Both the position numbers and the translations under genes were made by a program. Shown here piece after piece: positions 1 through 64,000 of a stretch of 64,000 nucleotides of DNA (the stretch's first letter is position 1; each line of letters opens with the position of its first letter). A model generated the notes under the pieces. It was not told the DNA's origin. It searched no databases and was given only the letters and a program-made list of their open reading frames with translations. This stretch comes from an uncultured Bacilli bacterium (GTDB lineage Bacteria; Bacillota_I; Bacilli_A; RF39; UBA660). The stretch spans positions 6,441-70,440 of the forward strand of contig CALVXO010000005.1 of assembly GCA_944371325.1 (NCBI GenBank), given 5' to 3'.

Positions 1-184
1 TCATTTCTTCACTTGCACAATAATTATTTATTCCACCTAATATCATATTTGCTTCTGACCTACCAGCTGATATTCTTGCATCTTCTATTACGTTTAAAAT
101 AATAGGTGTTGCGATAAGTGCTACTATAGCAAGGATAATAATTACTGCTAGTAATTCAATAAGTGTAAAACCTAATTTTTTCAT
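1..184 (-). CDS. type IV pilin / pseudopilin (PilA/ComGC-like); N-terminal part only, the C-terminus runs off the window
   Basis: The reverse strand from the ATG at 182-184 reads MKKLGFTLIELLAVIIILAIVALIATPIILNVIEDARISAGRSEANMILGG. This is a prepilin class III signal (G|FTLIE) followed by a hydrophobic helix. SD GGGAG lies 6 nt upstream. The DNA is paralogous to 31452-31890 and 31987-32376. Confidence 0.8.
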   Translation of the reverse strand, partial: MKKLGFTLIELLAVIIILAIVALIATPIILNVIEDARISAGRSEANMILGGINNYCASEEM

Positions 185-294
185 ATTTTTCTCCCTTCTT
201 ATATTTGATAGTTCTACTACTTTAAATTAAGTATACATTATTTTTTGATAATTTACAAGACCTTAATTATATGTCGCGTGGAAATTTTTTATTT

Positions 295-325
295 TACAAA
301 AAAACTAAAATATTAAAATTTTAGT
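295..325 (-). terminator. weak AT-only hairpin plus U-tract after glyQS
   Basis: The minus strand reads ACTAAAAT-tttaat-ATTTTAGT followed by TTTTTTT. It overlaps the glyQS stop. The stem is almost entirely A-U, so the call is weak. Confidence 0.3.
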
Positions 326-1674
326 CTTTCATTAACATAATCTACTACTTCATCTAAACTAATAGTTATTTGCTCCATTGTATCTCTATCTCTTAATGTT
401 ACTGTGTTATTATTGATTGTTTCATCATCAATAGTTATACAATAAGGTGTACCTATAACATCATTTCTTCTATATCTTTTACCAATATTACCAGTTTCAT
501 CATAATTAGTCATAAAATGTTTAGACAATTTTTCGTAAACTTCTAAAGCTTTAGCAGAATGTATTTTTTTAATTAAAGGTAATACCGCTACTTTATATGG
601 CGCTAAGAAAGGAGATAAGCTTAAAACTTCACGAGTTGTGCCATCTTCTAATGTATCTTCATGGTATGCTGCAAACATAATTGCTAAAAAAGTCCTATCT
701 AATCCATATGTTGATTCAATAATATATGGAATGTACTTTTCATTTGTATCAGGATCTAAATAAGTTTGTGATTCTCCACTATATTCTTGATGTCTAGATA
801 AATCAAAATTAGTTCGATTATGAGTACCATTTATTTCTCCCCAACCAAATGGAAATCTATATTCAATATCACATGCTTCTTTAGCGTAATGTGCCAATTT
901 TTCATGATCATGAAATCTCAAATCTTCTTCTTTTAATCCTAAATCCATAAAGAATTTTTTACCATATTCTTTAAAATATGCATATAACTTAGAATCGTCA
1001 CCTTCTTTACAAAAAGTTTGAAATTCCATTTGTTCAAATTCGATTGTTCTAAAAGTAAAATTACCTGGAGTTATTTCATTTCTAAATGCTTTACCTATTT
1101 GTCCAATTGAGAAAGGTAATTTAGCACGCATACTTCTTTGAACATTTAAAAAGTTTACATATTCTCCTTGCGCATTTTCCGGTCTTAAGTATACTACTGA
1201 TTTAGCATCATTAGTAACTCCTCTATATGTTTGAAACATTAAATTAAATTGTCTAATGTCAGTAAAATTAGATTTACCACATTTTGGACAAGGAACTTTA
1301 TGTTCCTTTATATAATTTACCATTTCTTCTTGAGTCATTCCATCAGCGTGAGCATTAGGATCAAAATCATCAATTAAATTATCAGCACGATGTCTACTTT
1401 TACATTCTTTACAATCTAATAAAGGGTCTGAAAAAGAACTGACATGACCAGATGCCTCCCAAACTCTTGGATGCATTAAAATATCTGCATCTATTTCATA
1501 ACTGTTTTTTCTTTCTTGAATAAATCTTTTTCTCCAAGCATCTTTAATATTATTTTTTAATCTTGCACCTAATGGTCCATAATCCCAAGTGTTAGCTAAG
1601 CCTCCATATATTTCACTACCTTGAAATATAAATCCATATTGTTTACACAAATTTACCATTTTTTCCATTGTCAT
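313..1674 (-). CDS. glyQS: glycine--tRNA ligase (single-chain class II GlyRS)
   Basis: Contains the GlyRS motifs FQGSEIYGGLANTWDYGPLG and RPENAQG, and has typical length. I place the start at MTMEKM (ATG 1672-1674), with SD GGAGGAGA 6 nt upstream. The longer track ORF reaching 1728 has no SD. Confidence 0.95.
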   Translation of the reverse strand: MTMEKMVNLCKQYGFIFQGSEIYGGLANTWDYGPLGARLKNNIKDAWRKRFIQERKNSYEIDADILMHPRVWEASGHVSSFSDPLLDCKECKSRHRADNLIDDFDPNAHADGMTQEEMVNYIKEHKVPCPKCGKSNFTDIRQFNLMFQTYRGVTNDAKSVVYLRPENAQGEYVNFLNVQRSMRAKLPFSIGQIGKAFRNEITPGNFTFRTIEFEQMEFQTFCKEGDDSKLYAYFKEYGKKFFMDLGLKEEDLRFHDHEKLAHYAKEACDIEYRFPFGWGEINGTHNRTNFDLSRHQEYSGESQTYLDPDTNEKYIPYIIESTYGLDRTFLAIMFAAYHEDTLEDGTTREVLSLSPFLAPYKVAVLPLIKKIHSAKALEVYEKLSKHFMTNYDETGNIGKRYRRNDVIGTPYCITIDDETINNNTVTLRDRDTMEQITISLDEVVDYVNERLKF

Positions 1675-1687
1675 AAATAATCTCCTC

Positions 1688-2119
1688 CTAAGAAATAAAA
1701 TGTGTTCTTGTATATATTTTTGAATCATAAGGGCCTATATGGTCCTTACCATTTGATAATACTTCAATATATTTTGAATAAAAATTATAAAAATACCAAA
1801 CAAATCTATTCATTGCAACCAATTCTTCTTGAGAAAAATCTAAATAAAATTTAGGGCTTATTTCATCATAAGTAAAATTATCTTTCAAGCAAAATTTTTT
1901 CTTAATTGTTTCATAAGAATCATTAAATTCTTTATATTTTATTAAGCATGCACCATTTTTTCGTTGCATCATTTTATCTATTAGTACTTCTTCATCATAA
2001 GAAAAGACATAATTCAAAACAAAAGCATACAATAAACTATACATTTCAGTATTTATAGTTATTTCTTTTCCATATAAGTAATAACCTAACTTTATTAAAA
2101 ATAGCATTCTATATTTCAT
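1688..2119 (-). CDS. hypothetical 143-aa protein, first gene behind the T-box leader
   Basis: A 143-codon ORF is unlikely by chance in stop-rich AT DNA. SD AGGGGG lies 5 nt before the ATG at 2117-2119. Its stop abuts the glyQS SD. I recognise no family. Confidence 0.5.
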   Translation of the reverse strand: MKYRMLFLIKLGYYLYGKEITINTEMYSLLYAFVLNYVFSYDEEVLIDKMMQRKNGACLIKYKEFNDSYETIKKKFCLKDNFTYDEISPKFYLDFSQEELVAMNRFVWYFYNFYSKYIEVLSNGKDHIGPYDSKIYTRTHFIS

Positions 2120-2124
2120 ATTAT

Positions 2125-2255
2125 CCCCCTATAAATAAAAAACTATTAGAAAATTATAAGGACGCATTACCGTGGTTCCACCTTACTTATTCTAATAGAA
2201 TCGCTTTTTTAATATATTGCTCTAAAGTTTCCAACCTTTGTCATCGCATTGATAC
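2125..2255 (-). promoter_or_regulatory. T-box leader RNA, glycine-type, unusually short (~134 nt)
   Basis: The minus strand contains AAGGUGGAACCACG, which matches the T-box consensus GGGUGGNACCGCG. It folds as a textbook antiterminator: AAGG / bulge UGGAACC / ACG-GUAAUG-CGU / CCUU. The bulge UGGA fits the U discriminator of tRNA-Gly. Upstream is a K-turn-like UGC-GAUGA...AGA-GCA closing a 4-bp stem whose loop GUUGGAAA carries GGA followed by A. Confidence 0.6.
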
Positions 2256-2259
2256 AATT

Positions 2260-2288
2260 ATTTTATTACAATAAATATTTTTAGTCAA
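2260..2288 (-). promoter_or_regulatory. sigma-A-type promoter for the T-box/ORF/glyQS operon
   Basis: The minus strand reads TTGACT (2283-2288), a 17-nt spacer, then TAAAAT (2260-2265). It lies immediately upstream of the T-box Stem I. Confidence 0.55.
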
Positions 2289-3668
2289 CTATTTTTTTAA
2301 CATTTTAACAACAAAACTTTTTTTTCTAATTAAAACTTCTCCATCATTTTTAGAATTTATATTTGTATATACTGTATTAGCTAAAGTATAAGTATTTCCT
2401 GTTCCTAAAACAAAATTGCTCTTATTAAATACTGGGTCTATAACTATAAAAGGTACTTTCATAGAAAAATCAACATATGCTTTAGTAAAATTATCAATTT
2501 CTAATTCTTTTTGCATTCCATATAAAGAAGATATAAATAACGTTGTTCTAGTTTCAACACAAAAATCGTGAACCACTTTAAGCATACTATCTAATTTAGA
2601 TAATTTATCATTTAATTCAGAAACACTTTTCACATTATCTATAGGAAAGTTAATAATTATTAAATCATAATTTGAATCTCTAATTATTGATTTTAATAAA
2701 GCAGGATTGATGCCATCATCAGTTTTGGAAAAACAAATATTATCTGATACTTCATTTTTTAAGCCATTACAATAATAATTTATTTCTTTTATATTTTCAC
2801 TATTAGATAAAATTAATGTTTTCGCTTCTATCTTCTTTAAAGAATTATTCATAGATATTCCTGAAGAAGGATATGCAAACATAGGATATTTTACTCCATT
2901 CATTTGAAATAATGAACAGTAATCATTTATATTATTTACTTTACTAATATATGAAATAAAATTAGAAACATCAAAAAATTCATAATTAAAGAAAAATATA
3001 CTGTCATTAACATCAAATTTAAAACCTTCATTCATATAAAATTCTTTAACATCTTTCGGTTGTACTTTTGAAGTAGTTAAATAACTTATCTTTTTAGTTA
3101 TCTCTTTCCATTTTTCTCCTACTTCGTTTTGAAACAAATTCATAAGTGAAGTTAAATTTAGAGCTGTCAAAGAATTAATTCCTAAAATCATACCAATTTT
3201 AATATCTTTATGGTCATAACTTATTTTATTTATTATTTTTTCAATTTCTTTATAATTATTTGTATTATAAGATGTTAAGACTAAATGTAGATAAATTTTA
3301 GAATTTTTTTGTTTAATAAAATCACAAAATTTTCTAATATGATCTAAACTTTTTTCATTTTCACAAAACAAAAACAATTGAACTTTTCCTTCTGGTCTTA
3401 TACTATTAACATAAAAATTTAAATTTTTATTTTCATTAAATTTATTATAATAATTATCTATTAAGGAATAAGTTAAAGGTAAATCAGATCCAGTACTAAA
3501 CATACGATATCCACTAGTCAAATTATAAGCTTTTGATTCAATTTGTGTAAATAAATAATTTTTAGTATATGAATCTAAATTAGGCATTAGTTTAGCATTA
3601 TATATATTATATGAATCTAATTGTTCAATTCCAAAACCATTCATTAAAAATAAAACTGTTTTCTTCAT
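2289..3668 (-). CDS. cofactor-independent phosphoglycerate mutase (iPGM)-like protein, divergent and possibly non-catalytic
   Basis: The N-terminus MKKTVLFLMNGFG parallels iPGM MKKPxALIILDGFG. Collinear blocks follow (LFLFCENEKSLDH vs LHLxGLLSDGGVHSH; IYLHLVLTSYNT vs VYIHGFLDGRDV). By eye, several metal or catalytic positions are substituted. Confidence 0.5.
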   Translation of the reverse strand: MKKTVLFLMNGFGIEQLDSYNIYNAKLMPNLDSYTKNYLFTQIESKAYNLTSGYRMFSTGSDLPLTYSLIDNYYNKFNENKNLNFYVNSIRPEGKVQLFLFCENEKSLDHIRKFCDFIKQKNSKIYLHLVLTSYNTNNYKEIEKIINKISYDHKDIKIGMILGINSLTALNLTSLMNLFQNEVGEKWKEITKKISYLTTSKVQPKDVKEFYMNEGFKFDVNDSIFFFNYEFFDVSNFISYISKVNNINDYCSLFQMNGVKYPMFAYPSSGISMNNSLKKIEAKTLILSNSENIKEINYYCNGLKNEVSDNICFSKTDDGINPALLKSIIRDSNYDLIIINFPIDNVKSVSELNDKLSKLDSMLKVVHDFCVETRTTLFISSLYGMQKELEIDNFTKAYVDFSMKVPFIVIDPVFNKSNFVLGTGNTYTLANTVYTNINSKNDGEVLIRKKSFVVKMLKK

Positions 3669-3829
3669 TTTTCATCCCTCATATTCTAATAAACATTATA
3701 CCTTATTTTTCTTTTTTTATCAATAATAAAATTAAAAATATATGTGTTTTAGTTAGAATTGTAGTAATTAGAGTTCTATCAAAGTCTATTAAAATAGACT
3801 TGATTTTTCGCTATATTTTTAAAATTAAG

Positions 3830-3858
3830 TTGCCTACAAATCTCAAATATGATATAAT
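3830..3858 (+). promoter_or_regulatory. sigma-A-type promoter with extended -10
   Basis: TTGCCT (3830-3835), a 17-nt spacer, then TGaTATAAT (-10 at 3853-3858). It lies 20 nt upstream of the ATG at 3878. Confidence 0.5.
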
Positions 3859-3877
3859 TAGTCTAGGAGGTAATTTT

Positions 3878-4390
3878 ATGTATATTTCAGAAAAAATACT
3901 TGAAAAAGATAATGAAATAATTGGAAAAAAAACACCTAGATATCTTATTGGAAATTTTTATGGTCCTTCTAGATTTGATGAAGATATTAAAGCATTTTCC
4001 ATTTTTGGAGATTTTGATGGGCTTAAAAATGTTACTGCTACTGGATTATTTAGTACTAAATATGGCATATTTGTAAAGCCATCTATCAATATTCGTGTTA
4101 AAGAGGGAGATATTGCTAGAAAAATTGATATTTTTATTTTAGGAAAAATACAAATTAAACCAGAGTGTGAAAATCTTGAAGGTCCGCTTGGACCAGGTGC
4201 CTATTACTTTCCAAATTCCAAAAAAATTGATAACATTAGTTATGTTGAAGCAGAAGAGGTATTAAAATATGTTATAAATAAATCTAATGGCAAAGAAATC
4301 ATACCGATATCTGTCGATGAAATGTACTCTGTTATTGAAAACATTAGAAAACAAGAATTTGAGAATAATCAAACACATAAAACAAAATAA
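3878..4390 (+). CDS. hypothetical 170-aa protein
   Basis: The ATG at 3878 is preceded by SD AGGAGG. The longer track ORF starting at 3611 is hydrophobic low-complexity sequence antisense to the neighbouring gene and spans the promoter. No family recognised. Confidence 0.6.
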   Translation: MYISEKILEKDNEIIGKKTPRYLIGNFYGPSRFDEDIKAFSIFGDFDGLKNVTATGLFSTKYGIFVKPSINIRVKEGDIARKIDIFILGKIQIKPECENLEGPLGPGAYYFPNSKKIDNISYVEAEEVLKYVINKSNGKEIIPISVDEMYSVIENIRKQEFENNQTHKTK

Positions 4391-4396
4391 TAACAT

Positions 4397-4434
4397 AAAA
4401 AAAGACAAGTAAAATTTTATATTTGTCTTTTTTT
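4397..4434. terminator. bidirectional hairpin terminator between convergent genes
   Basis: AAAGACAA (4401-4408) pairs with TTGTCTTT (4423-4430). An A-run lies on the left and a T-run on the right. Confidence 0.6.
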
Positions 4435-4441
4435 GTACAAA

Positions 4442-6241
4442 TTATTGTTCAAATTGTGAATTATACAAATTAGCATAGAAACCATTTTTCTTTAATAATT
4501 CTTCATGATTTCCTTGCTCTACTATATCTCCATGGTTCATTACTAATATTAAATCAGCATCTCTAATAGTTGATAATCTATGAGCGATTATAAAAGATGT
4601 TCTTCCTTTCATTAATTCATCCATTGCTTTTTGAATTAATATTTCTGTCCTTGTATCAACACTACTAGTTGCTTCATCTAATATCAATACTTTCGGATTA
4701 GCCAAAATAGCACGAGCAATAGTTAATAATTGTTTTTGCCCTTGAGATATGTTATTTGTTTCTTCATTTAATTCCATATTATAAGCATCTGGTAAAGTTT
4801 GAATAAAATGATGAACATGAGCTTTTTTAGCTGCTTCAATTATTTCATCATCAGTTGCATCTAGTTTACCATATCTTAAATTTTCCATAATGGTTCCTGA
4901 AAATAACCATGTATCTTGTAAAACCATACCAAAAATATGTCTTAAATCACTTCTTTTAAAATCATTAATATTGTTACCATCAATTAAAATAGCACCATCA
5001 TTAACATTGTAAAATCTCATAAGTAATTTAATCATTGTTGTTTTTCCTGCTCCAGTTGGTCCTACTATAGCAATTTTTTGACCTTTTTTAACTTTTGCAC
5101 TAAAGTCTTTAATTATTATTTGATCTTCATTGTAACCAAATTTAACATGATCAAATGTTACATTACCTTCAATATTACCTACTTTAAGAGGATTTTTAAC
5201 TTCTTTTTCTTCTGTCTCATCTAAGAATTCAAATACTCTTTCACTAGCAGCAATCATTGATTGAATCATATTAGATACTTGGGCTAATTGAGCAATTGGG
5301 TTAGTAAAGTTTTTAGTATAAGAAATAAATGATTGAATATTACCAACAGTAATTTTACCTAAAATAGTAAAATAACCACCTAATATTGCAATTGCAACAT
5401 AACCTAAATTGCCAATAAAATTCATAATTGGATGCATCATACCTGAAAAGAATTGACTCTTCCATCCAACATTACTTAAATAAGTATTATCTTTTTCAAA
5501 GTCTTTCAAAACTTTATTTTCAGCATTAAATACTTTAATAACGTTTTGTCCGGAATACATTTCTTCAATCTTACCATTAACATGACCTAAATATTCTTGT
5601 TGTTTAGCAAAATAATTTTGACTATGTTTAACAATAAACATTGTTATAAATGATGCAATTGGTAAAATTAATATAGCAACAATCGTCATTGTAACATTTA
5701 TTGATAACATCATTACTAATATACCAATAATAGTTGTAATAGATGTTATTAATTGAGTTGCACTCTGATTTAAACTTTGACTCATTGTATCAATATCATT
5801 AGTTATAATAGATAAAACTTCACCATGAGTCTTTTTATCAAAATAAGAAATAGGTAATTTATTTATTTTAATAGATACCTTTTTTCTTAATTCATATGTA
5901 TACTTTTGACTTATACCAGTCATTATAAATCCTTGAACATAAGAAAATAATGCACTTATAATATATAAAATTATTAAAAATATTAAAATAGAAGCAATCT
6001 TATTAAAATCAATACCAGTACCACCAGATAATTTACTAACAATTCCATTAAATAATTCCGTTGTAGCATTACCTAATATTTTAGGTCCTACTATTGAAAA
6101 TATAGTACTAGCAATAGCAAATATAAATATAACTATTAATTGTACTTTATATTTGCTCATACTCTTAAATAATTTTTTTAATGTTCCTTTAAAATCTTTG
6201 GCTTTTTCAACACTGCCTATTGCACCTGGACCTCTATTCAT
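4442..6241 (-). CDS. ABC exporter permease/ATPase half-transporter (consensus Walker B and H-loop, degenerate signature)
   Basis: Has a six-TM exporter domain followed by an NBD. Motifs: Walker A GPTGAGKTT, Walker B ILILDEATS, H-loop IIAHRLS. The signature reads ISQGQKQ instead of LSGGQ. Confidence 0.9.
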   Translation of the reverse strand: MNRGPGAIGSVEKAKDFKGTLKKLFKSMSKYKVQLIVIFIFAIASTIFSIVGPKILGNATTELFNGIVSKLSGGTGIDFNKIASILIFLIILYIISALFSYVQGFIMTGISQKYTYELRKKVSIKINKLPISYFDKKTHGEVLSIITNDIDTMSQSLNQSATQLITSITTIIGILVMMLSINVTMTIVAILILPIASFITMFIVKHSQNYFAKQQEYLGHVNGKIEEMYSGQNVIKVFNAENKVLKDFEKDNTYLSNVGWKSQFFSGMMHPIMNFIGNLGYVAIAILGGYFTILGKITVGNIQSFISYTKNFTNPIAQLAQVSNMIQSMIAASERVFEFLDETEEKEVKNPLKVGNIEGNVTFDHVKFGYNEDQIIIKDFSAKVKKGQKIAIVGPTGAGKTTMIKLLMRFYNVNDGAILIDGNNINDFKRSDLRHIFGMVLQDTWLFSGTIMENLRYGKLDATDDEIIEAAKKAHVHHFIQTLPDAYNMELNEETNNISQGQKQLLTIARAILANPKVLILDEATSSVDTRTEILIQKAMDELMKGRTSFIIAHRLSTIRDADLILVMNHGDIVEQGNHEELLKKNGFYANLYNSQFEQ

Positions 6242-8414
6242 TTTCTAACTCCTCCTTTGATAATTGTGAGTAAGCTATTTCTTTATAAATAACACAATTT
6301 TTTAATAAATCTTTATGTTTACCAATTCCTACTATATGGCCTTTATCTAAAACAATAATTTGATCAGCATTCATAACAGTACTTATTCTTTGAGCGACAA
6401 TAAATATAGTAGAATCTTTAGTTACTTTACTTAATTCTTTTCTTAATTTAGCATCTGTTTTATAATCTAATGCTGAAAAACTATCATCAAAAATATATAT
6501 TTCAGGATTTGTAGCAATGGCTCTTGCAATAGCAAGTCTTTGTCTTTGACCACCTGATACATTAGTACCACCTTGTGATATAGCAGTTTCATATTTATCT
6601 TTTTTATCATTGATAAATTCTAAAGATTGACTTATCTCTGCAGCTTTTTTAATTACTTCATCATCTTTTTTATGTAATCCAAAAGCAATATTTGATTCAA
6701 TAGTACCTGTAAACAATATTCCTTTTTGTGGTACATAACCAATTTTATCTCTTAATTCTTTGATATTAGCGTCTCTTATATCAATTCCGTCGATTAAAAT
6801 TTTACCGCCTGTAACATCAAAAAATCTTGGAATTAAATTTATTAATGTTGATTTACCTGAACCAGTTGATCCTATAAAGGCTGTAGTTGTTCCTTTAATT
6901 GCCTTAAAACTAATATTTTGTAAAACATCTTCTTCAGCATCAGGATATCTAAAATAAACATCTTTAAATTCAACTGTACCTTTTAAATTATTATTAAATT
7001 TTAAACATTTTTCTTTTTGTTTAATTGAAGTATCTTTATCTAATACTTCCCCTATTCTTTCCATTGAAACAAATGCACGAGGCACCATAATTGAAACCAT
7101 TGAAATCATTAAAAATGACATAATTATTTGCATAGTATAAGTAATAAATGCTAATAAAGTACCAACTTGAATTGTACCAGCATCTATTTTACTAGCACCT
7201 ACCCAAACAATTAAAACACTAACACCATTCATAATAAACATCATAGTTGGCATCATAATTGTCATTGTTCTATTTACAAATAAATTTACTTTCATTAAAT
7301 CTTTATTGGCTTTATCAAATCTTTCTTCTTCATGTTTTTCAGTACCAAAAGCTCTTATAACTTGAATACCTGATAATATTTCTCTAGCCACTAAATTTAC
7401 TCTATCAATTAACTTTTGAACTTTATTAAATTTAGACATAGTAATACTAAATAATATAATTACAAAACTTATAATTACTAATACAGCTAAACCGATTATC
7501 CAACTCATTTCATTACCACTAACTTTAGTTAAAGCACCTATTCCCATGATTGGAGCAAAGAATACTATTCTAAGTAACATAACAACTAACATTTGAACTT
7601 GTTGAATATCATTAGTACTTCTAGTAATTAAAGATGCAGTTGAAAAACTTTCAAATTCTTTATTTGAATAAGTCATAACTTTATTAACTACTTGACTTCT
7701 TAAATCTCTACTAAAGAAAGCTGCAATACGACTTGATAAAAATACTGTTACGATAGTTAATACCATAGCAGCTAAAGCAACAGCTAACATTTTAACTCCT
7801 GTTTTTGCAATATAACTAATTTGTAAATTAGATACATCAATACCAATTTCGGTATATTCATTTTTTAAATAAACTGTAGCCATTTGTTCTAATAAACTAA
7901 CTTTTTCATTAGAATAATTCTCTTTTAATTTATTTAAAAATTGACTATGAGTTTCTTCGTCCATATTTTTTAAAACATCAAAAATAGTCATACCTTCAGG
8001 AATATTTAATTCTGGTATTTCAATTGTGTTGTTAGAAAAACTATATACCATTATAATCGGTAAAGTCATTATATCATTTAACTCATCATCACCAGTTAAA
8101 ACATATAAATTTTCTTCATTTAATAATGGATATTTTTCTAAATACTCCGTATCATCTTTTGTTATTAAAGTATAGTTACTATTAATAATTTCTTTATCTT
8201 CATTATTTACAAATAACAATAATTTTTCATATTCACTTTCTCTAATTACATCTGGTACTGAAGATTCAATACCACTTTGTTGAATACCAATATTTACTAT
8301 ATCAGAAGTATATTCTGGTAAACTTAAATCACACATTGCTTGCATAAAAAGTAATACAAATACCAATATTATTTGAAAACTATAATTTTTTAATGTTTTT
8401 AATACATGTTTCAT
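6234..8414 (-). CDS. ABC exporter half-transporter with degenerate ATP site and ~170-aa extracytoplasmic insert
   Basis: Walker A is GSTGSGKST and the signature VSGGQRQR. Walker B is IYIFDDSFS (Asp in place of the catalytic Glu) and the H-loop is AQR instead of AHR. A long non-hydrophobic segment sits between TM1 (aa ~12-30) and TM2 (aa ~205). Overlaps the partner gene by 8 nt. Confidence 0.9.
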   Translation of the reverse strand: MKHVLKTLKNYSFQIILVFVLLFMQAMCDLSLPEYTSDIVNIGIQQSGIESSVPDVIRESEYEKLLLFVNNEDKEIINSNYTLITKDDTEYLEKYPLLNEENLYVLTGDDELNDIMTLPIIMVYSFSNNTIEIPELNIPEGMTIFDVLKNMDEETHSQFLNKLKENYSNEKVSLLEQMATVYLKNEYTEIGIDVSNLQISYIAKTGVKMLAVALAAMVLTIVTVFLSSRIAAFFSRDLRSQVVNKVMTYSNKEFESFSTASLITRSTNDIQQVQMLVVMLLRIVFFAPIMGIGALTKVSGNEMSWIIGLAVLVIISFVIILFSITMSKFNKVQKLIDRVNLVAREILSGIQVIRAFGTEKHEEERFDKANKDLMKVNLFVNRTMTIMMPTMMFIMNGVSVLIVWVGASKIDAGTIQVGTLLAFITYTMQIIMSFLMISMVSIMVPRAFVSMERIGEVLDKDTSIKQKEKCLKFNNNLKGTVEFKDVYFRYPDAEEDVLQNISFKAIKGTTTAFIGSTGSGKSTLINLIPRFFDVTGGKILIDGIDIRDANIKELRDKIGYVPQKGILFTGTIESNIAFGLHKKDDEVIKKAAEISQSLEFINDKKDKYETAISQGGTNVSGGQRQRLAIARAIATNPEIYIFDDSFSALDYKTDAKLRKELSKVTKDSTIFIVAQRISTVMNADQIIVLDKGHIVGIGKHKDLLKNCVIYKEIAYSQLSKEELENE

Positions 8415-8839
8415 TTTATTCCTCCTTGTAAATTATTAAATACTTTTTTTAAAACTTCCTTAAAAATATTTAATTCTTCTTTTGATATGCCTGCTATTAA
8501 TTCTTTTTCTAATTGTTTTGCTTCATTTCGCATTTCATTTATTAAAGATATACTCTTTTCTGTTAAATGAATTTCTTTATTTCTAGCATCTTTTAAACTA
8601 ACAGTACGTTTAATAAAATCTTTATTTTCTAATCTATTTAAAATACCATTGACTGTCGGATTAGTCAACTCAAACTTTCTTTCAATATCTCTTTGATTTA
8701 CTATTTCCTTATTTTTGTATAAATAAATTAGTATACTTGCCTGACTATTAGTTAAATCAATTTTTTCTAATTTTTTATTCATATTTTTTTCCATTATCTG
8801 AAAAATCTTTTTAAAATAAAAGCCAATATGTCGATCCAT
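8411..8839 (-). CDS. MarR-family transcriptional regulator
   Basis: Shows a winged-helix pattern (LTNSQASILIYL...VNQRDIERKFELTNPTVNGILNRLENKDFIKR). SD is GGGGATGA. Overlaps the ABC gene by 4 nt, so it forms a marR-ABC-ABC operon. Confidence 0.85.
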   Translation of the reverse strand: MDRHIGFYFKKIFQIMEKNMNKKLEKIDLTNSQASILIYLYKNKEIVNQRDIERKFELTNPTVNGILNRLENKDFIKRTVSLKDARNKEIHLTEKSISLINEMRNEAKQLEKELIAGISKEELNIFKEVLKKVFNNLQGGIK

Positions 8840-8854
8840 TTAATCATCCCCAAT

Positions 8855-8872
8855 TATATAGCACGCTATATA
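8855..8872. promoter_or_regulatory. inverted repeat, candidate MarR operator
   Basis: The sequence TATATAGCacGCTATATA has 8-bp arms and a 2-bp centre. It lies directly upstream of the marR SD. Confidence 0.3.
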
Positions 8873-8998
8873 ATTATATGCAATTATAAATTTAATGTCA
8901 ATACTATTTTTGACTAATTAAAAAAAATATGATATATTTTAAAAAATATGCAATAAAATGATATTCATAATTGTTATTATATTGAGAGGAGTAAAAAA

Positions 8999-9508
8999 AT
9001 GGAAGTTAGTGACTACTTAGAACGAATTGCAATGAAAGATATTGAAGCATTTAATGAACTATATAACTTAATAAATAATAATGTTTATAGTTTTGCTCTT
9101 AGTATTTTAAAAAACAACGAAGATGCTTTAGATGTTATGCAAGAAGTTTTTATTACAATTTATCACAATGCTTTTAAATATCAAAATCAAAATAAACCAA
9201 TGGCTTGGATTTTAACAATTACTAAAAATATTGCCTACAATAAAATTAAAAGTAACAAAAAAACAATTAATGTTGATGAAATTGAATTTATATCAAAACC
9301 TAATCATGATGATAAAATATTGATAGAATATTTACTAAATAATTTAAATGACGATGAAAGAAATATTGTTATCTTACATGCAATGAATGGATTTAAATTT
9401 CATGAGATTGCTAAGATTTTAGATTTAAAATTAACTACTACTCTCTCTAAATATCATAGAGCAATCAAAAAATTAAAAGAACTTACAAAGGAGGGAAAAA
9501 ATGAATAG
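8999..9508 (+). CDS. ECF-type sigma-70 family RNA polymerase sigma factor
   Basis: Region 2 reads ALDVMQEVFITIY. The region 4 HTH reads ILHAMNGFKFHEIAKILDLKLTTTLSKYHRAIKKLK. Size is 169 aa. Confidence 0.85.
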   Translation: MEVSDYLERIAMKDIEAFNELYNLINNNVYSFALSILKNNEDALDVMQEVFITIYHNAFKYQNQNKPMAWILTITKNIAYNKIKSNKKTINVDEIEFISKPNHDDKILIEYLLNNLNDDERNIVILHAMNGFKFHEIAKILDLKLTTTLSKYHRAIKKLKELTKEGKNE

Positions 9509-10859
9509 TATTGAAAAAAGAATTAATAAAAATTTAAATAATATTAAACTTCCTAAGTTCGATTTAAATAATTTAGAAAAGAAAGGATATGTTTATATGG
9601 AAAAGAAAAGAAAATTGCCTATTATGGCGACAATCAGTACACTTTGTGTAATATGCTTATTGTTTATAGGGGGATTATATTATAATAATAATTATAAAGT
9701 TACATCAAAAGTAGGAATCGATGTTAATCCAAGTGTTGAATTAAAAATCAATCAAAAAGAAAAAGTTTTAGAAGTTATCGCTAATAATGAAGATGGAGAA
9801 AAAATTATTAGTGATATGGATTTAAAAGGTAGTGATATTAATGTAGCTGTTAATGCTTTAATTGGTTCTATGGTTAAAAATGGATATATTAATGAATTAG
9901 CTAATTCAATTTTAATATCAGTTGAAAATAATGATAATACTAAAGCAGAAAATTTAAGACAAGAAATTTTAAATCAAATTAATATGGAAAATATTTCAAT
10001 TATTAGTCAAACTGTTAACGAAGAAAAAGAATTAACTGATTTAGCTAACCAATATAATATTTCTTTAGGTAAAGTTAAAATAATAAAACAAATAATGGCT
10101 AATAATAATTTATTAACTTTTGATCAATTAGCTGATTTATCTATTAATGAATTAAATTTAATTTTAAAAGATAATGAAAATACTACTGGTAATGCCAGTC
10201 AAAAAGCTTATATTGGTGAAGAAAAAGCTAAAGAGATTGCTTTAGATCATGCTAATGTTACTAATATAACTAATTATAAAATTGAATTAGATTTTGATGA
10301 TGTTATGGTTTATGAAATCGAATTTAAAGCAAATAATAAAGAATACGATTATGAAATTAATGCTTTAACTGGCGATATAATCGAATATGAAATCGATAAT
10401 AACGAAGTTTCAAACAACAATTCAAATAATAGTTCAAATAATAATTCAAACAATACAACAACTGATAAAATAACTAAAGACGAAGCTAAGCAAATTGCTT
10501 TAGATCATGCTAATGTTACTAATATAACTAATTATGAAATTGAATTAGATGATAATAAATATGAAATCGAATTTAAAGCAAATAATAAAGAATATGATTA
10601 TGAAATAAATGCTACCACTGGCAAAATAATCAAATATTCTATTGATAATAATTATAAAGAACCTAATCCTGTAATTAGTAAAGATGAAGCTAAGCAAATC
10701 GCTTTAAATCATGCTAATGTTACTAATATAACTAATTATGAAATTGAGCTAGATGACAATAAATATGAAATTGAATTTAATGCTAATAATAAAGAATATA
10801 GTTATGAAATAAATGCTACTACAGGAAAAATTATTGAATATGAAATAGACACTGATTAA
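9501..10859 (+). CDS. membrane anti-sigma factor candidate with three extracytoplasmic PepSY-like repeats
   Basis: Overlaps the sigma gene by 8 nt (ATGAATAG). Has a single TM helix (ATISTLCVICLLFIGGLYY). Carries three copies of the unit KDEAKQIALDHANVTNITNYEIELDD..YEIEF.ANNKEYDYEINA.TG.II.YEID. Confidence 0.65.
   Translation: MNSIEKRINKNLNNIKLPKFDLNNLEKKGYVYMEKKRKLPIMATISTLCVICLLFIGGLYYNNNYKVTSKVGIDVNPSVELKINQKEKVLEVIANNEDGEKIISDMDLKGSDINVAVNALIGSMVKNGYINELANSILISVENNDNTKAENLRQEILNQINMENISIISQTVNEEKELTDLANQYNISLGKVKIIKQIMANNNLLTFDQLADLSINELNLILKDNENTTGNASQKAYIGEEKAKEIALDHANVTNITNYKIELDFDDVMVYEIEFKANNKEYDYEINALTGDIIEYEIDNNEVSNNNSNNSSNNNSNNTTTDKITKDEAKQIALDHANVTNITNYEIELDDNKYEIEFKANNKEYDYEINATTGKIIKYSIDNNYKEPNPVISKDEAKQIALNHANVTNITNYEIELDDNKYEIEFNANNKEYSYEINATTGKIIEYEIDTD
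10204..10856 (+). repeat. three in-frame tandem coding repeats (~180-190 bp each, PepSY-like units) separated by Asn/Ser-rich linkers
   Basis: Long near-identical DNA blocks (gctaagcaaattgctttagatcatgctaatgttactaatataactaattatgaaattgaatt...) recur at ~10225, ~10490 and ~10685. Confidence 0.8.
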
Positions 10860-10876
10860 TTCAGTGTCTATTTTTT
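10847..10876. terminator. bidirectional rho-independent terminator (anti-sigma gene / ffh)
   Basis: A perfect 9-bp stem, AGACACTGA (10847-10855) with TCAGTGTCT (10861-10869), has loop TTAAT and is followed by a T-run. It overlaps both stop codons. Confidence 0.65.
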
Positions 10877-12179
10877 AAAATGGCATTTTAAAATTACCAT
10901 TTTTAAATTGTTTCATTAATAATTTCATTTGTTCAAATTGTTTTAATAATCTATTTACTTCTTCAACACTTCTGCCACTACCTTTAGCAATTCTTTGTTT
11001 ACGACTTGCTTTTAAAACTTCAGGATGTTTTCTTTCATAAGGTGTCATTGATAAAATAATTGCTTCAATATGTAACATATCTTTAGGATTAATTTGAATA
11101 TTATTTAATCCCATCTTTTTAGCACCAGGCAACATTTTTAATATATTTTCTAAAGGTCCTAATTTCTTTATTTGTTTTAATTGGACTAAAAAATCTTCTA
11201 AATCAAAATTACCCTTTTGCATTTTTTTAGCTGATTCAACCGCTTCATCATCCATGATACCTTCTGCTTTTTCAATCATACTCATTATGTCACCCATATC
11301 TAAAATACGAGTAGCCATTCTTTCAGGATAAAATTCTTCTAAACCATCCATTTTTTCTGAAACACCAACAAATTTAATTGGAACATTAGTTAAATGTCTT
11401 ACTGATAATGCTACACCACCTTTAGTATCACCATCTAGTTTGGTTAATATAGCGCCGGTTAGTTCTAATTTATCATTAAAACCGGTTATAACATTAATAG
11501 CATCTTGTCCAGTCATAGAATCAACTACTAATAATATTTCATCTGGTTTTGCTATATCTTTTATATCATTTAATTCATCCATTAATGCTTCATCAATATG
11601 TAATCTACCTGCTGTATCAATTAATACATAATTAAAATTATTTTCTTTTGCATATTTAATAGCATTAGTAACTATTTCTCGTGGGTCTTTTTTACCTTCT
11701 TCATATACTTCAATATTTAGTTCTTTACCTATTTGTTTCAATTGATCAATAGCGGCTGGGCGATATACATCACAAGCTACTAACAATGGTTTTTTATTAT
11801 ATTTTTTTCTTAATAATAAACTTAATTTACCAATTGTTGTTGTTTTACCACTACCTTGTAAACCAACTAACATTAAAATATTTAAATCTTTATTAGTAAC
11901 TAAATCTTTTTTTTCACCACCTAGTAATTCAACTAATTCATCCTTTACGATTTTTATAAATAATTCACTAGGCTTCAAACTATTAGATACTTCTTCACCT
12001 AAGGCTTTTTCTTTAACATTATTAATAAATTCTTTTACAACTTGATAATTAACATCCGCTTCAAGTAAAGCAAGTCTTAATTCTCTTGTTATTTCACTAA
12101 TATTATCTTCAGTTATTTTTCCATAACCTTTTATTTTATTTACAACACTAGTTAATCTATCTCCTAAACTTTCAAACAT
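10875..12179 (-). CDS. ffh: signal recognition particle protein Ffh
   Basis: Has the NG domain motifs GLQGSGKTTT, DTAGR and TKLDGD, followed by a Met-rich M domain. Confidence 0.95.
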   Translation of the reverse strand: MFESLGDRLTSVVNKIKGYGKITEDNISEITRELRLALLEADVNYQVVKEFINNVKEKALGEEVSNSLKPSELFIKIVKDELVELLGGEKKDLVTNKDLNILMLVGLQGSGKTTTIGKLSLLLRKKYNKKPLLVACDVYRPAAIDQLKQIGKELNIEVYEEGKKDPREIVTNAIKYAKENNFNYVLIDTAGRLHIDEALMDELNDIKDIAKPDEILLVVDSMTGQDAINVITGFNDKLELTGAILTKLDGDTKGGVALSVRHLTNVPIKFVGVSEKMDGLEEFYPERMATRILDMGDIMSMIEKAEGIMDDEAVESAKKMQKGNFDLEDFLVQLKQIKKLGPLENILKMLPGAKKMGLNNIQINPKDMLHIEAIILSMTPYERKHPEVLKASRKQRIAKGSGRSVEEVNRLLKQFEQMKLLMKQFKNGNFKMPF

Positions 12180-12255
12180 TTATATCACCTTTTAAAATTA
12201 TACTATATTTAAATAAAAAAAGATAGTATACCTTTCTTTTTTATTGAAAAATATA

Positions 12256-12768
12256 CTATTTCAAAATAATAACTTTTTTACTACCATATTTTTTTTCCTT
12301 AATTATTTGATAATCTGTTTCAAATACTTCTTCTATTTCACATACTATAATACCATTTTCATTTAACAAATCATATTCTTTTATTTTATCTAATACTTTA
12401 CTCATTAAATTATCATGATAAGGAGGATCTAATAAAATAACATCAAATTTTATATCAAAAGATTTTAAGGCTTCAAAGCAATCTTTTTTAATAATTACTT
12501 TGTTATCTATTCCAATTGTATTTTTTTTAATTGTATCAATAGCTATTTTATTATTATCAACGAAATAACATATTTTAGCCCCATTACTTAACGCTTCAAT
12601 ACCTAAACTACCACTACCAGCAAATAAATCTAATACTATTTTATCTTTTAAATTATTTTGAATCATTGCAAACATAGATTCTTTTACTCGATCCATTGTA
12701 GGTCTAGTACCATTTATATTAAATCCATCTAATACTCTTCCTTTATATTTACCACTTATTACTCGCAT
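12256..12768 (-). CDS. rsmD: 16S rRNA (guanine966-N2)-methyltransferase RsmD
   Basis: Motifs MRVISGKYKGR, LDLFAGSGSLGIEALS and DPPY. Size is 170 aa. Confidence 0.85.
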   Translation of the reverse strand: MRVISGKYKGRVLDGFNINGTRPTMDRVKESMFAMIQNNLKDKIVLDLFAGSGSLGIEALSNGAKICYFVDNNKIAIDTIKKNTIGIDNKVIIKKDCFEALKSFDIKFDVILLDPPYHDNLMSKVLDKIKEYDLLNENGIIVCEIEEVFETDYQIIKEKKYGSKKVIILK

Positions 12769-12790
12769 ATAATCTCCTATGAAAAAAGTT

Positions 12791-14026
12791 CTATTTTTTT
12801 AGAACTTCTATTGCTTGACGCATTTTTAAATCGTATTTAACCATTTCTAAACCACCGAATAATTTTAAGAATTCATCTTTATCCATTTGATATTTAGTTG
12901 CTAAAGTTGTTGCTTCAGTTTCAGCTTGTTCATCTGTTACTTCAATATTTTCTTTTTTAGCAATTTCTTCTAACATTAAACGATAAGTAACACGGTTTTG
13001 TGCTTCTTCTCTCATTTGATCTCTTAAAGCTTGTTCATCACTATTAGTAAATTGATAGAACATTTCTAGAGTAATTCCTTGCATTTTTAAGTTTTCTTCA
13101 TATTGTTTAATAATACGATCTATTTCTTCATTAATCATTACTTCAGGAATATCTATTTTAGTATTTTTAGCAGCTTTTTCTAATAATTCATCGATATATT
13201 TATTATCAGCTTCAGCTTCTTTTCTTGCTTTAATATTTTCTTCTAATTGTTTTTCTAAAGCTTCTTTAGAATCAATTCCTTCCATACCTAAATCATCAAA
13301 GAAATCTTTATCTAATTCTGGTAATTTTTGTTCTTTAATTTCTTTAACTTTTACTTTAAATACAACAGGTTTTCCTTTTAAATCTTCAGCATGATAATCA
13401 TCTGGGAAAGTTACATTAATATCTTTTTCTTCACCTTTTTCCATACCGATTACTTGTTCTTCGAATCCTGGAATAAATGTATTACTTCCGATTTTTAATG
13501 AATAATCTTCACCTTTTCCACCATCAAATGCTACGCCATCTTTAAATCCTTCAAAATCGATAACAGCGATATCACCGTTTTCTACTTTACCTTCTTTATC
13601 GATATTTTCAATATATCTTTCTTGCATTTGTTTAATAGCTTCACTTACTTCTTTTTTAGTAACTTTTACTTCTTCTTTTTTAACACCTAAATCAGTATAT
13701 TTACCTAATTTTACTTCTGGCTTTAAAGTTAAGTTAAATTTAAATTCTACATATTCATCTGTAACAGCTGAAACATTTACTTCTGGTTGAGCAACGATAA
13801 CATCGTCTCCATTTTTTTCTAACATCATTTCATATGCTTTATTTAAGCTTTCTTCTGCTGCTTCCATATAAATACTAGTCATACCATATTTTTTAATATA
13901 AATTTCTTTTGGTGCTTTACCTGGTCTAAAGCCATCTATTTTAGCATCTTTATTTAATTTTTTAAATGCTTTATCCATTGCTTTTTGCCATTCTTCACCA
14001 TCAATTTTAATAATAACTTCTTTCAT
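12791..14026 (-). CDS. tig: trigger factor
   Basis: N-terminal GFRPGKAPK motif, a central FKBP-like block (IAVIDFEGFKDGVAFDGG), and 411 aa. SD is AAGGAGG. Confidence 0.95.
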   Translation of the reverse strand: MKEVIIKIDGEEWQKAMDKAFKKLNKDAKIDGFRPGKAPKEIYIKKYGMTSIYMEAAEESLNKAYEMMLEKNGDDVIVAQPEVNVSAVTDEYVEFKFNLTLKPEVKLGKYTDLGVKKEEVKVTKKEVSEAIKQMQERYIENIDKEGKVENGDIAVIDFEGFKDGVAFDGGKGEDYSLKIGSNTFIPGFEEQVIGMEKGEEKDINVTFPDDYHAEDLKGKPVVFKVKVKEIKEQKLPELDKDFFDDLGMEGIDSKEALEKQLEENIKARKEAEADNKYIDELLEKAAKNTKIDIPEVMINEEIDRIIKQYEENLKMQGITLEMFYQFTNSDEQALRDQMREEAQNRVTYRLMLEEIAKKENIEVTDEQAETEATTLATKYQMDKDEFLKLFGGLEMVKYDLKMRQAIEVLKK

Positions 14027-14054
14027 TATAATCCTCCTTCAAAGTTCAATAAAT

Positions 14055-14083
14055 AGTATATAATATTTATTTTTTATTTTCAA
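14055..14083 (-). promoter_or_regulatory. candidate sigma-A promoter for tig
   Basis: The minus strand reads TTGAAA (14078-14083), a 17-nt spacer, then TATACT (14055-14060). Confidence 0.4.
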
Positions 14084-14093
14084 GTAAAATCTT

Positions 14094-14115
14094 AAAAAAA
14101 CATCTATTAAGATGT
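14094..14115 (-). terminator. rho-independent terminator after greA
   Basis: The minus strand reads ACATCT-TAAT-AGATGT followed by TTTTTTT. Confidence 0.5.
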
Positions 14116-14119
14116 AATT

Positions 14120-14593
14120 TTAAAATATTTCAATAATTTTAACATTGTATGTTCCATTTGGACTATCAACTGCTACAACATCATTAACTTTAGCGCCTAT
14201 TATAGCTTTTGCTATAGGAGATTCATTAGATATTTTATTTGCAAATGGATCTGCTTCCGTACTACCAACTATTGAATAAGTTTCAACATCGCCATCTTCA
14301 ACATACTCTATTTTTACACTATTTCCAATAGTTACCTTATCTGTTGTAACTTCATCAATTACTTTAGCTTTTTCAATTAAAACTTCTAATTCCTTAATTC
14401 TATTTTCAGTAATTGCTTGGTCATTTCTAGCTGCATCATATTCTGCATTTTCTGATAAATCACCTAAAGCTCTTGCTTCTTTTAAAGCATTGATAACTTC
14501 TGGTCTTTTTTCATTAATTAGATAATCTAATTCATTTTTCATATCTTCTAAACCTTTAGCAGTTACATAAACTTCTTTTGTCATTTTATTCAC
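14120..14593 (-). CDS. greA: transcription elongation factor GreA
   Basis: Contains the GreA signature GDLSENAEYDAA in the coiled coil, plus a C-terminal globular domain. Size is 157 aa. Confidence 0.95.
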   Translation of the reverse strand: MNKMTKEVYVTAKGLEDMKNELDYLINEKRPEVINALKEARALGDLSENAEYDAARNDQAITENRIKELEVLIEKAKVIDEVTTDKVTIGNSVKIEYVEDGDVETYSIVGSTEADPFANKISNESPIAKAIIGAKVNDVVAVDSPNGTYNVKIIEIF

Positions 14594-14630
14594 CTCTTCT
14601 TAAGTCTACAAAATAATACTATATTTTTTT

Positions 14631-15818
14631 TTATTTGTCAACCTTAATTCGCATTAAATCATTTTTATTTAACTCAAAATCAGTTTTTAAATAAACTATT
14701 TGTTTAGGATGTCTAACAATTTCAATTAAATTGTTATCTTCATCATAAATTTCATCTACTTGATATGTATTTATTTTATTTGGACCAAAAAATTCAACAA
14801 TATCACCTTTCTTAAAATAGTTTCTTTGTTCAATAGTAGCAATTTTAGTATCTTTATTATAATCTAATACTACACCTAAAAAATCTTGATTAGATATTTC
14901 GATTCGATTATTATAGTAACTACAATTTTTACCATAATTACCATCAAAAAACTGAACAATACTATCTCTATTTGCTACTCTAGATAGTATATTCTCGTAA
15001 GTTAAATTGTATACATAATTTTTATTATAATAATCATCAATTGCTTTTCGATAAATATTTACAACTGTTGCAATATAATAAATTGATCTCATTCTTCCTT
15101 CTATTTTTAAAGAAGTTACACCCATATCACATATTTCATTTATATGTTTTAATAAAGATAAATCTTTTGAACAAAAAGTAAAGTTTTTATCTCCTTTAAT
15201 TATATTTTTGTTTTCATCTAATAAATCAAAATCCCAACGACATATTTGACTACAACCACCACGATTAGCATCTCTATTAGTTAAATAATTTGATAATACG
15301 CATCTACCACTATAGCTTGCGCACATTGCTCCATGAATAAATATTTCAACTTCTAAGCCAACTTTTTTTATAATTTCGATATCTTCTTTTGTTGCTTCTC
15401 TGCCTAATACTACTCTAGTTGCACCTAAATCTTTTAAATATTCAACAGCTTCATAATTTAAAGTTGATTGTTGGGTAGATATATGAACTTCTAAGTTGGT
15501 ATGCTTTTTAGCTAAATTTACTACTGTTAAATCACTAACTATAATGGCATCTACTTTTATTTCATCTAATTGTTTTAAATAATCAATTAAAAATTTTATT
15601 TCTTTATTATGTAATACAATATTAACAGTGACATATACTTTTTTATTTAAAGAATGAGCGAATTCTACACCTTCTTTTAATTGTTCTAATGTAAAATTAA
15701 TAGCATTCGCCCTTAATCCAAATAATTGTCCACCTAAATATACTGCATCTGCTCCATATAATAAAGCAAATTTTAATCTTTCTAAATCACCTGCTGGCGC
15801 TAATAATTCTGGTTTCAT
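14631..15818 (-). CDS. peptidase U32 family protein (YrrO/TrhP2-like)
   Basis: Carries the U32 signature EIFIHGAMCASYSGRCVLS. Starts MKPELLAPAGD. Sits upstream of greA, as yrrO does in Bacillus. Confidence 0.85.
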   Translation of the reverse strand: MKPELLAPAGDLERLKFALLYGADAVYLGGQLFGLRANAINFTLEQLKEGVEFAHSLNKKVYVTVNIVLHNKEIKFLIDYLKQLDEIKVDAIIVSDLTVVNLAKKHTNLEVHISTQQSTLNYEAVEYLKDLGATRVVLGREATKEDIEIIKKVGLEVEIFIHGAMCASYSGRCVLSNYLTNRDANRGGCSQICRWDFDLLDENKNIIKGDKNFTFCSKDLSLLKHINEICDMGVTSLKIEGRMRSIYYIATVVNIYRKAIDDYYNKNYVYNLTYENILSRVANRDSIVQFFDGNYGKNCSYYNNRIEISNQDFLGVVLDYNKDTKIATIEQRNYFKKGDIVEFFGPNKINTYQVDEIYDEDNNLIEIVRHPKQIVYLKTDFELNKNDLMRIKVDK

Positions 15819-16640
15819 TTATTTCACCTTATAAACAGTTTCATTATAGAAAAAGCCCTTTCCTAAATTATTAAATAAATTATTTAATTCACTATCTAAT
15901 TGTTCAACATTGTCATTATTTATTTCATTAAATATATCCAATACTTTACTAAATTTATCCTCATCAATTAAAAAACTATTTAAAACAATATAATCATAAT
16001 CTAATAATAATTTTTCTTTTAAACCATTTAAAATAAAATCAGTATAAACAATAGTTTCGTTATTATCAACTAAAGGATAAACATGACCTTCTTTTTCCAT
16101 ATAATTTATTTTAGAATCATCTTTTAAATTAAATGTTTCTAAATAGTTTTTAACTAAATGTCTTCTTGATACAAACATAGGTAAATATCCAAATAAAGTA
16201 ACCATTAATTTTGATTTAGTATTTTCTTTTATCTCTTTCATTTCTCTTAAAGTAATATCATTAGATACCCAAGTATATTTAATATTTTTATCATACCAAA
16301 AATTAATAGTGTTATAATTAGTTGTCATATGTTCTTGACTCCATACCAAATCATAATTTAAATTTAATTTTCTAGCCAAATTAGGTATACTTAAATCATA
16401 AAATATAACACCTTTAATATGGTAATTATTTAATTTAATTAAAGTTTCTTTTAAATAATCTATATCACTATTATGCATATTTTTATTTAAACAAACAAAT
16501 ACTTCTTTATCTATATTTTTTAAATCTTCTAATTCAAAATAAGCTGGCATATTAACACTTAAACCTTTAATACCAATAATAACCCCATCACATTTTAAAT
16601 TAACTTGATCCAAATTAGAAATCATAATTAAAGTTTTCAT
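15819..16640 (-). CDS. peptidase U32 family protein (YrrN/TrhP1-like partner)
   Basis: Abuts the downstream U32 gene with a 0-nt gap. I place the start at ATG 16638-16640 after SD GGTGAT. The call rests on pairing and order as in Bacillus yrrN-yrrO; sequence motifs are weaker. Confidence 0.7.
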   Translation of the reverse strand: MKTLIMISNLDQVNLKCDGVIIGIKGLSVNMPAYFELEDLKNIDKEVFVCLNKNMHNSDIDYLKETLIKLNNYHIKGVIFYDLSIPNLARKLNLNYDLVWSQEHMTTNYNTINFWYDKNIKYTWVSNDITLREMKEIKENTKSKLMVTLFGYLPMFVSRRHLVKNYLETFNLKDDSKINYMEKEGHVYPLVDNNETIVYTDFILNGLKEKLLLDYDYIVLNSFLIDEDKFSKVLDIFNEINNDNVEQLDSELNNLFNNLGKGFFYNETVYKVK

Positions 16641-16671
16641 TAAAATCACCGGTTATATTATATCATAATTT

Positions 16672-16706
16672 TACAAAATAAATGCCCATGAAAATCATGA
16701 GCATTT
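16672..16706 (-). terminator. hairpin terminator ~210 nt downstream of the 284-aa repeat protein gene
   Basis: A 12-bp stem with one mismatch (AAATGCCCATGA with TCATGAGCATTT) and a 3-nt loop. On the minus strand it is followed by ATTTTGT. Confidence 0.45.
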
Positions 16707-16918
16707 AAATAATTTCACAATGTTTTTACAATTTGAATATAATATTAATAGATAATGATTGAATATTTTATAAATTAATATAGTTCCTTTTTTGGTTGAA
16801 CAATTAAATATAAATTTAAGTTTATCATTTAATTTGTATATAATTACATTATTAATTATATGCTTATAATTATATACTTTAAATAATGTACTTTGTCCTA
16901 TTAATAAAATATTTTCAT

Positions 16919-17773
16919 TTAAGCTAACTTTGCTTTAACAAAATAATCTCCTTCAACAACATTTCCAAACATATACTTACCAAGTGCATTTGTATATGTA
17001 ACTGCTACTAGAGTTTCTACACCATCTACCATTTTATATAATCCAACAAATGCATTAGAAACAACTGATCCAAGTTCATTTTTAACAATACCTGAAACAG
17101 TACTATTAATAGCTCCGATTAAACTTGTTAAATTTGTAGAAGCATTAAACATTGTTCCGTTAGATAATATAATATTATTTATATTTAGTGTTTGATATCC
17201 AGCTTTATTAAATACCACTTCATATGTACCATCTTCAATTTTATCTAATACATATTCACCATCAGCAATACTTTTTGAAGTTGCTATTAAAGTTTTTTCT
17301 TCTCCATTAACTTTATATAAAGCAACCTCAACATTATCAATTGGAAGATTAGTTATTGAATCTCTTAATATACCATAAACAATATTTTTATTAATAATAT
17401 CATTATTTATTATGGCTAAATTAATTGTTACAGGCAAAGCATTAGATATAGTTAAAAGTGTATCGATAGATAAATAATTTCCATCTTTTACAGCGGCTAT
17501 AGTATAAATTCCAATTGGTAAATCACTTATAGTATAACTACCATCATCTGCTGTAATTGTATGCGCAAATGGGGTACCATCAGCATTAAATACTTTTACA
17601 GTTGCTCCTGGAACAACATTACCAGTTAATACATTTGTATCATAAACAATACCATTAACACTTCCAGTAGTAGACATTGAAGGTGGAGTTAAATTAAGAT
17701 TAATGTCTGCTTCATTGTTATTTGCTAATGTAAAATTAGTAGATACATTTAATTTTAAAATATCATTGTTCAT
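16919..17773 (-). CDS. protein with three carboxypeptidase-regulatory-like (prealbumin/Cna-B-like) beta-sandwich repeats
   Basis: Has three units of the form G.V.D......pi..a.V.ly...G......t.Td..G.Y.f..l..G.Y.v.a.k.GY. The ATG at 17771-17773 follows SD GGGAGGTG. I see no signal peptide. Confidence 0.5.
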   Translation of the reverse strand: MNNDILKLNVSTNFTLANNNEADINLNLTPPSMSTTGSVNGIVYDTNVLTGNVVPGATVKVFNADGTPFAHTITADDGSYTISDLPIGIYTIAAVKDGNYLSIDTLLTISNALPVTINLAIINNDIINKNIVYGILRDSITNLPIDNVEVALYKVNGEEKTLIATSKSIADGEYVLDKIEDGTYEVVFNKAGYQTLNINNIILSNGTMFNASTNLTSLIGAINSTVSGIVKNELGSVVSNAFVGLYKMVDGVETLVAVTYTNALGKYMFGNVVEGDYFVKAKLA

Positions 17774-17873
17774 TTTTTCACCTCCCAATATAATATATTA
17801 AGTGTTTTAAAAATAAACAATTATATTTATACTATCAAAATAAAGATAATTAAAAAAAAGCATTCAAAATGCT

Positions 17874-18602
17874 TTATTTTTTAATACGATATCTTTTTAA
17901 AATATACTTATTAACAATTGTCCAAGTGATACTTCCAAATATGAAATATACTATAAAATTAATTATAAATCTTTGATAATTAAATCCTTTGATTTCTTGA
18001 GTTCCTTCAGTAAATCCACCTTCTACATATTGAATTCCATCTCCTGAAACAACAATACTATCTATTACATTTTCAATTTGTGCTATTTCATCATTTGTAA
18101 ATAGAGATGCTTTTCTAAAAGTAAAGAAGTAACATCTATAATCCACAAATAAAGCATACTCAATAAAATATATTTTTTCATTCTCATCAATATAATCATA
18201 TGTTATATATTTATAATTACTTTCATATAATTCATAATTTTCTACACCTCTTTCTTCAGCTAGTAAAGATGCATATTCTTTAAATTCTTCTAAATTCATT
18301 GGACGAGCGGCATCTGCTTTTTTACCATTAGTAGTAATAAACAGTTCAATTCCTAAATCATCATCTCTTTCATTAATTGCATAAAGATAGATTAAATTAT
18401 CTTTTAAATTTTTTTGCAACAAATCATAATCTAAATCATATTTAACTAAAAAATAATCATTTCTATCACTTTCTCGTGTAAAAACATCCCAATTTTTATC
18501 AAAAGACATTGTAATACCATATTCTTTAATTTCAAAATTTTCACCAAAAACAATTACAGGACATAATAAAAATAAAACAACAACAAATAATAACTTTCTC
18601 AT
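17874..18602 (-). CDS. hypothetical exported protein with C-terminal membrane anchor
   Basis: N-terminal signal peptide MRKLLFVVVLFLLCPVIVFG and C-terminal TM helix FIINFIVYFIFGSITWTIV. No family recognised. Confidence 0.5.
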   Translation of the reverse strand: MRKLLFVVVLFLLCPVIVFGENFEIKEYGITMSFDKNWDVFTRESDRNDYFLVKYDLDYDLLQKNLKDNLIYLYAINERDDDLGIELFITTNGKKADAARPMNLEEFKEYASLLAEERGVENYELYESNYKYITYDYIDENEKIYFIEYALFVDYRCYFFTFRKASLFTNDEIAQIENVIDSIVVSGDGIQYVEGGFTEGTQEIKGFNYQRFIINFIVYFIFGSITWTIVNKYILKRYRIKK

Positions 18603-18642
18603 AATACCACCTTACTTTATATTAAGTATATCATAAATTTTC

Positions 18643-18671
18643 AAAGAAAAAAATGCTTATTCAGCATTTTT
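18643..18671 (-). terminator. rho-independent terminator after spoVG
   Basis: The minus strand reads AAAAATGC-TGAATAA-GCATTTTT followed by TTC. It overlaps the spoVG stop. Confidence 0.45.
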
Positions 18672-18914
18672 GTAAGCTTCTAATATTTTATCTTGGAACA
18701 TCTTACGAGTTTCTTGGTTAATTGGATGACATATATCACGATATTCCCCATTTGCTTTTTGACGGCTAGGCATAGCGATGAATAAACCATCATTACCTTC
18801 GATAATTCTAATATCATGAATTGCAAAACAATCATCAATTAGAACAGATGCTTTTCCTCTCATTCTTGAATTTTCTTTTTCTTCTTTACGAACTGTAACT
18901 GATGTAATTTCCAT
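18657..18914 (-). CDS. spoVG: SpoVG family regulator
   Basis: MEITSVTVRK...ASVLIDDCFAIHDIRIIEGNDGLFIAMPSR...DICHPINQETR is the canonical SpoVG pattern. Confidence 0.95.
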   Translation of the reverse strand: MEITSVTVRKEEKENSRMRGKASVLIDDCFAIHDIRIIEGNDGLFIAMPSRQKANGEYRDICHPINQETRKMFQDKILEAYKNAE

Positions 18915-18946
18915 TTAAAAACCTCTCCCTTCAGTATTACAATTTA

Positions 18947-18975
18947 AGTATATCTTATTTTTTATAAAATTGCAA
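18947..18975 (-). promoter_or_regulatory. candidate sigma-A promoter for spoVG
   Basis: The minus strand reads TTGCAA (18970-18975), a 17-nt spacer, then TATACT (18947-18952). Confidence 0.4.
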
Positions 18976-18996
18976 TAGTTTAATTATTTTTTTTAA

Positions 18997-19540
18997 CTAT
19001 TTGACTCTTTCAATTGACTTTTTAGAATTTACAATTAATATTAAATTAGCTATTTCTTTTGAATAATATTTTTCAATTAATTTAAATAATTCTTCCTTGC
19101 TTTTAAAAATATTAAACACATCTTTATTATAAAATTTATTATTCCAACTCATATCATCACTAGATACAAATATTTTATCAATTGGAAATTCAATTATATC
19201 AATCAAATATTTCAAATGTTTAATAAAATTTTTTTATTTTTCTTGATATCTATATTTTCATTATCTAATGACACAAAATTAACATATCCAACTAAACCAA
19301 TATATCCATCTAATTGTTTTAATCTAATTAATTGTTCATCTGATAAATTCCTTTTATTATCACATTAAGATTTTACATTGGAATGAGAGGTAATTATATT
19401 AGAATATTTTTCTTTTTCTATAATATCTAAAACATCATAAAATGTTTTTTCATTTCTTGTATACTTATAAAACATAAATTAACAATTCTACCAATTACAT
19501 TATGATCATATTTTTTTAATTAATGTCTAAATTTATTTTT
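18997..19540 (-). pseudogene. membrane dipeptidase (peptidase M19) pseudogene, N-terminally truncated, with an internal stop and frameshifts
   Basis: Minus-strand frames read ...DHNVIGRIVNLCF / EKTFYDVLDIIEKEKYSNIITSHSNVKS*CDNKRNLSDEQLIRLKQLDGYIGLVGYVNF / FIKHLKYLIDIIEFPIDKIFVSSDDMS. This follows the M19 pattern (SHSN..R.l..h.RNlsDeql, GsDfDG). It needs one TAA readthrough and at least two frame changes, one of them in an A-run. About 130 N-terminal codons are missing. Confidence 0.6.
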
Positions 19541-19614
19541 TTATTAAAAATACAATAAAGTATCATTACTAAATCATAATGCATATCATAAAAATTTATA
19601 TTCTAATAATTATA

Positions 19615-20646
19615 TTACAAATTATTAGTTACATATTCTTCAATGTTAAAATATTTTACTTCATTTTTCTTAGATGTTGGATATTCATTATAACTACCGA
19701 CTTCAGTATATTCATCTACTTCTTTATTTTCAACTATATTTTCAAAGCAATCAATAATTGTTTTTCCATATTTAGACATAAATTCTTCTTTATTTCTGGT
19801 TGCAACATAAACTTTTAGTTTACTATCTAACATATTTTTAAGTTCTAATATAAGTGGCACATTATCAATATTATCTAAATAATAAGTCATTTCTATATTA
19901 GTATTAACTAATTGATTAATCATAATATTACTAATACTATTTAATCCCAATTTATTAATTACAAATATAGCTGTTTTTGATTGAATATTTGTCAAATCAA
20001 TATCATTACCACATAAATTATTTAATAATTGTTCCATTAAACAGTATGTATTTAATTTTTGTTTCATTACTGATATAATGCTCTCTCTTGTTTCCATAGG
20101 AGCATATACAACTGATGAACCAGCTTTATAAATAATATCGTTTATATCTAAATTATTGAAATATTTTTTTATAACAAATGTATCTTCTATTTTATGACTT
20201 CCTAAAGTAATCATAGTTTGAATACTTCCTAAATTAATTTCTTTAATACTTGCTTCTTTAAATAGTATTAAAGTAAGAGCTGTAAAATAATCTGCTGCTG
20301 AATTTTCCCAAAATGGATCAATATTTGAATTATCTGTTTTAAATATTTCTAATCCTAATTCAGTAATAGATTCAATTGCCTTATCAATATTACCATTTTT
20401 ATAGTAATTATATGGTACCATTAATGAATTAAAACTATTACTTTTAGAAGTATCTTTTAAGTTTAATACATAAACTTTATATCCATTATTATCTAATTCT
20501 TGTTTAAATGTTTTATAATATTCTTCCTTTTCATCTAGTATGAATAAATTTTCCTTATTTGCAATTGATTTTTTGAATTCGTTAAATAATATTCCCATTG
20601 TTTTTCCACTGTTAATTTTTCCTATTATTAAATTTGTATTTTTCAT
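19615..20646 (-). CDS. soluble P-loop NTPase resembling type IV coupling proteins (TraG/VirD4/TcpA family), Walker B degenerate
   Basis: Walker A is GKINSGKT. NIDPFWENSAADYFTALTLIL matches the T4CP d.fW...A..ll.a.il block. The C-terminal YLDNIDNVPLILELKNML...VATRNKEEFMSKYGK parallels llDEf..lg.ip...Qs..Ql...YG but has N for the Walker B Glu. No TM segments. SD is AGGAGG. Confidence 0.45.
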   Translation of the reverse strand: MKNTNLIIGKINSGKTMGILFNEFKKSIANKENLFILDEKEEYYKTFKQELDNNGYKVYVLNLKDTSKSNSFNSLMVPYNYYKNGNIDKAIESITELGLEIFKTDNSNIDPFWENSAADYFTALTLILFKEASIKEINLGSIQTMITLGSHKIEDTFVIKKYFNNLDINDIIYKAGSSVVYAPMETRESIISVMKQKLNTYCLMEQLLNNLCGNDIDLTNIQSKTAIFVINKLGLNSISNIMINQLVNTNIEMTYYLDNIDNVPLILELKNMLDSKLKVYVATRNKEEFMSKYGKTIIDCFENIVENKEVDEYTEVGSYNEYPTSKKNEVKYFNIEEYVTNNL

Positions 20647-20657
20647 CTTTCATCCTC

Positions 20658-21046
20658 CTAATATAAGCTTTTAACTTTTATATTTTTATTTGTTTTTTCA
20701 ATTTTATTTCTACCTATTTTACCATTAACTATATTACTTCTTAATTCATCAATCTTTTTTATAGCTTCTTTCTTATTTTCTATTTCTTCTATTAATTCAT
20801 TTTTCTTTTTTAAAAATAAATCATTACTAAAATTATCCCAATTATTTTTTATTTCTTCTAAAGAAAAACCAACTTCTTTTAATTCATTAATAAGTTTTAA
20901 ATCATCTAATTGATCTATAGTATAATAACGATAATTAGTAAATAAGTCTACTTCTTTTGGCTTAAATAAATCTATATCATCATAATATCTAAGTGTCCTT
21001 ATCGATAAACCCGATAAATTAGAAAAATCTCCTATTTTATAAAGCA
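20658..21046 (-). CDS. MerR-family transcriptional regulator
   Basis: MLYKIGDFSNLSGLSIRTLRYYDDIDLFKP...YRYYT is the MerR HTH, followed by a coiled coil. The ATG at 21044-21046 follows SD GGGTGAT. Confidence 0.85.
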
Positions 21047-21094
21047 TAATTATCACCCAGTTTTTAGTATATTAAATATTATATCATATATTTC

Positions 21095-21256
21095 TTAATT
21101 ATGAAAGTTATATGGTTTTCTATTTAGTGTTAAAATTTTAACTTTTTGTTTTACCTTATGCTCTTCTAAATTATTTTTCCCTATTATATTCGGTAATTCA
21201 TTTAACAAAAAACTTCTCATGTTTTTAAGTATAATTATTTTTTCATTTTTACTCAT
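21095..21256 (-). CDS. possible small protein (53 aa), not in the supplied ORF track
   Basis: The ATG at 21254-21256 is preceded by a strong SD, GAGGAGGGA. It reads MSKNEKIIILKNMRSFLLNELPNIIGKNNLEEHKVKQKVKILTLNRKPYNFHN. No family recognised. Confidence 0.3.
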   Translation of the reverse strand: MSKNEKIIILKNMRSFLLNELPNIIGKNNLEEHKVKQKVKILTLNRKPYNFHN

Positions 21257-21308
21257 AGTATCCCTCCTCACTTAAACTATAACACTCTAGTTAAATGTAA
21301 AGTCAATA

Positions 21309-21331
21309 CAAAAAACACTTTTTTAGTGTTT
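21309..21331 (-). terminator. rho-independent terminator after veg
   Basis: The minus strand reads AAACAC-TAAAAAA-GTGTTT followed by TTTG. Confidence 0.45.
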
Positions 21332-21339
21332 CAATACAA

Positions 21340-21549
21340 TTAATAATCTATTTTAATTGTTTTAGTTATTACATCTGTATATGTAAATGATTTCTTTGAA
21401 TTATTATTTAATTCCACTAAAAAAACATTTTCATATAATTCTTTAATAGTTACTTTATATTTTTCATATTTATTTCTTCCTAAATTATATTTGATAGTTA
21501 CTTCTTCTCCAATATAATCATTTAGTTTACCTCTTACTTGCCCTATCAT
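21340..21549 (-). CDS. veg: Veg family protein
   Basis: The 69-aa product has L..yiG..v.ik.nlGRnK......I.e.Y...F.vel.....SFtY.Dv.T....I, as in B. subtilis Veg. It sits directly downstream of yabG, as in Bacillus. Confidence 0.8.
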   Translation of the reverse strand: MIGQVRGKLNDYIGEEVTIKYNLGRNKYEKYKVTIKELYENVFLVELNNNSKKSFTYTDVITKTIKIDY

Positions 21550-22325
21550 CTTGGATACCCCGTATACATTGTTCCTTTAGTAATAACGCCACCTATACCA
21601 TTTTTTCCATACTTTGTATTTTCAATTATATCTTTTAAATCAATATCTTTTCTAACATCTGATAAACTCATTTTAGTTGCTATTATAGCTGGATCTAAAG
21701 CATGAATATTAACTCGTTTAGGAGAAGATGCAAAATTAGCACCTGCTTTTATTAATTCTTCATAATCCGATTGACATGCGCCTGCTATTATAATTAGTTT
21801 ATCATGACTTTTTTCAAACTTTCTCGCTTCTTTAATTGCTTTTACAAAATTATTACTATTTTTATAAGCACTTAAATTATTTTGACTACCTTTTTTCTTG
21901 TAATAAGCATCATGCCCTGTTATAACAATTATATTAGGGTTATATTCTTCTAACCAATCTTTAATATATAAAGGTACATTTTCTTCTGTTTCATTTATTC
22001 CCATAGCCCATATATTAGCTTCTTTATAATAATCTAAACATCTATTTAAATAATCTAAGTCACTATCAATATGTAATATCTTACCAGGTATATAAAAGTA
22101 ATCATCTCTATTTAAATCAATATTAGGTTTTACTCTCGCTTCAAATTCTTTTTCTTCTTCATCAACACTTTCAAATTTAACTAAGTCATCTTCAAAACTA
22201 TCGGCACATAATCTAATATTCACACCTTTTAGATAATAAACATTATCAATTATATCTGTTACTTTAAATACAGTATCATGATTATAAGATTTTCTAGTTA
22301 CTAAATCACCTATGTCAAATTTCAT
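21546..22325 (-). CDS. yabG: sporulation-specific protease YabG (peptidase U57)
   Basis: MKFDIGDLVTRKSYNHDTVFKV...IRLCADSFEDDLV parallels B. subtilis YabG MQFQIGDMVARKSY...RLIADS. Also has the blocks GKILHIDSD and VITGHDAY. Overlaps veg by 4 nt. Confidence 0.85.
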   Translation of the reverse strand: MKFDIGDLVTRKSYNHDTVFKVTDIIDNVYYLKGVNIRLCADSFEDDLVKFESVDEEEKEFEARVKPNIDLNRDDYFYIPGKILHIDSDLDYLNRCLDYYKEANIWAMGINETEENVPLYIKDWLEEYNPNIIVITGHDAYYKKKGSQNNLSAYKNSNNFVKAIKEARKFEKSHDKLIIIAGACQSDYEELIKAGANFASSPKRVNIHALDPAIIATKMSLSDVRKDIDLKDIIENTKYGKNGIGGVITKGTMYTGYPR

Positions 22326-22399
22326 GTAATCACCTATAAAATTATATGTATCTGAATTAAAAATAGACTATTTAAAAATAGAAAAATTTTGGTATTTTT

Positions 22400-22700
22400 A
22401 CAAAAATAATATGGAATGAGCAGATCTTCCACTATTAACCACACCTAATTTATCTCTCTTACCATCAGTATATGTTCCATACTTACTATGATAAAGTTAA
22501 GTTATTGTCTATCATTCTATATTTTTTATCAAGTGACTATCACCACTTATTACAAATTTGTCGATCCAAAAAAAATTAATTCTTGTTTATCAAAAGTGAA
22601 TACAGGATGAGTATCCCAATTTCCATTAACAGCATTTGCCAATTCTTTAGAATTATAATCATACCATTTCTTTTTTATATCTCATATTCTCATTTTACAT
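22400..22700 (-). pseudogene. decayed remnant of a paralogue of the C-terminal domain of the adjacent 694-aa pilin-like protein
   Basis: The minus strand reads KKWYDYNSKELANAVNGNWDTHPVFTFDKQELIFFWIDKFVISGDSHLIKNIE**TIT*LYHSKYGTYTDG.... This matches the intact neighbour (EWYDYDKKEWANAV...THPAFTFDNNELTGFWVGKFEISG...GDSHMMKNMEWGAVFYLSHSKYGTCTNG). It has internal deletions and three stops. Confidence 0.55.
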
Positions 22701-22796
22701 TTTCTATGATAATCTTTTTAAGTAAGTATATAAATATATCAATTTATTTATCAAAACCGACTGATTTACATTTATATTATAATAAAGCAATTAAAA

Positions 22797-24881
22797 CTAT
22801 TGTTTTTTTAATAATATAGCTCTGGTTGATAGCCAATCACCAGAAGCACCTGTTGTGCTACTAAAATAAGCTAATCCTGTAAATTTAACATCTCCTTGAT
22901 ATCCACCGCGAATAAACCAAGAATAATTAGAAGAAGGAAAAGCAGTATAATCTTCATACCAACCACTATATGCTCCCGAAGATGTAGTTAACGTTTCTTT
23001 TGTCCCATCACCCAGTTTACCTCGACTATGAGTAGTATAAATAGAAGTGTTATATGTGTAAGAATCATAATATTTACTTTCTGGAGCTTTACTTAACCCA
23101 GAATCACTAGAATAAAACAATCCATTACTATTTACAATATTTGCCATCACATATTCATATGCACCACCAGCCATATCATATACTCCATATATATTTTGCG
23201 TTGTACTTGCTAACATTCCAGTCGTTGTGTTGTAAGCATTACATGTACTAGAAGCTGCACTTGATGCTACTGCACCACATCCTGTTATATAATTACTATT
23301 ATTATTTATTCCTACTTCTACACAAATACCATTTGTACAAGTTCCATATTTACTATGAGATAAATAGAATACTGCACCCCATTCCATATTTTTCATCATA
23401 TGACTATCTCCATTTAATGAATGTGTTGTACTCATATTTTTAATCGCATTGAAAAATGATGCTACGGTTTGATTTCGTAAACTACTTACATTTGGTTTTA
23501 TTGTTATTTTATCAATACTACCACTTATTTCAAATTTTCCTACCCAAAATCCTGTTAATTCATTATTATCAAATGTAAAGGCTGGATGAGTATAAGTACT
23601 TGTTCCATTTACTATACTTCCGTTTATTACATCAGTACATGTTTCACTACTCGTTCCAGATCCACTTACTACATCGACACATTTTACTGTGCCACTACTA
23701 TTTGTTCCACTTTCAAACTGTATTTGAATTTCTAACGGATTTATGCCTCCGTTATTTCCATTAAATATTGTATATGTATATCGTGGTATCCATACATACC
23801 ATAAATCTATATCTTCTTCATTTACTACTTCGCCAACATTTTTAGTAGTATTTAATACTACTGCATTAGCCCATTCTTTCTTATCATAATCATACCATTC
23901 TTGTGTTTTATCTGCTACTATCCAGTTATCATTTTCATATTTGATTGGTACCATGTTATCTAATAATTCTGGACTATTTGCTCCGCTATTATCTTTATAA
24001 TCTTCAGCAATTTCATCTTCCTTAAAAATTTTGATCATTCTTCTTTTAGTAGTACAATTATTATTACTATCACATGCTTTATATTCTATTATTTTATCAG
24101 TTGGTAGCCTATCAAATCCTCTAGTTTCAACATTTATCGTTTCACCACTATTATCAGTAACAGTTACACCTTTTAACAAATCAAATGAAGATAACTCTTC
24201 TTTTTTCAACGTAATTGTTCCAGGTGTTATTAAATTAGGTGGAGTTGTATCTCTTATCACTACTGTTCTAGTAACCTTTGAAGTAAAACCATCACTTGTC
24301 GCACTATAAATAGCTGTATAAGTTTTAAATTGTGATACATCTATACTTCCTACTTCTGTACCATTTTCTTGATATATTATGTTTACTTCTACTTCAGATC
24401 CATTTTTATCTATAGCTTTAGCACCTTTTTCTTCATAAACTCCATTTATTTCAATATACTCGATATAATTACCATTTAATATTATCGTAGGAGCATTTTG
24501 ATTAAATTCATTATCAATACCCATTCCACTATTACCATCAACAACTATGTCATAATTATTATTTTTTAAAGTTATTGTTATTACCATATCATTTGGGAGT
24601 AATTCTCCTGTTTTCGGATTTCTAGCATCTAATGATACAAAACCAGCTTTTTTTAATTCTAATAAAGTTACTGTAATTGTATCATTTTCTGTTGTGGGTA
24701 GCATATTTATATTTGCATATGCCCATTTCTCTGCTGACATTTTTATTTCTTCTAATTGTGAATTATATAATTTTTCCTTATTTTCTTTAATCGTATTATT
24801 TATTATTGGAAATGTTATTAACGCTATTACTCCTAATACAATAATTACTCCTAATAATTCTGCTAAAGTAAAACCCTTCAT
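22797..24881 (-). CDS. large (694 aa) prepilin-type protein: pilin N-terminus, Ig-like (DUF5011-like) modules and a C-terminal FGE-sulfatase/SUMF1-like domain
   Basis: The N-terminus MKGFTLAELLGVIIVLGVIALITFPI is a class III signal plus helix. The middle has APTIILNGN.. and TPPNLITPG.. Ig-like units. The C-terminal blocks IYGVYDMAGGAYEYV and WFIRGGY...STRAIL resemble GlyDMsGNvwEWv and RGGsw...gFR. SD is AGGTGAT. Confidence 0.7.
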   Translation of the reverse strand: MKGFTLAELLGVIIVLGVIALITFPIINNTIKENKEKLYNSQLEEIKMSAEKWAYANINMLPTTENDTITVTLLELKKAGFVSLDARNPKTGELLPNDMVITITLKNNNYDIVVDGNSGMGIDNEFNQNAPTIILNGNYIEYIEINGVYEEKGAKAIDKNGSEVEVNIIYQENGTEVGSIDVSQFKTYTAIYSATSDGFTSKVTRTVVIRDTTPPNLITPGTITLKKEELSSFDLLKGVTVTDNSGETINVETRGFDRLPTDKIIEYKACDSNNNCTTKRRMIKIFKEDEIAEDYKDNSGANSPELLDNMVPIKYENDNWIVADKTQEWYDYDKKEWANAVVLNTTKNVGEVVNEEDIDLWYVWIPRYTYTIFNGNNGGINPLEIQIQFESGTNSSGTVKCVDVVSGSGTSSETCTDVINGSIVNGTSTYTHPAFTFDNNELTGFWVGKFEISGSIDKITIKPNVSSLRNQTVASFFNAIKNMSTTHSLNGDSHMMKNMEWGAVFYLSHSKYGTCTNGICVEVGINNNSNYITGCGAVASSAASSTCNAYNTTTGMLASTTQNIYGVYDMAGGAYEYVMANIVNSNGLFYSSDSGLSKAPESKYYDSYTYNTSIYTTHSRGKLGDGTKETLTTSSGAYSGWYEDYTAFPSSNYSWFIRGGYQGDVKFTGLAYFSSTTGASGDWLSTRAILLKKQ

Positions 24882-24924
24882 CTATTATCACCTAATTTAA
24901 TTATACATTTTAATATTTACCAAG

Positions 24925-25545
24925 TCAATTTTTTTTGATAATAAATGTTTTATTTTTGGTATAAAAAGCATAAAATACTTCTTCTAATTTCAATTTGTTT
25001 TTATCCAAAATATCATAAACCCAATTTAAATCTTTTTTCATATTTTTTATTGTGTCCACATCAATTGTCCCATCTATTATAATTGGCATAGGATACGTGT
25101 TGTCATCACTAAAAACAGATAATTTACCATTGTTTTCTAATATAGCATAATTAACATCATTAATATTTTTTATACCTTGTTCTCTTAATTGTGATATTAA
25201 ATCATCTAAACTATATCTAATTTTTTGCATTTGTTTAAAATCAACTTTACCTTTATTTATTATTACTTGCGGATTACCATCAATAAATTTTCTAAACTTA
25301 TTACTTTTTAAAGCTATATAACTTAAACTTATTTGTAATATTACCAATATTGCTATAGGAATTAAAGAAACAAAAATAGATCTATCAACTTCCTCTATAC
25401 TCATTGCTGCTAATTCAGCTATTAAAATTGAAACTATTAAATCGATTATACCTAATTGTCCTACTTCTTTTTTTCCCATTACTCTATAACATATAGCTAT
25501 ATAAACATACAAGACTAAAGTTTTAAATATAATATTAAAATACAT
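24925..25545 (-). CDS. DUF421 (YetF-like) membrane protein
   Basis: YRVMGKKEVGQLGIIDLIVSILIAELAA is the DUF421 N-terminal signature. Start taken as the ATG at 25543-25545 after SD AGGTGAT. Confidence 0.75.
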   Translation of the reverse strand: MYFNIIFKTLVLYVYIAICYRVMGKKEVGQLGIIDLIVSILIAELAAMSIEEVDRSIFVSLIPIAILVILQISLSYIALKSNKFRKFIDGNPQVIINKGKVDFKQMQKIRYSLDDLISQLREQGIKNINDVNYAILENNGKLSVFSDDNTYPMPIIIDGTIDVDTIKNMKKDLNWVYDILDKNKLKLEEVFYAFYTKNKTFIIKKN

Positions 25546-25619
25546 TTTTATCACCTATTATCATTATGAAATAAGTTCTATTTTTTTATACATAATCATA
25601 ATAATTATTAGGTGATATC

Positions 25620-27103
<1,484 letters not shown>

Positions 27104-27191
27104 CTATGTAATTATAACTTAAAATAATAAATTTGACAAGGATATATTTTTATGTTATTATAATTCCCGTATTTTGAAGGGGGAGTTTAAA

Positions 27192-27752
27192 ATGGTTTTC
27201 AATAATGATAATACAATTAATTTTGATACGCTTATAACAAAGGAAAATCTATTTGAATTAAATGTGGATGACATAGATTTTATTAATAAAGAAAGTCTAT
27301 ATCATGCAAATTATTTAAGACAATCTTATGATCAAGAATATTTAAAAAACTTTTTAGTTAAAAGAGCTCGTGAAATTTCTAGTTTAGGATATAAATATAG
27401 AAATAAAAATGAAACAATAAAAGAATTGATTGCCGCTAATATTGTTTTTAACGACGATGAAGCATTTATCAAAGCATTACTTTCTAAAGGAATTAAATTT
27501 TTTAAATTGTATTCATATTTAAGACTTATCTCAAATGTTAAGAAAAATAATGATCTTGAAATAGATTCAAATAGAGATATCGAAGTAGCTAAAAGTCAAA
27601 TAAAGTATTTGTGTTGTGTAATAAGATATTATTTTGGAGTTAAGGATTTTAATTTAATAATAGCAAAATTAAACGAAGTTATTATTTTAAAAGGAAATTT
27701 ATATAAAAAATTAGAAGAAGAACAATTTGGTCCAAAAGTTAAAACACGTTAA
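27192..27752 (+). CDS. hypothetical 186-aa protein
   Basis: The ATG at 27192 follows SD GAAGGGGGAG. No family recognised. Confidence 0.5.
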   Translation: MVFNNDNTINFDTLITKENLFELNVDDIDFINKESLYHANYLRQSYDQEYLKNFLVKRAREISSLGYKYRNKNETIKELIAANIVFNDDEAFIKALLSKGIKFFKLYSYLRLISNVKKNNDLEIDSNRDIEVAKSQIKYLCCVIRYYFGVKDFNLIIAKLNEVIILKGNLYKKLEEEQFGPKVKTR

Positions 27753-27778
27753 AAAGAAGTTAAATTTAACTTCTTTTT
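27751..27778. terminator. bidirectional terminator, 28-nt perfect palindrome
   Basis: AAAAAGAAGTTAAATTTAACTTCTTTTT lies between two convergent stops. Confidence 0.65.
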
Positions 27779-29007
27779 TATATAACATCATTTATTTTAT
27801 CTAAATTCATTGCTCTACTACCTTTTATATAAATAAGACAATTATCTAATTTATTCTTGCTTAAATAATCTTTTATATCTTCTATACAATTAAAATGAAT
27901 TCCATTAATATATTTAGTATAATTCCCAATTAATAAAATTTTTTTATTTTTTAGTTTTTTTAAATATTTATTTATTTTTTTATGATATTTAATACTAAAA
28001 TTTCCTAATTCCAACATATCACCTAAAATAATATATTTAAACTGTTTAATATTTTTTAATACTTTCAAACCACCTATTAATGATTCAAAACTACTATTAT
28101 AACTATCATCTATAACTGTGTATTTCCCTTTTATTACATTTAATCTTCCTTCAATGCCTTGATATTCACTTATTGCTTGACTAATTAATTTTAAATCAAT
28201 ATTAAAAATCAATCCGACTTTAATTGCTAGGAAAACATCATCTAATAAATGTTTATACGAATTAAAAATAAAATGAACATTACCTATATCAAATTCTTGA
28301 ATTAAACCATATTTTATATTTTTTACTTTTAATTCTTTTTCATTTACTTTAATAGTTTTTTTTGTTTTTTTTAAATATTTATCATTTTTATTAACAATTA
28401 AAATTCCATTTAATCCATCTTTAAGTTCTAATTTTGCCTTTAAAATGTTTCGTTTACTACCTAAATTACCTATATGAGCACTACCTATATTAGTGATTAT
28501 GCCATAATTAGGATTACACATTTTAGATAAATAAGAAATTTCGCCTAAATGATTCATTCCTAATTCAGTTACTGCTACATCATAAGTGTTATCTAAATTT
28601 AATAAAGTTAATGGTAAACCAATATGATTATTTTGATTTTTATTTGATTTTAAAACTTTATACTTTTTACTTAAAACTAAATATATTAACTCTTTAGTTG
28701 TTGTTTTTCCTACACTTCCTGTAATAGCAATCAAAGGAATATTATAAAAATTTCTAATATAATGAGCAATTTTACCTAAAGCTATAACACTATCGTCTAC
28801 TTTAATGCTTGGATATTCTATTTCTTTTTCGCTTATTATTGCAACGGCGCCATTATTAATAGCTTCATCTATATAATTATGTCCTTTATTAATTGCTAGA
28901 AATAAATCACCTTGTTTAATTTCATTAGAATTTACTCTTATTTTATTAAATTCAACATCTTTATTTATTTTACCATTTAAAAAATGATTTATTTCACTTA
29001 ATTTCAA
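27778..29007 (-). CDS. murF: UDP-N-acetylmuramoyl-tripeptide--D-alanyl-D-alanine ligase (MurF), short form
   Basis: Mur ligase P-loop ITGSVGKTTTKE, then NHIGLPLTLL, ELGMNHLGEI and ITNIGSAHIG. Start probably the TTG at 29005-29007, 5 nt after SD AGGTGA. Confidence 0.8.
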   Translation of the reverse strand: MKLSEINHFLNGKINKDVEFNKIRVNSNEIKQGDLFLAINKGHNYIDEAINNGAVAIISEKEIEYPSIKVDDSVIALGKIAHYIRNFYNIPLIAITGSVGKTTTKELIYLVLSKKYKVLKSNKNQNNHIGLPLTLLNLDNTYDVAVTELGMNHLGEISYLSKMCNPNYGIITNIGSAHIGNLGSKRNILKAKLELKDGLNGILIVNKNDKYLKKTKKTIKVNEKELKVKNIKYGLIQEFDIGNVHFIFNSYKHLLDDVFLAIKVGLIFNIDLKLISQAISEYQGIEGRLNVIKGKYTVIDDSYNSSFESLIGGLKVLKNIKQFKYIILGDMLELGNFSIKYHKKINKYLKKLKNKKILLIGNYTKYINGIHFNCIEDIKDYLSKNKLDNCLIYIKGSRAMNLDKINDVI

Positions 29008-29020
29008 CGTTATCACCTAT

Positions 29021-31393
29021 TTAATTATATTGAAATAAAGAACTTTTATGTCTTAAAATTATAAAAATAATTAATGCTGTTAAACTTATAAATAACCCTA
29101 ATTTAAATCCTTTTACTTCATAAATTATTTCAATTTCGTGATAACCTTTTTCTAAATCTAAACCAATAAAATTATCAATAACTTTATAATAATCAGTTTC
29201 TTTATTATCAACTAATATTTTAAATCCATTATCATAAGGAATACTTAAAAATAATACATTATTATCGTCAACATTAATGTTTCCTTTAATATGATCTTCC
29301 TTAAAATTAGTTATATTTAATTGATTATCTTTTAGTATATTATATTTATTCATAAATTCATCAAAATTGAAATAAGCTAAATAAAGTTCATCAATATTTT
29401 CAGTTTTTATTTCAATATCATCAAAGTTATTTTCAAAAAATAAACTTCTGTTTGTCTTATCATCAAAACTATAACATTTTTCATTTACACACAAACTATT
29501 ATTTTTTTTATAATCATTTATTATAGATAATAAATAAAAATCTTCATCTTTTAATTCAACATTATCATCATACAAATATTCTTCATACACGTTATAAGTT
29601 GTACTTGTCATATTATTAATAATTTTATTTTGACAATCAAATGGATTGTTACAATCAATATCTTCTTTTATTTTATTAGAAACCATATAGCCTAAACTTA
29701 AATTATATGGATTTTGATATAAATAACTATCAATATATCCAATACCATAGAACTCTTCTTCATAAGCAGATATTTTATTAGTGTTAATTAAATTATAATA
29801 CTTTAATTCATTTAAAGATACAATATATTTAATATTAAATAAACTATCCAGCAATATATAATTATTGTAACCCAACATATTATTACTAGTGTTATATCCT
29901 ATATTATTATAAAAACTTTTATTAAAATAAGCACTTGAAAACCAGCCACTTGAACCATAATATCCATAAGTTAAAGAATCATTATAAGCAAATCTAGTTA
30001 AAAATTCTAAACGGTAGAATGAATCATCATCTATATTATCTAAAATATTTTGCTTTTCCATATAAATATTATTTAAATAAGTTTTTGTTGAAAATTCATA
30101 CTTTTTAAATATTGTATAACTATTAAAGAATAATTCTGATATTGCTAAAACACTAAACAATATTTTAATTTCTTTATTACTACTTTTAAAAATAATTAAA
30201 TACATTAAAAATAATATAATACTTATATAAATATTAATATAATTCATAATATCTCTTAAAATTACTAACTCACTTATTAATAAAAATATAACAAATACTA
30301 TATAATACCATATCTTATCTATATATTTTATATTAATAAATGATTTTAAACAAAGACTTATTATAAATATATTAAATAAATATATATATCTAAAATTATA
30401 CCCAATAGGTGAAGATAAAGCATGCCAAATATTATCAAATGGTACAAAAATAATATTTAAAAATAAAATAATTATAAATATTAAAGATAATATTTTTTCT
30501 TTTAAATTTATTTTTTTATTAACAAAATAAAATAATAACAAAACAACATTAAATATTCCAATATATAAATACGGATGATAATAATTCAATATGCCGTATT
30601 CAACATTAGAACCAACAAATAATTTAGATAGTACCCCTAAAATATCATTATTAAACAAATAGTCCTTTGAACTATTTCTTTCTATTTTTATAAGTTCTAA
30701 TAAATTAGGTATATGTAAAAACATAGTCATTAAACCAAACAAAATAGAAATTATTATAAATATTTTAATCGATTTTTTATCTTTGTTGCTTAATAAATAT
30801 TTATATATAAAATATAAGACGCAAAATAAGCAACACATATATCCCATATAATAATTAGATAAAACAATTAAAAATAAAGTAATTCCATATAATAAATATT
30901 TTTTTTCTCTTATTATCTTATCAACACCTAATAATAATAAAGGGCTTAAAAAATAAGCATCTAACCACATAAATTGGAAATAATTTGCTAGGCTATAAAA
31001 AGATAATGCATAAGCAGTAGAAAAAATTAATATATACTTACTTTTATAATTATATTTTAAATAATTATACATAGTTAGACCACATAAACTTATTTTTACT
31101 AAAACAGTTATGATTAAAAATAACTCAATATTATCAAAAAATATAACTAACAAGTTAGAAAATGACCCCAAATAATAGGCAATAGTTGCAATCATTGGAG
31201 AACCTAATCCAACTTGAAAAGAAAAAAAAGAGTCATTATTAAATAATTGTTTTAAATAAATAAATGATTGATAATATTGATATTTTGAGTCACTATATAA
31301 AATAGAATTTTCACCAAATATAAAATTATTAATAAAAAATAAAACAATTAAACAGAAAAAAGGAATAAAAAATGATAATAATTGTTTTTTCAT
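29021..31393 (-). CDS. YfhO-family polytopic membrane protein (GT-C-like glycosyltransferase family)
   Basis: Has more than 12 TM helices followed by a ~300-aa C-terminal extracytoplasmic domain and a final TM. The N-terminal blocks (YSDSKYQYYQSFIYLKQ, FSFQVGLGSPM) resemble YfhO. The ATG at 31391-31393 follows SD AAGGAG. Confidence 0.7.
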   Translation of the reverse strand: MKKQLLSFFIPFFCLIVLFFINNFIFGENSILYSDSKYQYYQSFIYLKQLFNNDSFFSFQVGLGSPMIATIAYYLGSFSNLLVIFFDNIELFLIITVLVKISLCGLTMYNYLKYNYKSKYILIFSTAYALSFYSLANYFQFMWLDAYFLSPLLLLGVDKIIREKKYLLYGITLFLIVLSNYYMGYMCCLFCVLYFIYKYLLSNKDKKSIKIFIIISILFGLMTMFLHIPNLLELIKIERNSSKDYLFNNDILGVLSKLFVGSNVEYGILNYYHPYLYIGIFNVVLLLFYFVNKKINLKEKILSLIFIIILFLNIIFVPFDNIWHALSSPIGYNFRYIYLFNIFIISLCLKSFINIKYIDKIWYYIVFVIFLLISELVILRDIMNYINIYISIILFLMYLIIFKSSNKEIKILFSVLAISELFFNSYTIFKKYEFSTKTYLNNIYMEKQNILDNIDDDSFYRLEFLTRFAYNDSLTYGYYGSSGWFSSAYFNKSFYNNIGYNTSNNMLGYNNYILLDSLFNIKYIVSLNELKYYNLINTNKISAYEEEFYGIGYIDSYLYQNPYNLSLGYMVSNKIKEDIDCNNPFDCQNKIINNMTSTTYNVYEEYLYDDNVELKDEDFYLLSIINDYKKNNSLCVNEKCYSFDDKTNRSLFFENNFDDIEIKTENIDELYLAYFNFDEFMNKYNILKDNQLNITNFKEDHIKGNINVDDNNVLFLSIPYDNGFKILVDNKETDYYKVIDNFIGLDLEKGYHEIEIIYEVKGFKLGLFISLTALIIFIILRHKSSLFQYN

Positions 31394-31412
31394 AAGCAAA
31401 CTCCTTTATATG

Positions 31413-31437
31413 AAAAAAGCCTCACAAATTGTGAAGC
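31413..31437 (-). terminator. rho-independent terminator between the pilin gene and the yfhO-like gene
   Basis: The minus strand reads GCTTCACA-ATT-TGTGAGGC (one G-U pair) followed by TTTTTT. Confidence 0.55.
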
Positions 31438-31451
31438 AATTTTAATTATTA

Positions 31452-31890
31452 CTATGCTCCTGCTCCTGGGTAAGCACTAGGAACAGTATCTGATTTTGTT
31501 GACGGATCTGGAACAGTTCCATTAGCAACATCTAAAAAGTAACCATTAGATAATACATAAAATGAATATACTCCATCTGCTACTTTTACAGAACTAACTT
31601 CAGCATTACCTAAATTTACCATATCTGCTACATTTTCAGCAGTAATAGTTCCAGATGAAGCAGTAGGACATTTAGCTGCTGATGCTTGTACTGAACCCAT
31701 TTGAATTTTCATATCTTCAGTTGCACAATAACTTTGAATACCACTTAAAATCATACTAGCTTCTGATTTAGCAGCACTCTTACGAGCATCTTCTACAACA
31801 TCTAAAATAATAGGTGTTGCGATTAAAGCTACGATTGCTAAAATGATAATAACTGCTAACAATTCGATTAAAGTAAAACCTTTTTTCATT
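31452..31890 (-). CDS. type IV pilin / pseudopilin (PilA/ComGC-like), 145 aa
   Basis: MKKGFTLIELLAVIIILAIVALIATPIILDVVEDARKSAA is a class III signal with Glu at +5. The ATG at 31888-31890 follows SD GGTGGTGAG. Confidence 0.85.
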
Positions 31891-31971
31891 AATCTCACCA
31901 CCTTACTTTTCTAACTATCTTCATTATACATTGTTTTTTTATTTAAGTCAATTAATTATGTAAATTAAATG

Positions 31972-31999
31972 AAAAAAGTCAAAATACTATTCTGACTTT
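31972..31999 (-). terminator. imperfect hairpin plus U-tract after the upstream pilin gene
   Basis: The minus strand reads AAAGTCAGAAT-AG-TATTTTGACTTT followed by TTTC. One arm lies inside the coding end. Confidence 0.4.
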
Positions 32000-32376
32000 G
32001 TTGGATCTGCCCATACTCCTCCTGTCATAACAACTTTATAACCATTACTTATAACAGTTATTGCAGTTACTCTTCCATCTGTATATGTTGGATCACCTGA
32101 TAAAGTAGCGTTCCCCATATTAACCATTGTTGGAACTTCACTAGTTGTTACACCATCGGCACATATATCAGTATATTCATCGTCAATTTGAGCTTTCATT
32201 TCAGCTGTTGCACAAAAGGTATTAATTCCACTTACAATCATATTAGCTTCAGAAGCAGCAGCACTCTTACGAGCATCTTCTACAACATCCAAAATAATAG
32301 GTGTTGCAATTAAAGCTACAATAGCCAAAATAATTATTACTGCTAATAATTCAATTAATGTAAAACCTTTTTTCAT
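31987..32376 (-). CDS. type IV pilin / pseudopilin (PilA/ComGC-like), 129 aa
   Basis: The first ~45 residues match the downstream pilin (MKKGFTLIELLAVIIILAIVALIATPIILDVVEDARKSAA). The C-terminal globular part differs. Confidence 0.85.
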   Translation of the reverse strand: MKKGFTLIELLAVIIILAIVALIATPIILDVVEDARKSAAASEANMIVSGINTFCATAEMKAQIDDEYTDICADGVTTSEVPTMVNMGNATLSGDPTYTDGRVTAITVISNGYKVVMTGGVWADPTKSE

Positions 32377-32435
32377 CAATTTCACCACCTTTTAATTTTA
32401 TTTTGTACAAATTCATAAAAAATATGTGAAACATT

Positions 32436-32465
32436 AAAAAAAATCAAACTTTTATATTTGATTTT
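32436..32465 (-). terminator. rho-independent terminator after efp
   Basis: The minus strand reads AAATCAAA-tataaaag-TTTGATTT followed by TTTTT. Confidence 0.5.
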
Positions 32466-32473
32466 ATAAATAA

Positions 32474-33031
32474 TTAAGCTCTTGAATCGTATTTACCTGT
32501 ACTAGTAGAAATAATAACTTTTTCGCCTTGCTCAACAAATAAAGGAACTCTTACTACTAATCCAGTTTCTAATGTAGCATCTTTTGTAGCATTGTTAGTA
32601 GTATTACCTTTAACAGCAGGTTCAGTATGAACTACTTCTAATTCTACTTTATCTGGTAACATAACACCTAATAATTCACCTTCATAAAAACTTAAATCAA
32701 CGTTTAATCCTTCTTTTAAGTAATTAATATCATCACCTAATTGATCTTTAGTTAATTCAATTTGTTCATATGATTCCATATTCATAAAATTGTAAGTGTC
32801 ACCTGATGCATATAAAAATTGCATTGGTCTTTTTTCAATCATAGCTTTTTCTAATTTAGTACCACTATTAAATGATTTTTCAGTAGTAGAACCAGTTCTT
32901 AAATTTCTTATTTTCATTTTAACAAAAGCTGCACCTTTACCAGGCTTAACATGTGAAAATTCTAATACTTGATAAATATCTCCATCTAATACAAATGTAA
33001 TACCATTTTTAATATCATTTACATTTATCAT
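32474..33031 (-). CDS. efp: elongation factor P
   Basis: Motif HVKPGKGAAFV, three-domain length (185 aa), and C-terminal TGKYDSRA. Confidence 0.95.
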   Translation of the reverse strand: MINVNDIKNGITFVLDGDIYQVLEFSHVKPGKGAAFVKMKIRNLRTGSTTEKSFNSGTKLEKAMIEKRPMQFLYASGDTYNFMNMESYEQIELTKDQLGDDINYLKEGLNVDLSFYEGELLGVMLPDKVELEVVHTEPAVKGNTTNNATKDATLETGLVVRVPLFVEQGEKVIISTSTGKYDSRA

Positions 33032-33044
33032 ATTTTACCCCCTA

Positions 33045-33212
33045 TTATTTTTTTTCTTTATGAGTTGTAGTTGTTTTACATTTTGGACAATGTTTTTTTA
33101 ATTCTAAGCGTTCTGTTGTATTACGTTTATTTTTTTCTGTACGATAGTTTTCACTTTTACATTCTGTACATTGAAGAGTAATTCTTTCTCTTGCTTCTCC
33201 TTTTTTAGCCAT
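33045..33212 (-). CDS. rpmG: 50S ribosomal protein L33 (not in the supplied ORF track)
   Basis: The minus strand reads [55 protein letters not shown]. It has the CxxC...CxxC zinc ribbon. SD is AAGGAGGGA. Confidence 0.9.
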
Positions 33213-33244
33213 ATATTAATCCCTCCTTTTAAAACACTTACATA

Positions 33245-33272
33245 ATTATACCAAATTATTCAAGAAATTCAA
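33245..33272 (-). promoter_or_regulatory. candidate sigma-A promoter (extended -10) for rpmG-efp
   Basis: The minus strand reads TTGAAT (33267-33272), a 16-nt spacer, then TGgTATAAT (-10 at 33245-33250). Confidence 0.45.
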
Positions 33273-33308
33273 AGTGTTTTTTTATTATATTGATTAAAAT
33301 TATGTAAT

Positions 33309-35372
33309 TTAATCATACATTTCAAAATATTTTGAAGAAATTCTATAAGAAATGTTTCTATTTATAGGTGCTCGCGAAGTAGATGTTTCTTTATAAAAAA
33401 TATCTGGAGAAACTATTACAAAGGAAACTTTAGGATTATCATATGGAGCATATGCTCCAAAAGTATTACTCATAGTTTCTTTATCAACAACTCCGTCACC
33501 ATCTGTATCTATAAAACTTTCACTAGTTCCAGTTTTACCAGCAGCATTATACTTGGTATTGACAAAATTTACTCCTAATCCGCTAGAAACCATGTTAGCT
33601 CTAAAACCTTCTTGGATTCTATCAATATATTTCTCTTCTAAATCAACTTTATTTAATACAACTGTTTCAGTTTCATATAGTAAATCAGTTAACCCATCTT
33701 TAGTTGGTTTATATACTGCTTTTAATAAATGCGGTTGTATCCTATATCCACCATTGGCAATTGTATTTATGTACTGACTTAATTGAATTGGTGTATATGT
33801 ATCAAACTGACCGATTGCAAAGTCTAGTAAATGTCCAGGTAATGTACTATCACTTGTATAACCTAAACTTTCAACTGGTAAATCAATGCCTGTCTTAACT
33901 CCTAACCCAAATTGATTAAAGGTTTCACGATAAATATTAAAAGCCTCTGGATCAATACTTAATTTACCATCATATGTATAATTACCTTTACCAACATTTA
34001 TAGCTGTATAAAATTGATAAACATTAGAAGAATATCTTAAAGCATCTATATCATCAATATTACCTAAATTTGTCCAAGAGCATTTTAAAGGTGTATCAGC
34101 TATTTTTATACATGTATCATATCTTTTTTCGCCTATTTTTAAAGCTCCTGTTTTATAACCAACAGCATGTGAAGCACCTTTTACGATAGATCCTGCTGTA
34201 ACAGGTGTTGTAACAATACCTGGTGTATAATCATAGACTTCATATTTTCCATCTTTTTCTACGACTTGTTTTCCGGCCATAGCTAATATTTCACCAGTGT
34301 TAGGATCACTAATAATAACAAATGATCTATTATAATATTTTGTATTAGGATACTCTTTACCTTTTAAAACTTCTTCTTCCAGTATTTTTTCTACTTCTTT
34401 TTGAAGTTTTATATCAATAGTTAAAACAATATCATTACCACGACTACCTTCATCAATTATTTTTCTTGTTCCGTCATCTAATATTTGATAAACAGTTTTT
34501 TCTCCTTTTAAAATTGATTCATATTGATATTCTAAATAACTAATACCTACTCTATCATTTAAACTATATCCTAAATCTAAATAATAATCTTTTAATTCGT
34601 ATGGAATACCTGTTTCATTAGTTGAGACACTGCCTAAAATTGTTTTAAAAACATCACCATAAGGATATACTCTATTCCAATCTAACCTTACATCAAACCC
34701 TTTAAGATTATTGACATTTTCAGCAATTAAAGCATATTCTTTATCAGTTACATCTTCTTTTTTTATTACTTTTTCATCATAACTATACCCAACATTCATT
34801 AAATAATAAATATAAGCAGCTTTTAAATCTATTTCTTCATAATCATCTAATTGTTCATCTATTCTTTCTATTTTTAGATTTTCTATATCAGTAGAAGTTA
34901 TTTTTCTTTCTTCTAATTGTTGCCATTCTTCTTCTGTTATTAATTTATCAGATTCTTCTTTGTTATTTAATATCCAAAATTTTTTTAAATTTTTACTACT
35001 TAATTGTTCATAATCTAATGAAATCATATCTGCTACTTTATATGCTATTTCTATTTCTTCTTTTGTTGTTATTCCACTTGGCTTTTTATAAAAAATTACT
35101 TTAACAGCTTCATTATCTACTATTATTTCACCATTTCGATCATAAATTCTACCTCTTGGTGTACTAGTAGATGTAACAATATTTTGACTTAACTGTTCAA
35201 CTTTTTGAGTATAAAAATCATGTTTTACAACTTGAATTATAAATAAGTTACTTCCTAATATAAACATTATTATGCATATTACTATAATTAAAATATTATA
35301 TCTTTTTTCAACTGTTTCTTTAATATCTTTATTTTTTATACTTACATTATAAATCTTTTTGTACTTCTTCAT
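33309..35372 (-). CDS. class B penicillin-binding protein (PBP2/SpoVD-like transpeptidase)
   Basis: N-terminal TM anchor and dimerisation domain. Motifs SIVK (SxxK), SSN and KTGT in the expected order. Confidence 0.9.
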   Translation of the reverse strand: MKKYKKIYNVSIKNKDIKETVEKRYNILIIVICIIMFILGSNLFIIQVVKHDFYTQKVEQLSQNIVTSTSTPRGRIYDRNGEIIVDNEAVKVIFYKKPSGITTKEEIEIAYKVADMISLDYEQLSSKNLKKFWILNNKEESDKLITEEEWQQLEERKITSTDIENLKIERIDEQLDDYEEIDLKAAYIYYLMNVGYSYDEKVIKKEDVTDKEYALIAENVNNLKGFDVRLDWNRVYPYGDVFKTILGSVSTNETGIPYELKDYYLDLGYSLNDRVGISYLEYQYESILKGEKTVYQILDDGTRKIIDEGSRGNDIVLTIDIKLQKEVEKILEEEVLKGKEYPNTKYYNRSFVIISDPNTGEILAMAGKQVVEKDGKYEVYDYTPGIVTTPVTAGSIVKGASHAVGYKTGALKIGEKRYDTCIKIADTPLKCSWTNLGNIDDIDALRYSSNVYQFYTAINVGKGNYTYDGKLSIDPEAFNIYRETFNQFGLGVKTGIDLPVESLGYTSDSTLPGHLLDFAIGQFDTYTPIQLSQYINTIANGGYRIQPHLLKAVYKPTKDGLTDLLYETETVVLNKVDLEEKYIDRIQEGFRANMVSSGLGVNFVNTKYNAAGKTGTSESFIDTDGDGVVDKETMSNTFGAYAPYDNPKVSFVIVSPDIFYKETSTSRAPINRNISYRISSKYFEMYD

Positions 35373-35889
35373 AAATTTTACTTACTTTGCTAAAATCTAC
35401 AATTGAAAAAAAATTATTAATATATTCTTGTCGATTATTTTGATAATCTAAAAAATAAGCGTGTTCCCATAAATCTAAATTCATGATTGGTTTTAGCCCA
35501 TAAGAATATGGTGTATCTTCATTAGATGTGTTGATTATTTCTAAATTGTTATCTTTATTTAATACTAAAAAAGTATAACCAGATCCAACAACATAATTAG
35601 CATTTTTAATAAATTCTTCTTTAAAATTAGAAATAGAACCAAAGTCTTCTATTAATTTATTTTTTAAATTTTCACTTAATTCACCTTGACCTAAAATACT
35701 AAAAAATAATTGATGATTTAAAACACCACCTAAATTAAATAAAATATTACCTCTTTCATTTATAGGAAATTGATCAATATTATTAACTAAATTTTTATAA
35801 TCTTTTAAATCACCTAGTTTATCAATATAATCATTTAATATTTTATTATGAATACTCATAGTAAAATCAGTTATATATGGTTCGTACAT
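35347..35889 (-). CDS. Fe/Mn superoxide dismutase family protein, N-terminally short and divergent
   Basis: C-terminal DLWEHAYFLDYQNNRQEYI is the SOD signature (D..WEHAYY). LNHQLFF matches NH..FW. The N-terminus has only SIHNK where HHxKHH is expected. SD is AAGGAGG. Confidence 0.75.
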   Translation of the reverse strand: MYEPYITDFTMSIHNKILNDYIDKLGDLKDYKNLVNNIDQFPINERGNILFNLGGVLNHQLFFSILGQGELSENLKNKLIEDFGSISNFKEEFIKNANYVVGSGYTFLVLNKDNNLEIINTSNEDTPYSYGLKPIMNLDLWEHAYFLDYQNNRQEYINNFFSIVDFSKVSKIYEEVQKDL

Positions 35890-35964
35890 ATTATTCCTCC
35901 TTTTAATATTTTATTTAATTTTCATAACATTATTCATCACTACATATAATATAACGGTGATGAT

Positions 35965-36219
35965 ATGAAAGAAAAATTAATTAGTGAATATGTTAGTAAA
36001 ATGACTTTGGATGATGTAAATAATTTTGCTTTAAAAAATGGAATTATTTTAAAAGATACTGAAGTAAAACTTATTTACGATCATATCAAAAATAATTGGC
36101 GTACTATCGTTTTTGGAAATCCTAGAGGTATATTAGACGATTTAAAAGAAAAACTAGATAGTACAAGTTATCAAAAAATAGAATCTTTATATATTTATTT
36201 CAAAAATCTTTATTTATAA
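35965..36219 (+). CDS. small hypothetical protein (DUF2624/YqfT-like, tentative)
   Basis: An 84-aa helical protein. The family call rests only on overall pattern and position next to nfo. Confidence 0.4.
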   Translation: MKEKLISEYVSKMTLDDVNNFALKNGIILKDTEVKLIYDHIKNNWRTIVFGNPRGILDDLKEKLDSTSYQKIESLYIYFKNLYL

Positions 36220-37091
36220 TAGTTCCTTATATCGTTAATTAAATTTTTATTAAATTTTTTATTTAAAATCATTTCTATTTCAAATTTATAAGGTGGGTAC
36301 ATTCTTTCTTTAGAATCATCAGAAATAGATACATAAGGTGTCTCTAATATTTTAGGGATATTTTTTAGTTTTTCATGATATATTATTTTAATTAAATTAT
36401 CAAAACCAATTGTTCCATAGCCAATATTTTCATGTCTATCTTTATGTGTATTAATTAAATTTTTACTATCATTTACATGAACACATTTTAAATGTTTTAA
36501 TCCAATTATTTTATCAAACAAATCTAATACTTCATCAAAATTATTTAAATCATATCCAGCATCATTTATATGACATGTATCTAAACAAACACCTAAAGGA
36601 TAATCTACATTATCTATAATTTCTTTTATTTCTTCAAATGTTTTACCTAGTTCAGTTCCTTTTCCTGCCATAGTCTCTAGTAATATCAAAACATTACTTT
36701 TACCTACTTTGTTTAAATTATCAATAATATTTTTTATTCCTTCTTCTTTACTTAATTTCACACTACTACCAGGATGTAGCACTAATTTGGTCATACCTAA
36801 TTGTTCAACTCTTTTTAATTCTTCTTTTAAAAATGTAACTGCAAAATCATTATTAGAAGCCAAATTAATTATATAAGGAGCATGAACAACTACATTATTT
36901 ATATCAATATTATTTTTTTTCATTATTTCCATTGCTTCTTTAGTCAAATCATCATTTATTGGTTGTCTACTAGTATTTTGTGGAGCACCTGTATAAAACA
37001 TAAAAGTAGTACTTCCGTACCCTAGTGCTTCGTTGACACTTCCCACTAATTGAGTATCTTTTTTAAATGAAACATGTGATCCTATTATCAT
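36210..37091 (-). CDS. nfo: deoxyribonuclease IV (endonuclease IV)
   Basis: Motifs IGSHVS, VVHAPYIINLAS, LHPGS, LETMAGKG and CLDTCH, which are the AP endonuclease family 2 metal-site blocks. Confidence 0.9.
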   Translation of the reverse strand: MIIGSHVSFKKDTQLVGSVNEALGYGSTTFMFYTGAPQNTSRQPINDDLTKEAMEIMKKNNIDINNVVVHAPYIINLASNNDFAVTFLKEELKRVEQLGMTKLVLHPGSSVKLSKEEGIKNIIDNLNKVGKSNVLILLETMAGKGTELGKTFEEIKEIIDNVDYPLGVCLDTCHINDAGYDLNNFDEVLDLFDKIIGLKHLKCVHVNDSKNLINTHKDRHENIGYGTIGFDNLIKIIYHEKLKNIPKILETPYVSISDDSKERMYPPYKFEIEMILNKKFNKNLINDIRNYYK

Positions 37092-37196
37092 CTAATCATC
37101 TCCCTATATAATTATAATAAATAAAATTAATAAATACAATATCATATAAATAAAAGTTTAATATTTTATCTATTTTTATAATTAGATTTTTGTACA

Positions 37197-37221
37197 TTAA
37201 AAAAACACTATTAAGTGTTTA
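37197..37221 (-). terminator. rho-independent terminator after mraY
   Basis: The minus strand reads AAACAC-TTAATA-GTGTTT followed by TTTTT. It overlaps the stop codon. Confidence 0.5.
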
Positions 37222-38208
37222 TATCCATACACCCCATAGTATTGCTATGGCGGCTAAAACAATTCCGAAAAACCAAAATGTCTTAACTATATCTAATTCT
37301 TGCCATCCTAGTTTTTCAAAATGATGATGTAAAGGTGTCATTAAAAATATTCTTTTCCCAGTAAATCTTACTGATGCTCTTTGAATTATACATACTAAAG
37401 TTTCAACTACAAATACACCTGCTACAACTATTAAAGTTAATTCATGACTTGATACAATTGAAACAGCGGCTAAAGTACCACCTAAGGCTAAAGAACCGGT
37501 ATCACCCATAAATACTTTAGCAGGATATGTATTAAAGAAACAAAATGCTATTAATGCTCCTACTAATATAAAGCAAAAAACACCAATATCTTCATTACCT
37601 TCAATACCAAGTGATGCCCAAGCTATCATACCAAAAGCTAAAAACGCTATTGCTGATAAACCACCTGCTAATCCATCTAAACCATCCGTTAAATTAACTG
37701 CATTAGTAGTTGCTACTAACATAAGTAATATTAATAACCAATAAAACAAACCTAAAGGAATAGTTAAATTAAATGTATATATTTCTAATACAGGTTCTCT
37801 TCCACCTGCTCTAAACAAAACAAAGAATATAATAGCTATTAATATTTGACCTATTAATTTTTGTGTTTCAGTTAAACCAAAATTATTATGTCTTTTAATA
37901 ATTAAATAATCATCAATAAATCCTAATAAACCATAAGCTAAGAAAACAAATAAAACAATTCCTAAATTATAAGTCATTTCTAATTTATTTAATAAAAGTA
38001 ATATAACAACTGATAATATAGTTGGAATTATAAATATTAATCCTCCCATTGTTGGAGTACCATCTTTATCTTTATGTTTAGCTATAAAAATACTTACAGT
38101 TTGTTTTATATTTAATTTTTTTAATAAGGGAATTAAAATAACTCCAAATATAATTGATAATATAAACCCTATCATGAATGCTAGTACAGCTTTTGCTAAA
38201 ATTAACAC
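37219..38208 (-). CDS. mraY: phospho-N-acetylmuramoyl-pentapeptide transferase
   Basis: Motifs KDGTPTMGG, NAVNLTDGLDGLA, FMGDTGSLALGG and PLHHHFE, with ten TM helices. GTG start after SD GGAGATGA. Confidence 0.95.
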   Translation of the reverse strand: MLILAKAVLAFMIGFILSIIFGVILIPLLKKLNIKQTVSIFIAKHKDKDGTPTMGGLIFIIPTILSVVILLLLNKLEMTYNLGIVLFVFLAYGLLGFIDDYLIIKRHNNFGLTETQKLIGQILIAIIFFVLFRAGGREPVLEIYTFNLTIPLGLFYWLLILLMLVATTNAVNLTDGLDGLAGGLSAIAFLAFGMIAWASLGIEGNEDIGVFCFILVGALIAFCFFNTYPAKVFMGDTGSLALGGTLAAVSIVSSHELTLIVVAGVFVVETLVCIIQRASVRFTGKRIFLMTPLHHHFEKLGWQELDIVKTFWFFGIVLAAIAILWGVWI

Positions 38209-38222
38209 ATAATCATCTCCAC

Positions 38223-39536
38223 TTATAATTTTTTAATATATTTTTTTACTACTTCTTTATCATCAAAATGATGTTTTACTCCATTTATAATTTGATAATC
38301 TTCATGCCCTTTTCCAAGCACTAATAGTATATCATTTTTTTCTAATATTTGTATACCCTTTATGATTGCTTTTTCTCTATTTAAAATAATTTCGTAATTA
38401 AATTTGTCAAGATTATGTAACATATCACTAATAATATTATTTGGGTTTTCATATCTTGGATTATCGTTAGTAAAAATTACATAATCACTATTAGAACAAG
38501 CTATATTACTCATAATTGGTCGTTTAAATCTATCCCGATCACCACCACAACCTATTATAGTTATTATTTTATTAAAATCTAATTCTTTAACAGAATCTAT
38601 AATTTTACTTACAGCATCAGGTGTATGAGCATAATCAATTACAATTAAATTATCATTAAAATATACAATATCCATTCTACCCGGAGGACATGATAATTCT
38701 TCTATTACCTTTGTATCCAATTTTAATTCAGTTAATAACGCTATTACAACTAATAAGTTATATATATTATGTTTCCCAATTAAATTAGTTTTATAAGTTA
38801 TATCATTAACTTTAAAAGTTCTTTCTTTAAGATTTATATCACTTAATTTATAATCGCCATTTAATCCATAAGTTACAGTATTATCTCTAATAAAATAATC
38901 TTTATATTTATCATCACTATTAACAAATGTTTTAATAGTTACTTTATCAAATAATTTTTGTTTAGCTTTTATATAGTTTTCTAAAGATTTGTGATAATCT
39001 AAATGATCTTGAGTTAAGTTAGAAAAAATCCCATATTTAAATTCTAGCTTATCTAATCTATGCATATCTAATGCATGACTACTACATTCCATTACAACAA
39101 ATTCATAATCATTATCTACACATTCTAATAATAATTCATAGATTTCTAATATATCAGGAGTAGTATTATTTAAAGATTTAATTTTTTTATCTAAATAAAA
39201 ACCAATCGTTCCAATATAAGCACATTTTATACCTAATTTATTTAAGGCTTGATAAATTAAAAAGCAAGTTGTTGTTTTTCCATTAGTTCCCGTCATACCA
39301 ATTAATTTTAGGTCTTTTATTTTATCATAATAATTATCATATAAAAAATTTACCAAATATTCATGAGTATCTTTAACTTTTATCGTTTCAACTTCATAAT
39401 CACCTTCTTCTACTACTACTTTACTAGCCCCATTTTTTATAGCATCCAACACATACTTATGCCCATCATTTACTTTTTTTAAGGCTACAAATATATCACC
39501 TTTATTTACTTTTCTTGAATCATCTTTTATATTCAT
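38223..39536 (-). CDS. murE: UDP-N-acetylmuramoyl-L-alanyl-D-glutamate--2,6-diaminopimelate ligase (MurE), DNPR-type
   Basis: Mur ligase P-loop MTGTNGKTTT. The DNPR motif (FTNDNPRYENP) is the one associated with meso-DAP-adding MurE. Sits directly upstream of mraY, as in dcw clusters. The ATG at 39534-39536 follows SD AGGTGAT. Confidence 0.85.
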   Translation of the reverse strand: MNIKDDSRKVNKGDIFVALKKVNDGHKYVLDAIKNGASKVVVEEGDYEVETIKVKDTHEYLVNFLYDNYYDKIKDLKLIGMTGTNGKTTTCFLIYQALNKLGIKCAYIGTIGFYLDKKIKSLNNTTPDILEIYELLLECVDNDYEFVVMECSSHALDMHRLDKLEFKYGIFSNLTQDHLDYHKSLENYIKAKQKLFDKVTIKTFVNSDDKYKDYFIRDNTVTYGLNGDYKLSDINLKERTFKVNDITYKTNLIGKHNIYNLLVVIALLTELKLDTKVIEELSCPPGRMDIVYFNDNLIVIDYAHTPDAVSKIIDSVKELDFNKIITIIGCGGDRDRFKRPIMSNIACSNSDYVIFTNDNPRYENPNNIISDMLHNLDKFNYEIILNREKAIIKGIQILEKNDILLVLGKGHEDYQIINGVKHHFDDKEVVKKYIKKL

Positions 39537-39603
39537 TTTAATCACCTAATATAGTCTATTCAATTAATGGAAAAGTGTGGTAAAATATAAATGGTGAATA
39601 AAA

Positions 39604-41331
39604 ATGAAAAAGCTTTTATTACTTTTATTATTGATTCCTTTTAAAATTAATGCTTTAGAACAAGCAATAGTAGATATTAATGAATTAAATATATATGAAA
39701 TACAAGAATATGTTGATAAAGGTTATTTAACTTATGAAAAGATAGTCAAATTATATTTAGATCGAATTAATGAATATAATGAACAATATAATGCGTTAAT
39801 TACGATTAATGAAAATGCTTTAGAAGAAGCTAAAAAATTAGATATAGAATATCAAGAAAAAGGAAGAAGAAATTTAATATTCGGATTACCTGTTATCGTT
39901 AAAGATAATATTGATGTTAAAGGACTTCCTACAACTAATGGAACTAAAGCTTTATTAGATTCTTATCCATATGAAAATAGTTATGCTGTTCAAAAATTAA
40001 TTGATAATGGTGCAATTATAATTGGAAAAGCTAATATGGATGAATTTGCTTTTAATGCATCATACACTCATAGTAGTTTTGGATATACTTATAATGCTTT
40101 TAATACAGATTATTCATCTTATGGTTCATCAGGAGGAAGTGCGGTTTCTGTAGCTAGTAATTTAGCAGTCTATGCCCTAGGAACTGATACTGGTAGTTCA
40201 ATTAGAGTACCTAGTAGTGCCAATGGGGTTGTAGGATTAAGACCATCATTTGACTTAATAAATACTAAAGGTGTAATTAAATTTGAAGAAACAAGAGATG
40301 TCGTTGGTGTTATAACAAAATATGTAAGTGATAATGCAATTGTTTTAGATATTTTAGATGATAAAGATATTAAATATGAAGATTATTTAAATAAAGATTT
40401 AAATGGTATTAAAATAGCAGTTGTCAAAAGTTTTATGAATCCTAATACTAATAATACTAGTGTTACTTATGGTAAAACTGATAAATTTGTTTATGATATG
40501 ATAAATGATGCTATCGAAGATTTAAAAGAATTGGGTGCTGAAATAATATATATTGATAATTTTCCTTTAACTTATAAATTTGATGCAAATACAATGTGTT
40601 ATAACTTTAATGAATATATTAAAGGAACATCAAGTAAAATTAAAAGTTTAGATGATTTAATTAAAAATGGTGGGTATACACAATATATTGATGGATATAA
40701 TGGATATTATTGTGATAATGATTATAAGCAAACTAGTAGTTATAAAAATTATATAAATATACGTAATAATAATATTAAAACTGCAAATAATAGATTTGAA
40801 AATTATGACGCTATTATTTACCCTACTTTAAAAACTGAATTAATGACTAATGAAGAAGCAAAGTATGGTCAAATATATACCCCAAGCTCTAGTACAGCGC
40901 CTTTAATTGGTTATCCAGCTATTAGTGTACCAATGGGATATTATGATGACTTACCATACGGTATGGAGATAATGAGTCAAAATGAAACAACTTTATACCA
41001 AATAGCTAGTGCATATGAAAATATAACTAATTATTATAAAACACCTAGTATTGCCCCATCTTTATATGAAATACCTGCTGAAATGAATAATTTAATTGAA
41101 GTTTATAATAATTATAAAGATAATGATGATTATAATACAATTAATAATAAAGTTAAAAATTATTTTATTAACTTTGATGGAAATGTAGAAAATATAAATA
41201 ATTTAATTAATGAATATGAAAATTTTGAAGTGGTTAAATCTAAAGAACCAAAAATAAATAATAATAATTATGTAATTGTTTTTCTTGCTAGTGTATGTGC
41301 TATAATAATAATTAAGAAGGTGAAAAAATGA
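39604..41331 (+). CDS. amidase-signature (AS) family amidase with signal peptide and C-terminal membrane anchor
   Basis: AS motifs KDNIDVKG (catalytic Lys), GSSGGSAVSVA and GTDTGSSIRVPS. N-terminal MKKLLLLLLLIPFKINA. C-terminal YVIVFLASVCAIIIIKKVKK. Confidence 0.85.
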   Translation: MKKLLLLLLLIPFKINALEQAIVDINELNIYEIQEYVDKGYLTYEKIVKLYLDRINEYNEQYNALITINENALEEAKKLDIEYQEKGRRNLIFGLPVIVKDNIDVKGLPTTNGTKALLDSYPYENSYAVQKLIDNGAIIIGKANMDEFAFNASYTHSSFGYTYNAFNTDYSSYGSSGGSAVSVASNLAVYALGTDTGSSIRVPSSANGVVGLRPSFDLINTKGVIKFEETRDVVGVITKYVSDNAIVLDILDDKDIKYEDYLNKDLNGIKIAVVKSFMNPNTNNTSVTYGKTDKFVYDMINDAIEDLKELGAEIIYIDNFPLTYKFDANTMCYNFNEYIKGTSSKIKSLDDLIKNGGYTQYIDGYNGYYCDNDYKQTSSYKNYINIRNNNIKTANNRFENYDAIIYPTLKTELMTNEEAKYGQIYTPSSSTAPLIGYPAISVPMGYYDDLPYGMEIMSQNETTLYQIASAYENITNYYKTPSIAPSLYEIPAEMNNLIEVYNNYKDNDDYNTINNKVKNYFINFDGNVENINNLINEYENFEVVKSKEPKINNNNYVIVFLASVCAIIIIKKVKK

Positions 41332-42734
41332 AATTAAATAAATTAATAAAATGTGATTATGATATAGATATAACTGGTATTAAAACTAGTTCAGTAAATG
41401 TTAAAAAAGGAGATTTATTTATTTGTATTGATACAAAAACAATGGATAGACACCTATTTATTGATGATGCTATTAATAAAGGTGCTAGTGCTATTATTGT
41501 TAGTAAAGATGTTGAAAATAAAAAAGTTCCCGTTATTAAAGTTGATAATCCAAATGAAACTTATGTTGATATTATAAATAAATTTTATGACTACCCTACT
41601 AAAAAATTAAATATGATAGGAGTAACTGGTACCGATGGTAAAACAACTGTGGCAACAATTATTTATGAATTATTATCTAACTGTGCTTATATTGGAACAA
41701 ATGGAATCAATTACAATGATTTTAAAGAAAAAACAAGTAATACAACCCCTGGATTAGACAAAACAATGCCATTATTTTATGATATGGTTAAAAATAATAT
41801 TAAAACAGTTAGCATGGAAGTATCTAGTGAAGCTCTTTATTATAATAGAGTCGATGGTATTAAATTTAATTGTAGTATACTAACTAACATTACTAAAGAA
41901 CATTTAAATACTCATAAAACTTTAGAAAATTATATTAATTGTAAATGTAAATTATTTGATAATACTATAGGCCCTTGTATTTTAAATAAAGATGATGAAC
42001 ATTTTAATGAAGTATCTAAACATTGCAAAAAAATACATACCTATGGTAAAGATAGTAATAATGATTTATATTTTAAAGATGTCAAATTAGATATTGATAA
42101 AACAACATTTACTATTGTTTATCAAAATAAAGAATATAAAATAATAAGTCCTTTAATAGCTATGTTTAATGTTTATAATTTGTGTGCTGCTTTACTTGCT
42201 TTAGTTAGTTTAGGATATGATTTAAATGAATTAATAGCTAAAGTTAAAAATATTAAAGTAAGTGGTCGATTAGAAAATATTGATATGGGTCAAAATTTCA
42301 AAGTTATTGTTGATTATGCTCACACCCCTAATGGTATAAGTAAACTATTAGAATTTATTAATAGTTTAGTATTTAATAAATTAATTGTTGTCTTTTCTGA
42401 ACCAGGAGAAAGAGATAGATCTAAAAGACCTAGTAAAGGATATAATGTTATAACTAATTGTGATTATGCAATTGTAACAAGTCAAGATCCAAGAGGAGAA
42501 AATCCCATGGATATAGCTAATGATTTAGTTAGTGATGTTAAAGATTATAAAAACTATGAAATTATTTTAGATAGAAGTGAAGCAATAAAAAAAGCAATTA
42601 ATATTGCTAATAAAGATGATATTGTCTTAATTATTGGTAAAGGTAGTGAAAACTATCAAATATTAAAAGATAAAATAATTGAATTTTGTGATATTGATGA
42701 AGTTAAAAAGCATTTAAAAACTCTACTTAAATAG
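41328..42734 (+). CDS. second MurE-like Mur ligase (QDPR variant of the specificity motif)
   Basis: P-loop VTGTDGKTTV and block DYAHTPNG. Reads SQDPRGENP where MurE has DNPR. The start overlaps the amidase stop (ATGA), which indicates translational coupling. Confidence 0.8.
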   Translation: MKLNKLIKCDYDIDITGIKTSSVNVKKGDLFICIDTKTMDRHLFIDDAINKGASAIIVSKDVENKKVPVIKVDNPNETYVDIINKFYDYPTKKLNMIGVTGTDGKTTVATIIYELLSNCAYIGTNGINYNDFKEKTSNTTPGLDKTMPLFYDMVKNNIKTVSMEVSSEALYYNRVDGIKFNCSILTNITKEHLNTHKTLENYINCKCKLFDNTIGPCILNKDDEHFNEVSKHCKKIHTYGKDSNNDLYFKDVKLDIDKTTFTIVYQNKEYKIISPLIAMFNVYNLCAALLALVSLGYDLNELIAKVKNIKVSGRLENIDMGQNFKVIVDYAHTPNGISKLLEFINSLVFNKLIVVFSEPGERDRSKRPSKGYNVITNCDYAIVTSQDPRGENPMDIANDLVSDVKDYKNYEIILDRSEAIKKAINIANKDDIVLIIGKGSENYQILKDKIIEFCDIDEVKKHLKTLLK

Positions 42735-42741
42735 AGTTTTT
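42716..42741. terminator. bidirectional terminator between murE2 and the Fic-like gene
   Basis: A perfect 10-bp stem, AAAAACTCTA with TAGAGTTTTT, has loop CTTAAA. T-runs follow. Confidence 0.6.
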
Positions 42742-43543
42742 ATTTTTTTATTAAATGTTTTGGATTTTCTGGTTTTAATTCTGAAGAAATATCTAAATCA
42801 TAAATTGAATCACATATTTTATAATAATAAAATTGATTTAATGATGTATAATCTCTTTTCTTCATTGCTTTCATTAATGCATCTTTATATTCAGCTCTTT
42901 CTTTTGTTTTAACGTAAACTGGAGGTAAGTTATATTGTTTAAACATTAAGTTTAATAATGCTCTAAAAGTACGCTTATTTCCATCGTTAAATGGTTGAAC
43001 TTTTATTAATTCAGTTGTTATATAAATACAAGTATTAATATAATCAAAAATTGAAACTGAATTAGAAAAATCTACTTCTGGTAATTTTTTACCAATAAAT
43101 GATTGAAAAAATCTTTTTGCTTCAGCTGCTGGTGGAATTTCAACTTTTTCATTGTTTAAAATAACACTACCATCTCTTAAATTTCCCCCAAATTCAGGAT
43201 GCGGACATTCTGAATATAACATCATATGTATTTTTATAGCCTCAATAAAAATATCAAATTTTTGTTTATTAAAATCATAATCTTTTATATAATCATATAC
43301 TTTTGCTAGTCCTTTTCGCTCTTCATCAGATAAAGTTTCATCTATTCTACTTTCATTATATAAATAATTTCTTTTAAAATTATTATAAATAATATTAAAT
43401 TGTGGTTCTTCATTAGATTGATAATACATAGATATTATTTGTTCTGGAATTGTACTATCTTTTTGATATAATCTGTGTTCACTTTTTCTTTTTAAATAAC
43501 CTTCAAATATTAAAACTATCAAATCACGTAAACTATTTTCCAT
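42740..43543 (-). CDS. Fic/DOC-family protein with Gln in place of the catalytic His
   Basis: VQPFNDGNKRTFRALLNL matches the Fic motif HPFx(D/E)GN(G/K)R except for H to Q. SD is AGAGGGGGA. Confidence 0.65.
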   Translation of the reverse strand: MENSLRDLIVLIFEGYLKRKSEHRLYQKDSTIPEQIISMYYQSNEEPQFNIIYNNFKRNYLYNESRIDETLSDEERKGLAKVYDYIKDYDFNKQKFDIFIEAIKIHMMLYSECPHPEFGGNLRDGSVILNNEKVEIPPAAEAKRFFQSFIGKKLPEVDFSNSVSIFDYINTCIYITTELIKVQPFNDGNKRTFRALLNLMFKQYNLPPVYVKTKERAEYKDALMKAMKKRDYTSLNQFYYYKICDSIYDLDISSELKPENPKHLIKK

Positions 43544-43628
43544 ATATAATCCCCCTCTTTTTTATTAGTGAGTATTATATTCTAATTAAATGAATTTGTC
43601 AAATTGTAAAAAAAAAGCAAAATTGCTT

Positions 43629-45221
43629 TTATTTTTCATTAAATATATCTGGTAAATCATTTTCTAATAAAATATATGTTTCTTTACCTTTAAAATAAGT
43701 TTGAGCTATATTTATTGCTTCTTTAACATCATTTACAATAATTAATTTATCTTTATCAAATTTAGAATCCTTAATTCCATTTTGAATTGGTTTAGTTTGA
43801 TTTGCTCCGACTAAAATAGCTAAATCAACACTATCTGCTATAAATTTACCAAAATTATAATTTACTTCATATTGTTTATCGCCCATTTCAATCATTCCTG
43901 GAGTAATAACTATCTTCTTACCAGGCATTAATTTTAAAACATCTAAAGCCATTTTAGATCCAACTGGATTAGAATTATAAGCATCATCAATATAAGTAAT
44001 GTTACCATATTTTTTCATTTGTAATCTATGTTCAATCGGTTTAATTTGTAGTACTCCTTTTTGTAATTCTAAAATATTTAGGCCTAATTCTTTACTAACA
44101 GCAATACCTGCTAAAATGTTATATACGTTTGCTTCACCTAACAATTTAGTAGTAAATTCATAAGATTTATTATCTCCTTTAAAATGGACATTAAAACTCA
44201 TTCCTTTATTTGAATATTTAATATCAGTAGCATAAACATCTGCTTTATTAGATAATCCATACCAAACAATTTTTATATTATTTTTTAATTTATAATTTAC
44301 TTGTAATTCATCGTCGATATTTAAAAAGCCAACACCATCTTTAGGTAAACTTTCTATCAATTCAAATTTTGCTTTAGTTGTATTTTCTATAGAACCAAAT
44401 GTATCTAGATGAGCAGTCCCAATTTTAGTTAAAACACCATATGTTGGTTTAACAATACTAGCGCGTGATTTAATATCTCCTCTTCTAAATGCACCTAATT
44501 CTGCAATAAAATAATCATTATATTTATCAATATATTCATTAATTGTTCTAATTAAACCATAATTAGTATTAAAATTTTGAGGAGTTGGAAAAGCTATATA
44601 TCTAACATTTAATATATCACTTATAATATTTTTAGTGCTTGTTTTACCATAACTACCTGTTACAGCAATAACTTTCATATGTGATAATGATTTTAATTTT
44701 TTATTTGCTTTACTTTTATAATATAAATATACTAATTTTTCAATTGGTTTATTTATTATATTAGCTAAATAAACTATATAATAATTAAAATAAATTAAAC
44801 TTCCTATGACAAAATAATATAAATATACATTTTTAGAATAGAATGTTAAAAATATAGTTACAATTGGAATACAATATATAATAAAAATAGTAACACACAT
44901 TCTTTTAATTCTACTAGTAAAAGCAAGTGGTTTTTTTACTTGTTCATTTTTATATCTATTATGTAACATTAATGATATTATTAAGTAATAAATAATTACA
45001 ATAATACTTAACAAATTATTATTTATAAAAAATCCTAATAATACAATAAATATATATAAATAATCAAACCATAAAAATACAAAACTACTATTGTTTTCTA
45101 TCCATTTTAAGTATCTATTACCATCGTTATACCAATTTTGTTGTAACATATGAAAAGACTTTTTTAAATCTAAGCATATATATATAAACATACTTAATAA
45201 TGAAATAATGAATAAAGTCAT
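43629..45221 (-). CDS. MurF-like Mur ligase fused to an N-terminal ~170-aa polytopic membrane domain
   Basis: About five TM helices, then VTGSYGKTSTKN, NTNYGLIRTI, ELGAFRRGDI and LTKIGTAHLDTFGS, collinear with MurF. SD is AAGGAGG. Confidence 0.75.
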   Translation of the reverse strand: MTLFIISLLSMFIYICLDLKKSFHMLQQNWYNDGNRYLKWIENNSSFVFLWFDYLYIFIVLLGFFINNNLLSIIVIIYYLIISLMLHNRYKNEQVKKPLAFTSRIKRMCVTIFIIYCIPIVTIFLTFYSKNVYLYYFVIGSLIYFNYYIVYLANIINKPIEKLVYLYYKSKANKKLKSLSHMKVIAVTGSYGKTSTKNIISDILNVRYIAFPTPQNFNTNYGLIRTINEYIDKYNDYFIAELGAFRRGDIKSRASIVKPTYGVLTKIGTAHLDTFGSIENTTKAKFELIESLPKDGVGFLNIDDELQVNYKLKNNIKIVWYGLSNKADVYATDIKYSNKGMSFNVHFKGDNKSYEFTTKLLGEANVYNILAGIAVSKELGLNILELQKGVLQIKPIEHRLQMKKYGNITYIDDAYNSNPVGSKMALDVLKLMPGKKIVITPGMIEMGDKQYEVNYNFGKFIADSVDLAILVGANQTKPIQNGIKDSKFDKDKLIIVNDVKEAINIAQTYFKGKETYILLENDLPDIFNEK

Positions 45222-45232
45222 ACTTTTCCTCC

Positions 45233-45730
45233 TTAAAACATATCTATTACTTTATCTAATCTATCAATAACAGGAAAACCTTTATCTTTAGTTAAATCTC
45301 TTGAAAATTGAATTCCAATACCACCTTCAGATGCCCATTCTTTTAAATTACCAGAATAATCATCTATTAAAATAGCATCTTTACTTAAACATATTTTAGT
45401 TTTTGATATTTCTCTTGGAACCGGGATAATTGTTACATCCTTAAAATATTTTCTAATATGATTTATTTTAGCAACTGCTTCATCTAATGAATTAACATGT
45501 GTTAAGATTGCCACATTAAATTTATTACAAGCAAATATTTTTTTTAAGCAATTAAATGCATCATTAATTATAGGTGTTAAAGTAAGTAATTGTTTCCAAT
45601 TTAAATTAGAAAAAAATTCTTTCATTTTTTCAGGATCTTTTCTATCAACTTCTAATCTATCTAACATATCGTAAGTAACTCCTATTGTATCCATTATTAC
45701 TCCATCAAAATCTATATATAAATTCTTCAT
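45233..45730 (-). CDS. HAD-superfamily hydrolase (5'(3')-deoxyribonucleotidase-like, tentative)
   Basis: HAD motif I reads LYIDFDGVIMDT and the C-terminal block ILIDDYSGNL. Size is 165 aa. Confidence 0.45.
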   Translation of the reverse strand: MKNLYIDFDGVIMDTIGVTYDMLDRLEVDRKDPEKMKEFFSNLNWKQLLTLTPIINDAFNCLKKIFACNKFNVAILTHVNSLDEAVAKINHIRKYFKDVTIIPVPREISKTKICLSKDAILIDDYSGNLKEWASEGGIGIQFSRDLTKDKGFPVIDRLDKVIDMF

Positions 45731-45751
45731 AACATCACCTATATAATTATA

Positions 45752-46459
45752 TCATATCTTAAATATTTTCGTATATTTCTTTATTATTATTAACAAAATT
45801 AAACAAATTAAAAATATACTATAATTAATTAGTAAAATATTTTTAGTTAATATTGGTAAAAATAATGTTGTAGTTATATTACTAGCCATATGTAATATAA
45901 TTGGTGCTTTAATAGTTTTATATTTTTCATAAACAAATATTAATATAAATCCTATTATTAATCCATATAGTATTTGAATTATATTAAAATGAATTATGGC
46001 AAAAAAAATAGTTGTTATTAATATTGCCTTCATATTTGAATATTTATTTTTTAATTCATTATAAATTATACCTCGAAACATTAACTCTTCTATTATTGGA
46101 CCTATTAAACCAGTTGATACTAATGTTACTATTAAATTATTATTATTATCAAATAAAGATGTTTTTAATAAAAAATTAAAATAATAAGCAAATACATTAT
46201 AAAATAAGCTTAATATAACACCTATTATAATTAAATAAAAATAATTAAATTTATTTTTTTGTTCATATTTTTTATAATCTTTTATTAATAATGGTATAAA
46301 AATAATAGCCAAAATAAGCGCCAAATAAATTTGTTTACTACTAAAATATTCATTAAATAAATTAATATCATTACCAGATGAAATATAGGTATAAGCTAAT
46401 AAAAATATTAAAACAAATTGAAATAAAAAGTAAATTATTGGCCACTTTATTATTTTCAT
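45752..46459 (-). CDS. CPBP-family (CAAX-type) intramembrane metalloprotease
   Basis: Motifs GPIIEELMFRG, FAIIHF and HMASN, in a polytopic membrane protein. Confidence 0.85.
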   Translation of the reverse strand: MKIIKWPIIYFLFQFVLIFLLAYTYISSGNDINLFNEYFSSKQIYLALILAIIFIPLLIKDYKKYEQKNKFNYFYLIIIGVILSLFYNVFAYYFNFLLKTSLFDNNNNLIVTLVSTGLIGPIIEELMFRGIIYNELKNKYSNMKAILITTIFFAIIHFNIIQILYGLIIGFILIFVYEKYKTIKAPIILHMASNITTTLFLPILTKNILLINYSIFLICLILLIIIKKYTKIFKI

Positions 46460-46503
46460 AGTATCACCACTATAATTATATAATAATTTATTTTATAAAA
46501 CAA

Positions 46504-46531
46504 TAAAAAAATTGCTAATTTTCATTAACAA
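46504..46531 (-). terminator. rho-independent terminator after rplT
   Basis: The minus strand reads UUGUUAAU-GAAA-AUUAGCAA (one G-U pair, GNRA loop) followed by UUUUUUU. Confidence 0.6.
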
Positions 46532-46532
46532 T

Positions 46533-47051
46533 TTATTTTAATGCTTCTAATAATTCAGCTTTTTTCATTGTTGAATATCCTTCAACGTTTTTTTCTTTAG
46601 CTAATTCTCTTAATTCAGCTACTGTTTTACTAGATAAATCATTTTTTACTTCTTTAGTTTCTTTTTTAGCAGTTTTAGTAGTTTTTTCTACTTTTCCTTC
46701 TAAAGCATTTTTAGCAGTATTAACTAATTCAGTAAATGCAGCTGGATTATCAATAGCTATTTCACTTAACATTTTACGATTGATATCAATTTCTGCTTTA
46801 GTTAAACCATTGATAAATTTAGAATAACTAATATCATTTTGTCTACAAGCCGCATTAATTCTTGTAATCCATAATTTACGGAAATCTCTTTTCTTTTGTT
46901 TTCTATCACGAAAAGCATATTTACCAGAATGCATTACTTGTTCATTAGCAGTACGATATAATCTATGTTTACTACCAAAGTAACCTTTAGCTTGTTTCAT
47001 TACTTTTTTATGTCTTGCACGACTAATAGTTCCACCTTTAACTCTTGCCAT
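46533..47051 (-). CDS. rplT: 50S ribosomal protein L20 with a ~53-aa C-terminal extension
   Basis: [29 protein letters not shown]...[11 protein letters not shown] is canonical L20 (~119 aa). It continues through a Lys/Thr-rich linker into [33 protein letters not shown]. Confidence 0.95.
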
Positions 47052-47063
47052 AATATTACCTCC

Positions 47064-47252
47064 TTATATTAAATCCTTAATTCTTTTGTAATCACTTTTA
47101 CTTAAAGTAGATGCTGTTCTACCTACTCTATTACTTGCAGCATTTTTCTTTCCTGTGTTATGTCTTGTTCCAGGATGACCAATCTTAACTGTTCCACCTG
47201 GTCTTACTTTACATACTTTACTAGTACCCTTGTGTGTTTTCATTTTTGGCAT
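47064..47252 (-). CDS. rpmI: 50S ribosomal protein L35
   Basis: MPKMKTHKGTSKVCKVRPGG..., 62 aa, between infC and rplT. Confidence 0.95.
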   Translation of the reverse strand: MPKMKTHKGTSKVCKVRPGGTVKIGHPGTRHNTGKKNAASNRVGRTASTLSKSDYKRIKDLI

Positions 47253-47264
47253 ATATAATTCCTC

Positions 47265-47798
47265 CTATTTTTCTTTTTTTGGCCCTAATATCATAGACAT
47301 GATACGACCTTCTAATTTAGGTTGTTGTTCAATAATCGCTACACTTTCTTGTGCAGTAGCAAAGCGCATTAAAACATTTTTTCCTAATTCAGGATGAGCC
47401 ATTTCTCTTCCTTTAAATCTAATTGTTGCTTTAATCTTATGTCCTTTTTCTAAATACTTAGCACTATTTTTTACTCTTGTATTAAAATCATGAATATCAA
47501 TAGTTACAGATAAACGATATTCCTTCATTTCTAAATTTGCTTCTCTTTGTTTTTTTAAATTCTCTTTAGTTCTTTTCTTGTTTTCATATTTAAATTTGTT
47601 GTAATCCATTATTTTACATACTGGGGGATTACCATTTGGATTTATTAAAACTAAGTCGAATCCTGCATAATTAGCTAAAGTCAATGCATCCTTTATTTTT
47701 TTTGTACCTAATTGTTCTCCTTTAGGTCCGATAACCATAACTTCTTTAGCTCTAATTTGTTCATTAATTAATGAATCTCTTGATTTATTTGCGATAAT
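47265..47798 (-). CDS. infC: translation initiation factor IF-3, probable ATT start
   Basis: The INEQIRAKEVMVIGPKGEQLG pattern and both IF3 domains are present. SD GGAGG lies 5 nt before the ATT at 47796-47798. The upstream ATG used by the track (47852) lies inside the leader and terminator and has no SD. Confidence 0.9.
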   Translation of the reverse strand: MIANKSRDSLINEQIRAKEVMVIGPKGEQLGTKKIKDALTLANYAGFDLVLINPNGNPPVCKIMDYNKFKYENKKRTKENLKKQREANLEMKEYRLSVTIDIHDFNTRVKNSAKYLEKGHKIKATIRFKGREMAHPELGKNVLMRFATAQESVAIIEQQPKLEGRIMSMILGPKKEK

Positions 47799-47812
47799 TG
47801 ACACCTCCACAA

Positions 47813-47840
47813 TAAAAAAGTAGATACGAATAGTATCCAC
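47813..47840 (-). terminator. leader attenuator-type terminator upstream of infC
   Basis: The minus strand reads GUGGAUAC-UAUUC-GUAUCUAC (8 bp, one G-U) followed by UUUUUU. It lies between the promoter and the infC SD. B. subtilis infC-rpmI-rplT is controlled by L20-dependent attenuation. Confidence 0.5.
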
Positions 47841-47932
47841 CTTTATAAACACAATTTTAAAATGGCTTATAACCCATAGCTAATGTGCTATCAGGTGGAG
47901 AATACTCGCTTTCCTTCTTCATTTCGTATATA

Positions 47933-47960
47933 ATTATACCATTTATTATATGTTTGTCAA
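47933..47960 (-). promoter_or_regulatory. near-consensus sigma-A promoter of the infC operon
   Basis: The minus strand reads TTGACA (47955-47960), a 16-nt spacer, then TGgTATAAT (-10 at 47933-47938). Confidence 0.6.
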
Positions 47961-47977
47961 GTTTTTTTATGAATTTT

Positions 47978-48316
47978 TTAACTTTCTGTTACAAATTTAT
48001 TAATATAGCCAAAAAATTTATTAACACCACTTTCGACTGCATTTGCTAATGAATTAGAAATATTTAAACCTAATTGAGAAAATTTTGTTTGATAATTTTT
48101 ATTAGTTTTTTCTAAATAATTTTCTAAATCAACATTTTTACCATTTTTTACATCTTCTTCAAACTGTTTAATTTGTTCTTGAGTTAAGGTCACTTGTTCT
48201 CTTTTTTTATATTCATAATAGCCATATTTATTACTTATAAACATTGTTAAAAAAACAGCAAATAAAATTATAAAAGTAAATCTAAATATTTTTGTTCTTA
48301 ATTTTACTGGTTTCAT
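47978..48316 (-). CDS. small membrane-anchored protein, YqxA (DUF3679)-like by size and position
   Basis: A 112-aa protein with one N-terminal TM. It overlaps the spoIIP stop by 4 nt, and B. subtilis has spoIIP-yqxA in this order. The sequence-level call is tentative. Confidence 0.45.
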   Translation of the reverse strand: MKPVKLRTKIFRFTFIILFAVFLTMFISNKYGYYEYKKREQVTLTQEQIKQFEEDVKNGKNVDLENYLEKTNKNYQTKFSQLGLNISNSLANAVESGVNKFFGYINKFVTES

Positions 48317-49215
48317 TTTAATAGCTCCTTTATTGAATTTGCTAAAACTTCTATTGAATTTGATACTTCATTCATTGTATTATAATTTCCACCTATTTCA
48401 ATTAATAAAACATTATCACTTAAATCTTGATTAAAATTATCAACATATTTGTTATAAATTCCTCTAGATATAGTAGAATAATTATTTGTTAAAATATCGT
48501 TTAATTTATTTGCTAAAGCTATATTGTTTTTATAATTAACATTTTGCACAAACATTATTTTGGCATAATCTTTACCATCAATCGATGTAGTTGTTTTTTC
48601 TTTTGAAACAGCATCTCTATGAAGATCTATTATTAAATCAAAATCATATTTAGATAGTTTATCATTTAAAAAAGAACGCGTTGCTTTATAACTATCTACA
48701 AAGTCTAAATTATTTTCATTTAAGTAGTTACTCACACTCCTTTCTTCAACCAATGTTTCTATTCCTAATGAATTAAGTTTTTCTTGTAAAATAATCGAAG
48801 CTAAAACAACAGTATTATCTAATTCATATCCTTCTAATTTATCCCCTGAATATTTTTCACTTTGATGAGTACTATATATATAAACTCTAGGATTTGATAC
48901 AACATTATTTTGAATATAAGAAAATACTTGATCACTTTCTATATTTTTTTCATAAGCAAAAATTTTGTCTATGATAGAAATTGGTTGCTTTAAATCTAAA
49001 TTAAATATATTGAAATTACTAAATAAATTATTTTTTTGATCTTCATCAATAAAAAAATAATTAGAGTTAGTCAACATATTTTTTATAAATTTTTCATTAC
49101 TATTTAATTTTAAATCTTTTATAAAAAAATTAATAACTAAAATTAAAATTACTATTAATAAAGGGATTATGAAAATTCTAACATTTTTTTTCTTTTTTAG
49201 TTTCATTCTTTTCAT
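48313..49215 (-). CDS. spoIIP: stage II sporulation protein P (SpoIIP)
   Basis: N-terminal TM anchor. Blocks VYIYSTHQSEKY, DLIIDLHRDA and LLIEIGGNYN are typical of SpoIIP. The ATG at 49213-49215 follows SD AGGTGA. Confidence 0.85.
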   Translation of the reverse strand: MKRMKLKKKKNVRIFIIPLLIVILILVINFFIKDLKLNSNEKFIKNMLTNSNYFFIDEDQKNNLFSNFNIFNLDLKQPISIIDKIFAYEKNIESDQVFSYIQNNVVSNPRVYIYSTHQSEKYSGDKLEGYELDNTVVLASIILQEKLNSLGIETLVEERSVSNYLNENNLDFVDSYKATRSFLNDKLSKYDFDLIIDLHRDAVSKEKTTTSIDGKDYAKIMFVQNVNYKNNIALANKLNDILTNNYSTISRGIYNKYVDNFNQDLSDNVLLIEIGGNYNTMNEVSNSIEVLANSIKELLK

Positions 49216-49299
49216 ATTTTTCACCTAAATTAATATATTGATAATTATATCACTTTAGAACTTTAAAAAATGTCAAAAAAAAGTTATTTATAAAATAAC

Positions 49300-50922
49300 T
49301 TATGATTTTTTTTCTAATGTTTCTAATATTGGTGGAATAATTTGTTTTTTTCTTGATACAACATTTTTTAAATAGTATCCTTGTTTTAATCTTTCTAATT
49401 TGTAACTTTCCATAATTATATCGTATGATTCATCATTATATAAAATATATGATCCATTATTTATTATATCGGTTACAAATAATAAAATAATTTTATAATT
49501 ATCATTTTTAGAAATATTATTTAATAATGTTATATATTCTTCTTTTTTATTTAAAATGTAATCAACATCTGTTGTAAACACTTGTCCAACACCAATATTT
49601 TCATTATTATAATTAAATTTTTTAAAGTCTTGAAAAATAATATTTTCTTTTGAAACTCCTTCTAAAGAAGAACCAGCTTTGAACATATCCATTCCATATT
49701 GTTGATAATTTACTAAAGCAATTTTTTCTAAATCTGAAACAGCTTCTTGATCTAATTTTGTAGTAGTTGGTGATTTCAATAATAATGTATCGGATAAAAT
49801 ACCAGATAACATTGCCCCAGCTATATTTTGTGGTATTATAACTTTATTTTCTTTAAATAAGTTATAAATTATTGTATTAGAACTACCAACAGCCATATTC
49901 CTAAAATTAATAGGTTGTGTTGTTGCTAAAGTTCCTAATTTATGATGATCAACAACTTCAACTATTTCTGCTTCTTCTAACCCATCAACACTTTGTTCTT
50001 TTTCATTATGATCAACTAATATTACTTTCTTTGGTTTCTTTAAACTAGACAAAGTTAATGGAAGTAATCCCAAACATTCACCTTTTTTATTAATTACTGG
50101 ATAATTTGTATGCTTTGTTTTATTACTTAATTCTTTAAAATATGAATAATAATCAGTATCTTGAATAACTATAGGTGATGAAAATGCCACATTTTCAATA
50201 TAATTACTTAAATTAATTATTTTTGAAGTAGTAAATGTATCATGTTTTGTTCTAATAATATTTACTTTATTTTCTTTAGCTAATTCATAATTATTATTAG
50301 ATAATTCTCCATTACCAACTAATATTATTAATTTTGCTTTAGACCTAATTATATACTCTAATATATTATTTCTATCACCTATAATTAAAATGTCATTATT
50401 AGTTATTTTTATATTTTCAATAAATGTAGTACTTCTAAAGGCGGCAGCCATTATATTTCCTTCAATTTCATCATCAAATTTTAATATTTCTTCACCATCT
50501 AAAGTATCAATTATATTTTTGTATGATGTTTTTAAATGAGTAAATTCGCCATGAATTAATTCTTTTGCTAATTCTTTTAATGTCACTAAACCCATTAATT
50601 TTTTACTATCATCAACGATTGGTAATCCTGTCAAATCATTTTGATTCATATAATTAAATCCTGTACTTATTGATTCCTTAGAATTTAAATAACAGTTTTT
50701 TTTATATTCTATATTCTTAATTTGTAACTTAACATCATTTAAATATTTTGGTTGTTTTAAATTAAAATAATCTAAAACATATTTTGTTTCTTTATTTATC
50801 TCTCCTAAAGTCATAGGCTCTGATTTTAATCCTAATTTATTTTTTAAATATGATAAACTAATACTTGCACATATTGAATCAGTATCTGGTTTTTTGTGAC
50901 CAAAAATATATGTTGTTTGCAT
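49300..50922 (-). CDS. family II (DHH) inorganic pyrophosphatase with CBS/DRTGG regulatory insert
   Basis: DHH block FGHKKPDTDSICAS, CBS pair plus DRTGG region in the middle, VDHHK, and the DHHA2 C-terminus. Size is 540 aa. Confidence 0.85.
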   Translation of the reverse strand: MQTTYIFGHKKPDTDSICASISLSYLKNKLGLKSEPMTLGEINKETKYVLDYFNLKQPKYLNDVKLQIKNIEYKKNCYLNSKESISTGFNYMNQNDLTGLPIVDDSKKLMGLVTLKELAKELIHGEFTHLKTSYKNIIDTLDGEEILKFDDEIEGNIMAAAFRSTTFIENIKITNNDILIIGDRNNILEYIIRSKAKLIILVGNGELSNNNYELAKENKVNIIRTKHDTFTTSKIINLSNYIENVAFSSPIVIQDTDYYSYFKELSNKTKHTNYPVINKKGECLGLLPLTLSSLKKPKKVILVDHNEKEQSVDGLEEAEIVEVVDHHKLGTLATTQPINFRNMAVGSSNTIIYNLFKENKVIIPQNIAGAMLSGILSDTLLLKSPTTTKLDQEAVSDLEKIALVNYQQYGMDMFKAGSSLEGVSKENIIFQDFKKFNYNNENIGVGQVFTTDVDYILNKKEEYITLLNNISKNDNYKIILLFVTDIINNGSYILYNDESYDIIMESYKLERLKQGYYLKNVVSRKKQIIPPILETLEKKS

Positions 50923-50992
50923 AAATACTCCTCCAATTCACTATATAGTTATATAATTTTTTTAAAATTTTGTCAACAAAAAATATTAATTT

Positions 50993-52147
50993 TTAATAAT
51001 TAATATTTTTAATTAAGAACAATATAAACATTAAGAAAATAATAGTTAAAACGATTCCATTTATCTTTTCCATTTTTCTATCTTTATTAATACCACATGC
51101 CATTGATAAGAAAATACCGCTTATTAATCCACCAATATGACATGCATTATCAATACCAGGTGTTATAAAGCCTAAAAATAAGTTTAATATTATAATTGGT
51201 ATAATTTGTGATTGTAATACATTACCTAAATATAGTCTATAATGATATCCAAAATATAATATAGCTCCTAATAATCCAAATATAGCACCAGATGCACCTG
51301 CTGATATACCATCATGGAAACAAATTGACAATAAACTACCAAAAATAGCACTACCTAAATAAATAATTAAATATTTTACTTTTCCATAAAAATTTTCTAT
51401 TTGTGCACCAATTATATATAATGCATACATATTAAATAATAAATGTAATATTCCAATGTGTAAAAAACTAGAAGTAATTAAACGATAATATTGATTAAAA
51501 TCTAATATTAAATTTCTATAATTAGCACCAAAAATCAATAAAGTTAAACTATCTTCACTACCATTACCAAATAAATACATAGCCATAAAAACTAAAACAT
51601 TGATAAAAATTAAAGTATAAGTAATAATAGGTTTTTTAGGTCCAAATATTTTTTCTGCTTCTTTAGCATCTTGTTCAGTTTTTTTATTTATTTCTGATGT
51701 TAACTTTAAAAATAAATTCATTCCTTCTTCTTTATATTCTTTAGTTTTGCTTATATCAGGGAAACATTCTAAAATAGTATTATTTTTAATAACATCATCT
51801 AAATTTTCAACTTTTAAACATGTAATATTATCAATATTTTTTTCTTTATCTAAATGAACATTTTCACCTAAATTAACAAAAATACTTAAAGTTGGAACTT
51901 TCAAAGATAAAGTTTTTTTCTTAATTGACTTCATAATTTGTTTTGTTCTATATACATCAAAATCTAATTGTTCGTCATTATGAATATAATTTGATACGAT
52001 TCTAATTATTTTATAATCACTATCTAAATTTTCCAACCATATCTCATTTTTAGCTCCATGCAATATTACAGGATTATAATTTTTATCAGTTATAAAATAG
52101 TGTAATAATTTAACAATTACTTCTTCATTTTTTTCTAGATAATTCAT
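50993..52147 (-). CDS. rhomboid-family intramembrane serine protease with N-terminal cytoplasmic domain
   Basis: Blocks SFLHIGILHLLFNM, GASGAIFGLLGA (catalytic Ser) and a downstream HIGG (His), with six or seven TM helices. Confidence 0.85.
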   Translation of the reverse strand: MNYLEKNEEVIVKLLHYFITDKNYNPVILHGAKNEIWLENLDSDYKIIRIVSNYIHNDEQLDFDVYRTKQIMKSIKKKTLSLKVPTLSIFVNLGENVHLDKEKNIDNITCLKVENLDDVIKNNTILECFPDISKTKEYKEEGMNLFLKLTSEINKKTEQDAKEAEKIFGPKKPIITYTLIFINVLVFMAMYLFGNGSEDSLTLLIFGANYRNLILDFNQYYRLITSSFLHIGILHLLFNMYALYIIGAQIENFYGKVKYLIIYLGSAIFGSLLSICFHDGISAGASGAIFGLLGAILYFGYHYRLYLGNVLQSQIIPIIILNLFLGFITPGIDNACHIGGLISGIFLSMACGINKDRKMEKINGIVLTIIFLMFILFLIKNINY

Positions 52148-53028
52148 AACTCCTCCTCAAATTTATTTAATATATTAATAAAACATTCTGGTAATTCACA
52201 ACTAAATTCTATATATTTTTTAGTTTTTGGATGAATGAAGCCTAATTCTTTAGCATGTAAACATTGACCTGTATTATCGATTAATTTTCTTTTACCATAC
52301 ACAGGATCATTTACTACAGGATGTCCTATATAATTCATATGGACTCTTATTTGATGAGTTCTTCCTGTTTCAAGTTTTAATTCGATTAAAGTAGCATCCT
52401 TGTATCTTTTTAATACTTTAAAATGAGTAATTGCTTCTTTACCACCAGCTGTAACAGCCATTTTTTTTCGATCATTAATATCTCTTCCTATTGGAGCATC
52501 AATAGTACCAGTATCATTATTAATAACGCCCCAAACTAAAGCAATATATTTTCTATGTGTTGTTTTCTCACTTAACTGTTTAGCTAAGAAATCATGGGCT
52601 TTATCATTTTTAGCTACCATTAATAATCCTGTTGTATAAGCATCTATTCTATGAACAATACCAGGTCTAAATTCCCCGTTTTTTTTACTTAATTCTTTTG
52701 AATGATATAATAATCCATTAACTAATGTATGTTTTGTATTACCAACAGCAGGATGAACAACCATACCATTTTTTTTATTAACTACTATAACATCATCATC
52801 TTCATAAACAATATCTAAATCCATTTTTTCAGGTTCGGCTTTTATTTCTTCTTCTTTTAATTCTGGTATTTCAATTACATCATTTTCTTTTACAATATAA
52901 CTACTTTTTACTTGCTTTCCATTTACAATTATATTTGACTTAGCTATTTTACTTCTACTCACATCTAATAATTTTGATAAATAAATATCAACTCTAACAT
53001 TACCATTTTCTACTATGTGTTCTTGCAT
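52144..53028 (-). CDS. rluD: RluA-family 23S rRNA pseudouridine synthase (RluD-like)
   Basis: N-terminal S4 domain, catalytic HRIDAYTTGLL, and block GRTHQIRVH. Sits downstream of lspA, as in many Bacillota. Confidence 0.9.
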   Translation of the reverse strand: MQEHIVENGNVRVDIYLSKLLDVSRSKIAKSNIIVNGKQVKSSYIVKENDVIEIPELKEEEIKAEPEKMDLDIVYEDDDVIVVNKKNGMVVHPAVGNTKHTLVNGLLYHSKELSKKNGEFRPGIVHRIDAYTTGLLMVAKNDKAHDFLAKQLSEKTTHRKYIALVWGVINNDTGTIDAPIGRDINDRKKMAVTAGGKEAITHFKVLKRYKDATLIELKLETGRTHQIRVHMNYIGHPVVNDPVYGKRKLIDNTGQCLHAKELGFIHPKTKKYIEFSCELPECFINILNKFEEEL

Positions 53029-53459
53029 TTTTTCATCCCTAACAATAATAATATTACTGATATTACAATAAATGAATCCGCTAAATTAAAGATAGCAAAA
53101 TCAAATAATGTAACATCTATAAAATCAATTACATAACCATATAAGATTCTATCAACTAAATTACCTATTATTCCGCTTAATAATAAAGCATAAGTAACGA
53201 TTTCAAAATTATTTAAATTTTTATCTTTTATAAAAAATATATAAATAACATTTAAAGCGATGATAGCTAAAACAATAAATAACCATCTTGCTCCACTTAA
53301 CATACTAAAAGCAGCTCCAGTATTATGGACATAAGTTAAAGATAAAAAATCAAATATTTTTATACTTTCATTAACATTCATGTATATATTAATTAATCCT
53401 TTTGATATTTGATCAATTAATAAAAATATAACACCAAATATAATTAGTTTTTTGTACAT
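53013..53459 (-). CDS. lspA: lipoprotein signal peptidase II
   Basis: Motifs NTGAAFS, GNLVDR and FNLAD. Start at MYKKLIIFG (ATG 53457-53459). The track extension upstream has no SD. Confidence 0.9.
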   Translation of the reverse strand: MYKKLIIFGVIFLLIDQISKGLINIYMNVNESIKIFDFLSLTYVHNTGAAFSMLSGARWLFIVLAIIALNVIYIFFIKDKNLNNFEIVTYALLLSGIIGNLVDRILYGYVIDFIDVTLFDFAIFNLADSFIVISVILLLLGMKKCKNT

Positions 53460-53567
53460 TAAAATCACCGATAATATTATACTATATTTTATAATATAAG
53501 TAAAATATAAAAATCTGATAATTATATTAAAATTATCAGATTTCATTTTGCTATTTATATCTATTAA

Positions 53568-54332
53568 TTAAGATCCCAATAAAGATAAAATAATATTTAT
53601 ATCTATATGACTAAAATAAATAATTAAAGCAGCCATACTTAAAAAAGGTCCATAAGGTATTTCGTGATTTCTATTTGTTTTCATTATAAAAACTGAGACA
53701 GGTAAAGCAATAAAAGCAGATAAAAATATGGTAATAATTGATAATTCCCAACCTATTATTAAACCAAAAACTGCCATTAATTTTATATCTCCTCCACCCA
53801 TAGATTCTCTTTTAAATATAAAATCACCAAATAATTTAAGTAATAACATAATTATAAATGCTATTAAAGCACTTATTATAGAATGTAATAAAACATCTAA
53901 TCCGTTAATAAAATATATTTCTATTATTAATAATAAACTAAATACAATTAATACACTATCTTCTATTATCATATAATAATAATCACTTAAAATAACAATT
54001 ATTAACAAAGAAGTAAATGTTAAAGCAATTATTAAATCATATGATATACCAAATGATAAATAACAAATTACAAATAACAATCCACAAATAATTTCCGATA
54101 TAGGATAAAATATGGATATTTTTTGTTTACAGTTAACACATTTTCCTTTTTGTAACATATAAGATAAAATTGGTATTAATTCTAAAGGCTTTAATTTATG
54201 ATTACAATTTGGGCAATGACTACCTGGATAAATAATTGATTCTCCTTTTGGTAATCTATATGCTACAACATTATAGAAGGAACCAAAAATGGTTCCTAAT
54301 ATGAATAATCCTATTACAATACTTATTTCCAT
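53568..54332 (-). CDS. pilD: prepilin peptidase (A24 family, PilD/ComC)
   Basis: N-terminal CxxC...CxxC (CPNCNHK, CVNCKQK) and the aspartyl protease block MGGGDIKL. The ATG at 54330-54332 follows SD GGGGGA. Confidence 0.9.
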   Translation of the reverse strand: MEISIVIGLFILGTIFGSFYNVVAYRLPKGESIIYPGSHCPNCNHKLKPLELIPILSYMLQKGKCVNCKQKISIFYPISEIICGLLFVICYLSFGISYDLIIALTFTSLLIIVILSDYYYMIIEDSVLIVFSLLLIIEIYFINGLDVLLHSIISALIAFIIMLLLKLFGDFIFKRESMGGGDIKLMAVFGLIIGWELSIITIFLSAFIALPVSVFIMKTNRNHEIPYGPFLSMAALIIYFSHIDINIILSLLGS

Positions 54333-54342
54333 AAAAATCCCC

Positions 54343-56295
54343 CTACATTTGAATTGCACTATAGTAACTAAACATTGGAATAACAATTGATAATACTATT
54401 CCACCAACAGTAAATGTTAAGAATAAAATTAAAGCAGGTTCAATAAATGTTTTAATTCTTGTAACCGCATTTCTATGTAATTCCTGATAATAAGCTGAAA
54501 CCTTTTGCATCATTTCAGCTAATTGACCTGTTCTTTCACCAGTTGTAATCATTTCATAAGCTGGAACTGGGAATGCCCAATGATCTTTAAATGCTAATGA
54601 TATTCTTTCACCTTTTGCTAAATTTGTTATTGTATCAAGTATTAACATTTTATAAATTTCGTTATTTGTTATCTTATTTAATATTTCCATACTATCTGTT
54701 ATAAAAACATTATGAGCTAAAAGGGATGCGAATGTTTTTGTAAACATAGTAACCTCATTATATATAATAACATTACCAAATATAGGTGTATGCATTAACA
54801 ACCATTGAATAAATGTTTTAAATGCTTTAACATTTTTGTATAAATAAACAAATACTAAAATAAATGAACAAACTCCTATAATTAAGAATAAATAATTTTT
54901 TTGTAAGAAAGCACTTAAATTCATAACAAATATTGTGATTCCTGGGATTTGTGCACCATCTATTCCTTCATAGATCTTAACAAACTGTGGCACTACCCAT
55001 ACCATAATAAATACAACTGCAGCAATAGCCAAAACGAATATAATTGCTGGATAAGTCATTGCTGTAATCATTTGTTTTCTTGTTTTATCAGTTTCTGTAA
55101 AGTAATCTTCCATATCATCTAATACTTCTGGCAACTCTCCAGTCATTTCAGACGCTTTCACCATATTAATAAATAATCTTGGAAAAGCTTCACCTTGCTT
55201 TTCCATTGCGGTGGAAAAGTTATCTCCCATAGTTAAATCATATATCATAGTTCTAAATATTCGCGAATATGATTTTTTTCTAAATTGATGAGATAATATT
55301 TTTAATGATTCTACTAAAGGAATACCAGCTTTAATATATGTAGATAATTGCGCACAAAAGAATATTAAGTCCCTTGTTTTTATTTTATATCGATTGTTAG
55401 AAGAACCATTACCATATATTCTTTGAATCCATTTATTTGTCTCAATACTGTAAACTTCATTTCCTTCACTTAATAAAAATGAATGAACTTCTACTTTAGA
55501 ATATGCTGGGAAATATCCTTTGATAATTTTACCATTTGGATCTTTAGCAACATATTTATACATAACTTTTTCTTCACTTTTTTCAGCATCGGCACCTTCA
55601 AAATCCAATAATAAAGCTTGTCTATTAATATCTTTTTTATTTTGAGCATTTTTAGCAAATCTATTGTTAGTAAAAATATTTTTTATTTTTTTAGGTATAT
55701 TACCAATTGACATAAACAAGTCGTTAATATGATCTGCAAATTTCTTTTTTTCCAACACAACATTTTCATTAATATAAATATCAGCTTTTCTTTTTTCTTT
55801 AAGTTCTTCTTTTTTCTTTGCAATTGCTTCTTTTTCTTTTTTTCTATTTTCCGCTAATCTCTTTTTATTTTCTTCATCGATTTGTCTATTTCTTTCTCTA
55901 GCTGCAGCTTTCATTTCTTGTTGTAACTGTTGTTTTTCAAGCATTTTATTATTAATTTCGTTTAATTTAATAAATAATCTTGAAATAATTATAATTGGAT
56001 AAACAAAACCGAATACAACATATTTTATAAATAAATATACAAATCTTGAAATAACTACAAAGCCGATAAATGCATATTTCAATAACTTATACCAAAAATA
56101 TGATAAATATAAAAATACATAACTAATAAGTTTTATAAAATAACTAAAAGTTGATACTACTATATCTATTAAAACAAATAAAGTTATAAAGAACCCAACA
56201 TTTACGTATTTTATAAAAGTTATAGTAAAGACAAACAAAAAACGTACCATCTTATATACATAAATAAATGGCAACAAATAAATTGGTTTATTCAA
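54343..56295 (-). CDS. pilC: type IV pilus/T2SS platform protein (GspF/PilC family) with a 244-aa N-terminal extension
   Basis: From aa 245 (MYKYVAKDPNGKIIKGYFPAYSKVEVHSFLLSEG) onward it is a typical two-repeat PilC. The first 110 aa are hydrophobic with the reiterated motif F(I/V)KY(V). Residues 111-175 are a K/E-rich coiled coil. Confidence 0.85.
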   Translation of the reverse strand: MNKPIYLLPFIYVYKMVRFLFVFTITFIKYVNVGFFITLFVLIDIVVSTFSYFIKLISYVFLYLSYFWYKLLKYAFIGFVVISRFVYLFIKYVVFGFVYPIIIISRLFIKLNEINNKMLEKQQLQQEMKAAARERNRQIDEENKKRLAENRKKEKEAIAKKKEELKEKRKADIYINENVVLEKKKFADHINDLFMSIGNIPKKIKNIFTNNRFAKNAQNKKDINRQALLLDFEGADAEKSEEKVMYKYVAKDPNGKIIKGYFPAYSKVEVHSFLLSEGNEVYSIETNKWIQRIYGNGSSNNRYKIKTRDLIFFCAQLSTYIKAGIPLVESLKILSHQFRKKSYSRIFRTMIYDLTMGDNFSTAMEKQGEAFPRLFINMVKASEMTGELPEVLDDMEDYFTETDKTRKQMITAMTYPAIIFVLAIAAVVFIMVWVVPQFVKIYEGIDGAQIPGITIFVMNLSAFLQKNYLFLIIGVCSFILVFVYLYKNVKAFKTFIQWLLMHTPIFGNVIIYNEVTMFTKTFASLLAHNVFITDSMEILNKITNNEIYKMLILDTITNLAKGERISLAFKDHWAFPVPAYEMITTGERTGQLAEMMQKVSAYYQELHRNAVTRIKTFIEPALILFLTFTVGGIVLSIVIPMFSYYSAIQM

Positions 56296-56414
56296 ATAGT
56301 ATCACCACGCATTCCCTTTTGCTATTCTTAATACTAATACGATTATACCATATTTTTCTAAAAAGTAAAACTTTTTTTTAAAATTTCATATAATATTTTT
56401 GAAAGGAGGAAATT

Positions 56415-56747
56415 ATGAATTTTTATCCTTATTATAATTTTCCTTATACTTCTTTTACACAAGTTCCTAAAGTTGGTGGTTTAAAATCATTATTTGGTGG
56501 AATAAAATGGAGTTCAATATTAAGCGGAACTCAAAAGACATTAAATGTTGTTAATCAAGCAATTCCTATTATTAAACAAGCTGGACCAGTAATAAATAAT
56601 GCAAGAACAATGTTTAGAGTTATGAATGAATTTAACAAAGTTGATTCGCCACAAAATAATACAACTCAAAATAATGTAGTTGTAGAAACAGATAATAAAG
56701 AAAAAATTGAAAAAGTAGAAAATAATGGTCCTGTATTCTTTCAATAA
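56415..56747 (+). CDS. YqfQ-like small protein (tentative)
   Basis: SD AAAGGAGG. LSGTQKTLNVVNQAIPIIKQAGPVINNARTMFRVM resembles the YqfQ block l.ntQKvL...q..P.vqQyGP.v.NlP.m. Confidence 0.45.
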   Translation: MNFYPYYNFPYTSFTQVPKVGGLKSLFGGIKWSSILSGTQKTLNVVNQAIPIIKQAGPVINNARTMFRVMNEFNKVDSPQNNTTQNNVVVETDNKEKIEKVENNGPVFFQ

Positions 56748-56772
56748 AAAAAGCCGATTAATCGGTTTTTTT
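56746..56772. terminator. bidirectional hairpin between the yqfQ-like gene and typA
   Basis: AAAAAAAGCCGATTAATCGGTTTTTTT, with arms AGCCGA and TCGGTT (one G-T pair). It overlaps the typA stop. Confidence 0.5.
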
Positions 56773-58569
56773 ACTATCTTGTTTTTTTCTTAATTCAGTA
56801 TTTAATATTTTTTTTCTTAATCTATAACTTAATGGTGTAACTTCTACTAATTCATCATTATTTATATAATCTAAGCATACTTCCAAACTTAATAATCTAG
56901 GTCTTTTTAATACTACTGTATGATCACTACCACTAGCTCTTGTATTAGTTAATTTTTTTCCTTTAACAACATTAACTGCTAAATCATTATCATGATTGTT
57001 TTCTCCTACTATCATGCCTTCATAAACTTCAGCACCAGGTTCAATAAACATAACTCCTCGATCTTCTAATTGGCCTAATGCATAAGCTGTTGCTTTACCG
57101 TTTTCCATAGATACTAAAACACCTTGTTTTCTTTGACCAACCTTTGAACTAGCCAATTTACGATATTCTTTAAAAGTATGATTAATTATACCATATCCTT
57201 TAGTCATTGTCATAAACTCAGTCATAAAGCCAATTAATCCTCTTGAAGGAACTACATAACTTAATCTAACTTGATTATCGTGATTACTCATATTTAACAT
57301 TTCACCATCACGATTACCTAATGCCTCTATTACAGATCCTACATATTCTTCTGGTACTTCTACTAAAACATCTTCAAATGGTTCACATTTTTCACCATCT
57401 ATTTCTTTTATAATTACTTGTGGTTTAGATACCTGAAGTTCAAATCCTTCTCTACGCATATTTTCTATTAAAATAGATAAATGTAATTCACCTCGACCAG
57501 AAACAATAAATGATTCACTATCATTTGGTTCTACTTTTAAGGATACATCTCTTTCTGTTTCTTTATATAATCTTTCTTCTATTTTTCTAGCAGTTAATAG
57601 TTTACCTTCTTTTCCACAAAATGGACTAGTATTAACTCCAAAGGTCATTTGTAATGTTGGTTCATCTATTTTAAGTAATGGTAAAGGTTCTTCCATTCCT
57701 TGTGTACAAACAGTTTCACCAACTTCAATATCTGGTAAACCAGCTATAGCAACTATTTCACCAGCTTTAGCTTCAGTTATCTCAATTCTTTTTAATCCTA
57801 AATAACCATACATCTTTTGAATTCTAAATTGTTTAATAGAACCATCTCTTCTTACACAAGATACTAATTCATTTACTTTTACTTTTCCTCTTTTTACTCT
57901 ACCTATACCAATTCTTCCAACGAAATCATTATAATCTAATAAAGCAGGTTGAAATTGAAATCCACCTTCTATATCAACATTAGGAGCAGGTATATAATTG
58001 ATTATTGCTTCTAATATTGGATTCATTGTTTTTTCTTGTGTTTCTAATTCCGGATGAATACTAGATGTACCATTAATAGCAGATGCATAAATAACAGGGA
58101 AATCTAATTGATCTATATCAGCACCTAATTCAATAAATAAATCTAGCACTTCATCTACTACTTCTTTTGGTCTAGCAGTTGGTTTATCTATTTTATTTAC
58201 TACTACTATTGGTGTTACTCCTGCTTCTAAGGCTTTTTTAAGAACAAATCTAGTTTGTGGCATTGTTCCTTCATATGCATCAACTACTAATAAAACACCT
58301 TCTACCATATTCATTATTCTTTCTACTTCTCCACCAAAATCGGCATGTCCTGGAGTATCTAATATATTTATTCTATATCCATCATAATTTATAGCTGTTG
58401 TTTTAGCTAAAATAGTGATACCTCTTTCTTTTTCAATATCATTAGAATCCATTGAATATGTATTTTCATTTTCTCTAAATGTTCCTGACATTTCTAGCAA
58501 CTTATCTACTAATGTAGTTTTTCCATGATCGACATGTGCTATTATTGCTATATTTCTTATTTTCTCCAT
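56758..58569 (-). CDS. typA: translational GTPase TypA/BipA
   Basis: Motifs IRNIAIIAHVDHGKTTLVD, DTPGHADFGGEV and NKID, with EF-G-like domains. The ATG at 58567-58569 follows SD GGGAG. Confidence 0.95.
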   Translation of the reverse strand: MEKIRNIAIIAHVDHGKTTLVDKLLEMSGTFRENENTYSMDSNDIEKERGITILAKTTAINYDGYRINILDTPGHADFGGEVERIMNMVEGVLLVVDAYEGTMPQTRFVLKKALEAGVTPIVVVNKIDKPTARPKEVVDEVLDLFIELGADIDQLDFPVIYASAINGTSSIHPELETQEKTMNPILEAIINYIPAPNVDIEGGFQFQPALLDYNDFVGRIGIGRVKRGKVKVNELVSCVRRDGSIKQFRIQKMYGYLGLKRIEITEAKAGEIVAIAGLPDIEVGETVCTQGMEEPLPLLKIDEPTLQMTFGVNTSPFCGKEGKLLTARKIEERLYKETERDVSLKVEPNDSESFIVSGRGELHLSILIENMRREGFELQVSKPQVIIKEIDGEKCEPFEDVLVEVPEEYVGSVIEALGNRDGEMLNMSNHDNQVRLSYVVPSRGLIGFMTEFMTMTKGYGIINHTFKEYRKLASSKVGQRKQGVLVSMENGKATAYALGQLEDRGVMFIEPGAEVYEGMIVGENNHDNDLAVNVVKGKKLTNTRASGSDHTVVLKRPRLLSLEVCLDYINNDELVEVTPLSYRLRKKILNTELRKKQDSKKTD

Positions 58570-58633
58570 AAAATCAACTCCCAATCAACTGTGTAATTAT
58601 AACATTTTTATTTTATTTTGTAAAGTTACAAAT

Positions 58634-58660
58634 AAAAATATGTTTTGTTAACATATTTTT
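58634..58660 (-). terminator. strong hairpin terminator ending the five-gene operon
   Basis: A perfect 11-bp stem, AAAAATATGTT with AACATATTTTT, has loop TTGTT and is flanked by U-runs. It overlaps the stop at 58659-58661. Confidence 0.65.
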
Positions 58661-59867
58661 AAATTAAACTAGATTTTGAAACTATAATAACTGGAACTAC
58701 TTTACAACTATCAGTTTTTAAACCTTTATAATATTTTGAATTATTATCATCTATTTTTTGATATTGAAAAGCACCATCATTATATTCAGTATCAATCCAA
58801 TAACAACTATTTGAGATTAAGTAATTAAATTTAGAATTATTAAATTTATAATAACCATTATTATTTATTGCAAAATTTAATTCAGTATTCAAACGTTCTT
58901 GATAATTCAAATTACCAATTATCATATCAGATAAATTTTCTCTTACTAAAACTGAATTATTAACATCTTTAGAAATAACTGGCAATATATCATTCATTTC
59001 TAAAGGTTTTGAAGTAACTTTCCAATTTTTAGTTATTTCATTAATAGTATTATTATAATTTTCATATGTGCTTACATTAAAACTATTATTTAAATCTGGT
59101 AATAACTTAACTGTAGTATCTCCTACCTTATTTCTTGAATCAATTACATAAGTTTTTAAACAAAATGCACTTAATTGATCACAAACTTTATTATTAACTA
59201 CATCATATAAAACAACATCACCTAAATTATAATTTGTATCTGATGATTCATTCGTTATTAGCATTTGTTCAGCTTTAATTTCAATTATCACTTCTAATGA
59301 AGGTCTTATTTCATAATCAGGATTATCTTGTTTTTTTTGTTGTTCTTCCATATAAAATTGATATGCTTTATTTCCCCATTCACTATCTAATTTATCATTA
59401 TTAGAATCAAGTGGCCATGATATAGAAACATTAAATTTGCCACTATCACCATGAGACAAAGCATAATCTTTATCTAAATTCATATTAATATGAAATGGAT
59501 AATCATGCGATAATTTATCTGTTAATTCTTCATTAGAAGCACTATTCAAAGTATCATTAAAAAATCTAACTGATTTAATATTATAACTAATTTGAGCATC
59601 TGAATCACCTAAATTAGCTATATCGACATCTTTTATTTCAGTATCCATGCCTGGATGAATATCTGATAAAGAAATAACTATTTCATTTGAAACAACTTGT
59701 TCACCATTTTTGAATTCAATGTTCCAAGCTTTAATATCAACGTCAACAGTAGCGCTTGATAAACCACTATAAGCAAACCAAGCTAAAGTAATAGAAACAA
59801 AAGAAATTGCAACAAAAAATAGCGACATCAAATTTAATTTCAAATATAATTTATGTTTTCTTTCCAC
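58659..59867 (-). CDS. secreted or membrane-anchored protein with SipW-type signal region (TasA/camelysin-like N-terminal part), 402 aa
   Basis: GTG start 8 nt after SD AAGGAG. The N-terminus is KLNLMSLFFVAISFVSITLAWFAYSGLSSATVDVDIKAW. ISLSDIHPGMDTEIKDVDIANLGDSDAQISY parallels TasA VNLSNLKPGDKLTKDFQFENNGSLAIKE. Lies immediately downstream of sipW. Confidence 0.5.
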   Translation of the reverse strand: MERKHKLYLKLNLMSLFFVAISFVSITLAWFAYSGLSSATVDVDIKAWNIEFKNGEQVVSNEIVISLSDIHPGMDTEIKDVDIANLGDSDAQISYNIKSVRFFNDTLNSASNEELTDKLSHDYPFHINMNLDKDYALSHGDSGKFNVSISWPLDSNNDKLDSEWGNKAYQFYMEEQQKKQDNPDYEIRPSLEVIIEIKAEQMLITNESSDTNYNLGDVVLYDVVNNKVCDQLSAFCLKTYVIDSRNKVGDTTVKLLPDLNNSFNVSTYENYNNTINEITKNWKVTSKPLEMNDILPVISKDVNNSVLVRENLSDMIIGNLNYQERLNTELNFAINNNGYYKFNNSKFNYLISNSCYWIDTEYNDGAFQYQKIDDNNSKYYKGLKTDSCKVVPVIIVSKSSLI

Positions 59868-59886
59868 TGTTACAACTCCTTTTCTT

Positions 59887-60441
59887 TTACGCTTTTTTTC
59901 TTCTTTTTTCTTCTTTTTCTAACATTGTTGTAAGTATTTCAGAACCTATTATATATAAAATTGGAACAAATATTAGGAAAAACATTCCAAATTTTGTGGC
60001 AACTATTTTATATATAAATGATAATATTATAGGTTTATAAATAATTTTACCATAAACTTGACTCTCATAAACTATTGGGTCTGGGGTATCATTTGCAATA
60101 CCTTGTGTATGAAAAATATATTTTCCATCTTCATCTTGTTCAATATTAATAACCTCATGAGTTACAACTTTTCCTGCTAAAGTACCTTGCTTTCCTAAAT
60201 ATGAAATAGCATCACCAACTTCAATTTTTGAAGGATCAATTTCTTTAGCAATTAAAACATCACCTATTTTATATTTAGGGTCCATACTTCCAGATACAAC
60301 CGTAAACATTCTAAAACTTAAAAATGATATTTTATTATTACTAAATCTTTGTAAAGCAACTACTAACAAAAATAAAATAATAAAAATTGCAACAAATATA
60401 TTTAAAATTGTTTTAATTATTTTAAAAGTTTTATTATTCAT
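59887..60441 (-). CDS. sipW: signal peptidase I, SipW (ER/archaeal) type
   Basis: VVSGSMDPKYKIGD (catalytic Ser) and VVTHEV (His instead of the Lys found in bacterial-type SPases). Has an N-terminal and a C-terminal TM helix. Confidence 0.85.
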   Translation of the reverse strand: MNNKTFKIIKTILNIFVAIFIILFLLVVALQRFSNNKISFLSFRMFTVVSGSMDPKYKIGDVLIAKEIDPSKIEVGDAISYLGKQGTLAGKVVTHEVINIEQDEDGKYIFHTQGIANDTPDPIVYESQVYGKIIYKPIILSFIYKIVATKFGMFFLIFVPILYIIGSEILTTMLEKEEKRRKKA

Positions 60442-60450
60442 ACTAAACCA

Positions 60451-61575
60451 CTACAAGTACTCTTGTGCCCTTTCTAAGTATTCTTCCATCGCATTTTTAA
60501 ATTTTTTCTTAACATCATCTATACCAACTAATCGTTCACTCTTATCTTTTTTTATCTCTTTAGCAATCATATTTAATAATTCTTCATCAGTTATTTCTAT
60601 ACCAGCACTTAATAATAAATCAACAATTCTTCTAATTTCTTCTTTTAACAATAAAACTGCATTTTTAGCCATTTTTTTCTTTTGTTCTCTTTTAGAAGGT
60701 ACTAAAGAATCTAAAACTAAATAATCTATTAAGAATGAATGATCCAAAAATCCTTTTAATACATCATTACCATTATCAGTATCATTTTCCTTAGTATCTT
60801 CATCATCTTCAAATTTTAATAAATATTCCCACAATTTAACTGCTATTCTAAAATTTGGATTCTTTAAAATGATATTAGTTTTTTTAATTGGTGGTTTTAT
60901 AAATGATACATGCGCTTTATCTAAAGCTTTATACATTTCACTTCTTTGCCAACTAGAGATATATTCTTTAATTCGTTTAATTCTTGCTTTGATTTTTTTT
61001 ATTTCATCTTTTATTTTTTTATCAACTTTAGCAGTTGGTAAAGTTTCTGAAGTAACTTTCAATTCGATATCTACTTTTTCAAAATCAGTTACTGTTTTTG
61101 CTGAATACTCTAATACTTTATCATCACTTAATTCAAAATTATTAAGTAATTCTTCCTTTTCTAAAACAAATTTTAACAAAGAATCTATTAGAGTGTAGAG
61201 AAACCTATTTTCATATATATTATAGGTTTCTTCATTTCTAACATCTAATATTTTTTTTGGTTCAACACTTTTTGTTTTCTTATCAATTTTATTAATATAT
61301 TCAGTATGTTTACTTAAATCTTTAATACTTGCCACGGTAATTTTTTTTGATTTTTCGATTTTAACAGTATTTTCTTCTCTAATAAGTGCGATTTTAGGTT
61401 GTCTTACAATAATATCGATATATGGACAAGCTTCTTCTATTATATCAACCCAATCAAAAGATACTAAATTTCCTTCATAATCAGATTTAAAAAACATTTC
61501 AGAACCTAATTTTTTTAGAAATATATCGGTTTTATCTTTTACTTCTTTTTCAACTTCACATTTAAAATTGTCCAT
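60451..61575 (-). CDS. McrC N-terminal/DUF2357-like partner protein with no recognisable nuclease motif (tentative)
   Basis: Blocks DWVDIIEEACPYIDIIVRQPK, ETYNIYENRFLYTLIDSL and ILKNPNFRIAVKLWEYL resemble DUF2357. The central and C-terminal parts are K/E-rich helices. I find no D...(D/E)xK core. SD AGGGG, 17 nt after the GTPase gene stop. Confidence 0.4.
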   Translation of the reverse strand: MDNFKCEVEKEVKDKTDIFLKKLGSEMFFKSDYEGNLVSFDWVDIIEEACPYIDIIVRQPKIALIREENTVKIEKSKKITVASIKDLSKHTEYINKIDKKTKSVEPKKILDVRNEETYNIYENRFLYTLIDSLLKFVLEKEELLNNFELSDDKVLEYSAKTVTDFEKVDIELKVTSETLPTAKVDKKIKDEIKKIKARIKRIKEYISSWQRSEMYKALDKAHVSFIKPPIKKTNIILKNPNFRIAVKLWEYLLKFEDDEDTKENDTDNGNDVLKGFLDHSFLIDYLVLDSLVPSKREQKKKMAKNAVLLLKEEIRRIVDLLLSAGIEITDEELLNMIAKEIKKDKSERLVGIDDVKKKFKNAMEEYLERAQEYL

Positions 61576-61592
61576 ATAATATCAACCCCTAA

Positions 61593-63119
61593 CTATATGC
61601 TTTTCTTAAGATTTTGTAAATATGCAATACATTCTTTCATTACATCTTTACCAAATTTTTTATTTAAATATGAAATAAATGGATCAATTTCATCTCTTAA
61701 TAAAGCAACACTTAATTGATCAAATTTCCTTAATATTTTTTTAGCAATAAAGTAATCAATTGCTTCTATTTCTTTACCACCACAAGCTACATAAACAGGA
61801 GTAAATACCCCTAATTGTTTCATAATACGATTACCAAAAGCAATTCTAAAATGTTCAATAACGTAATCATCTATTTCTCCAACATAATTTAATCCTTTAT
61901 CAGATAATGGATATTTTTCAACCGCATCAGCAAATAAACTGTCTAAATAACTTGAATTAATTTTTACTACATCTTGTTCACGACATTTAAATGGATCTAC
62001 TTTAGTATTAATATCAATAGGCATTGCTCTATCATATACTTTGTCAGTTACCATAAATGTTGAATCATCATTATTAATAGTACCAATATACCAAATATTA
62101 CCAGGTAATTTAATTTTTCCTTTAATTAATTTTTTAGGATCATCTGGCCAAGCACTAGGTACTAAATCTACTAACCATTCATCACGACTAGGCATTTCAA
62201 GAATTGATAATAAGTCTGCAAAATAATATTCAACACGAGCTAAGTTCATTTCATCTAGAATAATTGTATGAACGTCATCATCAAATGAAGCAGCATATAT
62301 TTCACCTAAAGCTTTAGTTTCATTGAATTTTTTAGTAAATTCATTGAAATATCCTAAGAAATCTGATTTATCTCTCCAAGATGGTTCAACAGAAGATACA
62401 CAAGCATCCATTCCCATAAATTTTCCCCAAGCATATGCTAAGGAAGTTTTACCTGTACCAGAGATACCTTGTAAAATAATTAACTTACCACAAGCTAAAC
62501 CACCAAAGAAAGGTCTTAAAATTGTAAAGTCATAATATAAATGTAATTGACTAGCTGCAAAGCATCTAAAATCATCAATTAATTGAGCTAAAGTTGTATC
62601 ATTTTGATATTTTTTAATTTTATAACCTTCAAATTGTTCATCAATAGCCACCAATTTAGGAAATCTAATTCCTTTAATTGCTTCATCTTCTTCAGGTTTT
62701 TCTTCTTCTTTGTTTTCTTCAGTTTCTTCTTCAGGATTAATGCCTAATTGAGAAACTTTCATAGCCATTAATTCTTCTCTTTCTTTCATTAACTTTCTAA
62801 CTTGATCATTTAAATTGCCAATCTCAGTCAACAATTCATCTTTACTTAAATTATTATTTAATTTTCTTATTATTTTTTTAACTAATAAGAAGATTAATAA
62901 TGCTATTAATAAGACAATTATTATTAAACAAACAACACACATAACAACGAATACTTTTTCATTGCCATTAAAGCTGTCTTTATAACTTTCAATTATTTTA
63001 GCGTAATCACTAAAACTAAACATTTGTTTAATACCATTAATAAATCCTTTAAAGGCGTTAAACAATCCATCAAAAAAGATAGATATAAATTCGTAAAAAA
63101 ATCTCAAAAATGTATTCAT
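61593..63119 (-). CDS. McrB-family (AAA_5) GTPase with N-terminal TM helix, coiled coil and acidic linker
   Basis: Walker A is LQGISGTGKTS. SVEPSWRDKSDFLGYFN...TIILDEMNLARVEYYFADLLSILE is the McrB-type Walker B region. GTINNDDS corresponds to the McrB MNTAD (NxxD) motif. TM helix VFVVMCVVCLIIIVLLIALLIFLLV is followed by KKIIRK. Confidence 0.7.
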   Translation of the reverse strand: MNTFLRFFYEFISIFFDGLFNAFKGFINGIKQMFSFSDYAKIIESYKDSFNGNEKVFVVMCVVCLIIIVLLIALLIFLLVKKIIRKLNNNLSKDELLTEIGNLNDQVRKLMKEREELMAMKVSQLGINPEEETEENKEEEKPEEDEAIKGIRFPKLVAIDEQFEGYKIKKYQNDTTLAQLIDDFRCFAASQLHLYYDFTILRPFFGGLACGKLIILQGISGTGKTSLAYAWGKFMGMDACVSSVEPSWRDKSDFLGYFNEFTKKFNETKALGEIYAASFDDDVHTIILDEMNLARVEYYFADLLSILEMPSRDEWLVDLVPSAWPDDPKKLIKGKIKLPGNIWYIGTINNDDSTFMVTDKVYDRAMPIDINTKVDPFKCREQDVVKINSSYLDSLFADAVEKYPLSDKGLNYVGEIDDYVIEHFRIAFGNRIMKQLGVFTPVYVACGGKEIEAIDYFIAKKILRKFDQLSVALLRDEIDPFISYLNKKFGKDVMKECIAYLQNLKKSI

Positions 63120-63122
63120 AAA

Positions 63123-64000
63123 CTACTCTCCCCAATAACTTCCTATTTTACTTGCTATATCATCATAAGCAATTTTATTGTGTAATTCCTCTTTAATTGA
63201 TGATAAAACATCAATCGATTCAAACATTTTCCCTTTTACTCTTTTATCGATAAATATGTATTCCATTGCTTCAACAATTCCTTGATCTTTTGCTTTAACT
63301 GCTGAAGTTTGTAAATCAACGGCAAATCTATATCCATCTTTAATTAATGATTTTATAACCTTTTTATTCTTTGATAATTCTTCATATTGTGCTAAAACAA
63401 TAATATTATTTTTAGCATATTCATCACCAAACAAATTAAATATTTTATCTAATTTATTAGATTTAGTGTATAAACTTTCTGGTATGTAGAATATATATTT
63501 TTTATTAAAATCAGCATTCAACATATCTTTAACAACTTGTACTAATAATAATGTTAACAAAACTTCAATTTTATCTTCAGCAACAATACCATCATAATAT
63601 GTTTTATCAACAATATAATCACTATATACCTTGCTAAAATTAATATTATGATTTAATTCAACTGCGTAAGTATTTTTAATTGATAAACTATTATATTTTA
63701 ATTCAAATAAACTTGTTTCTAATTTTTCAATTGCTTCTTTAACAACTGATTTATAAGTTCTTTGAATTTTTAGTATTTTACTAATCATAGAATTCATTGT
63801 TTTAGGATCGACTTCAGTTCCAATTAATTTAACCATCTTATTTTTATAAGTTTGTTTTTTTATTTTAGTATCATCTATAACTAAATATGTATGTTCTAAA
63901 TGCATAACCAAAGTAAATATATTAGTGTATTTTTTTACTTTTTCACTATATTTATTATCAGTTCCTTTGTATGCTTTAATCATTTCTTGAGCAGCTTCTT
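63123..64000 (-). CDS. hypothetical protein, first visible gene of the operon (N-terminus may lie beyond the window); weak EAL-like pattern
   Basis: The frame stays open to the window edge. The ATG at 63981-63983 has no clear SD. The stop lies 3 nt before the next ATG. Blocks NIIVLAQYEEL, IKSLIKDGYRFAVDL and MEYIFIDKRV loosely parallel EAL-domain blocks lvlEitE, L...G..ialDDFG and d.iKiD. Confidence 0.45.
   Translation of the reverse strand, partial: EAAQEMIKAYKGTDNKYSEKVKKYTNIFTLVMHLEHTYLVIDDTKIKKQTYKNKMVKLIGTEVDPKTMNSMISKILKIQRTYKSVVKEAIEKLETSLFELKYNSLSIKNTYAVELNHNINFSKVYSDYIVDKTYYDGIVAEDKIEVLLTLLLVQVVKDMLNADFNKKYIFYIPESLYTKSNKLDKIFNLFGDEYAKNNIIVLAQYEELSKNKKVIKSLIKDGYRFAVDLQTSAVKAKDQGIVEAMEYIFIDKRVKGKMFESIDVLSSIKEELHNKIAYDDIASKIGSYWGE

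Follow-up and report, generated by a model that had tools for sequence, protein, structure and literature searches.

Five open reading frames on the minus strand, here called A to E, occupy the last part of the window, i.e., of the whole 64,000-nt stretch of DNA that was analysed: gene A, of which the C-terminal 292 codons lie in the window (63123..64000, frame open to the window end), gene B (61593..63119; 508 aa), coding for an AAA+ GTPase of the McrB type that belongs to the NxD clade and is anchored in the membrane, gene C (60451..61575; 374 aa), coding for its McrC-type partner, which lacks a nuclease domain, gene D (59887..60441; 184 aa), coding for a SipW/ER-type signal peptidase I predicted to be active, and gene E (58659..59867; 402 aa), coding for a two-domain secreted protein, a probable SipW substrate. 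An ORF check of the window and a direct reading of the junctions gave the same coordinates and gaps as the initial annotation: 3 nt between A and B, with GGGGAGAG within the 3' end of A, 17 nt between B and C (AGGGG present), 9 nt between C and D (only a weak SD) and 19 nt between D and E (AAAGGAG, start codon GTG). Close packing is kept in 72-77 related loci (median gaps 4, 15.5, 4 and 13 nt), and internal promoter-like or terminator-like consensus matches across the A-E region occur at chance level only.

The locus ends at an intrinsic terminator, an AT-rich hairpin followed by a U-rich tail (58634..58660, minus strand), as claimed before; its folding energy (-11.7 kcal/mol, z = -4.3) was equalled by no shuffle, and our consensus scan missed it because that scan requires at least three G-C pairs. 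Synteny with a sister genome ends at this terminator (homology to L001 stops at 58631), and the next gene is typA, with its own promoter (TTTACA-17-TATAAT). The neighbours around the locus are housekeeping genes. Type IV pilus-like genes are also present downstream in the window; their adjacency to the locus is not conserved.

The five genes, described before as a five-gene operon, are not self-contained: A-E constitute the final third, and distal part, of a cluster of about 14.5 kb with at least 13 genes that extends beyond the window end. In the source contig, identical to the window over 58631-64000 (5370/5370 nt), the gene order is a partial 282-aa ORF, a catalytically dead SipW paralogue, c1 (on the opposite strand), c8, three c6 paralogues, a 47-aa ORF and c9, followed by A, B, C, D and E. 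The five ORFs of the window form the part of a CoCoPALM locus that lies farthest from the promoter; CoCoPALM is the name given by Bell et al. (2024; PMC11090510) to this same association, for which the initial annotation had known of no described system.

The McrB-type GTPase and its partner

The assignment of B as McrB-like is supported by profile comparison, since the only PDB sequence matches of the B profile were to E. coli McrB (E 3e-5), and hhalign related the two proteins over 227 columns with 96.8% probability. We identified a Walker A motif, GISGTGKT, invariant in the alignment (residues 218-225, 62445..62468, minus strand, as are all features below), a Walker B region, ILDEMN, aligned to McrB IIDEIN (residues 287-292, 62244..62261), and the McrB signature G-T-I-N-N-D-D (residues 346-352, 62064..62084). 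This signature, an N-x-D plus a second D, agrees with the description of the NxD clade (PMC11090510) and is retained, as G-T-[AIV]-N-x-D-[DE], in B relatives with identities as low as 33%. The DNA-reading domain is replaced, as had been proposed, by one transmembrane helix, found by hydropathy scan (residues 62-80, 62880..62936), and by a short heptad coiled coil, recognised by direct reading (residues 91-126, 62742..62849), in which L97, E99, L103, V107 and M120 do not vary among 37 homologues and which is followed by an acidic linker. Because KKIIRK follows the transmembrane helix, the GTPase side is predicted, by the positive-inside rule, to be cytoplasmic. The N-terminus has no detectable similarity to E. 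coli FtsB, and FtsB homology was not reproduced.

The McrC-type nature of C is indicated by a match to Pfam DUF2357 (4.2e-11; 43 bits, cut-off 23.3). The matched part (residues 53-150, 61126..61419) holds the invariant EETYNxYENRFLYTLI; clostridial C homologues match DUF2357 only, and no similarity was detectable between C and E. coli McrC. The absence of a nuclease, noticed earlier, was also borne out: there is no conserved D...(D/E)xK and no nuclease-domain match, the C-terminal half is predicted to be all-helical, and past residue 250 the homologue alignment shows no conservation of catalytic acidic residues or lysines. The AF2 model of C, of low overall confidence (pLDDT 57) and with no fold match, has helices 115-145 and 182-210 (pLDDT about 80-89) on either side of a beta hairpin (154-177), and is all-helical beyond these elements.

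Signal peptidases and secreted proteins

D is a signal peptidase of the SipW/archaeal type, matching TIGR02228 (81 bits, cut-off 51.85; 7e-23), in agreement with its earlier description as a SipW peptidase. Its transmembrane helices span residues 12-30 and 146-164, and the catalytic serine and histidine motifs, SGSMDP (60277-60294) and THEV (60151-60162), are both invariant in 72/72 homologues. Gene A, without an in-frame stop up to 64000, continues in the source contig for 1,165 nt past the window and codes for 680 aa; residues 390-680 of a homologue, also of 680 aa, match 63126-63998 of the window (tblastn). The N-terminal domain of A, located outside the window, is a SipW-type peptidase with a catalytic Ser/His and transmembrane helices 11-29 and 142-160, and that of an A homologue matches TIGR02228 (2e-17). 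It is followed by a charged linker and by a cytoplasmic domain of ~330 aa, the only domain of A that falls within the window, for which no Pfam or PDB relative was found. Two SipW-type peptidases predicted to be active are encoded at this locus, D and the N-terminal domain of A. The two parts of A are fused in 34 loci and present as a separate SipW and a separate domain in 43 loci, which argues that the peptidase is physically coupled to some component in the cytoplasm. Most loci also encode a pseudo-SipW, in which Ser and His are lost in 61/61 cases.

E has an N-terminal signal anchor and a beta-rich domain (~50-201) common to paralogous families; by hhalign, E is related to the c1, small189 and c5 families (92-98%). 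A Cys-containing C-terminal domain is confined to the long form, E-long. The signal anchor of E contains a SipW-type cleavage site predicted from motif enrichment, I-T-L-A|W-F-A-Y-S (59766..59792), in which position -3 is Thr, position -1 is Ala and P2' is aromatic. Anchors ending in T-x-[AS]|x-[FYW] are present in E, c1, c5, c6, small189 and the giant c7, and c8 has a transmembrane helix and no cleavage site. The motif follows the hydrophobic stretch in 94% of E-long, 81% of c6 and 60% of c1 proteins, versus ~1% of unrelated ORFs, and in relaxed form it is found in 32/32, 51/52 and 78/93 of them, respectively, versus a background of 13%. This site is the only part of the TasA likeness formerly attributed to E that holds. 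Homology to TasA was unsupported in every test: E has no Pfam or NCBIfam match, hhalign to a verified TasA sequence gave <1%, and TasA was outside the top Foldseek matches of the confident, beta-rich AF2 model of E (pLDDT 88, pTM 0.79), for which no PDB match was obtained. The secreted proteins as a group matched neither TasA nor known pilins nor solved structures, and no sortase or LPxTG signal was detected in 80 loci.

The product of the locus may be something other than a filament, namely a surface coat or adhesin layer, or an export route for the giant c7 and accessory proteins. The same cleavage motif on c7 proteins (1,150-2,000 aa), the adhesin-like appearance of the extra Cys-rich domain of E-long, secreted proteins without a demonstrated polymerisation signature and the occurrence of the locus throughout a lineage, as expected for a core envelope feature, are in line with such products. 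We nevertheless regard them as doubtful, given that several small paralogous subunits and a pseudo-peptidase fit the logic of a filament with major and minor subunits, and that, in the genome of the window, no c7 lies in the 21.5 kb that were analysed at and near the locus.

Conservation of the cluster and its proposed function

The order A-B-C-D-E, with each gene in single copy, is kept in 39/39 loci of uncultured low-GC gut Bacilli, i.e., in those flanked on each side by 9 kb or more, which also contain the pseudo-SipW (36/39) and c1 (37/39). A related core (c8, c6, SipW, B, C, c6, SipW) recurs in 57 loci of Clostridia, where B identity is 33-44%. Synteny of the gene set extends over two classes of Bacillota, and linkage of the GTPase pair to SipW, which the initial annotation had left to be looked for elsewhere, occurs in >130 species-level loci of these two classes. 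The order kept in Bacilli and the core recurring in Clostridia indicate that the linkage is functional. Related multi-TM B-C pairs also exist without any SipW neighbour, so the pair can work in other contexts. These stand-alone pairs are the sole point in favour of a chance juxtaposition of an ordinary (degenerate) McrBC pair and an unrelated SipW/matrix operon, which the conserved synteny effectively refutes: A-E adjacency and order are found in every sufficiently long locus among 80, Clostridia keep a SipW-B-C-c6-SipW core even at the above identities, and the intergenic gaps are of 3-19 nt.

A defence or conflict system, in which a McrBC-derived sensor would act with an envelope effector, e.g., in superinfection exclusion or abortive infection by way of secreted or membrane proteins, had also been considered. 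The best PADLOC model for B is a phage-defence candidate, PDC-M26A (1.4e-36), synteny of the downstream flank breaks between close genomes, and the NxD clade is otherwise composed of predicted defence systems (PMC11090510). Against this, no nuclease, HEPN or other toxin domain was found, C has no PADLOC match, there are no PHROG matches, and the neighbours are housekeeping genes rather than a defence island. Defence genes are usually patchy and variable, a poor fit with a single-copy locus of constant order (39/39) whose B proteins are 54-98% identical over 80 species-level loci. A defence role is therefore unlikely.

We consider a nucleotide-controlled, sortase-independent assembly of surface filaments, together with the CoCoPALM reading as a whole, to be the most likely explanation, with a probability of about 0.6. 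The secreted paralogues would be put into the membrane by Sec and trimmed by the SipW paralogues, after which they may form a sortase-independent surface filament or coat. Since c8 has a transmembrane helix and lacks a cleavage site, it is probably the membrane base, and the pseudo-peptidase is a probable holdase or chaperone, by analogy with SipA of Streptococcus pyogenes pili. At the cytoplasmic face, a McrB-like hexamer with its McrC-like activator could touch the peptidase via the cytoplasmic domain fused to A, and GTP hydrolysis would gate or power trans-membrane processing and assembly. The way in which a cytoplasmic AAA+ ring would act on extracytoplasmic processing is speculative.

A less probable alternative is that the GTPase pair serves for regulation or quality control, as a switch or checkpoint instead of a motor, its nucleotide state or a cytoplasmic signal (through C, c9 or the A domain) licensing the peptidases or ordering the subunits, and that external assembly is spontaneous, as for TasA. 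TasA-type fibres need no energy source, a cytoplasmic domain is tethered to the peptidase in A, and neither c9 nor the A domain has an enzymatic signature. McrB GTPase is, moreover, a slow, activator-dependent enzyme (PMC11090510). On the other hand, B is very strongly constrained (mean column identity 68%, versus 45% for C and 34% for A), an AAA+ architecture that forms rings, as in B, is more often that of a mechanical enzyme, and no sensor domain was found.

Relation to known systems

CoCoPALM is treated in one paragraph of PMC11090510, and we found no experimental follow-up in the literature. As no CoCoPALM accessions were found in its main text or in the supplementary files examined, the locus was assigned by match to the published description, which no feature of the locus contradicts: both have an NxD-type McrB GTPase fused to a transmembrane and coiled-coil N-terminus, an adjoining McrC homologue (DUF2357) with long helices, a genomic association with signal-peptidase-family proteins, and Bacillota hosts. 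Relative to that main text and those supplementary files, our analysis adds the full gene set, the two predicted active and one dead SipW paralogues, the SipW-A fusion, the T-x-A|x-F substrate families, the absence of sortase and the lineage-wide conservation.

CoCoNuTs (CnuB/CnuC) share the NxD McrB branch, the coiled-coil fusions and McrC homologues often without an active nuclease; however, they are cytoplasmic and never occur without HEPN or other nucleases and RNA-binding domains (PMC11090510), whereas this locus has a transmembrane anchor, no nuclease of any kind and, instead, secretion/processing genes. With the canonical McrBC type IV restriction system of E. coli K-12 it shares the AAA+ GTPase fold, the Walker A, Walker B and signature motifs and a partner with the McrC N-terminal domain family, but it has no DNA-binding N-domain and no PD-(D/E)xK nuclease, has NxD and not NxxD, is membrane-anchored, and is vertically conserved and not patchy.

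Dedicated SipW-type peptidases beside secreted substrates, an aromatic residue at P2' of the cleavage site and independence from sortase are also features of tapA-sipW-tasA of Bacillus subtilis and sipW-bsa of Clostridium perfringens. In contrast to these operons, the substrates here are not detectably related to TasA in sequence or fold, there are two predicted active peptidases and a pseudo-peptidase, and a cytoplasmic NTPase module is present only here. In the FCT pilus of S. pyogenes (SipA/LepA), a catalytically inactive signal-peptidase-like protein, the pilus factor SipA, is likewise encoded among pilus subunit genes (PMC4049620), a likeness that probably underlies the "pilus assembly factor" reading; there, however, sortases polymerise LPxTG pilins, both absent from the 80 loci. 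Type IV pili and type II secretion offer an analogy only, in that a hexameric NTPase of the cytoplasm is combined with a dedicated peptidase and with several subunits anchored in the membrane by their N-termini: the proteins are unrelated, and cleavage is predicted to take place at the outer face by an S26 peptidase here, versus the inner face by an A24 peptidase in those systems.

Extent and conservation of the locus

Five minus-strand genes, designated A to E in the order of transcription, occupy the right end of the window. The ORF listing places A at 63123-63983 or beyond, B (508 aa) at 61593-63119, C (374 aa) at 60451-61575, D (184 aa) at 59887-60441 and E (402 aa, with a GTG start) at 58659-59867, and inspection of the junction sequences revealed gaps of 3, 17, 9 and 19 nt at the A-B, B-C, C-D and D-E junctions, with the Shine-Dalgarno sequences GGGGAGAG, AGGGG, a weak one and AAAGGAG, respectively. 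A terminator hairpin (58634-58660, minus strand; -11.7 kcal/mol, z = -4.3) follows, with a U-rich tail after it; it escaped the consensus scan because A-T pairs make up nearly all of the stem, the window having a G+C content of about 24%. The same scan assigned a near-consensus promoter to typA, the next gene after the terminator, and promoter and terminator consensus matches within the five-gene region were at chance level only. Listing, junctions and fold score thus agree with the initial annotation, which had described five minus-strand ORFs with tight junctions and a distal terminator.

Gene A has no in-frame stop from its first ATG to base 64000. On the source contig, which is identical to the window over all 5,370 nt compared (58631-64000), it encodes 680 aa and extends 1,165 nt past the window end, and the upstream order is a partial 282-aa ORF, ORFs of 177 aa and 203 aa (the latter on the opposite strand), ORFs of 231, 414, 441, 348, 47 and 534 aa, and then A-B-C-D-E and typA. 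Since the cluster runs on upstream of A, the five genes make up the last third of a locus that has at least 13 genes and spans approximately 14.5 kb: the genes and spacing of the proposed five-gene operon are real, but they do not constitute the whole unit. The 47-aa ORF (4552-4695 of the source contig) is very acidic, lies between the third paralogue of the secreted family c6 and the gene of family c9, overlaps the c9 start by 8 nt and is listed among the gene calls of two independent assemblies.

A search of species-representative genomes for relatives of B returned at least 394 loci, of which the best 80 belong to MAGs labelled Bacilli, 'Tenericutes', Mollicutes or (mis)labelled otherwise. 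Virtually every locus that extends far enough keeps the order A-B-C-D-E, and where at least 9 kb are covered to either side, each of the five genes occurs once per locus (39/39 loci). These 39 loci also contain pseudo-SipW, a SipW paralogue without catalytic residues (36), and members of the families c1 (37), c5 (33), small189 (28), c7 (26), c6 (25), c8 (22) and c9 (21). A search with a B representative of 37% identity yielded 57 further loci in Lachnospiraceae, Oscillospiraceae and other Clostridia, most of them composed of c8, c6 (1-3 copies), SipW or A, B and C, to which the majority (Oscillospiraceae-type) arrangement adds c6 and a second SipW. The signal-peptidase association is therefore present in both Bacilli and Clostridia, and the absence of any linkage between the GTPase pair and SipW genes elsewhere, which had been set as a refutation test, is decisively ruled out. 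Chance adjacency of the pair and the SipW genes is likewise excluded because the synteny is conserved.

The flanks are not conserved, and typA and the pilus genes adjoin the locus only in the window's genome. A type IV pilus link is reported for C. perfringens BsaC (PMC11580942). For the present locus, we rejected such a link to the pilus genes nearby: in none of 80 related loci is it adjoined by typA, pilC or the prepilin peptidase gene. The PilC/T2SSF-like gene itself (54343-56295, with 53568-54386, both on the minus strand) is unusually long (635-650 aa), with a ~230-aa N-terminal extension of hydrophobic segments and a K/E-rich coiled coil, and is followed by genes for a prepilin peptidase, LspA, RluD and a rhomboid protein. 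The interval between typA and this gene holds a small ORF of the YqfQ family in the opposite orientation (56415-56747, plus strand), and a terminator-like hairpin (56747-56772, plus strand) abuts the typA 3' end with an overlap of ~15 nt. Homology to the 94.6%-identical sister contig ends at 58631, just past the terminator, where the edge of the locus coincides with either the breakpoint of a rearrangement or a misjoin in the MAG. The 7 kb that lie downstream in the sister (14497-21527 of that contig) are absent from the other 58 kb of the window.

A membrane-anchored GTPase and its McrC-type partner

By itself, B has no significant Pfam match; its more distant relatives pass the Pfam AAA_5 cut-off, and a profile of 37 homologues retrieved E. 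coli McrB as the sole match in the PDB (E 3e-5), with an hhalign probability of 96.8% over 227 columns. The B alignment shows no variation in Walker A (GISGTGKT), Walker B (LDEMN) or the G-T-I-N-N-D-D signature. The NxD branch of McrB GTPases is defined by 'NxD followed by D or E' (PMC11090510), and the pattern G-T-[AIV]-N-x-D-[DE] is kept in 150 B representatives, down to 33% identity; the assignment to this branch rests on that family pattern, because the N-N-D-D of B alone could also be read as NxxD.

The 150 N-terminal residues of B comprise a conserved hydrophobic peptide, one TM helix (residues 62-80) followed by KKIIRK, a coiled coil with a conserved heptad stretch (residues 91-126) and an acidic linker, and this region matches no DNA-binding family in Pfam. 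The McrB-like GTPase with a TM helix and a coiled coil, as first described, was thus recovered by the PDB profile search and hhalign and by these two segments. From the positive-inside rule, the GTPase part is predicted to lie on the cytoplasmic side, a topology that would be the reverse of that of FtsB. Homology of this N-terminus to FtsB could not be reproduced, since hhalign against E. coli FtsB gave 0.6% and there was no Pfam DivIC match.

C adjoins B in 74/76 loci and passes the gathering score of the Pfam model DUF2357 (4e-11), which represents the McrC N-terminal domain. DUF2357 is also the only match of the Clostridial C homologues (394-607 aa). In the C alignment, conserved residues are concentrated in EETYNxYENRFLYTLI and PPIKKTNIILKNPNF, D...(D/E)xK-like residues are not conserved anywhere, and no nuclease family was matched in Pfam. 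The C profile had no match in the PDB or against E. coli McrC. An AF2 model from a shallow alignment (pLDDT 57 overall), of which we used the secondary structure alone, contains better-predicted long helices (115-145 and 182-210) around a beta hairpin, followed, at low confidence, by helices only; nothing meaningful was found with this model in the Foldseek fold library. These observations support C as a nuclease-less McrC-like partner, in line with what the initial annotation had stated.

The same annotation had considered a defence-like module, and the nearest PADLOC model to B is indeed a defence candidate. A defence system nevertheless appears unlikely, as the synteny is kept in every sampled locus, the neighbours are housekeeping genes, and neither a toxin, a nuclease nor any phage or defence-effector signature was found. 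The viral fold library and PHROGs gave no significant matches, so there is no prophage link.

Relatives of B with at least three TM helices occur as B-C pairs among housekeeping genes, without SipW. Because they stand alone, the membrane GTPase pair is a module able to act in other contexts, and these relatives give no direct information on the present locus. Such multi-TM pairs (loci L144-L150 and L151-L153) have SecA, MetK and polysaccharide synthesis genes as neighbours, and were seen in Christensenellales-like MAGs as well as in a number of Bacilli MAGs. Immediately upstream in L151-L153, a SipW-like protein of 417 aa is encoded. A B-C-B variant (L124-L138), in which an McrC-like gene lies between two McrB-like paralogues and no SipW-like gene was detected, was observed in rabbit-gut Clostridia MAGs and one Anaeroplasmataceae MAG.

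Signal peptidases and secreted families

D scored 81.2 bits against TIGR02228, the archaeal/ER-type signal peptidase model (cut-off 51.85), and 68.8 bits against NF046067, the Bacillus SipW equivalog, below its cut-off of 190; D is accordingly predicted to be a SipW-type enzyme, not a SipW orthologue by the NCBI criterion. The N-terminal 170 residues of A also match TIGR02228 and form a second SipW-type peptidase domain. The catalytic Ser and His are invariant in D (72/72), in the stand-alone second SipW (22/22) and in the A N-domains (34/34), and this conservation makes D and the A N-domain predicted active peptidases; the SipW-type peptidase of the first reading is thus retained. In pseudo-SipW, present in most loci and homologous to SipW at 99% in profile-profile comparison, both catalytic residues are lost in 61/61 sequences. 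After its peptidase domain, A continues with a charged linker and a ~330-aa domain without TM helices, which is a separate protein in 43 loci (a stand-alone SipW being detected in 21 loci) and has no Pfam or PDB relative. By eye, the part of this domain at 63123-63700 presents alternating beta/alpha segments with the motifs ..DGYRFAVDL.. and ..YIFIDKR... The degenerate EAL domain that these call to mind was dropped, as Pfam and PDB searches gave it no support.

Around its predicted cleavage site, E has the sequence S-I-T-L-A|W-F-A-Y-S, in which Thr occupies -3, Ala occupies -1 and the P2' residue is aromatic; such a site is what makes TasA a SipW-specific substrate, according to the abstract of PMC10269814. 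A SipW-type motif is enriched in six secreted families. After a hydrophobic stretch, the strict cleavage motif was found in 94% of E-long (the form of E with an additional C-terminal domain), 81% of c6 and 60% of c1, and in 35-56% of E-short (43%), small189, c5 and the giant c7, against ~1% of unrelated ORFs; the relaxed motif occurs in 32/32 E-long, 51/52 c6 and 78/93 c1 sequences, with a background of 13%. Both forms of E, c1, small189 and c5 are paralogues (92-98% in profile-profile comparison). The C-terminal motif W-x-E-G-[QD]-D-x-D-C is common to c6 and c8, the latter having a TM helix and the cleavage motif in 1/33 sequences, and c6, c8 and c9 have no PDB or Pfam relatives. E-short (~209 aa), found in 42 other loci, is without the extra domain of E-long (58659-59200), which spans ~180 residues, has four invariant cysteines (C229, C236, C355 and C388) and may be a lineage-specific adhesin or tip domain. 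Members of c7 (L003 2257-5811, L015 2155-5835, L066 18-6002 and others) have 1,150-2,000 aa, a T-L-A|R-Y type site and a conserved 'DPY(I/L)IS' region; they are encoded in 26 of the 39 well-covered loci, none being near the locus in the window's genome.

E had been described as TasA-like. E and its paralogues have no match in Pfam or NCBIfam, Peptidase_M73 and the SipW-cognate signal model included, and hhalign against B. subtilis TasA (query verified against 8AUR and 5OF1) gave less than 3% for the E, c1, c5, c6 and c8 families and 23% for small189. The AF2 model of E (pLDDT 88, pTM 0.79) has a TM helix and, after a disordered linker, two domains, the first beta-rich and the second alpha/beta; as a whole two-domain model, it had no Foldseek match in the PDB library at E <= 1e-3, its best partial matches being PapD/ASH-type sandwiches. 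TasA was not in its top 50 Foldseek matches, 5of1 and 8aur being confirmed in a separate PDB sequence database only. We therefore rejected TasA homology for E and its paralogues: the SipW-type cleavage site stands, homology and a TasA-like fold were not demonstrable. Four of the five proteins had been correctly identified in the earlier reading, and 'TasA-like' is unsupported as homology.

Proposed function and comparison with known systems

We estimate at about 0.85 the probability that the locus is a CoCoPALM, a kind of system named by Bell et al. (2024), and that its genes work together. That it builds a surface filament is a somewhat favoured reading; it may instead export a coat or adhesin. 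The secreted paralogues would be trimmed by the SipW enzymes and would assemble into a sortase-independent surface filament or coat, for which c8, uncleaved and membrane-anchored, may be the base. A chaperone role of the pseudo-peptidase would parallel that of S. pyogenes SipA (PMC4049620). Once activated by C, the GTPase ring would gate or power assembly from the cytoplasmic face, perhaps via the A domain and c9.

A true motor, rather than a switch, seems doubtful. The most serious rival to a motor for assembly is a GTPase pair serving as a switch or checkpoint, because TasA-type assembly needs no energy. Our broadest proposal is a tentative one, which we hold to be less likely than not: CoCoPALM would be a new class of envelope machine, in which an McrB-type AAA+ GTPase ring with its McrC-type activator mechanically drives or gates, across the membrane, the SipW-dependent maturation and polymerisation of a new filament-subunit family, with co-opted restriction-system parts and neither a sortase nor type IV pilus components. 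Such a machine would be a core, vertically inherited surface organelle of reduced-genome gut Bacilli (RF39-like 'Tenericutes') and many gut Clostridia.

The textbook example of a restriction motor driven by GTP is McrBC. In the present locus, the motor-activator pair has lost the DNA reader and the nuclease, gained a membrane anchor and become fixed in a secretion/processing cluster. If the proposed function holds, it would clearly exemplify a defence motor co-opted for cell-surface biogenesis and would give Gram-positive-type bacteria a new, NTP-dependent way of making surface filaments without a sortase. Since hundreds of uncultured gut species have conserved the locus, the structure that it would build may shape adhesion or cell-cell contact, a role that would concern little-understood members of the human and animal microbiota. 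By itself the locus is moderately interesting, and it would be highly so if the GTPase pair proved to be a motor for assembly; its gene inventory, motifs and cleavage-site predictions are directly testable.

Sortase-assembled Gram-positive pili with a SipA-like factor depend on a sortase and LPxTG pilins, but neither was found here: the strict LPxTG motif occurred in 0 of 407 secreted-family members, and the sortase TLxTC motif in no ORF of the 80 loci. TasA resembles E in its SipW-type signal (aromatic P2') and sipW neighbour, and differs from it in sequence family. In canonical McrBC, McrC carries a PD-(D/E)xK nuclease, of which none was found in C, and McrB has an N-terminal DNA-recognition domain, in the place of which B has the TM and coiled-coil region. 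The literature found on McrB with SipW or TasA was limited to strain genotypes. The initial annotation knew of no described system of this composition, but the association was named in 2024: in PMC11090510 (Bell, Makarova, Koonin et al., eLife 2024), a large clade of NxD McrB GTPases is described as fused to an FtsB-like TM and coiled-coil domain, the McrC homologues of the NxD branch are said to be often without a nuclease, and these systems are named CoCoPALM, their treatment being deferred to a future paper. No mention of CoCoPALM was found in the supplementary files searched, and we found no later literature naming it or combining McrB with a signal peptidase and a pilus. All the features described are present in the locus, except that the similarity of the B N-terminus to E. 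coli FtsB was not reproduced, its TM and coiled-coil architecture agreeing with the description. It shares with CoCoPALM the NxD McrB GTPase, the adjacent DUF2357 McrC homologue and the association with the signal-peptidase family, and is thus a further example of this named kind, for which we found nothing published beyond the name.

Follow-up and report, generated by a model that had tools for sequence, protein, structure and literature searches.

What a McrB-like GTPase does at a membrane is the question raised by one gene in the stretch of DNA analysed here (the window, 64,000 nucleotides from an uncultured Bacilli bacterium). McrBC is the textbook GTP-driven restriction motor, and an earlier note, made from the letters of the window, had read this gene as a McrB-family GTPase in which a transmembrane (TM) helix, a coiled coil and an acidic linker precede the AAA+ core, arguing that such tethering speaks against a classical DNA-scanning role. 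The open reading frame and all of these elements were found in place (Table 1). Together with the partner encoded downstream, the GTPase is a member of CoCoPALM, an architecture already named by Bell et al. 2024 (PMC11090510). Its gene belongs to a closely conserved operon of secreted surface proteins, so that its most likely task is the building of surface structures and not DNA restriction.

Table 1. Features of the GTPase gene and of its operon, in window coordinates.
Feature	Position	Strand	Details
EAL-fold protein gene, 3' part (last 286+ codons)	63123..64000	(-)	cut by the window end; AF2 and Foldseek
McrB-like (NxD-type) P-loop GTPase gene, CoCoPALM 'McrB' subunit	61593..63119	(-)	ORF, 508 aa, ATG start
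Helix 1, residues 1-34	63018..63119	(-)	F/G-rich (MxTFxRFxYEFxSxFFxG...GxxxG); conserved; amphipathic or weak first TM helix
TM helix VFVVMCVVCLIIIVLLIALLIFLLV, residues 56-80	62880..62954	(-)	19-residue Kyte-Doolittle (KD) mean 3.84
KKIIRK, residues 81-86	62862-62879	(-)	basic run directly after the TM helix
Short coiled coil, residues 93-129	62733..62843	(-)	~3.5 heptads, conserved a/d positions; ends in AMKVSQLGxxP
Acidic low-conservation linker, residues 130-150	62670..62732	(-)	12 D/E vs 3 K/R
McrB-type AAA+ core and lid, residues 151-508	61596..62669	(-)	in-register alignment to E. coli McrB
Walker A GISGTGKT, residues 218-225	62445-62468	(-)	motif in GTPase core
Walker B IILDEMN, residues 286-292	62244-62264	(-)	motif in GTPase core
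NxD signature TINNDDS, residues 347-353	62061-62081	(-)	motif in GTPase core
Candidate arginine finger DKVYDRA	62025-62045	(-)	GTPase core
FGNR motif	61827-61838	(-)	GTPase core
McrC-like partner, 374 aa	60451..61575	(-)	DUF2357 domain, long helical/hairpin insertion, helical C-terminal region
SipW-type (archaeal/ER-type) signal peptidase I, 184 aa	59887..60441	(-)	TIGR02228; SGSMDP motif
Secreted protein, 402 aa	58659..59867	(-)	N-terminal signal anchor ending in AWF; SipW-cognate-like anchor
Operon boundary	58596..58658	(-)	AT-rich hairpin, then typA promoter (TTTACA-17-TGnTATAAT); sequence, promoter scan 11/12

A McrB-type core behind a membrane module

The start codon of the GTPase gene is preceded at 6 nt by a Shine-Dalgarno-like GGGGAGAG, the stop codon of the upstream gene ends 3 nt before it, and full-length orthologues with identities of 54-98% are present in 80 genomes. 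The sole PDB matches of the GTPase at E<=0.01 are structures of E. coli McrB, with E=7e-4 for the single sequence and E=6e-6 for the family profile, and the two proteins align in register at Walker A, Walker B and the signature motif; homology to McrB is real but distant. [quoted passage not shown] Residues G218, G221, G223, K224, D289, N292, N349, D351, R364, G429 and R431 are invariant across the 66-126 family representatives compared. The note had also aligned the NNDD of this protein with the NTAD of E. coli McrB. D352 does align to the D of NTAD without a gap, but N349 and D351 are invariant in 126 family representatives and D352 is merely the majority residue, so that the conserved signature is an NxD followed by D/E and not NxxD; the protein reads N349-N-D351-D352 and departs from the McrB signature NxxD (MNxxDR). 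This shortened NxD(+D/E) signature defines a separate branch of McrB proteins (Bell et al. 2024, PMC11090510).

The region in front of the core is the part of the protein in which a DNA reader would be sought. Residues ~1-55 had been described as amphipathic; helix 1 is present there, but it may instead be a second membrane-embedded helix, as suggested by its high conservation (mean 0.62 versus 0.48 for the TM helix in 80 orthologues) and by the clear full TM helix that occupies its position in many relatives. The 19-residue KD value of helix 1 is 1.1 here and 0.46-2.10 in the orthologues. The strongly hydrophobic helix that follows, with its basic run, is as first described, and a TM segment was found in 80/80 orthologues (maximum KD mean 3.45, minimum 2.55), which is the behaviour of a TM anchor and not that of a buried soluble helix, the objection that had been anticipated. 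K/R residues average 4.7 in the 12 residues after the TM helix versus 0.64 before it (80 orthologues), a positive-inside signal that places the GTPase in the cytoplasm, in agreement with the orientation deduced earlier from the same rule. This orientation is also supported by two relatives, P0128 and P0131, in which a signal peptide, an extracytoplasmic domain, a TM helix and RRRKKK precede the same GTPase.

The heptad-like stretch (residues 93-121) has a/d positions that are conserved or invariant in the orthologues (L96, I/V100, L103, V107, L110, I/L117), and a profile built on residues 1-150 finds designed coiled coils over residues 78-114 (E=1.8e-7). The invariant residues of the coiled-coil region are E99, L103, V107, L110, M120, K121, S123, L125, G126 and P129, and the AMKVSQLGxxP motif that closes it is invariant as well. 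In the linker, acidity is constant across the orthologues while sequence and length vary: the region of residues 122-152 spans 27-46 aa and its net charge is always -4 to -12. A DNA- or RNA-binding domain hidden in homologues had been the other anticipated objection; no nucleic-acid-binding Pfam domain was found in the GTPase or in 66 representative relatives.

The CoCoPALM N-terminus has been termed FtsB-homologous by Bell et al. (PMC11090510), a homology that was not reproduced here with Pfam models. At the Pfam threshold neither FtsB/DivIC nor FtsL was matched by the GTPase, by the 66 relatives or by 35 N-terminal fragments, and only sub-threshold matches to bitopic proteins were obtained. 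FtsL gave such matches in 5/35 orthologue N-termini (best E 0.0028) and a holin family in 14/35 N-termini of 150 aa (best E 0.01), whereas DUF6377 matches 29/35 and other bitopic families score as well as holin or better.

An operon with signal peptidases and secreted proteins

The partner gene begins 17 nt after the GTPase stop codon, and its product matches Pfam DUF2357 (PF09823, McrC N-terminal domain) at 4.2e-11 and 43 bits, against a cut-off of 23.3. The motifs YEN(R), at 121-123, and PPIKKTNxILKNxNF, at 228-242, are invariant in the partner, its C-terminal 120 aa are poorly conserved, and its orthologues reach down to 30% identity. No D...(D/E)xK nuclease motif is conserved in 37 orthologues of the partner, and a 37-sequence profile found no match in the PDB, neither McrC nor a nuclease. 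An AF2 model, built on an alignment of homologues 65-100% identical and of low confidence (pLDDT 57.6), predicts long helices (118-145 and 181-210) that flank a beta-hairpin, with an all-helical structure after residue 181; Foldseek returned nothing for this low-confidence model. A coiled coil in the McrC homologue is a further CoCoPALM trait (Bell et al. 2024), for which these helices are no more than putative candidates. As far as can be read from the sequence and the low-confidence model, the partner appears to carry no detectable PD-(D/E)xK nuclease, and the tested proteins of the locus gave no Pfam match to a nuclease or a nucleic-acid-binding domain. No PADLOC model matched the partner or the upstream EAL-like protein. 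The PDC-M26 system is incomplete, PDC-M26A alone matching, on the GTPase core (1.4e-36).

Directly downstream of the partner lies the gene of a SipW-type peptidase. TIGR02228, with a cut-off of 51.85 bits, matches it at 81 bits (7.2e-23), and the SipW model does so at 4.3e-19; the catalytic SGSMDP motif is in place and a TM helix lies at the C-terminus. Of the 80 loci, 67 have one or more peptidase-domain genes with a GSM motif, and 40 have two or three. The 402-aa secreted protein that follows is the fastest-evolving gene product of the block (dN/dS 0.17-0.47), and A29, W30 and F31 at the end of its anchor are invariant or nearly so in 34 orthologues. The source genome encodes further SipW-cognate-like secreted proteins just upstream; in the c6 family, 7/28 members are matched by the SipW-cognate signal TIGR04088 (best 2.5e-5), and one member scored singly reached 18.1 bits against a cut-off of 19. 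In these secreted neighbours, too, an AWF motif closes the signal anchor and is invariant or nearly so. The 402-aa protein has no Pfam, NCBIfam or PDB match, neither the profile of its family nor that of c6 hit anything in the PDB, and Pfam and NCBIfam returned nothing for any of the secreted proteins, for c9, c10, c11 or c12, or for the partners of the GTPase relatives with two or four TM helices. Similarity to TasA, pilins, Peptidase_M73 or any solved structure was not found for the secreted proteins by Pfam, NCBIfam and PDB sequence search, so that 'fibre' or 'pilus' would be a guess; the description 'TasA-like' was not adopted.

The gene upstream of the GTPase encodes a protein of 680 aa in the source contig, which is full length in loci L081 and L001. 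The N-terminal half of the protein, which Peptidase_S24 matches (7.8e-6), holds a signal-peptidase domain of the SipW type; a TM helix and a K/E-rich linker lead on to a degenerate EAL-fold domain at the C-terminus. Fusion of the EAL-like protein to a peptidase domain was observed in at least 29/77 genomes. Inspection of the AF2 model of the window fragment (pLDDT 82.9) with Foldseek revealed that the top 50 PDB matches are all EAL domains, the best at 7.5e-6 (Bd1971, FimX, LapD, RocR); the TM-scores, when normalised to the query, are 0.31-0.48. Pfam EAL did not match the upstream protein, and the EAL catalytic signature (EAL Glu, DDFGTG, KxD) is not preserved in it. The residue at the EAL-glutamate position, mapped by eye from secondary structure, varies among 28 homologues, in which the invariant residues of the domain lie elsewhere (HNxxFSKxYSxY...AED). 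Binding of a nucleotide ligand by this modelled domain is putative.

The order EAL-like, McrB-like, McrC-like, SipW and secreted protein is kept in essentially all 80 species-representative loci, with median intergenic gaps of 4, 15.5 and 4 nt, and the block is intact although its outer flanks differ among the 80 loci and have been rearranged repeatedly. In the source genome the two halves of a larger cluster are permuted and still adjacent. Even a GTPase relative of 34% identity with one TM helix has secreted proteins of the c8/c6 type and a SipW peptidase beside it. Conservation within the block is highest for the GTPase gene, whose dN/dS against the close genomes L001 and L002 is 0.03-0.04; on this value a decaying pseudogene was rejected. 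Contigs from a chicken-gut metatranscriptome span the whole operon, these being assembled without strand information and possibly including DNA. Many uncultured gut Bacilli, from humans, ruminants and chickens, share the conserved operon.

At the downstream end, nucleotide homology to L001 stops at 58631. The genes typA, pilC and pilD were rejected as members of the system, as they have their own promoter after the hairpin and are absent downstream in 80/80 other genomes. No methyltransferase or restriction genes adjoin the block, and no relatives of the GTPase were found in viral contigs with single-protein patterns, which cover close relatives only. The closest other membrane-anchored clades, with two or four TM helices, occur in small modules of 2-4 genes without SipW that resemble accessory or defence modules.

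What the GTPase may do

Taken together these data support the proposal that membrane tethering argues against classical DNA scanning: the protein has a TM anchor, a partner that appears nuclease-less and a secretion or surface operon around it, and it lies in no defence island. We consider it highly probable that it is the nuclease-less, McrBC-like GTPase subunit of a CoCoPALM system and has no DNA-scanning restriction role, the latter being what we infer from sequence and context. We also lean, with noticeably less assurance, towards a membrane-tethered, GTP-driven McrBC-like motor or switch that serves to process or assemble secreted surface proteins. How this motor or switch would work in detail, as set out below, is tentative: the GTPase is presumed to form a ring, to hydrolyse GTP and to be coupled to SipW.

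The N-terminus, with its conserved helix 1 and one strong TM helix, anchors the GTPase in the cytoplasmic membrane, the coiled coil, acidic linker and AAA+ GTPase lie in the cytoplasm, and the gene is co-transcribed with those of the DUF2357 partner, the SipW peptidase, the EAL-fold/SipW fusion and the SipW-cognate-like secreted protein. In the proposed mechanism six GTPase subunits would, as in McrBC, assemble into a ring, which the DUF2357 partner would plug, stimulating the hydrolysis cycle. The flexible N-terminal arms of McrBC hold DNA; here the corresponding arms would be six coiled-coil and TM legs standing in the membrane, so that GTP-driven changes of the ring would be passed to membrane-embedded partners, the SipW peptidases and/or the signal-anchored subunits, and would gate or power the steps by which these are processed, released or built into a surface structure. 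The EAL-fold domain would probably be a cytoplasmic receptor or adaptor of the LapD or FimX kind. To our knowledge, a need for a cytoplasmic NTPase has not been reported for TasA fibre assembly in B. subtilis, and the proposed job would thus be without precedent. A bolder version, in which the McrBC motor was exapted, in a large lineage of uncultured, low-GC gut Bacilli, as a GTP-driven membrane machine for SipW-dependent surface fibres, a new class of biogenesis controlled by a degenerate EAL receptor-peptidase, is rather doubtful; if true, such an apparatus would stand apart from type IV pili, sortase pili and chaperone-usher systems.

It is improbable that the locus is a membrane-linked abortive-infection or defence module, in which the GTPase and its partner would detect an invader, possibly a phage whose receptor is the neighbouring surface structure, and the hydrophobic N-terminus would act as a holin-like, membrane-damaging effector. 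TM effectors are common in defence systems, and the relatives with two or four TM helices do stand in small modules of variable context, but the context of the present GTPase is fixed in 80 genomes and it is the most conserved gene there, with a dN/dS of about 0.03, which is atypical of defence genes; no close relative was seen in viral contigs. The holin matches that this explanation would call upon are sub-threshold, and DUF6377 and other bitopic families equal or exceed them. Its nearest named relatives, CoCoNuT and PDC-M26A, are predicted defence systems (PMC11090510), whereas the McrC-like partner matches no PADLOC model.

A membrane housekeeping role apart from the neighbours, for example in the divisome through an FtsB/FtsL-like module, would reduce the synteny to lineage history and is less probable again. 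Strong purifying selection would fit it, and so would the FtsB homology of the N-terminus given by Bell et al. (PMC11090510) and the FtsL matches in a few orthologues, although neither FtsB/DivIC nor FtsL is matched here at the Pfam threshold. It does not account for a block that is intact between rearranged flanks, for permuted cluster halves that stay adjacent, for the physical fusion of the EAL-like neighbour to a SipW-type peptidase domain in many genomes, or for the 34%-identical relative that keeps SipW and secreted-protein neighbours. Ordinary type IV (McrBC-like) restriction, with a DNA-binding domain and a nuclease too divergent to see, is already largely refuted and hardly credible, for despite the core homology to E. 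coli McrB and the DUF2357 partner directly downstream, the N-terminal 150 aa are a conserved TM and coiled-coil module and not a globular domain, 66 relatives have no DNA- or RNA-binding domain, the partner has no conserved acidic/lysine nuclease motif and a C-terminus predicted to be all-helical, and methyltransferase or restriction genes are not adjacent.

If the preferred reading, that of a GTPase serving surface-structure biogenesis, is correct, a branch of McrBC without DNA reader and nuclease, bound to the membrane and locked into a secretion operon, would show that the motor can be reused for non-defence work, and would bear on the ways in which AAA+ rings are coupled to membranes. The operon, almost none of whose proteins can be assigned to a family, probably specifies a major surface structure of these gut Bacilli.

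Comparison with known systems

The system shares with E. coli McrBC (6HZ4, 6UT6, 7VSR), a type IV restriction system that depends on DNA modification, the AAA+ core, with Walker A and B, the sensor-1 Asn and the candidate arginine finger in register, and a partner with the McrC N-terminal (DUF2357) domain. It differs in that McrB has an N-terminal DNA-binding domain where the membrane anchor is found here, in the signature, NxxD there and NxD here, in the PD-(D/E)xK nuclease of the E. coli partner, of which none was detected here, and in its context, which is one of restriction-modification genes in E. coli and a secretion operon here.

CoCoNuT (CnuB/CnuC) and PDC-M26 belong, like the present protein, to the NxD branch of McrB GTPases with coiled coils on the GTPase, and in a tree of the core they form neighbouring clades without TM helices. 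The CoCoNuT GTPases have soluble coiled coils that extend over 400-500 aa, and no TM helix, whereas here ~30 aa of coiled coil are joined to a membrane anchor. CoCoNuT is always linked to HEPN or other nucleases (PMC11090510), whereas here no nuclease was found and the partner has no PADLOC match. A defensive role is predicted for the wider NxD family, to which CoCoNuT belongs (PMC11090510), and likewise for PDC-M26, as a PADLOC candidate.

The operons tapA-sipW-tasA of B. subtilis and sipW-bsaA-bsaB-bsaC of C. perfringens also place a SipW peptidase beside several secreted proteins. We know of no NTPase, DUF2357 or EAL-like protein in the B. subtilis operon. The gene list of the C. perfringens operon holds none of the three (PMC11580942), and in these SipW operons, as here, the signal peptides end in a TasA-like aromatic motif (PMC11580942). 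The secreted proteins of the present operon differ in that sequence comparison detects a likeness neither to TasA nor to any entry of the PDB.

LapD, which works with LapG, and FimX, with PilZ and a type IV pilus ATPase, share the EAL fold and are among the top structural matches of the upstream protein, which like them is without the canonical catalytic residues. Unlike them, it has no GGDEF or HAMP domains and no EAL match at the sequence level. The arrangement resembles the logic of LapD and LapG, a membrane-tethered EAL-like domain linked to an extracytoplasmic protease domain in inside-out control of surface-protein cleavage, but LapG is a separate periplasmic cysteine protease, whereas here the protease is a fused signal peptidase.

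The closest agreement is with CoCoPALM, from which the present system has no demonstrable difference: both have an NxD McrB-like GTPase with an N-terminal TM helix and coiled coil, a DUF2357 partner and an association with signal peptidases, the association of TM and coiled-coil NxD GTPases with signal peptidases having been reported by Bell et al. 2024 (PMC11090510). That study covers CoCoPALM in one paragraph and defers its analysis (PMC11090510). To this we add that the peptidases are of the SipW/archaeal type, that the partner has no detectable nuclease, that the core components of the operon include an EAL-fold protein, which is often joined to a peptidase, that the secreted neighbours carry signal anchors of the AWF type, and that the block is syntenic over 80 species-representative genomes, with the GTPase its most conserved gene (dN/dS about 0.03). 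The present operon is thus a concrete entry point into the uncharacterised CoCoPALM systems.

GTPase anchor, core and relatives

The McrB-like GTPase has a GGGGAGAG run 6 nt 5' of its ATG, and the preceding gene terminates 3 nt short of this start codon. Each of the sequence elements listed for it in the earlier note was found at the residues named there, and the hydrophobic segment has a Kyte-Doolittle (KD) mean of 3.84 in a 19-residue window. We examined conservation of the N-terminus in 80 aligned sequences, 79 orthologues from species-representative loci and the window protein. The earlier note had allowed that the segment might be a buried soluble helix; it is kept as a TM segment in 80/80 sequences (maximum KD mean 3.45, minimum 2.55), with a mean of 4.7 K/R in the 12 residues after it and 0.64 before it, an excess that by the positive-inside rule makes the GTPase domain cytoplasmic. 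Across the 80, heptad positions a and d (L96, I/V100, L103, V107, L110 and I/L117) vary little or not at all, an invariant AMKVSQLGxxP motif directly continues the coiled coil, and the linker is acidic in every sequence (net -4 to -12) while variable in sequence and in length (27-46 aa). A profile of residues 1-150 matched designed coiled coils (E=1.8e-7). Helix 1 is better conserved than the TM helix (0.62 against 0.48 among the orthologues), and since many relatives have a clear TM helix at the same position, it may be a second membrane-embedded helix forming an N-in/C-in hairpin with the first.

Features of the GTPase and its neighbours
Feature	Position	Strand	Remarks
PilC/T2SSF homologue	54343-56295	-	
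YqfQ-family ORF	56415-56747	+	small; between typA and pilC
Hairpin and promoter	58596-58660		AT-rich hairpin, then near-consensus extended -10 promoter ahead of typA
Secreted protein	58659-59867	-	402 aa; signal anchor ends in invariant AWF motif; downstream of SipW peptidase
SipW/archaeal-type signal peptidase I	downstream of partner		184 aa; TIGR02228 7.2e-23, above cut-off; SipW model 4.3e-19
McrC-like partner ORF	60451..61575	-	374 aa; starts 17 nt past GTPase stop
McrB-like GTPase ORF	61593..63119	-	508 aa; ATG start (ORF listing)
GTPase helix 1	residues 1-34		Phe- and Gly-rich
GTPase hydrophobic segment	residues 56-80		VFVVMCVVCLIIIVLLIALLIFLLV, then KKIIRK
GTPase heptad stretch	residues 93-121		
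GTPase acidic run	residues 130-150		12 D/E vs 3 K/R
GTPase motifs	residues 218-225, 286-292, 347-353		GISGTGKT, IILDEMN, TINNDDS
EAL-like gene tail	63123..63983	-	upstream of GTPase; gene cut by window end

Searches with the GTPase returned E. coli McrB structures (E=7e-4 with the single sequence, 6e-6 with a 66-sequence profile) as the sole PDB matches at E<=0.01, with the signature and both Walker motifs (A and B) in register, and the PADLOC model PDC-M26A matched at 1.4e-36. Pfam AAA_5 gave no match to the window protein at E<=0.01 and matches 37/66 of its relatives. Residues invariant in 126 representatives include G218, G221, G223, K224, D289, N349, D351, R364, G429 and R431. D352 aligns gap-free with the D of the E. 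coli NTAD motif; it is merely the majority residue, N349 and D351 being the invariant ones, and the equation of NNDD with NTAD in the earlier note is thus not quite right because the signature is NxD then D or E. This is the variant described by Bell et al. (PMC11090510) as the mark of a separate McrB GTPase branch. Within the block, conservation is highest for the GTPase gene, whose dN/dS against the two closest genomes is 0.03-0.04 where that of the secreted protein is 0.17-0.32; the GTPase is a membrane-anchored McrB-type NTPase, apparently catalytically intact and strongly constrained.

An exhaustive search of 1.84 billion protein representatives identified 8250 relatives at E<=1e-3, and the best 126 full-length representatives of these display three N-terminal architectures: 1-2 TM helices, the class closest to the window GTPase; about 4 TM helices; and no TM helix with 400-500 aa of highly charged, CoCoNuT-like sequence. 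In a rough, midpoint-rooted neighbour-joining tree of the core, without support values, these classes fall into nearly pure clades (32/34, 41/42, and 30 plus 18). No nucleic-acid-binding Pfam domain was found in 66 representative relatives, the place where a reader domain too divergent to be seen in the window protein had been envisaged. In two relatives (P0128 and P0131) the shared GTPase core is preceded by a signal peptide, an extracytoplasmic domain of ~250 aa, a linker rich in Pro/Thr, a TM helix and RRRKKK, which independently supports the cytoplasmic orientation; their layout resembles that of a transmembrane receptor. Other membrane-anchored McrB-like clades, sampled at loci L083, L084 and L086 (P0162, P0134 and P0144), have no SipW. 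The 4-TM relatives occur as two-gene modules in which the partner has 663 aa, and the 2-TM relatives as McrB-McrC-McrB tandems next to giant proteins with LRRs or a transglutaminase core, in both cases without SipW. A 1-TM relative at 34% identity is still flanked by a SipW peptidase and by proteins of the neighbour families c8 and c6.

Partner, peptidases and secreted proteins

The partner is matched by Pfam DUF2357, the McrC N-terminal domain (4.2e-11), and among 37 orthologues YEN(R) 121-123 and PPIKKTNxILKNxNF 228-242 are invariant. The C-terminal 120 residues of these orthologues are poorly conserved and lack a D...(D/E)xK motif, and a PDB search with the partner profile found neither McrC nor a nuclease. 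The structure model, from a shallow alignment, is poor (pLDDT 57.6) and helical except for one hairpin at 154-177, and Foldseek with this low-confidence model found nothing. We consider with moderate confidence that the partner probably has no nuclease.

The gene upstream of the GTPase encodes 680 aa both in L001, the closest other genome, and in the source contig (L081, 364,968 bp). A signal-peptidase domain (Peptidase_S24, 7.8e-6) is followed by a TM helix, then by a linker rich in K/E and, at the C-terminus, by a domain with a confident fold (pLDDT 82.9). The top 50 PDB structural matches of this domain are all EAL domains (best E 7.5e-6), including Bd1971, FimX, LapD and RocR; Pfam EAL does not match the protein, and the position of the EAL glutamate, mapped by eye, is not conserved. 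The fused peptidase domain is present in at least 29/77 genomes. Five long fusions (L022, L023, L026, L031 and L035; 711-801 aa) have no GSM catalytic-serine motif, so their fused peptidase domain may be inactive. Sequence searches found no resemblance of the secreted proteins to anything known. Of all genes in the block, that of the 402-aa secreted protein evolves fastest (dN/dS 0.17-0.47); the protein's N-terminal ~200 aa alone are common to orthologues of ~200 aa in more distant genomes (L036-L080), and its C-terminal ~200 aa are clade-specific.

Synteny and possible transcription

The species survey took one genome per species and covered at least 80 loci, with 394 matching stretches confirmed in total. 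Full-length GTPase orthologues (54-98% identity) are found in all 80 loci examined, and essentially all of these hold the block of EAL-like protein, GTPase, partner, SipW peptidase and secreted protein, with gaps between genes of 4, 15.5 and 4 nt (medians across genomes) and variable outer flanks. The carriers are uncultured gut MAGs, mostly labelled Bacilli, Tenericutes or Mollicutes, and some Clostridia or Muribaculaceae; G+C of the window is about 24%. No relative was found in the viral contigs scanned. The wider cluster contains further families with similar signal anchors (c1, c5, c6, c7, c8 and c10), more SipW peptidases and c9 (530 aa, no recognised fold), and TIGR04088, the SipW-cognate signal, matches 7/28 c6 members. 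Members of c1, c8, c6 (three copies) and c9 are encoded upstream of the block in the source genome and downstream of it in most other genomes; the cluster halves are permuted between genomes yet still adjacent. Just past the window end, L081 1-10000 carries two secreted proteins (177 aa, and 203 aa on the opposite strand), a c8 protein, a tandem of three c6 paralogues with lengths of 414, 441 and 348 aa, an ORF of 47 aa and a 534-aa c9, and no cluster protein in this interval has a Pfam family. Six genomes (L039, L040, L049, L050, L051 and L053) have a gene for FtsY (SRP receptor) a few kb or less upstream of the cluster.

The AT-rich hairpin and strong promoter part the block from typA. Nucleotide homology to L001 (93%) ends at 58631, so that synteny breaks where the operon ends. 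Metatranscriptome contigs from chicken gut (X1), 90-99% identical, span the whole operon (58136-63742); a related strain appears to transcribe it in vivo, on weak evidence, as these contigs have no strand information and could reflect DNA carry-over. The YqfQ-family ORF is on the opposite strand, nearly all other window genes being minus-strand, and the window has a strongly negative GC skew along its whole length. The PilC/T2SSF homologue has an unusual N-terminal extension, ~130 aa F/Y/I-rich and hydrophobic followed by ~70 aa K/E-rich, in the same style of hydrophobic part plus charged linker as the GTPase and the SipW/EAL-like fusion.

Proposed mechanism and comparison with known systems

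Genes for SipW peptidases, secreted proteins and an EAL-fold protein keep a fixed place beside that of the GTPase, and its partner is without a recognisable nuclease. Anchor, partner and secretion-type context support the earlier view that membrane tethering argues against DNA-scanning restriction, and we regard it as very probable that the protein is an McrB-type membrane GTPase and, jointly, that its role is not restriction. A specific motor or switch mechanism is put forward tentatively, by analogy, and may well be wrong. The GTPase would form an McrB-like hexamer, plugged and stimulated by the DUF2357 partner, whose six coiled-coil and TM legs could pass the GTP cycle to membrane partners, peptidases and/or signal-anchored subunits, and so gate or power the steps by which these are processed or assembled into a surface structure; the EAL-like domain may be a cytoplasmic receptor or adaptor, as in LapD/LapG and FimX. 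Several points count against this mechanism: SipW/TasA-type systems are not known to include an NTPase, the secreted proteins are unlike anything known, the 2-TM and 4-TM sister clades look like accessory modules, and the wider GTPase family is predicted to be defensive.

Among known systems, PDC-M26 was rejected because its partner model is absent, CoCoNuT because a long coiled coil and a recognisable nuclease are lacking, and canonical McrBC because the NxxD motif, DNA reader and recognisable nuclease are all missing. Bell et al. (PMC11090510) name CoCoPALM, in which both subunits carry coiled coils and which they link to proteins of the signal-peptidase family, and defer its analysis; our literature search found no follow-up paper. 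The window system has three of four CoCoPALM features; the fourth, a coiled coil on the partner, is possible on the low-confidence, mostly helical model. The FtsB homology reported for the GTPase N-terminus was not reproduced with Pfam. The class, although uncharacterised, already has a name and is not itself new, and the system belongs to it. What our analysis adds is that the partner has no recognisable nuclease, that the peptidases are of SipW type and one is fused to an EAL fold, that synteny is strict and constraint strong in many gut species, and that the architectures fall into three clades.
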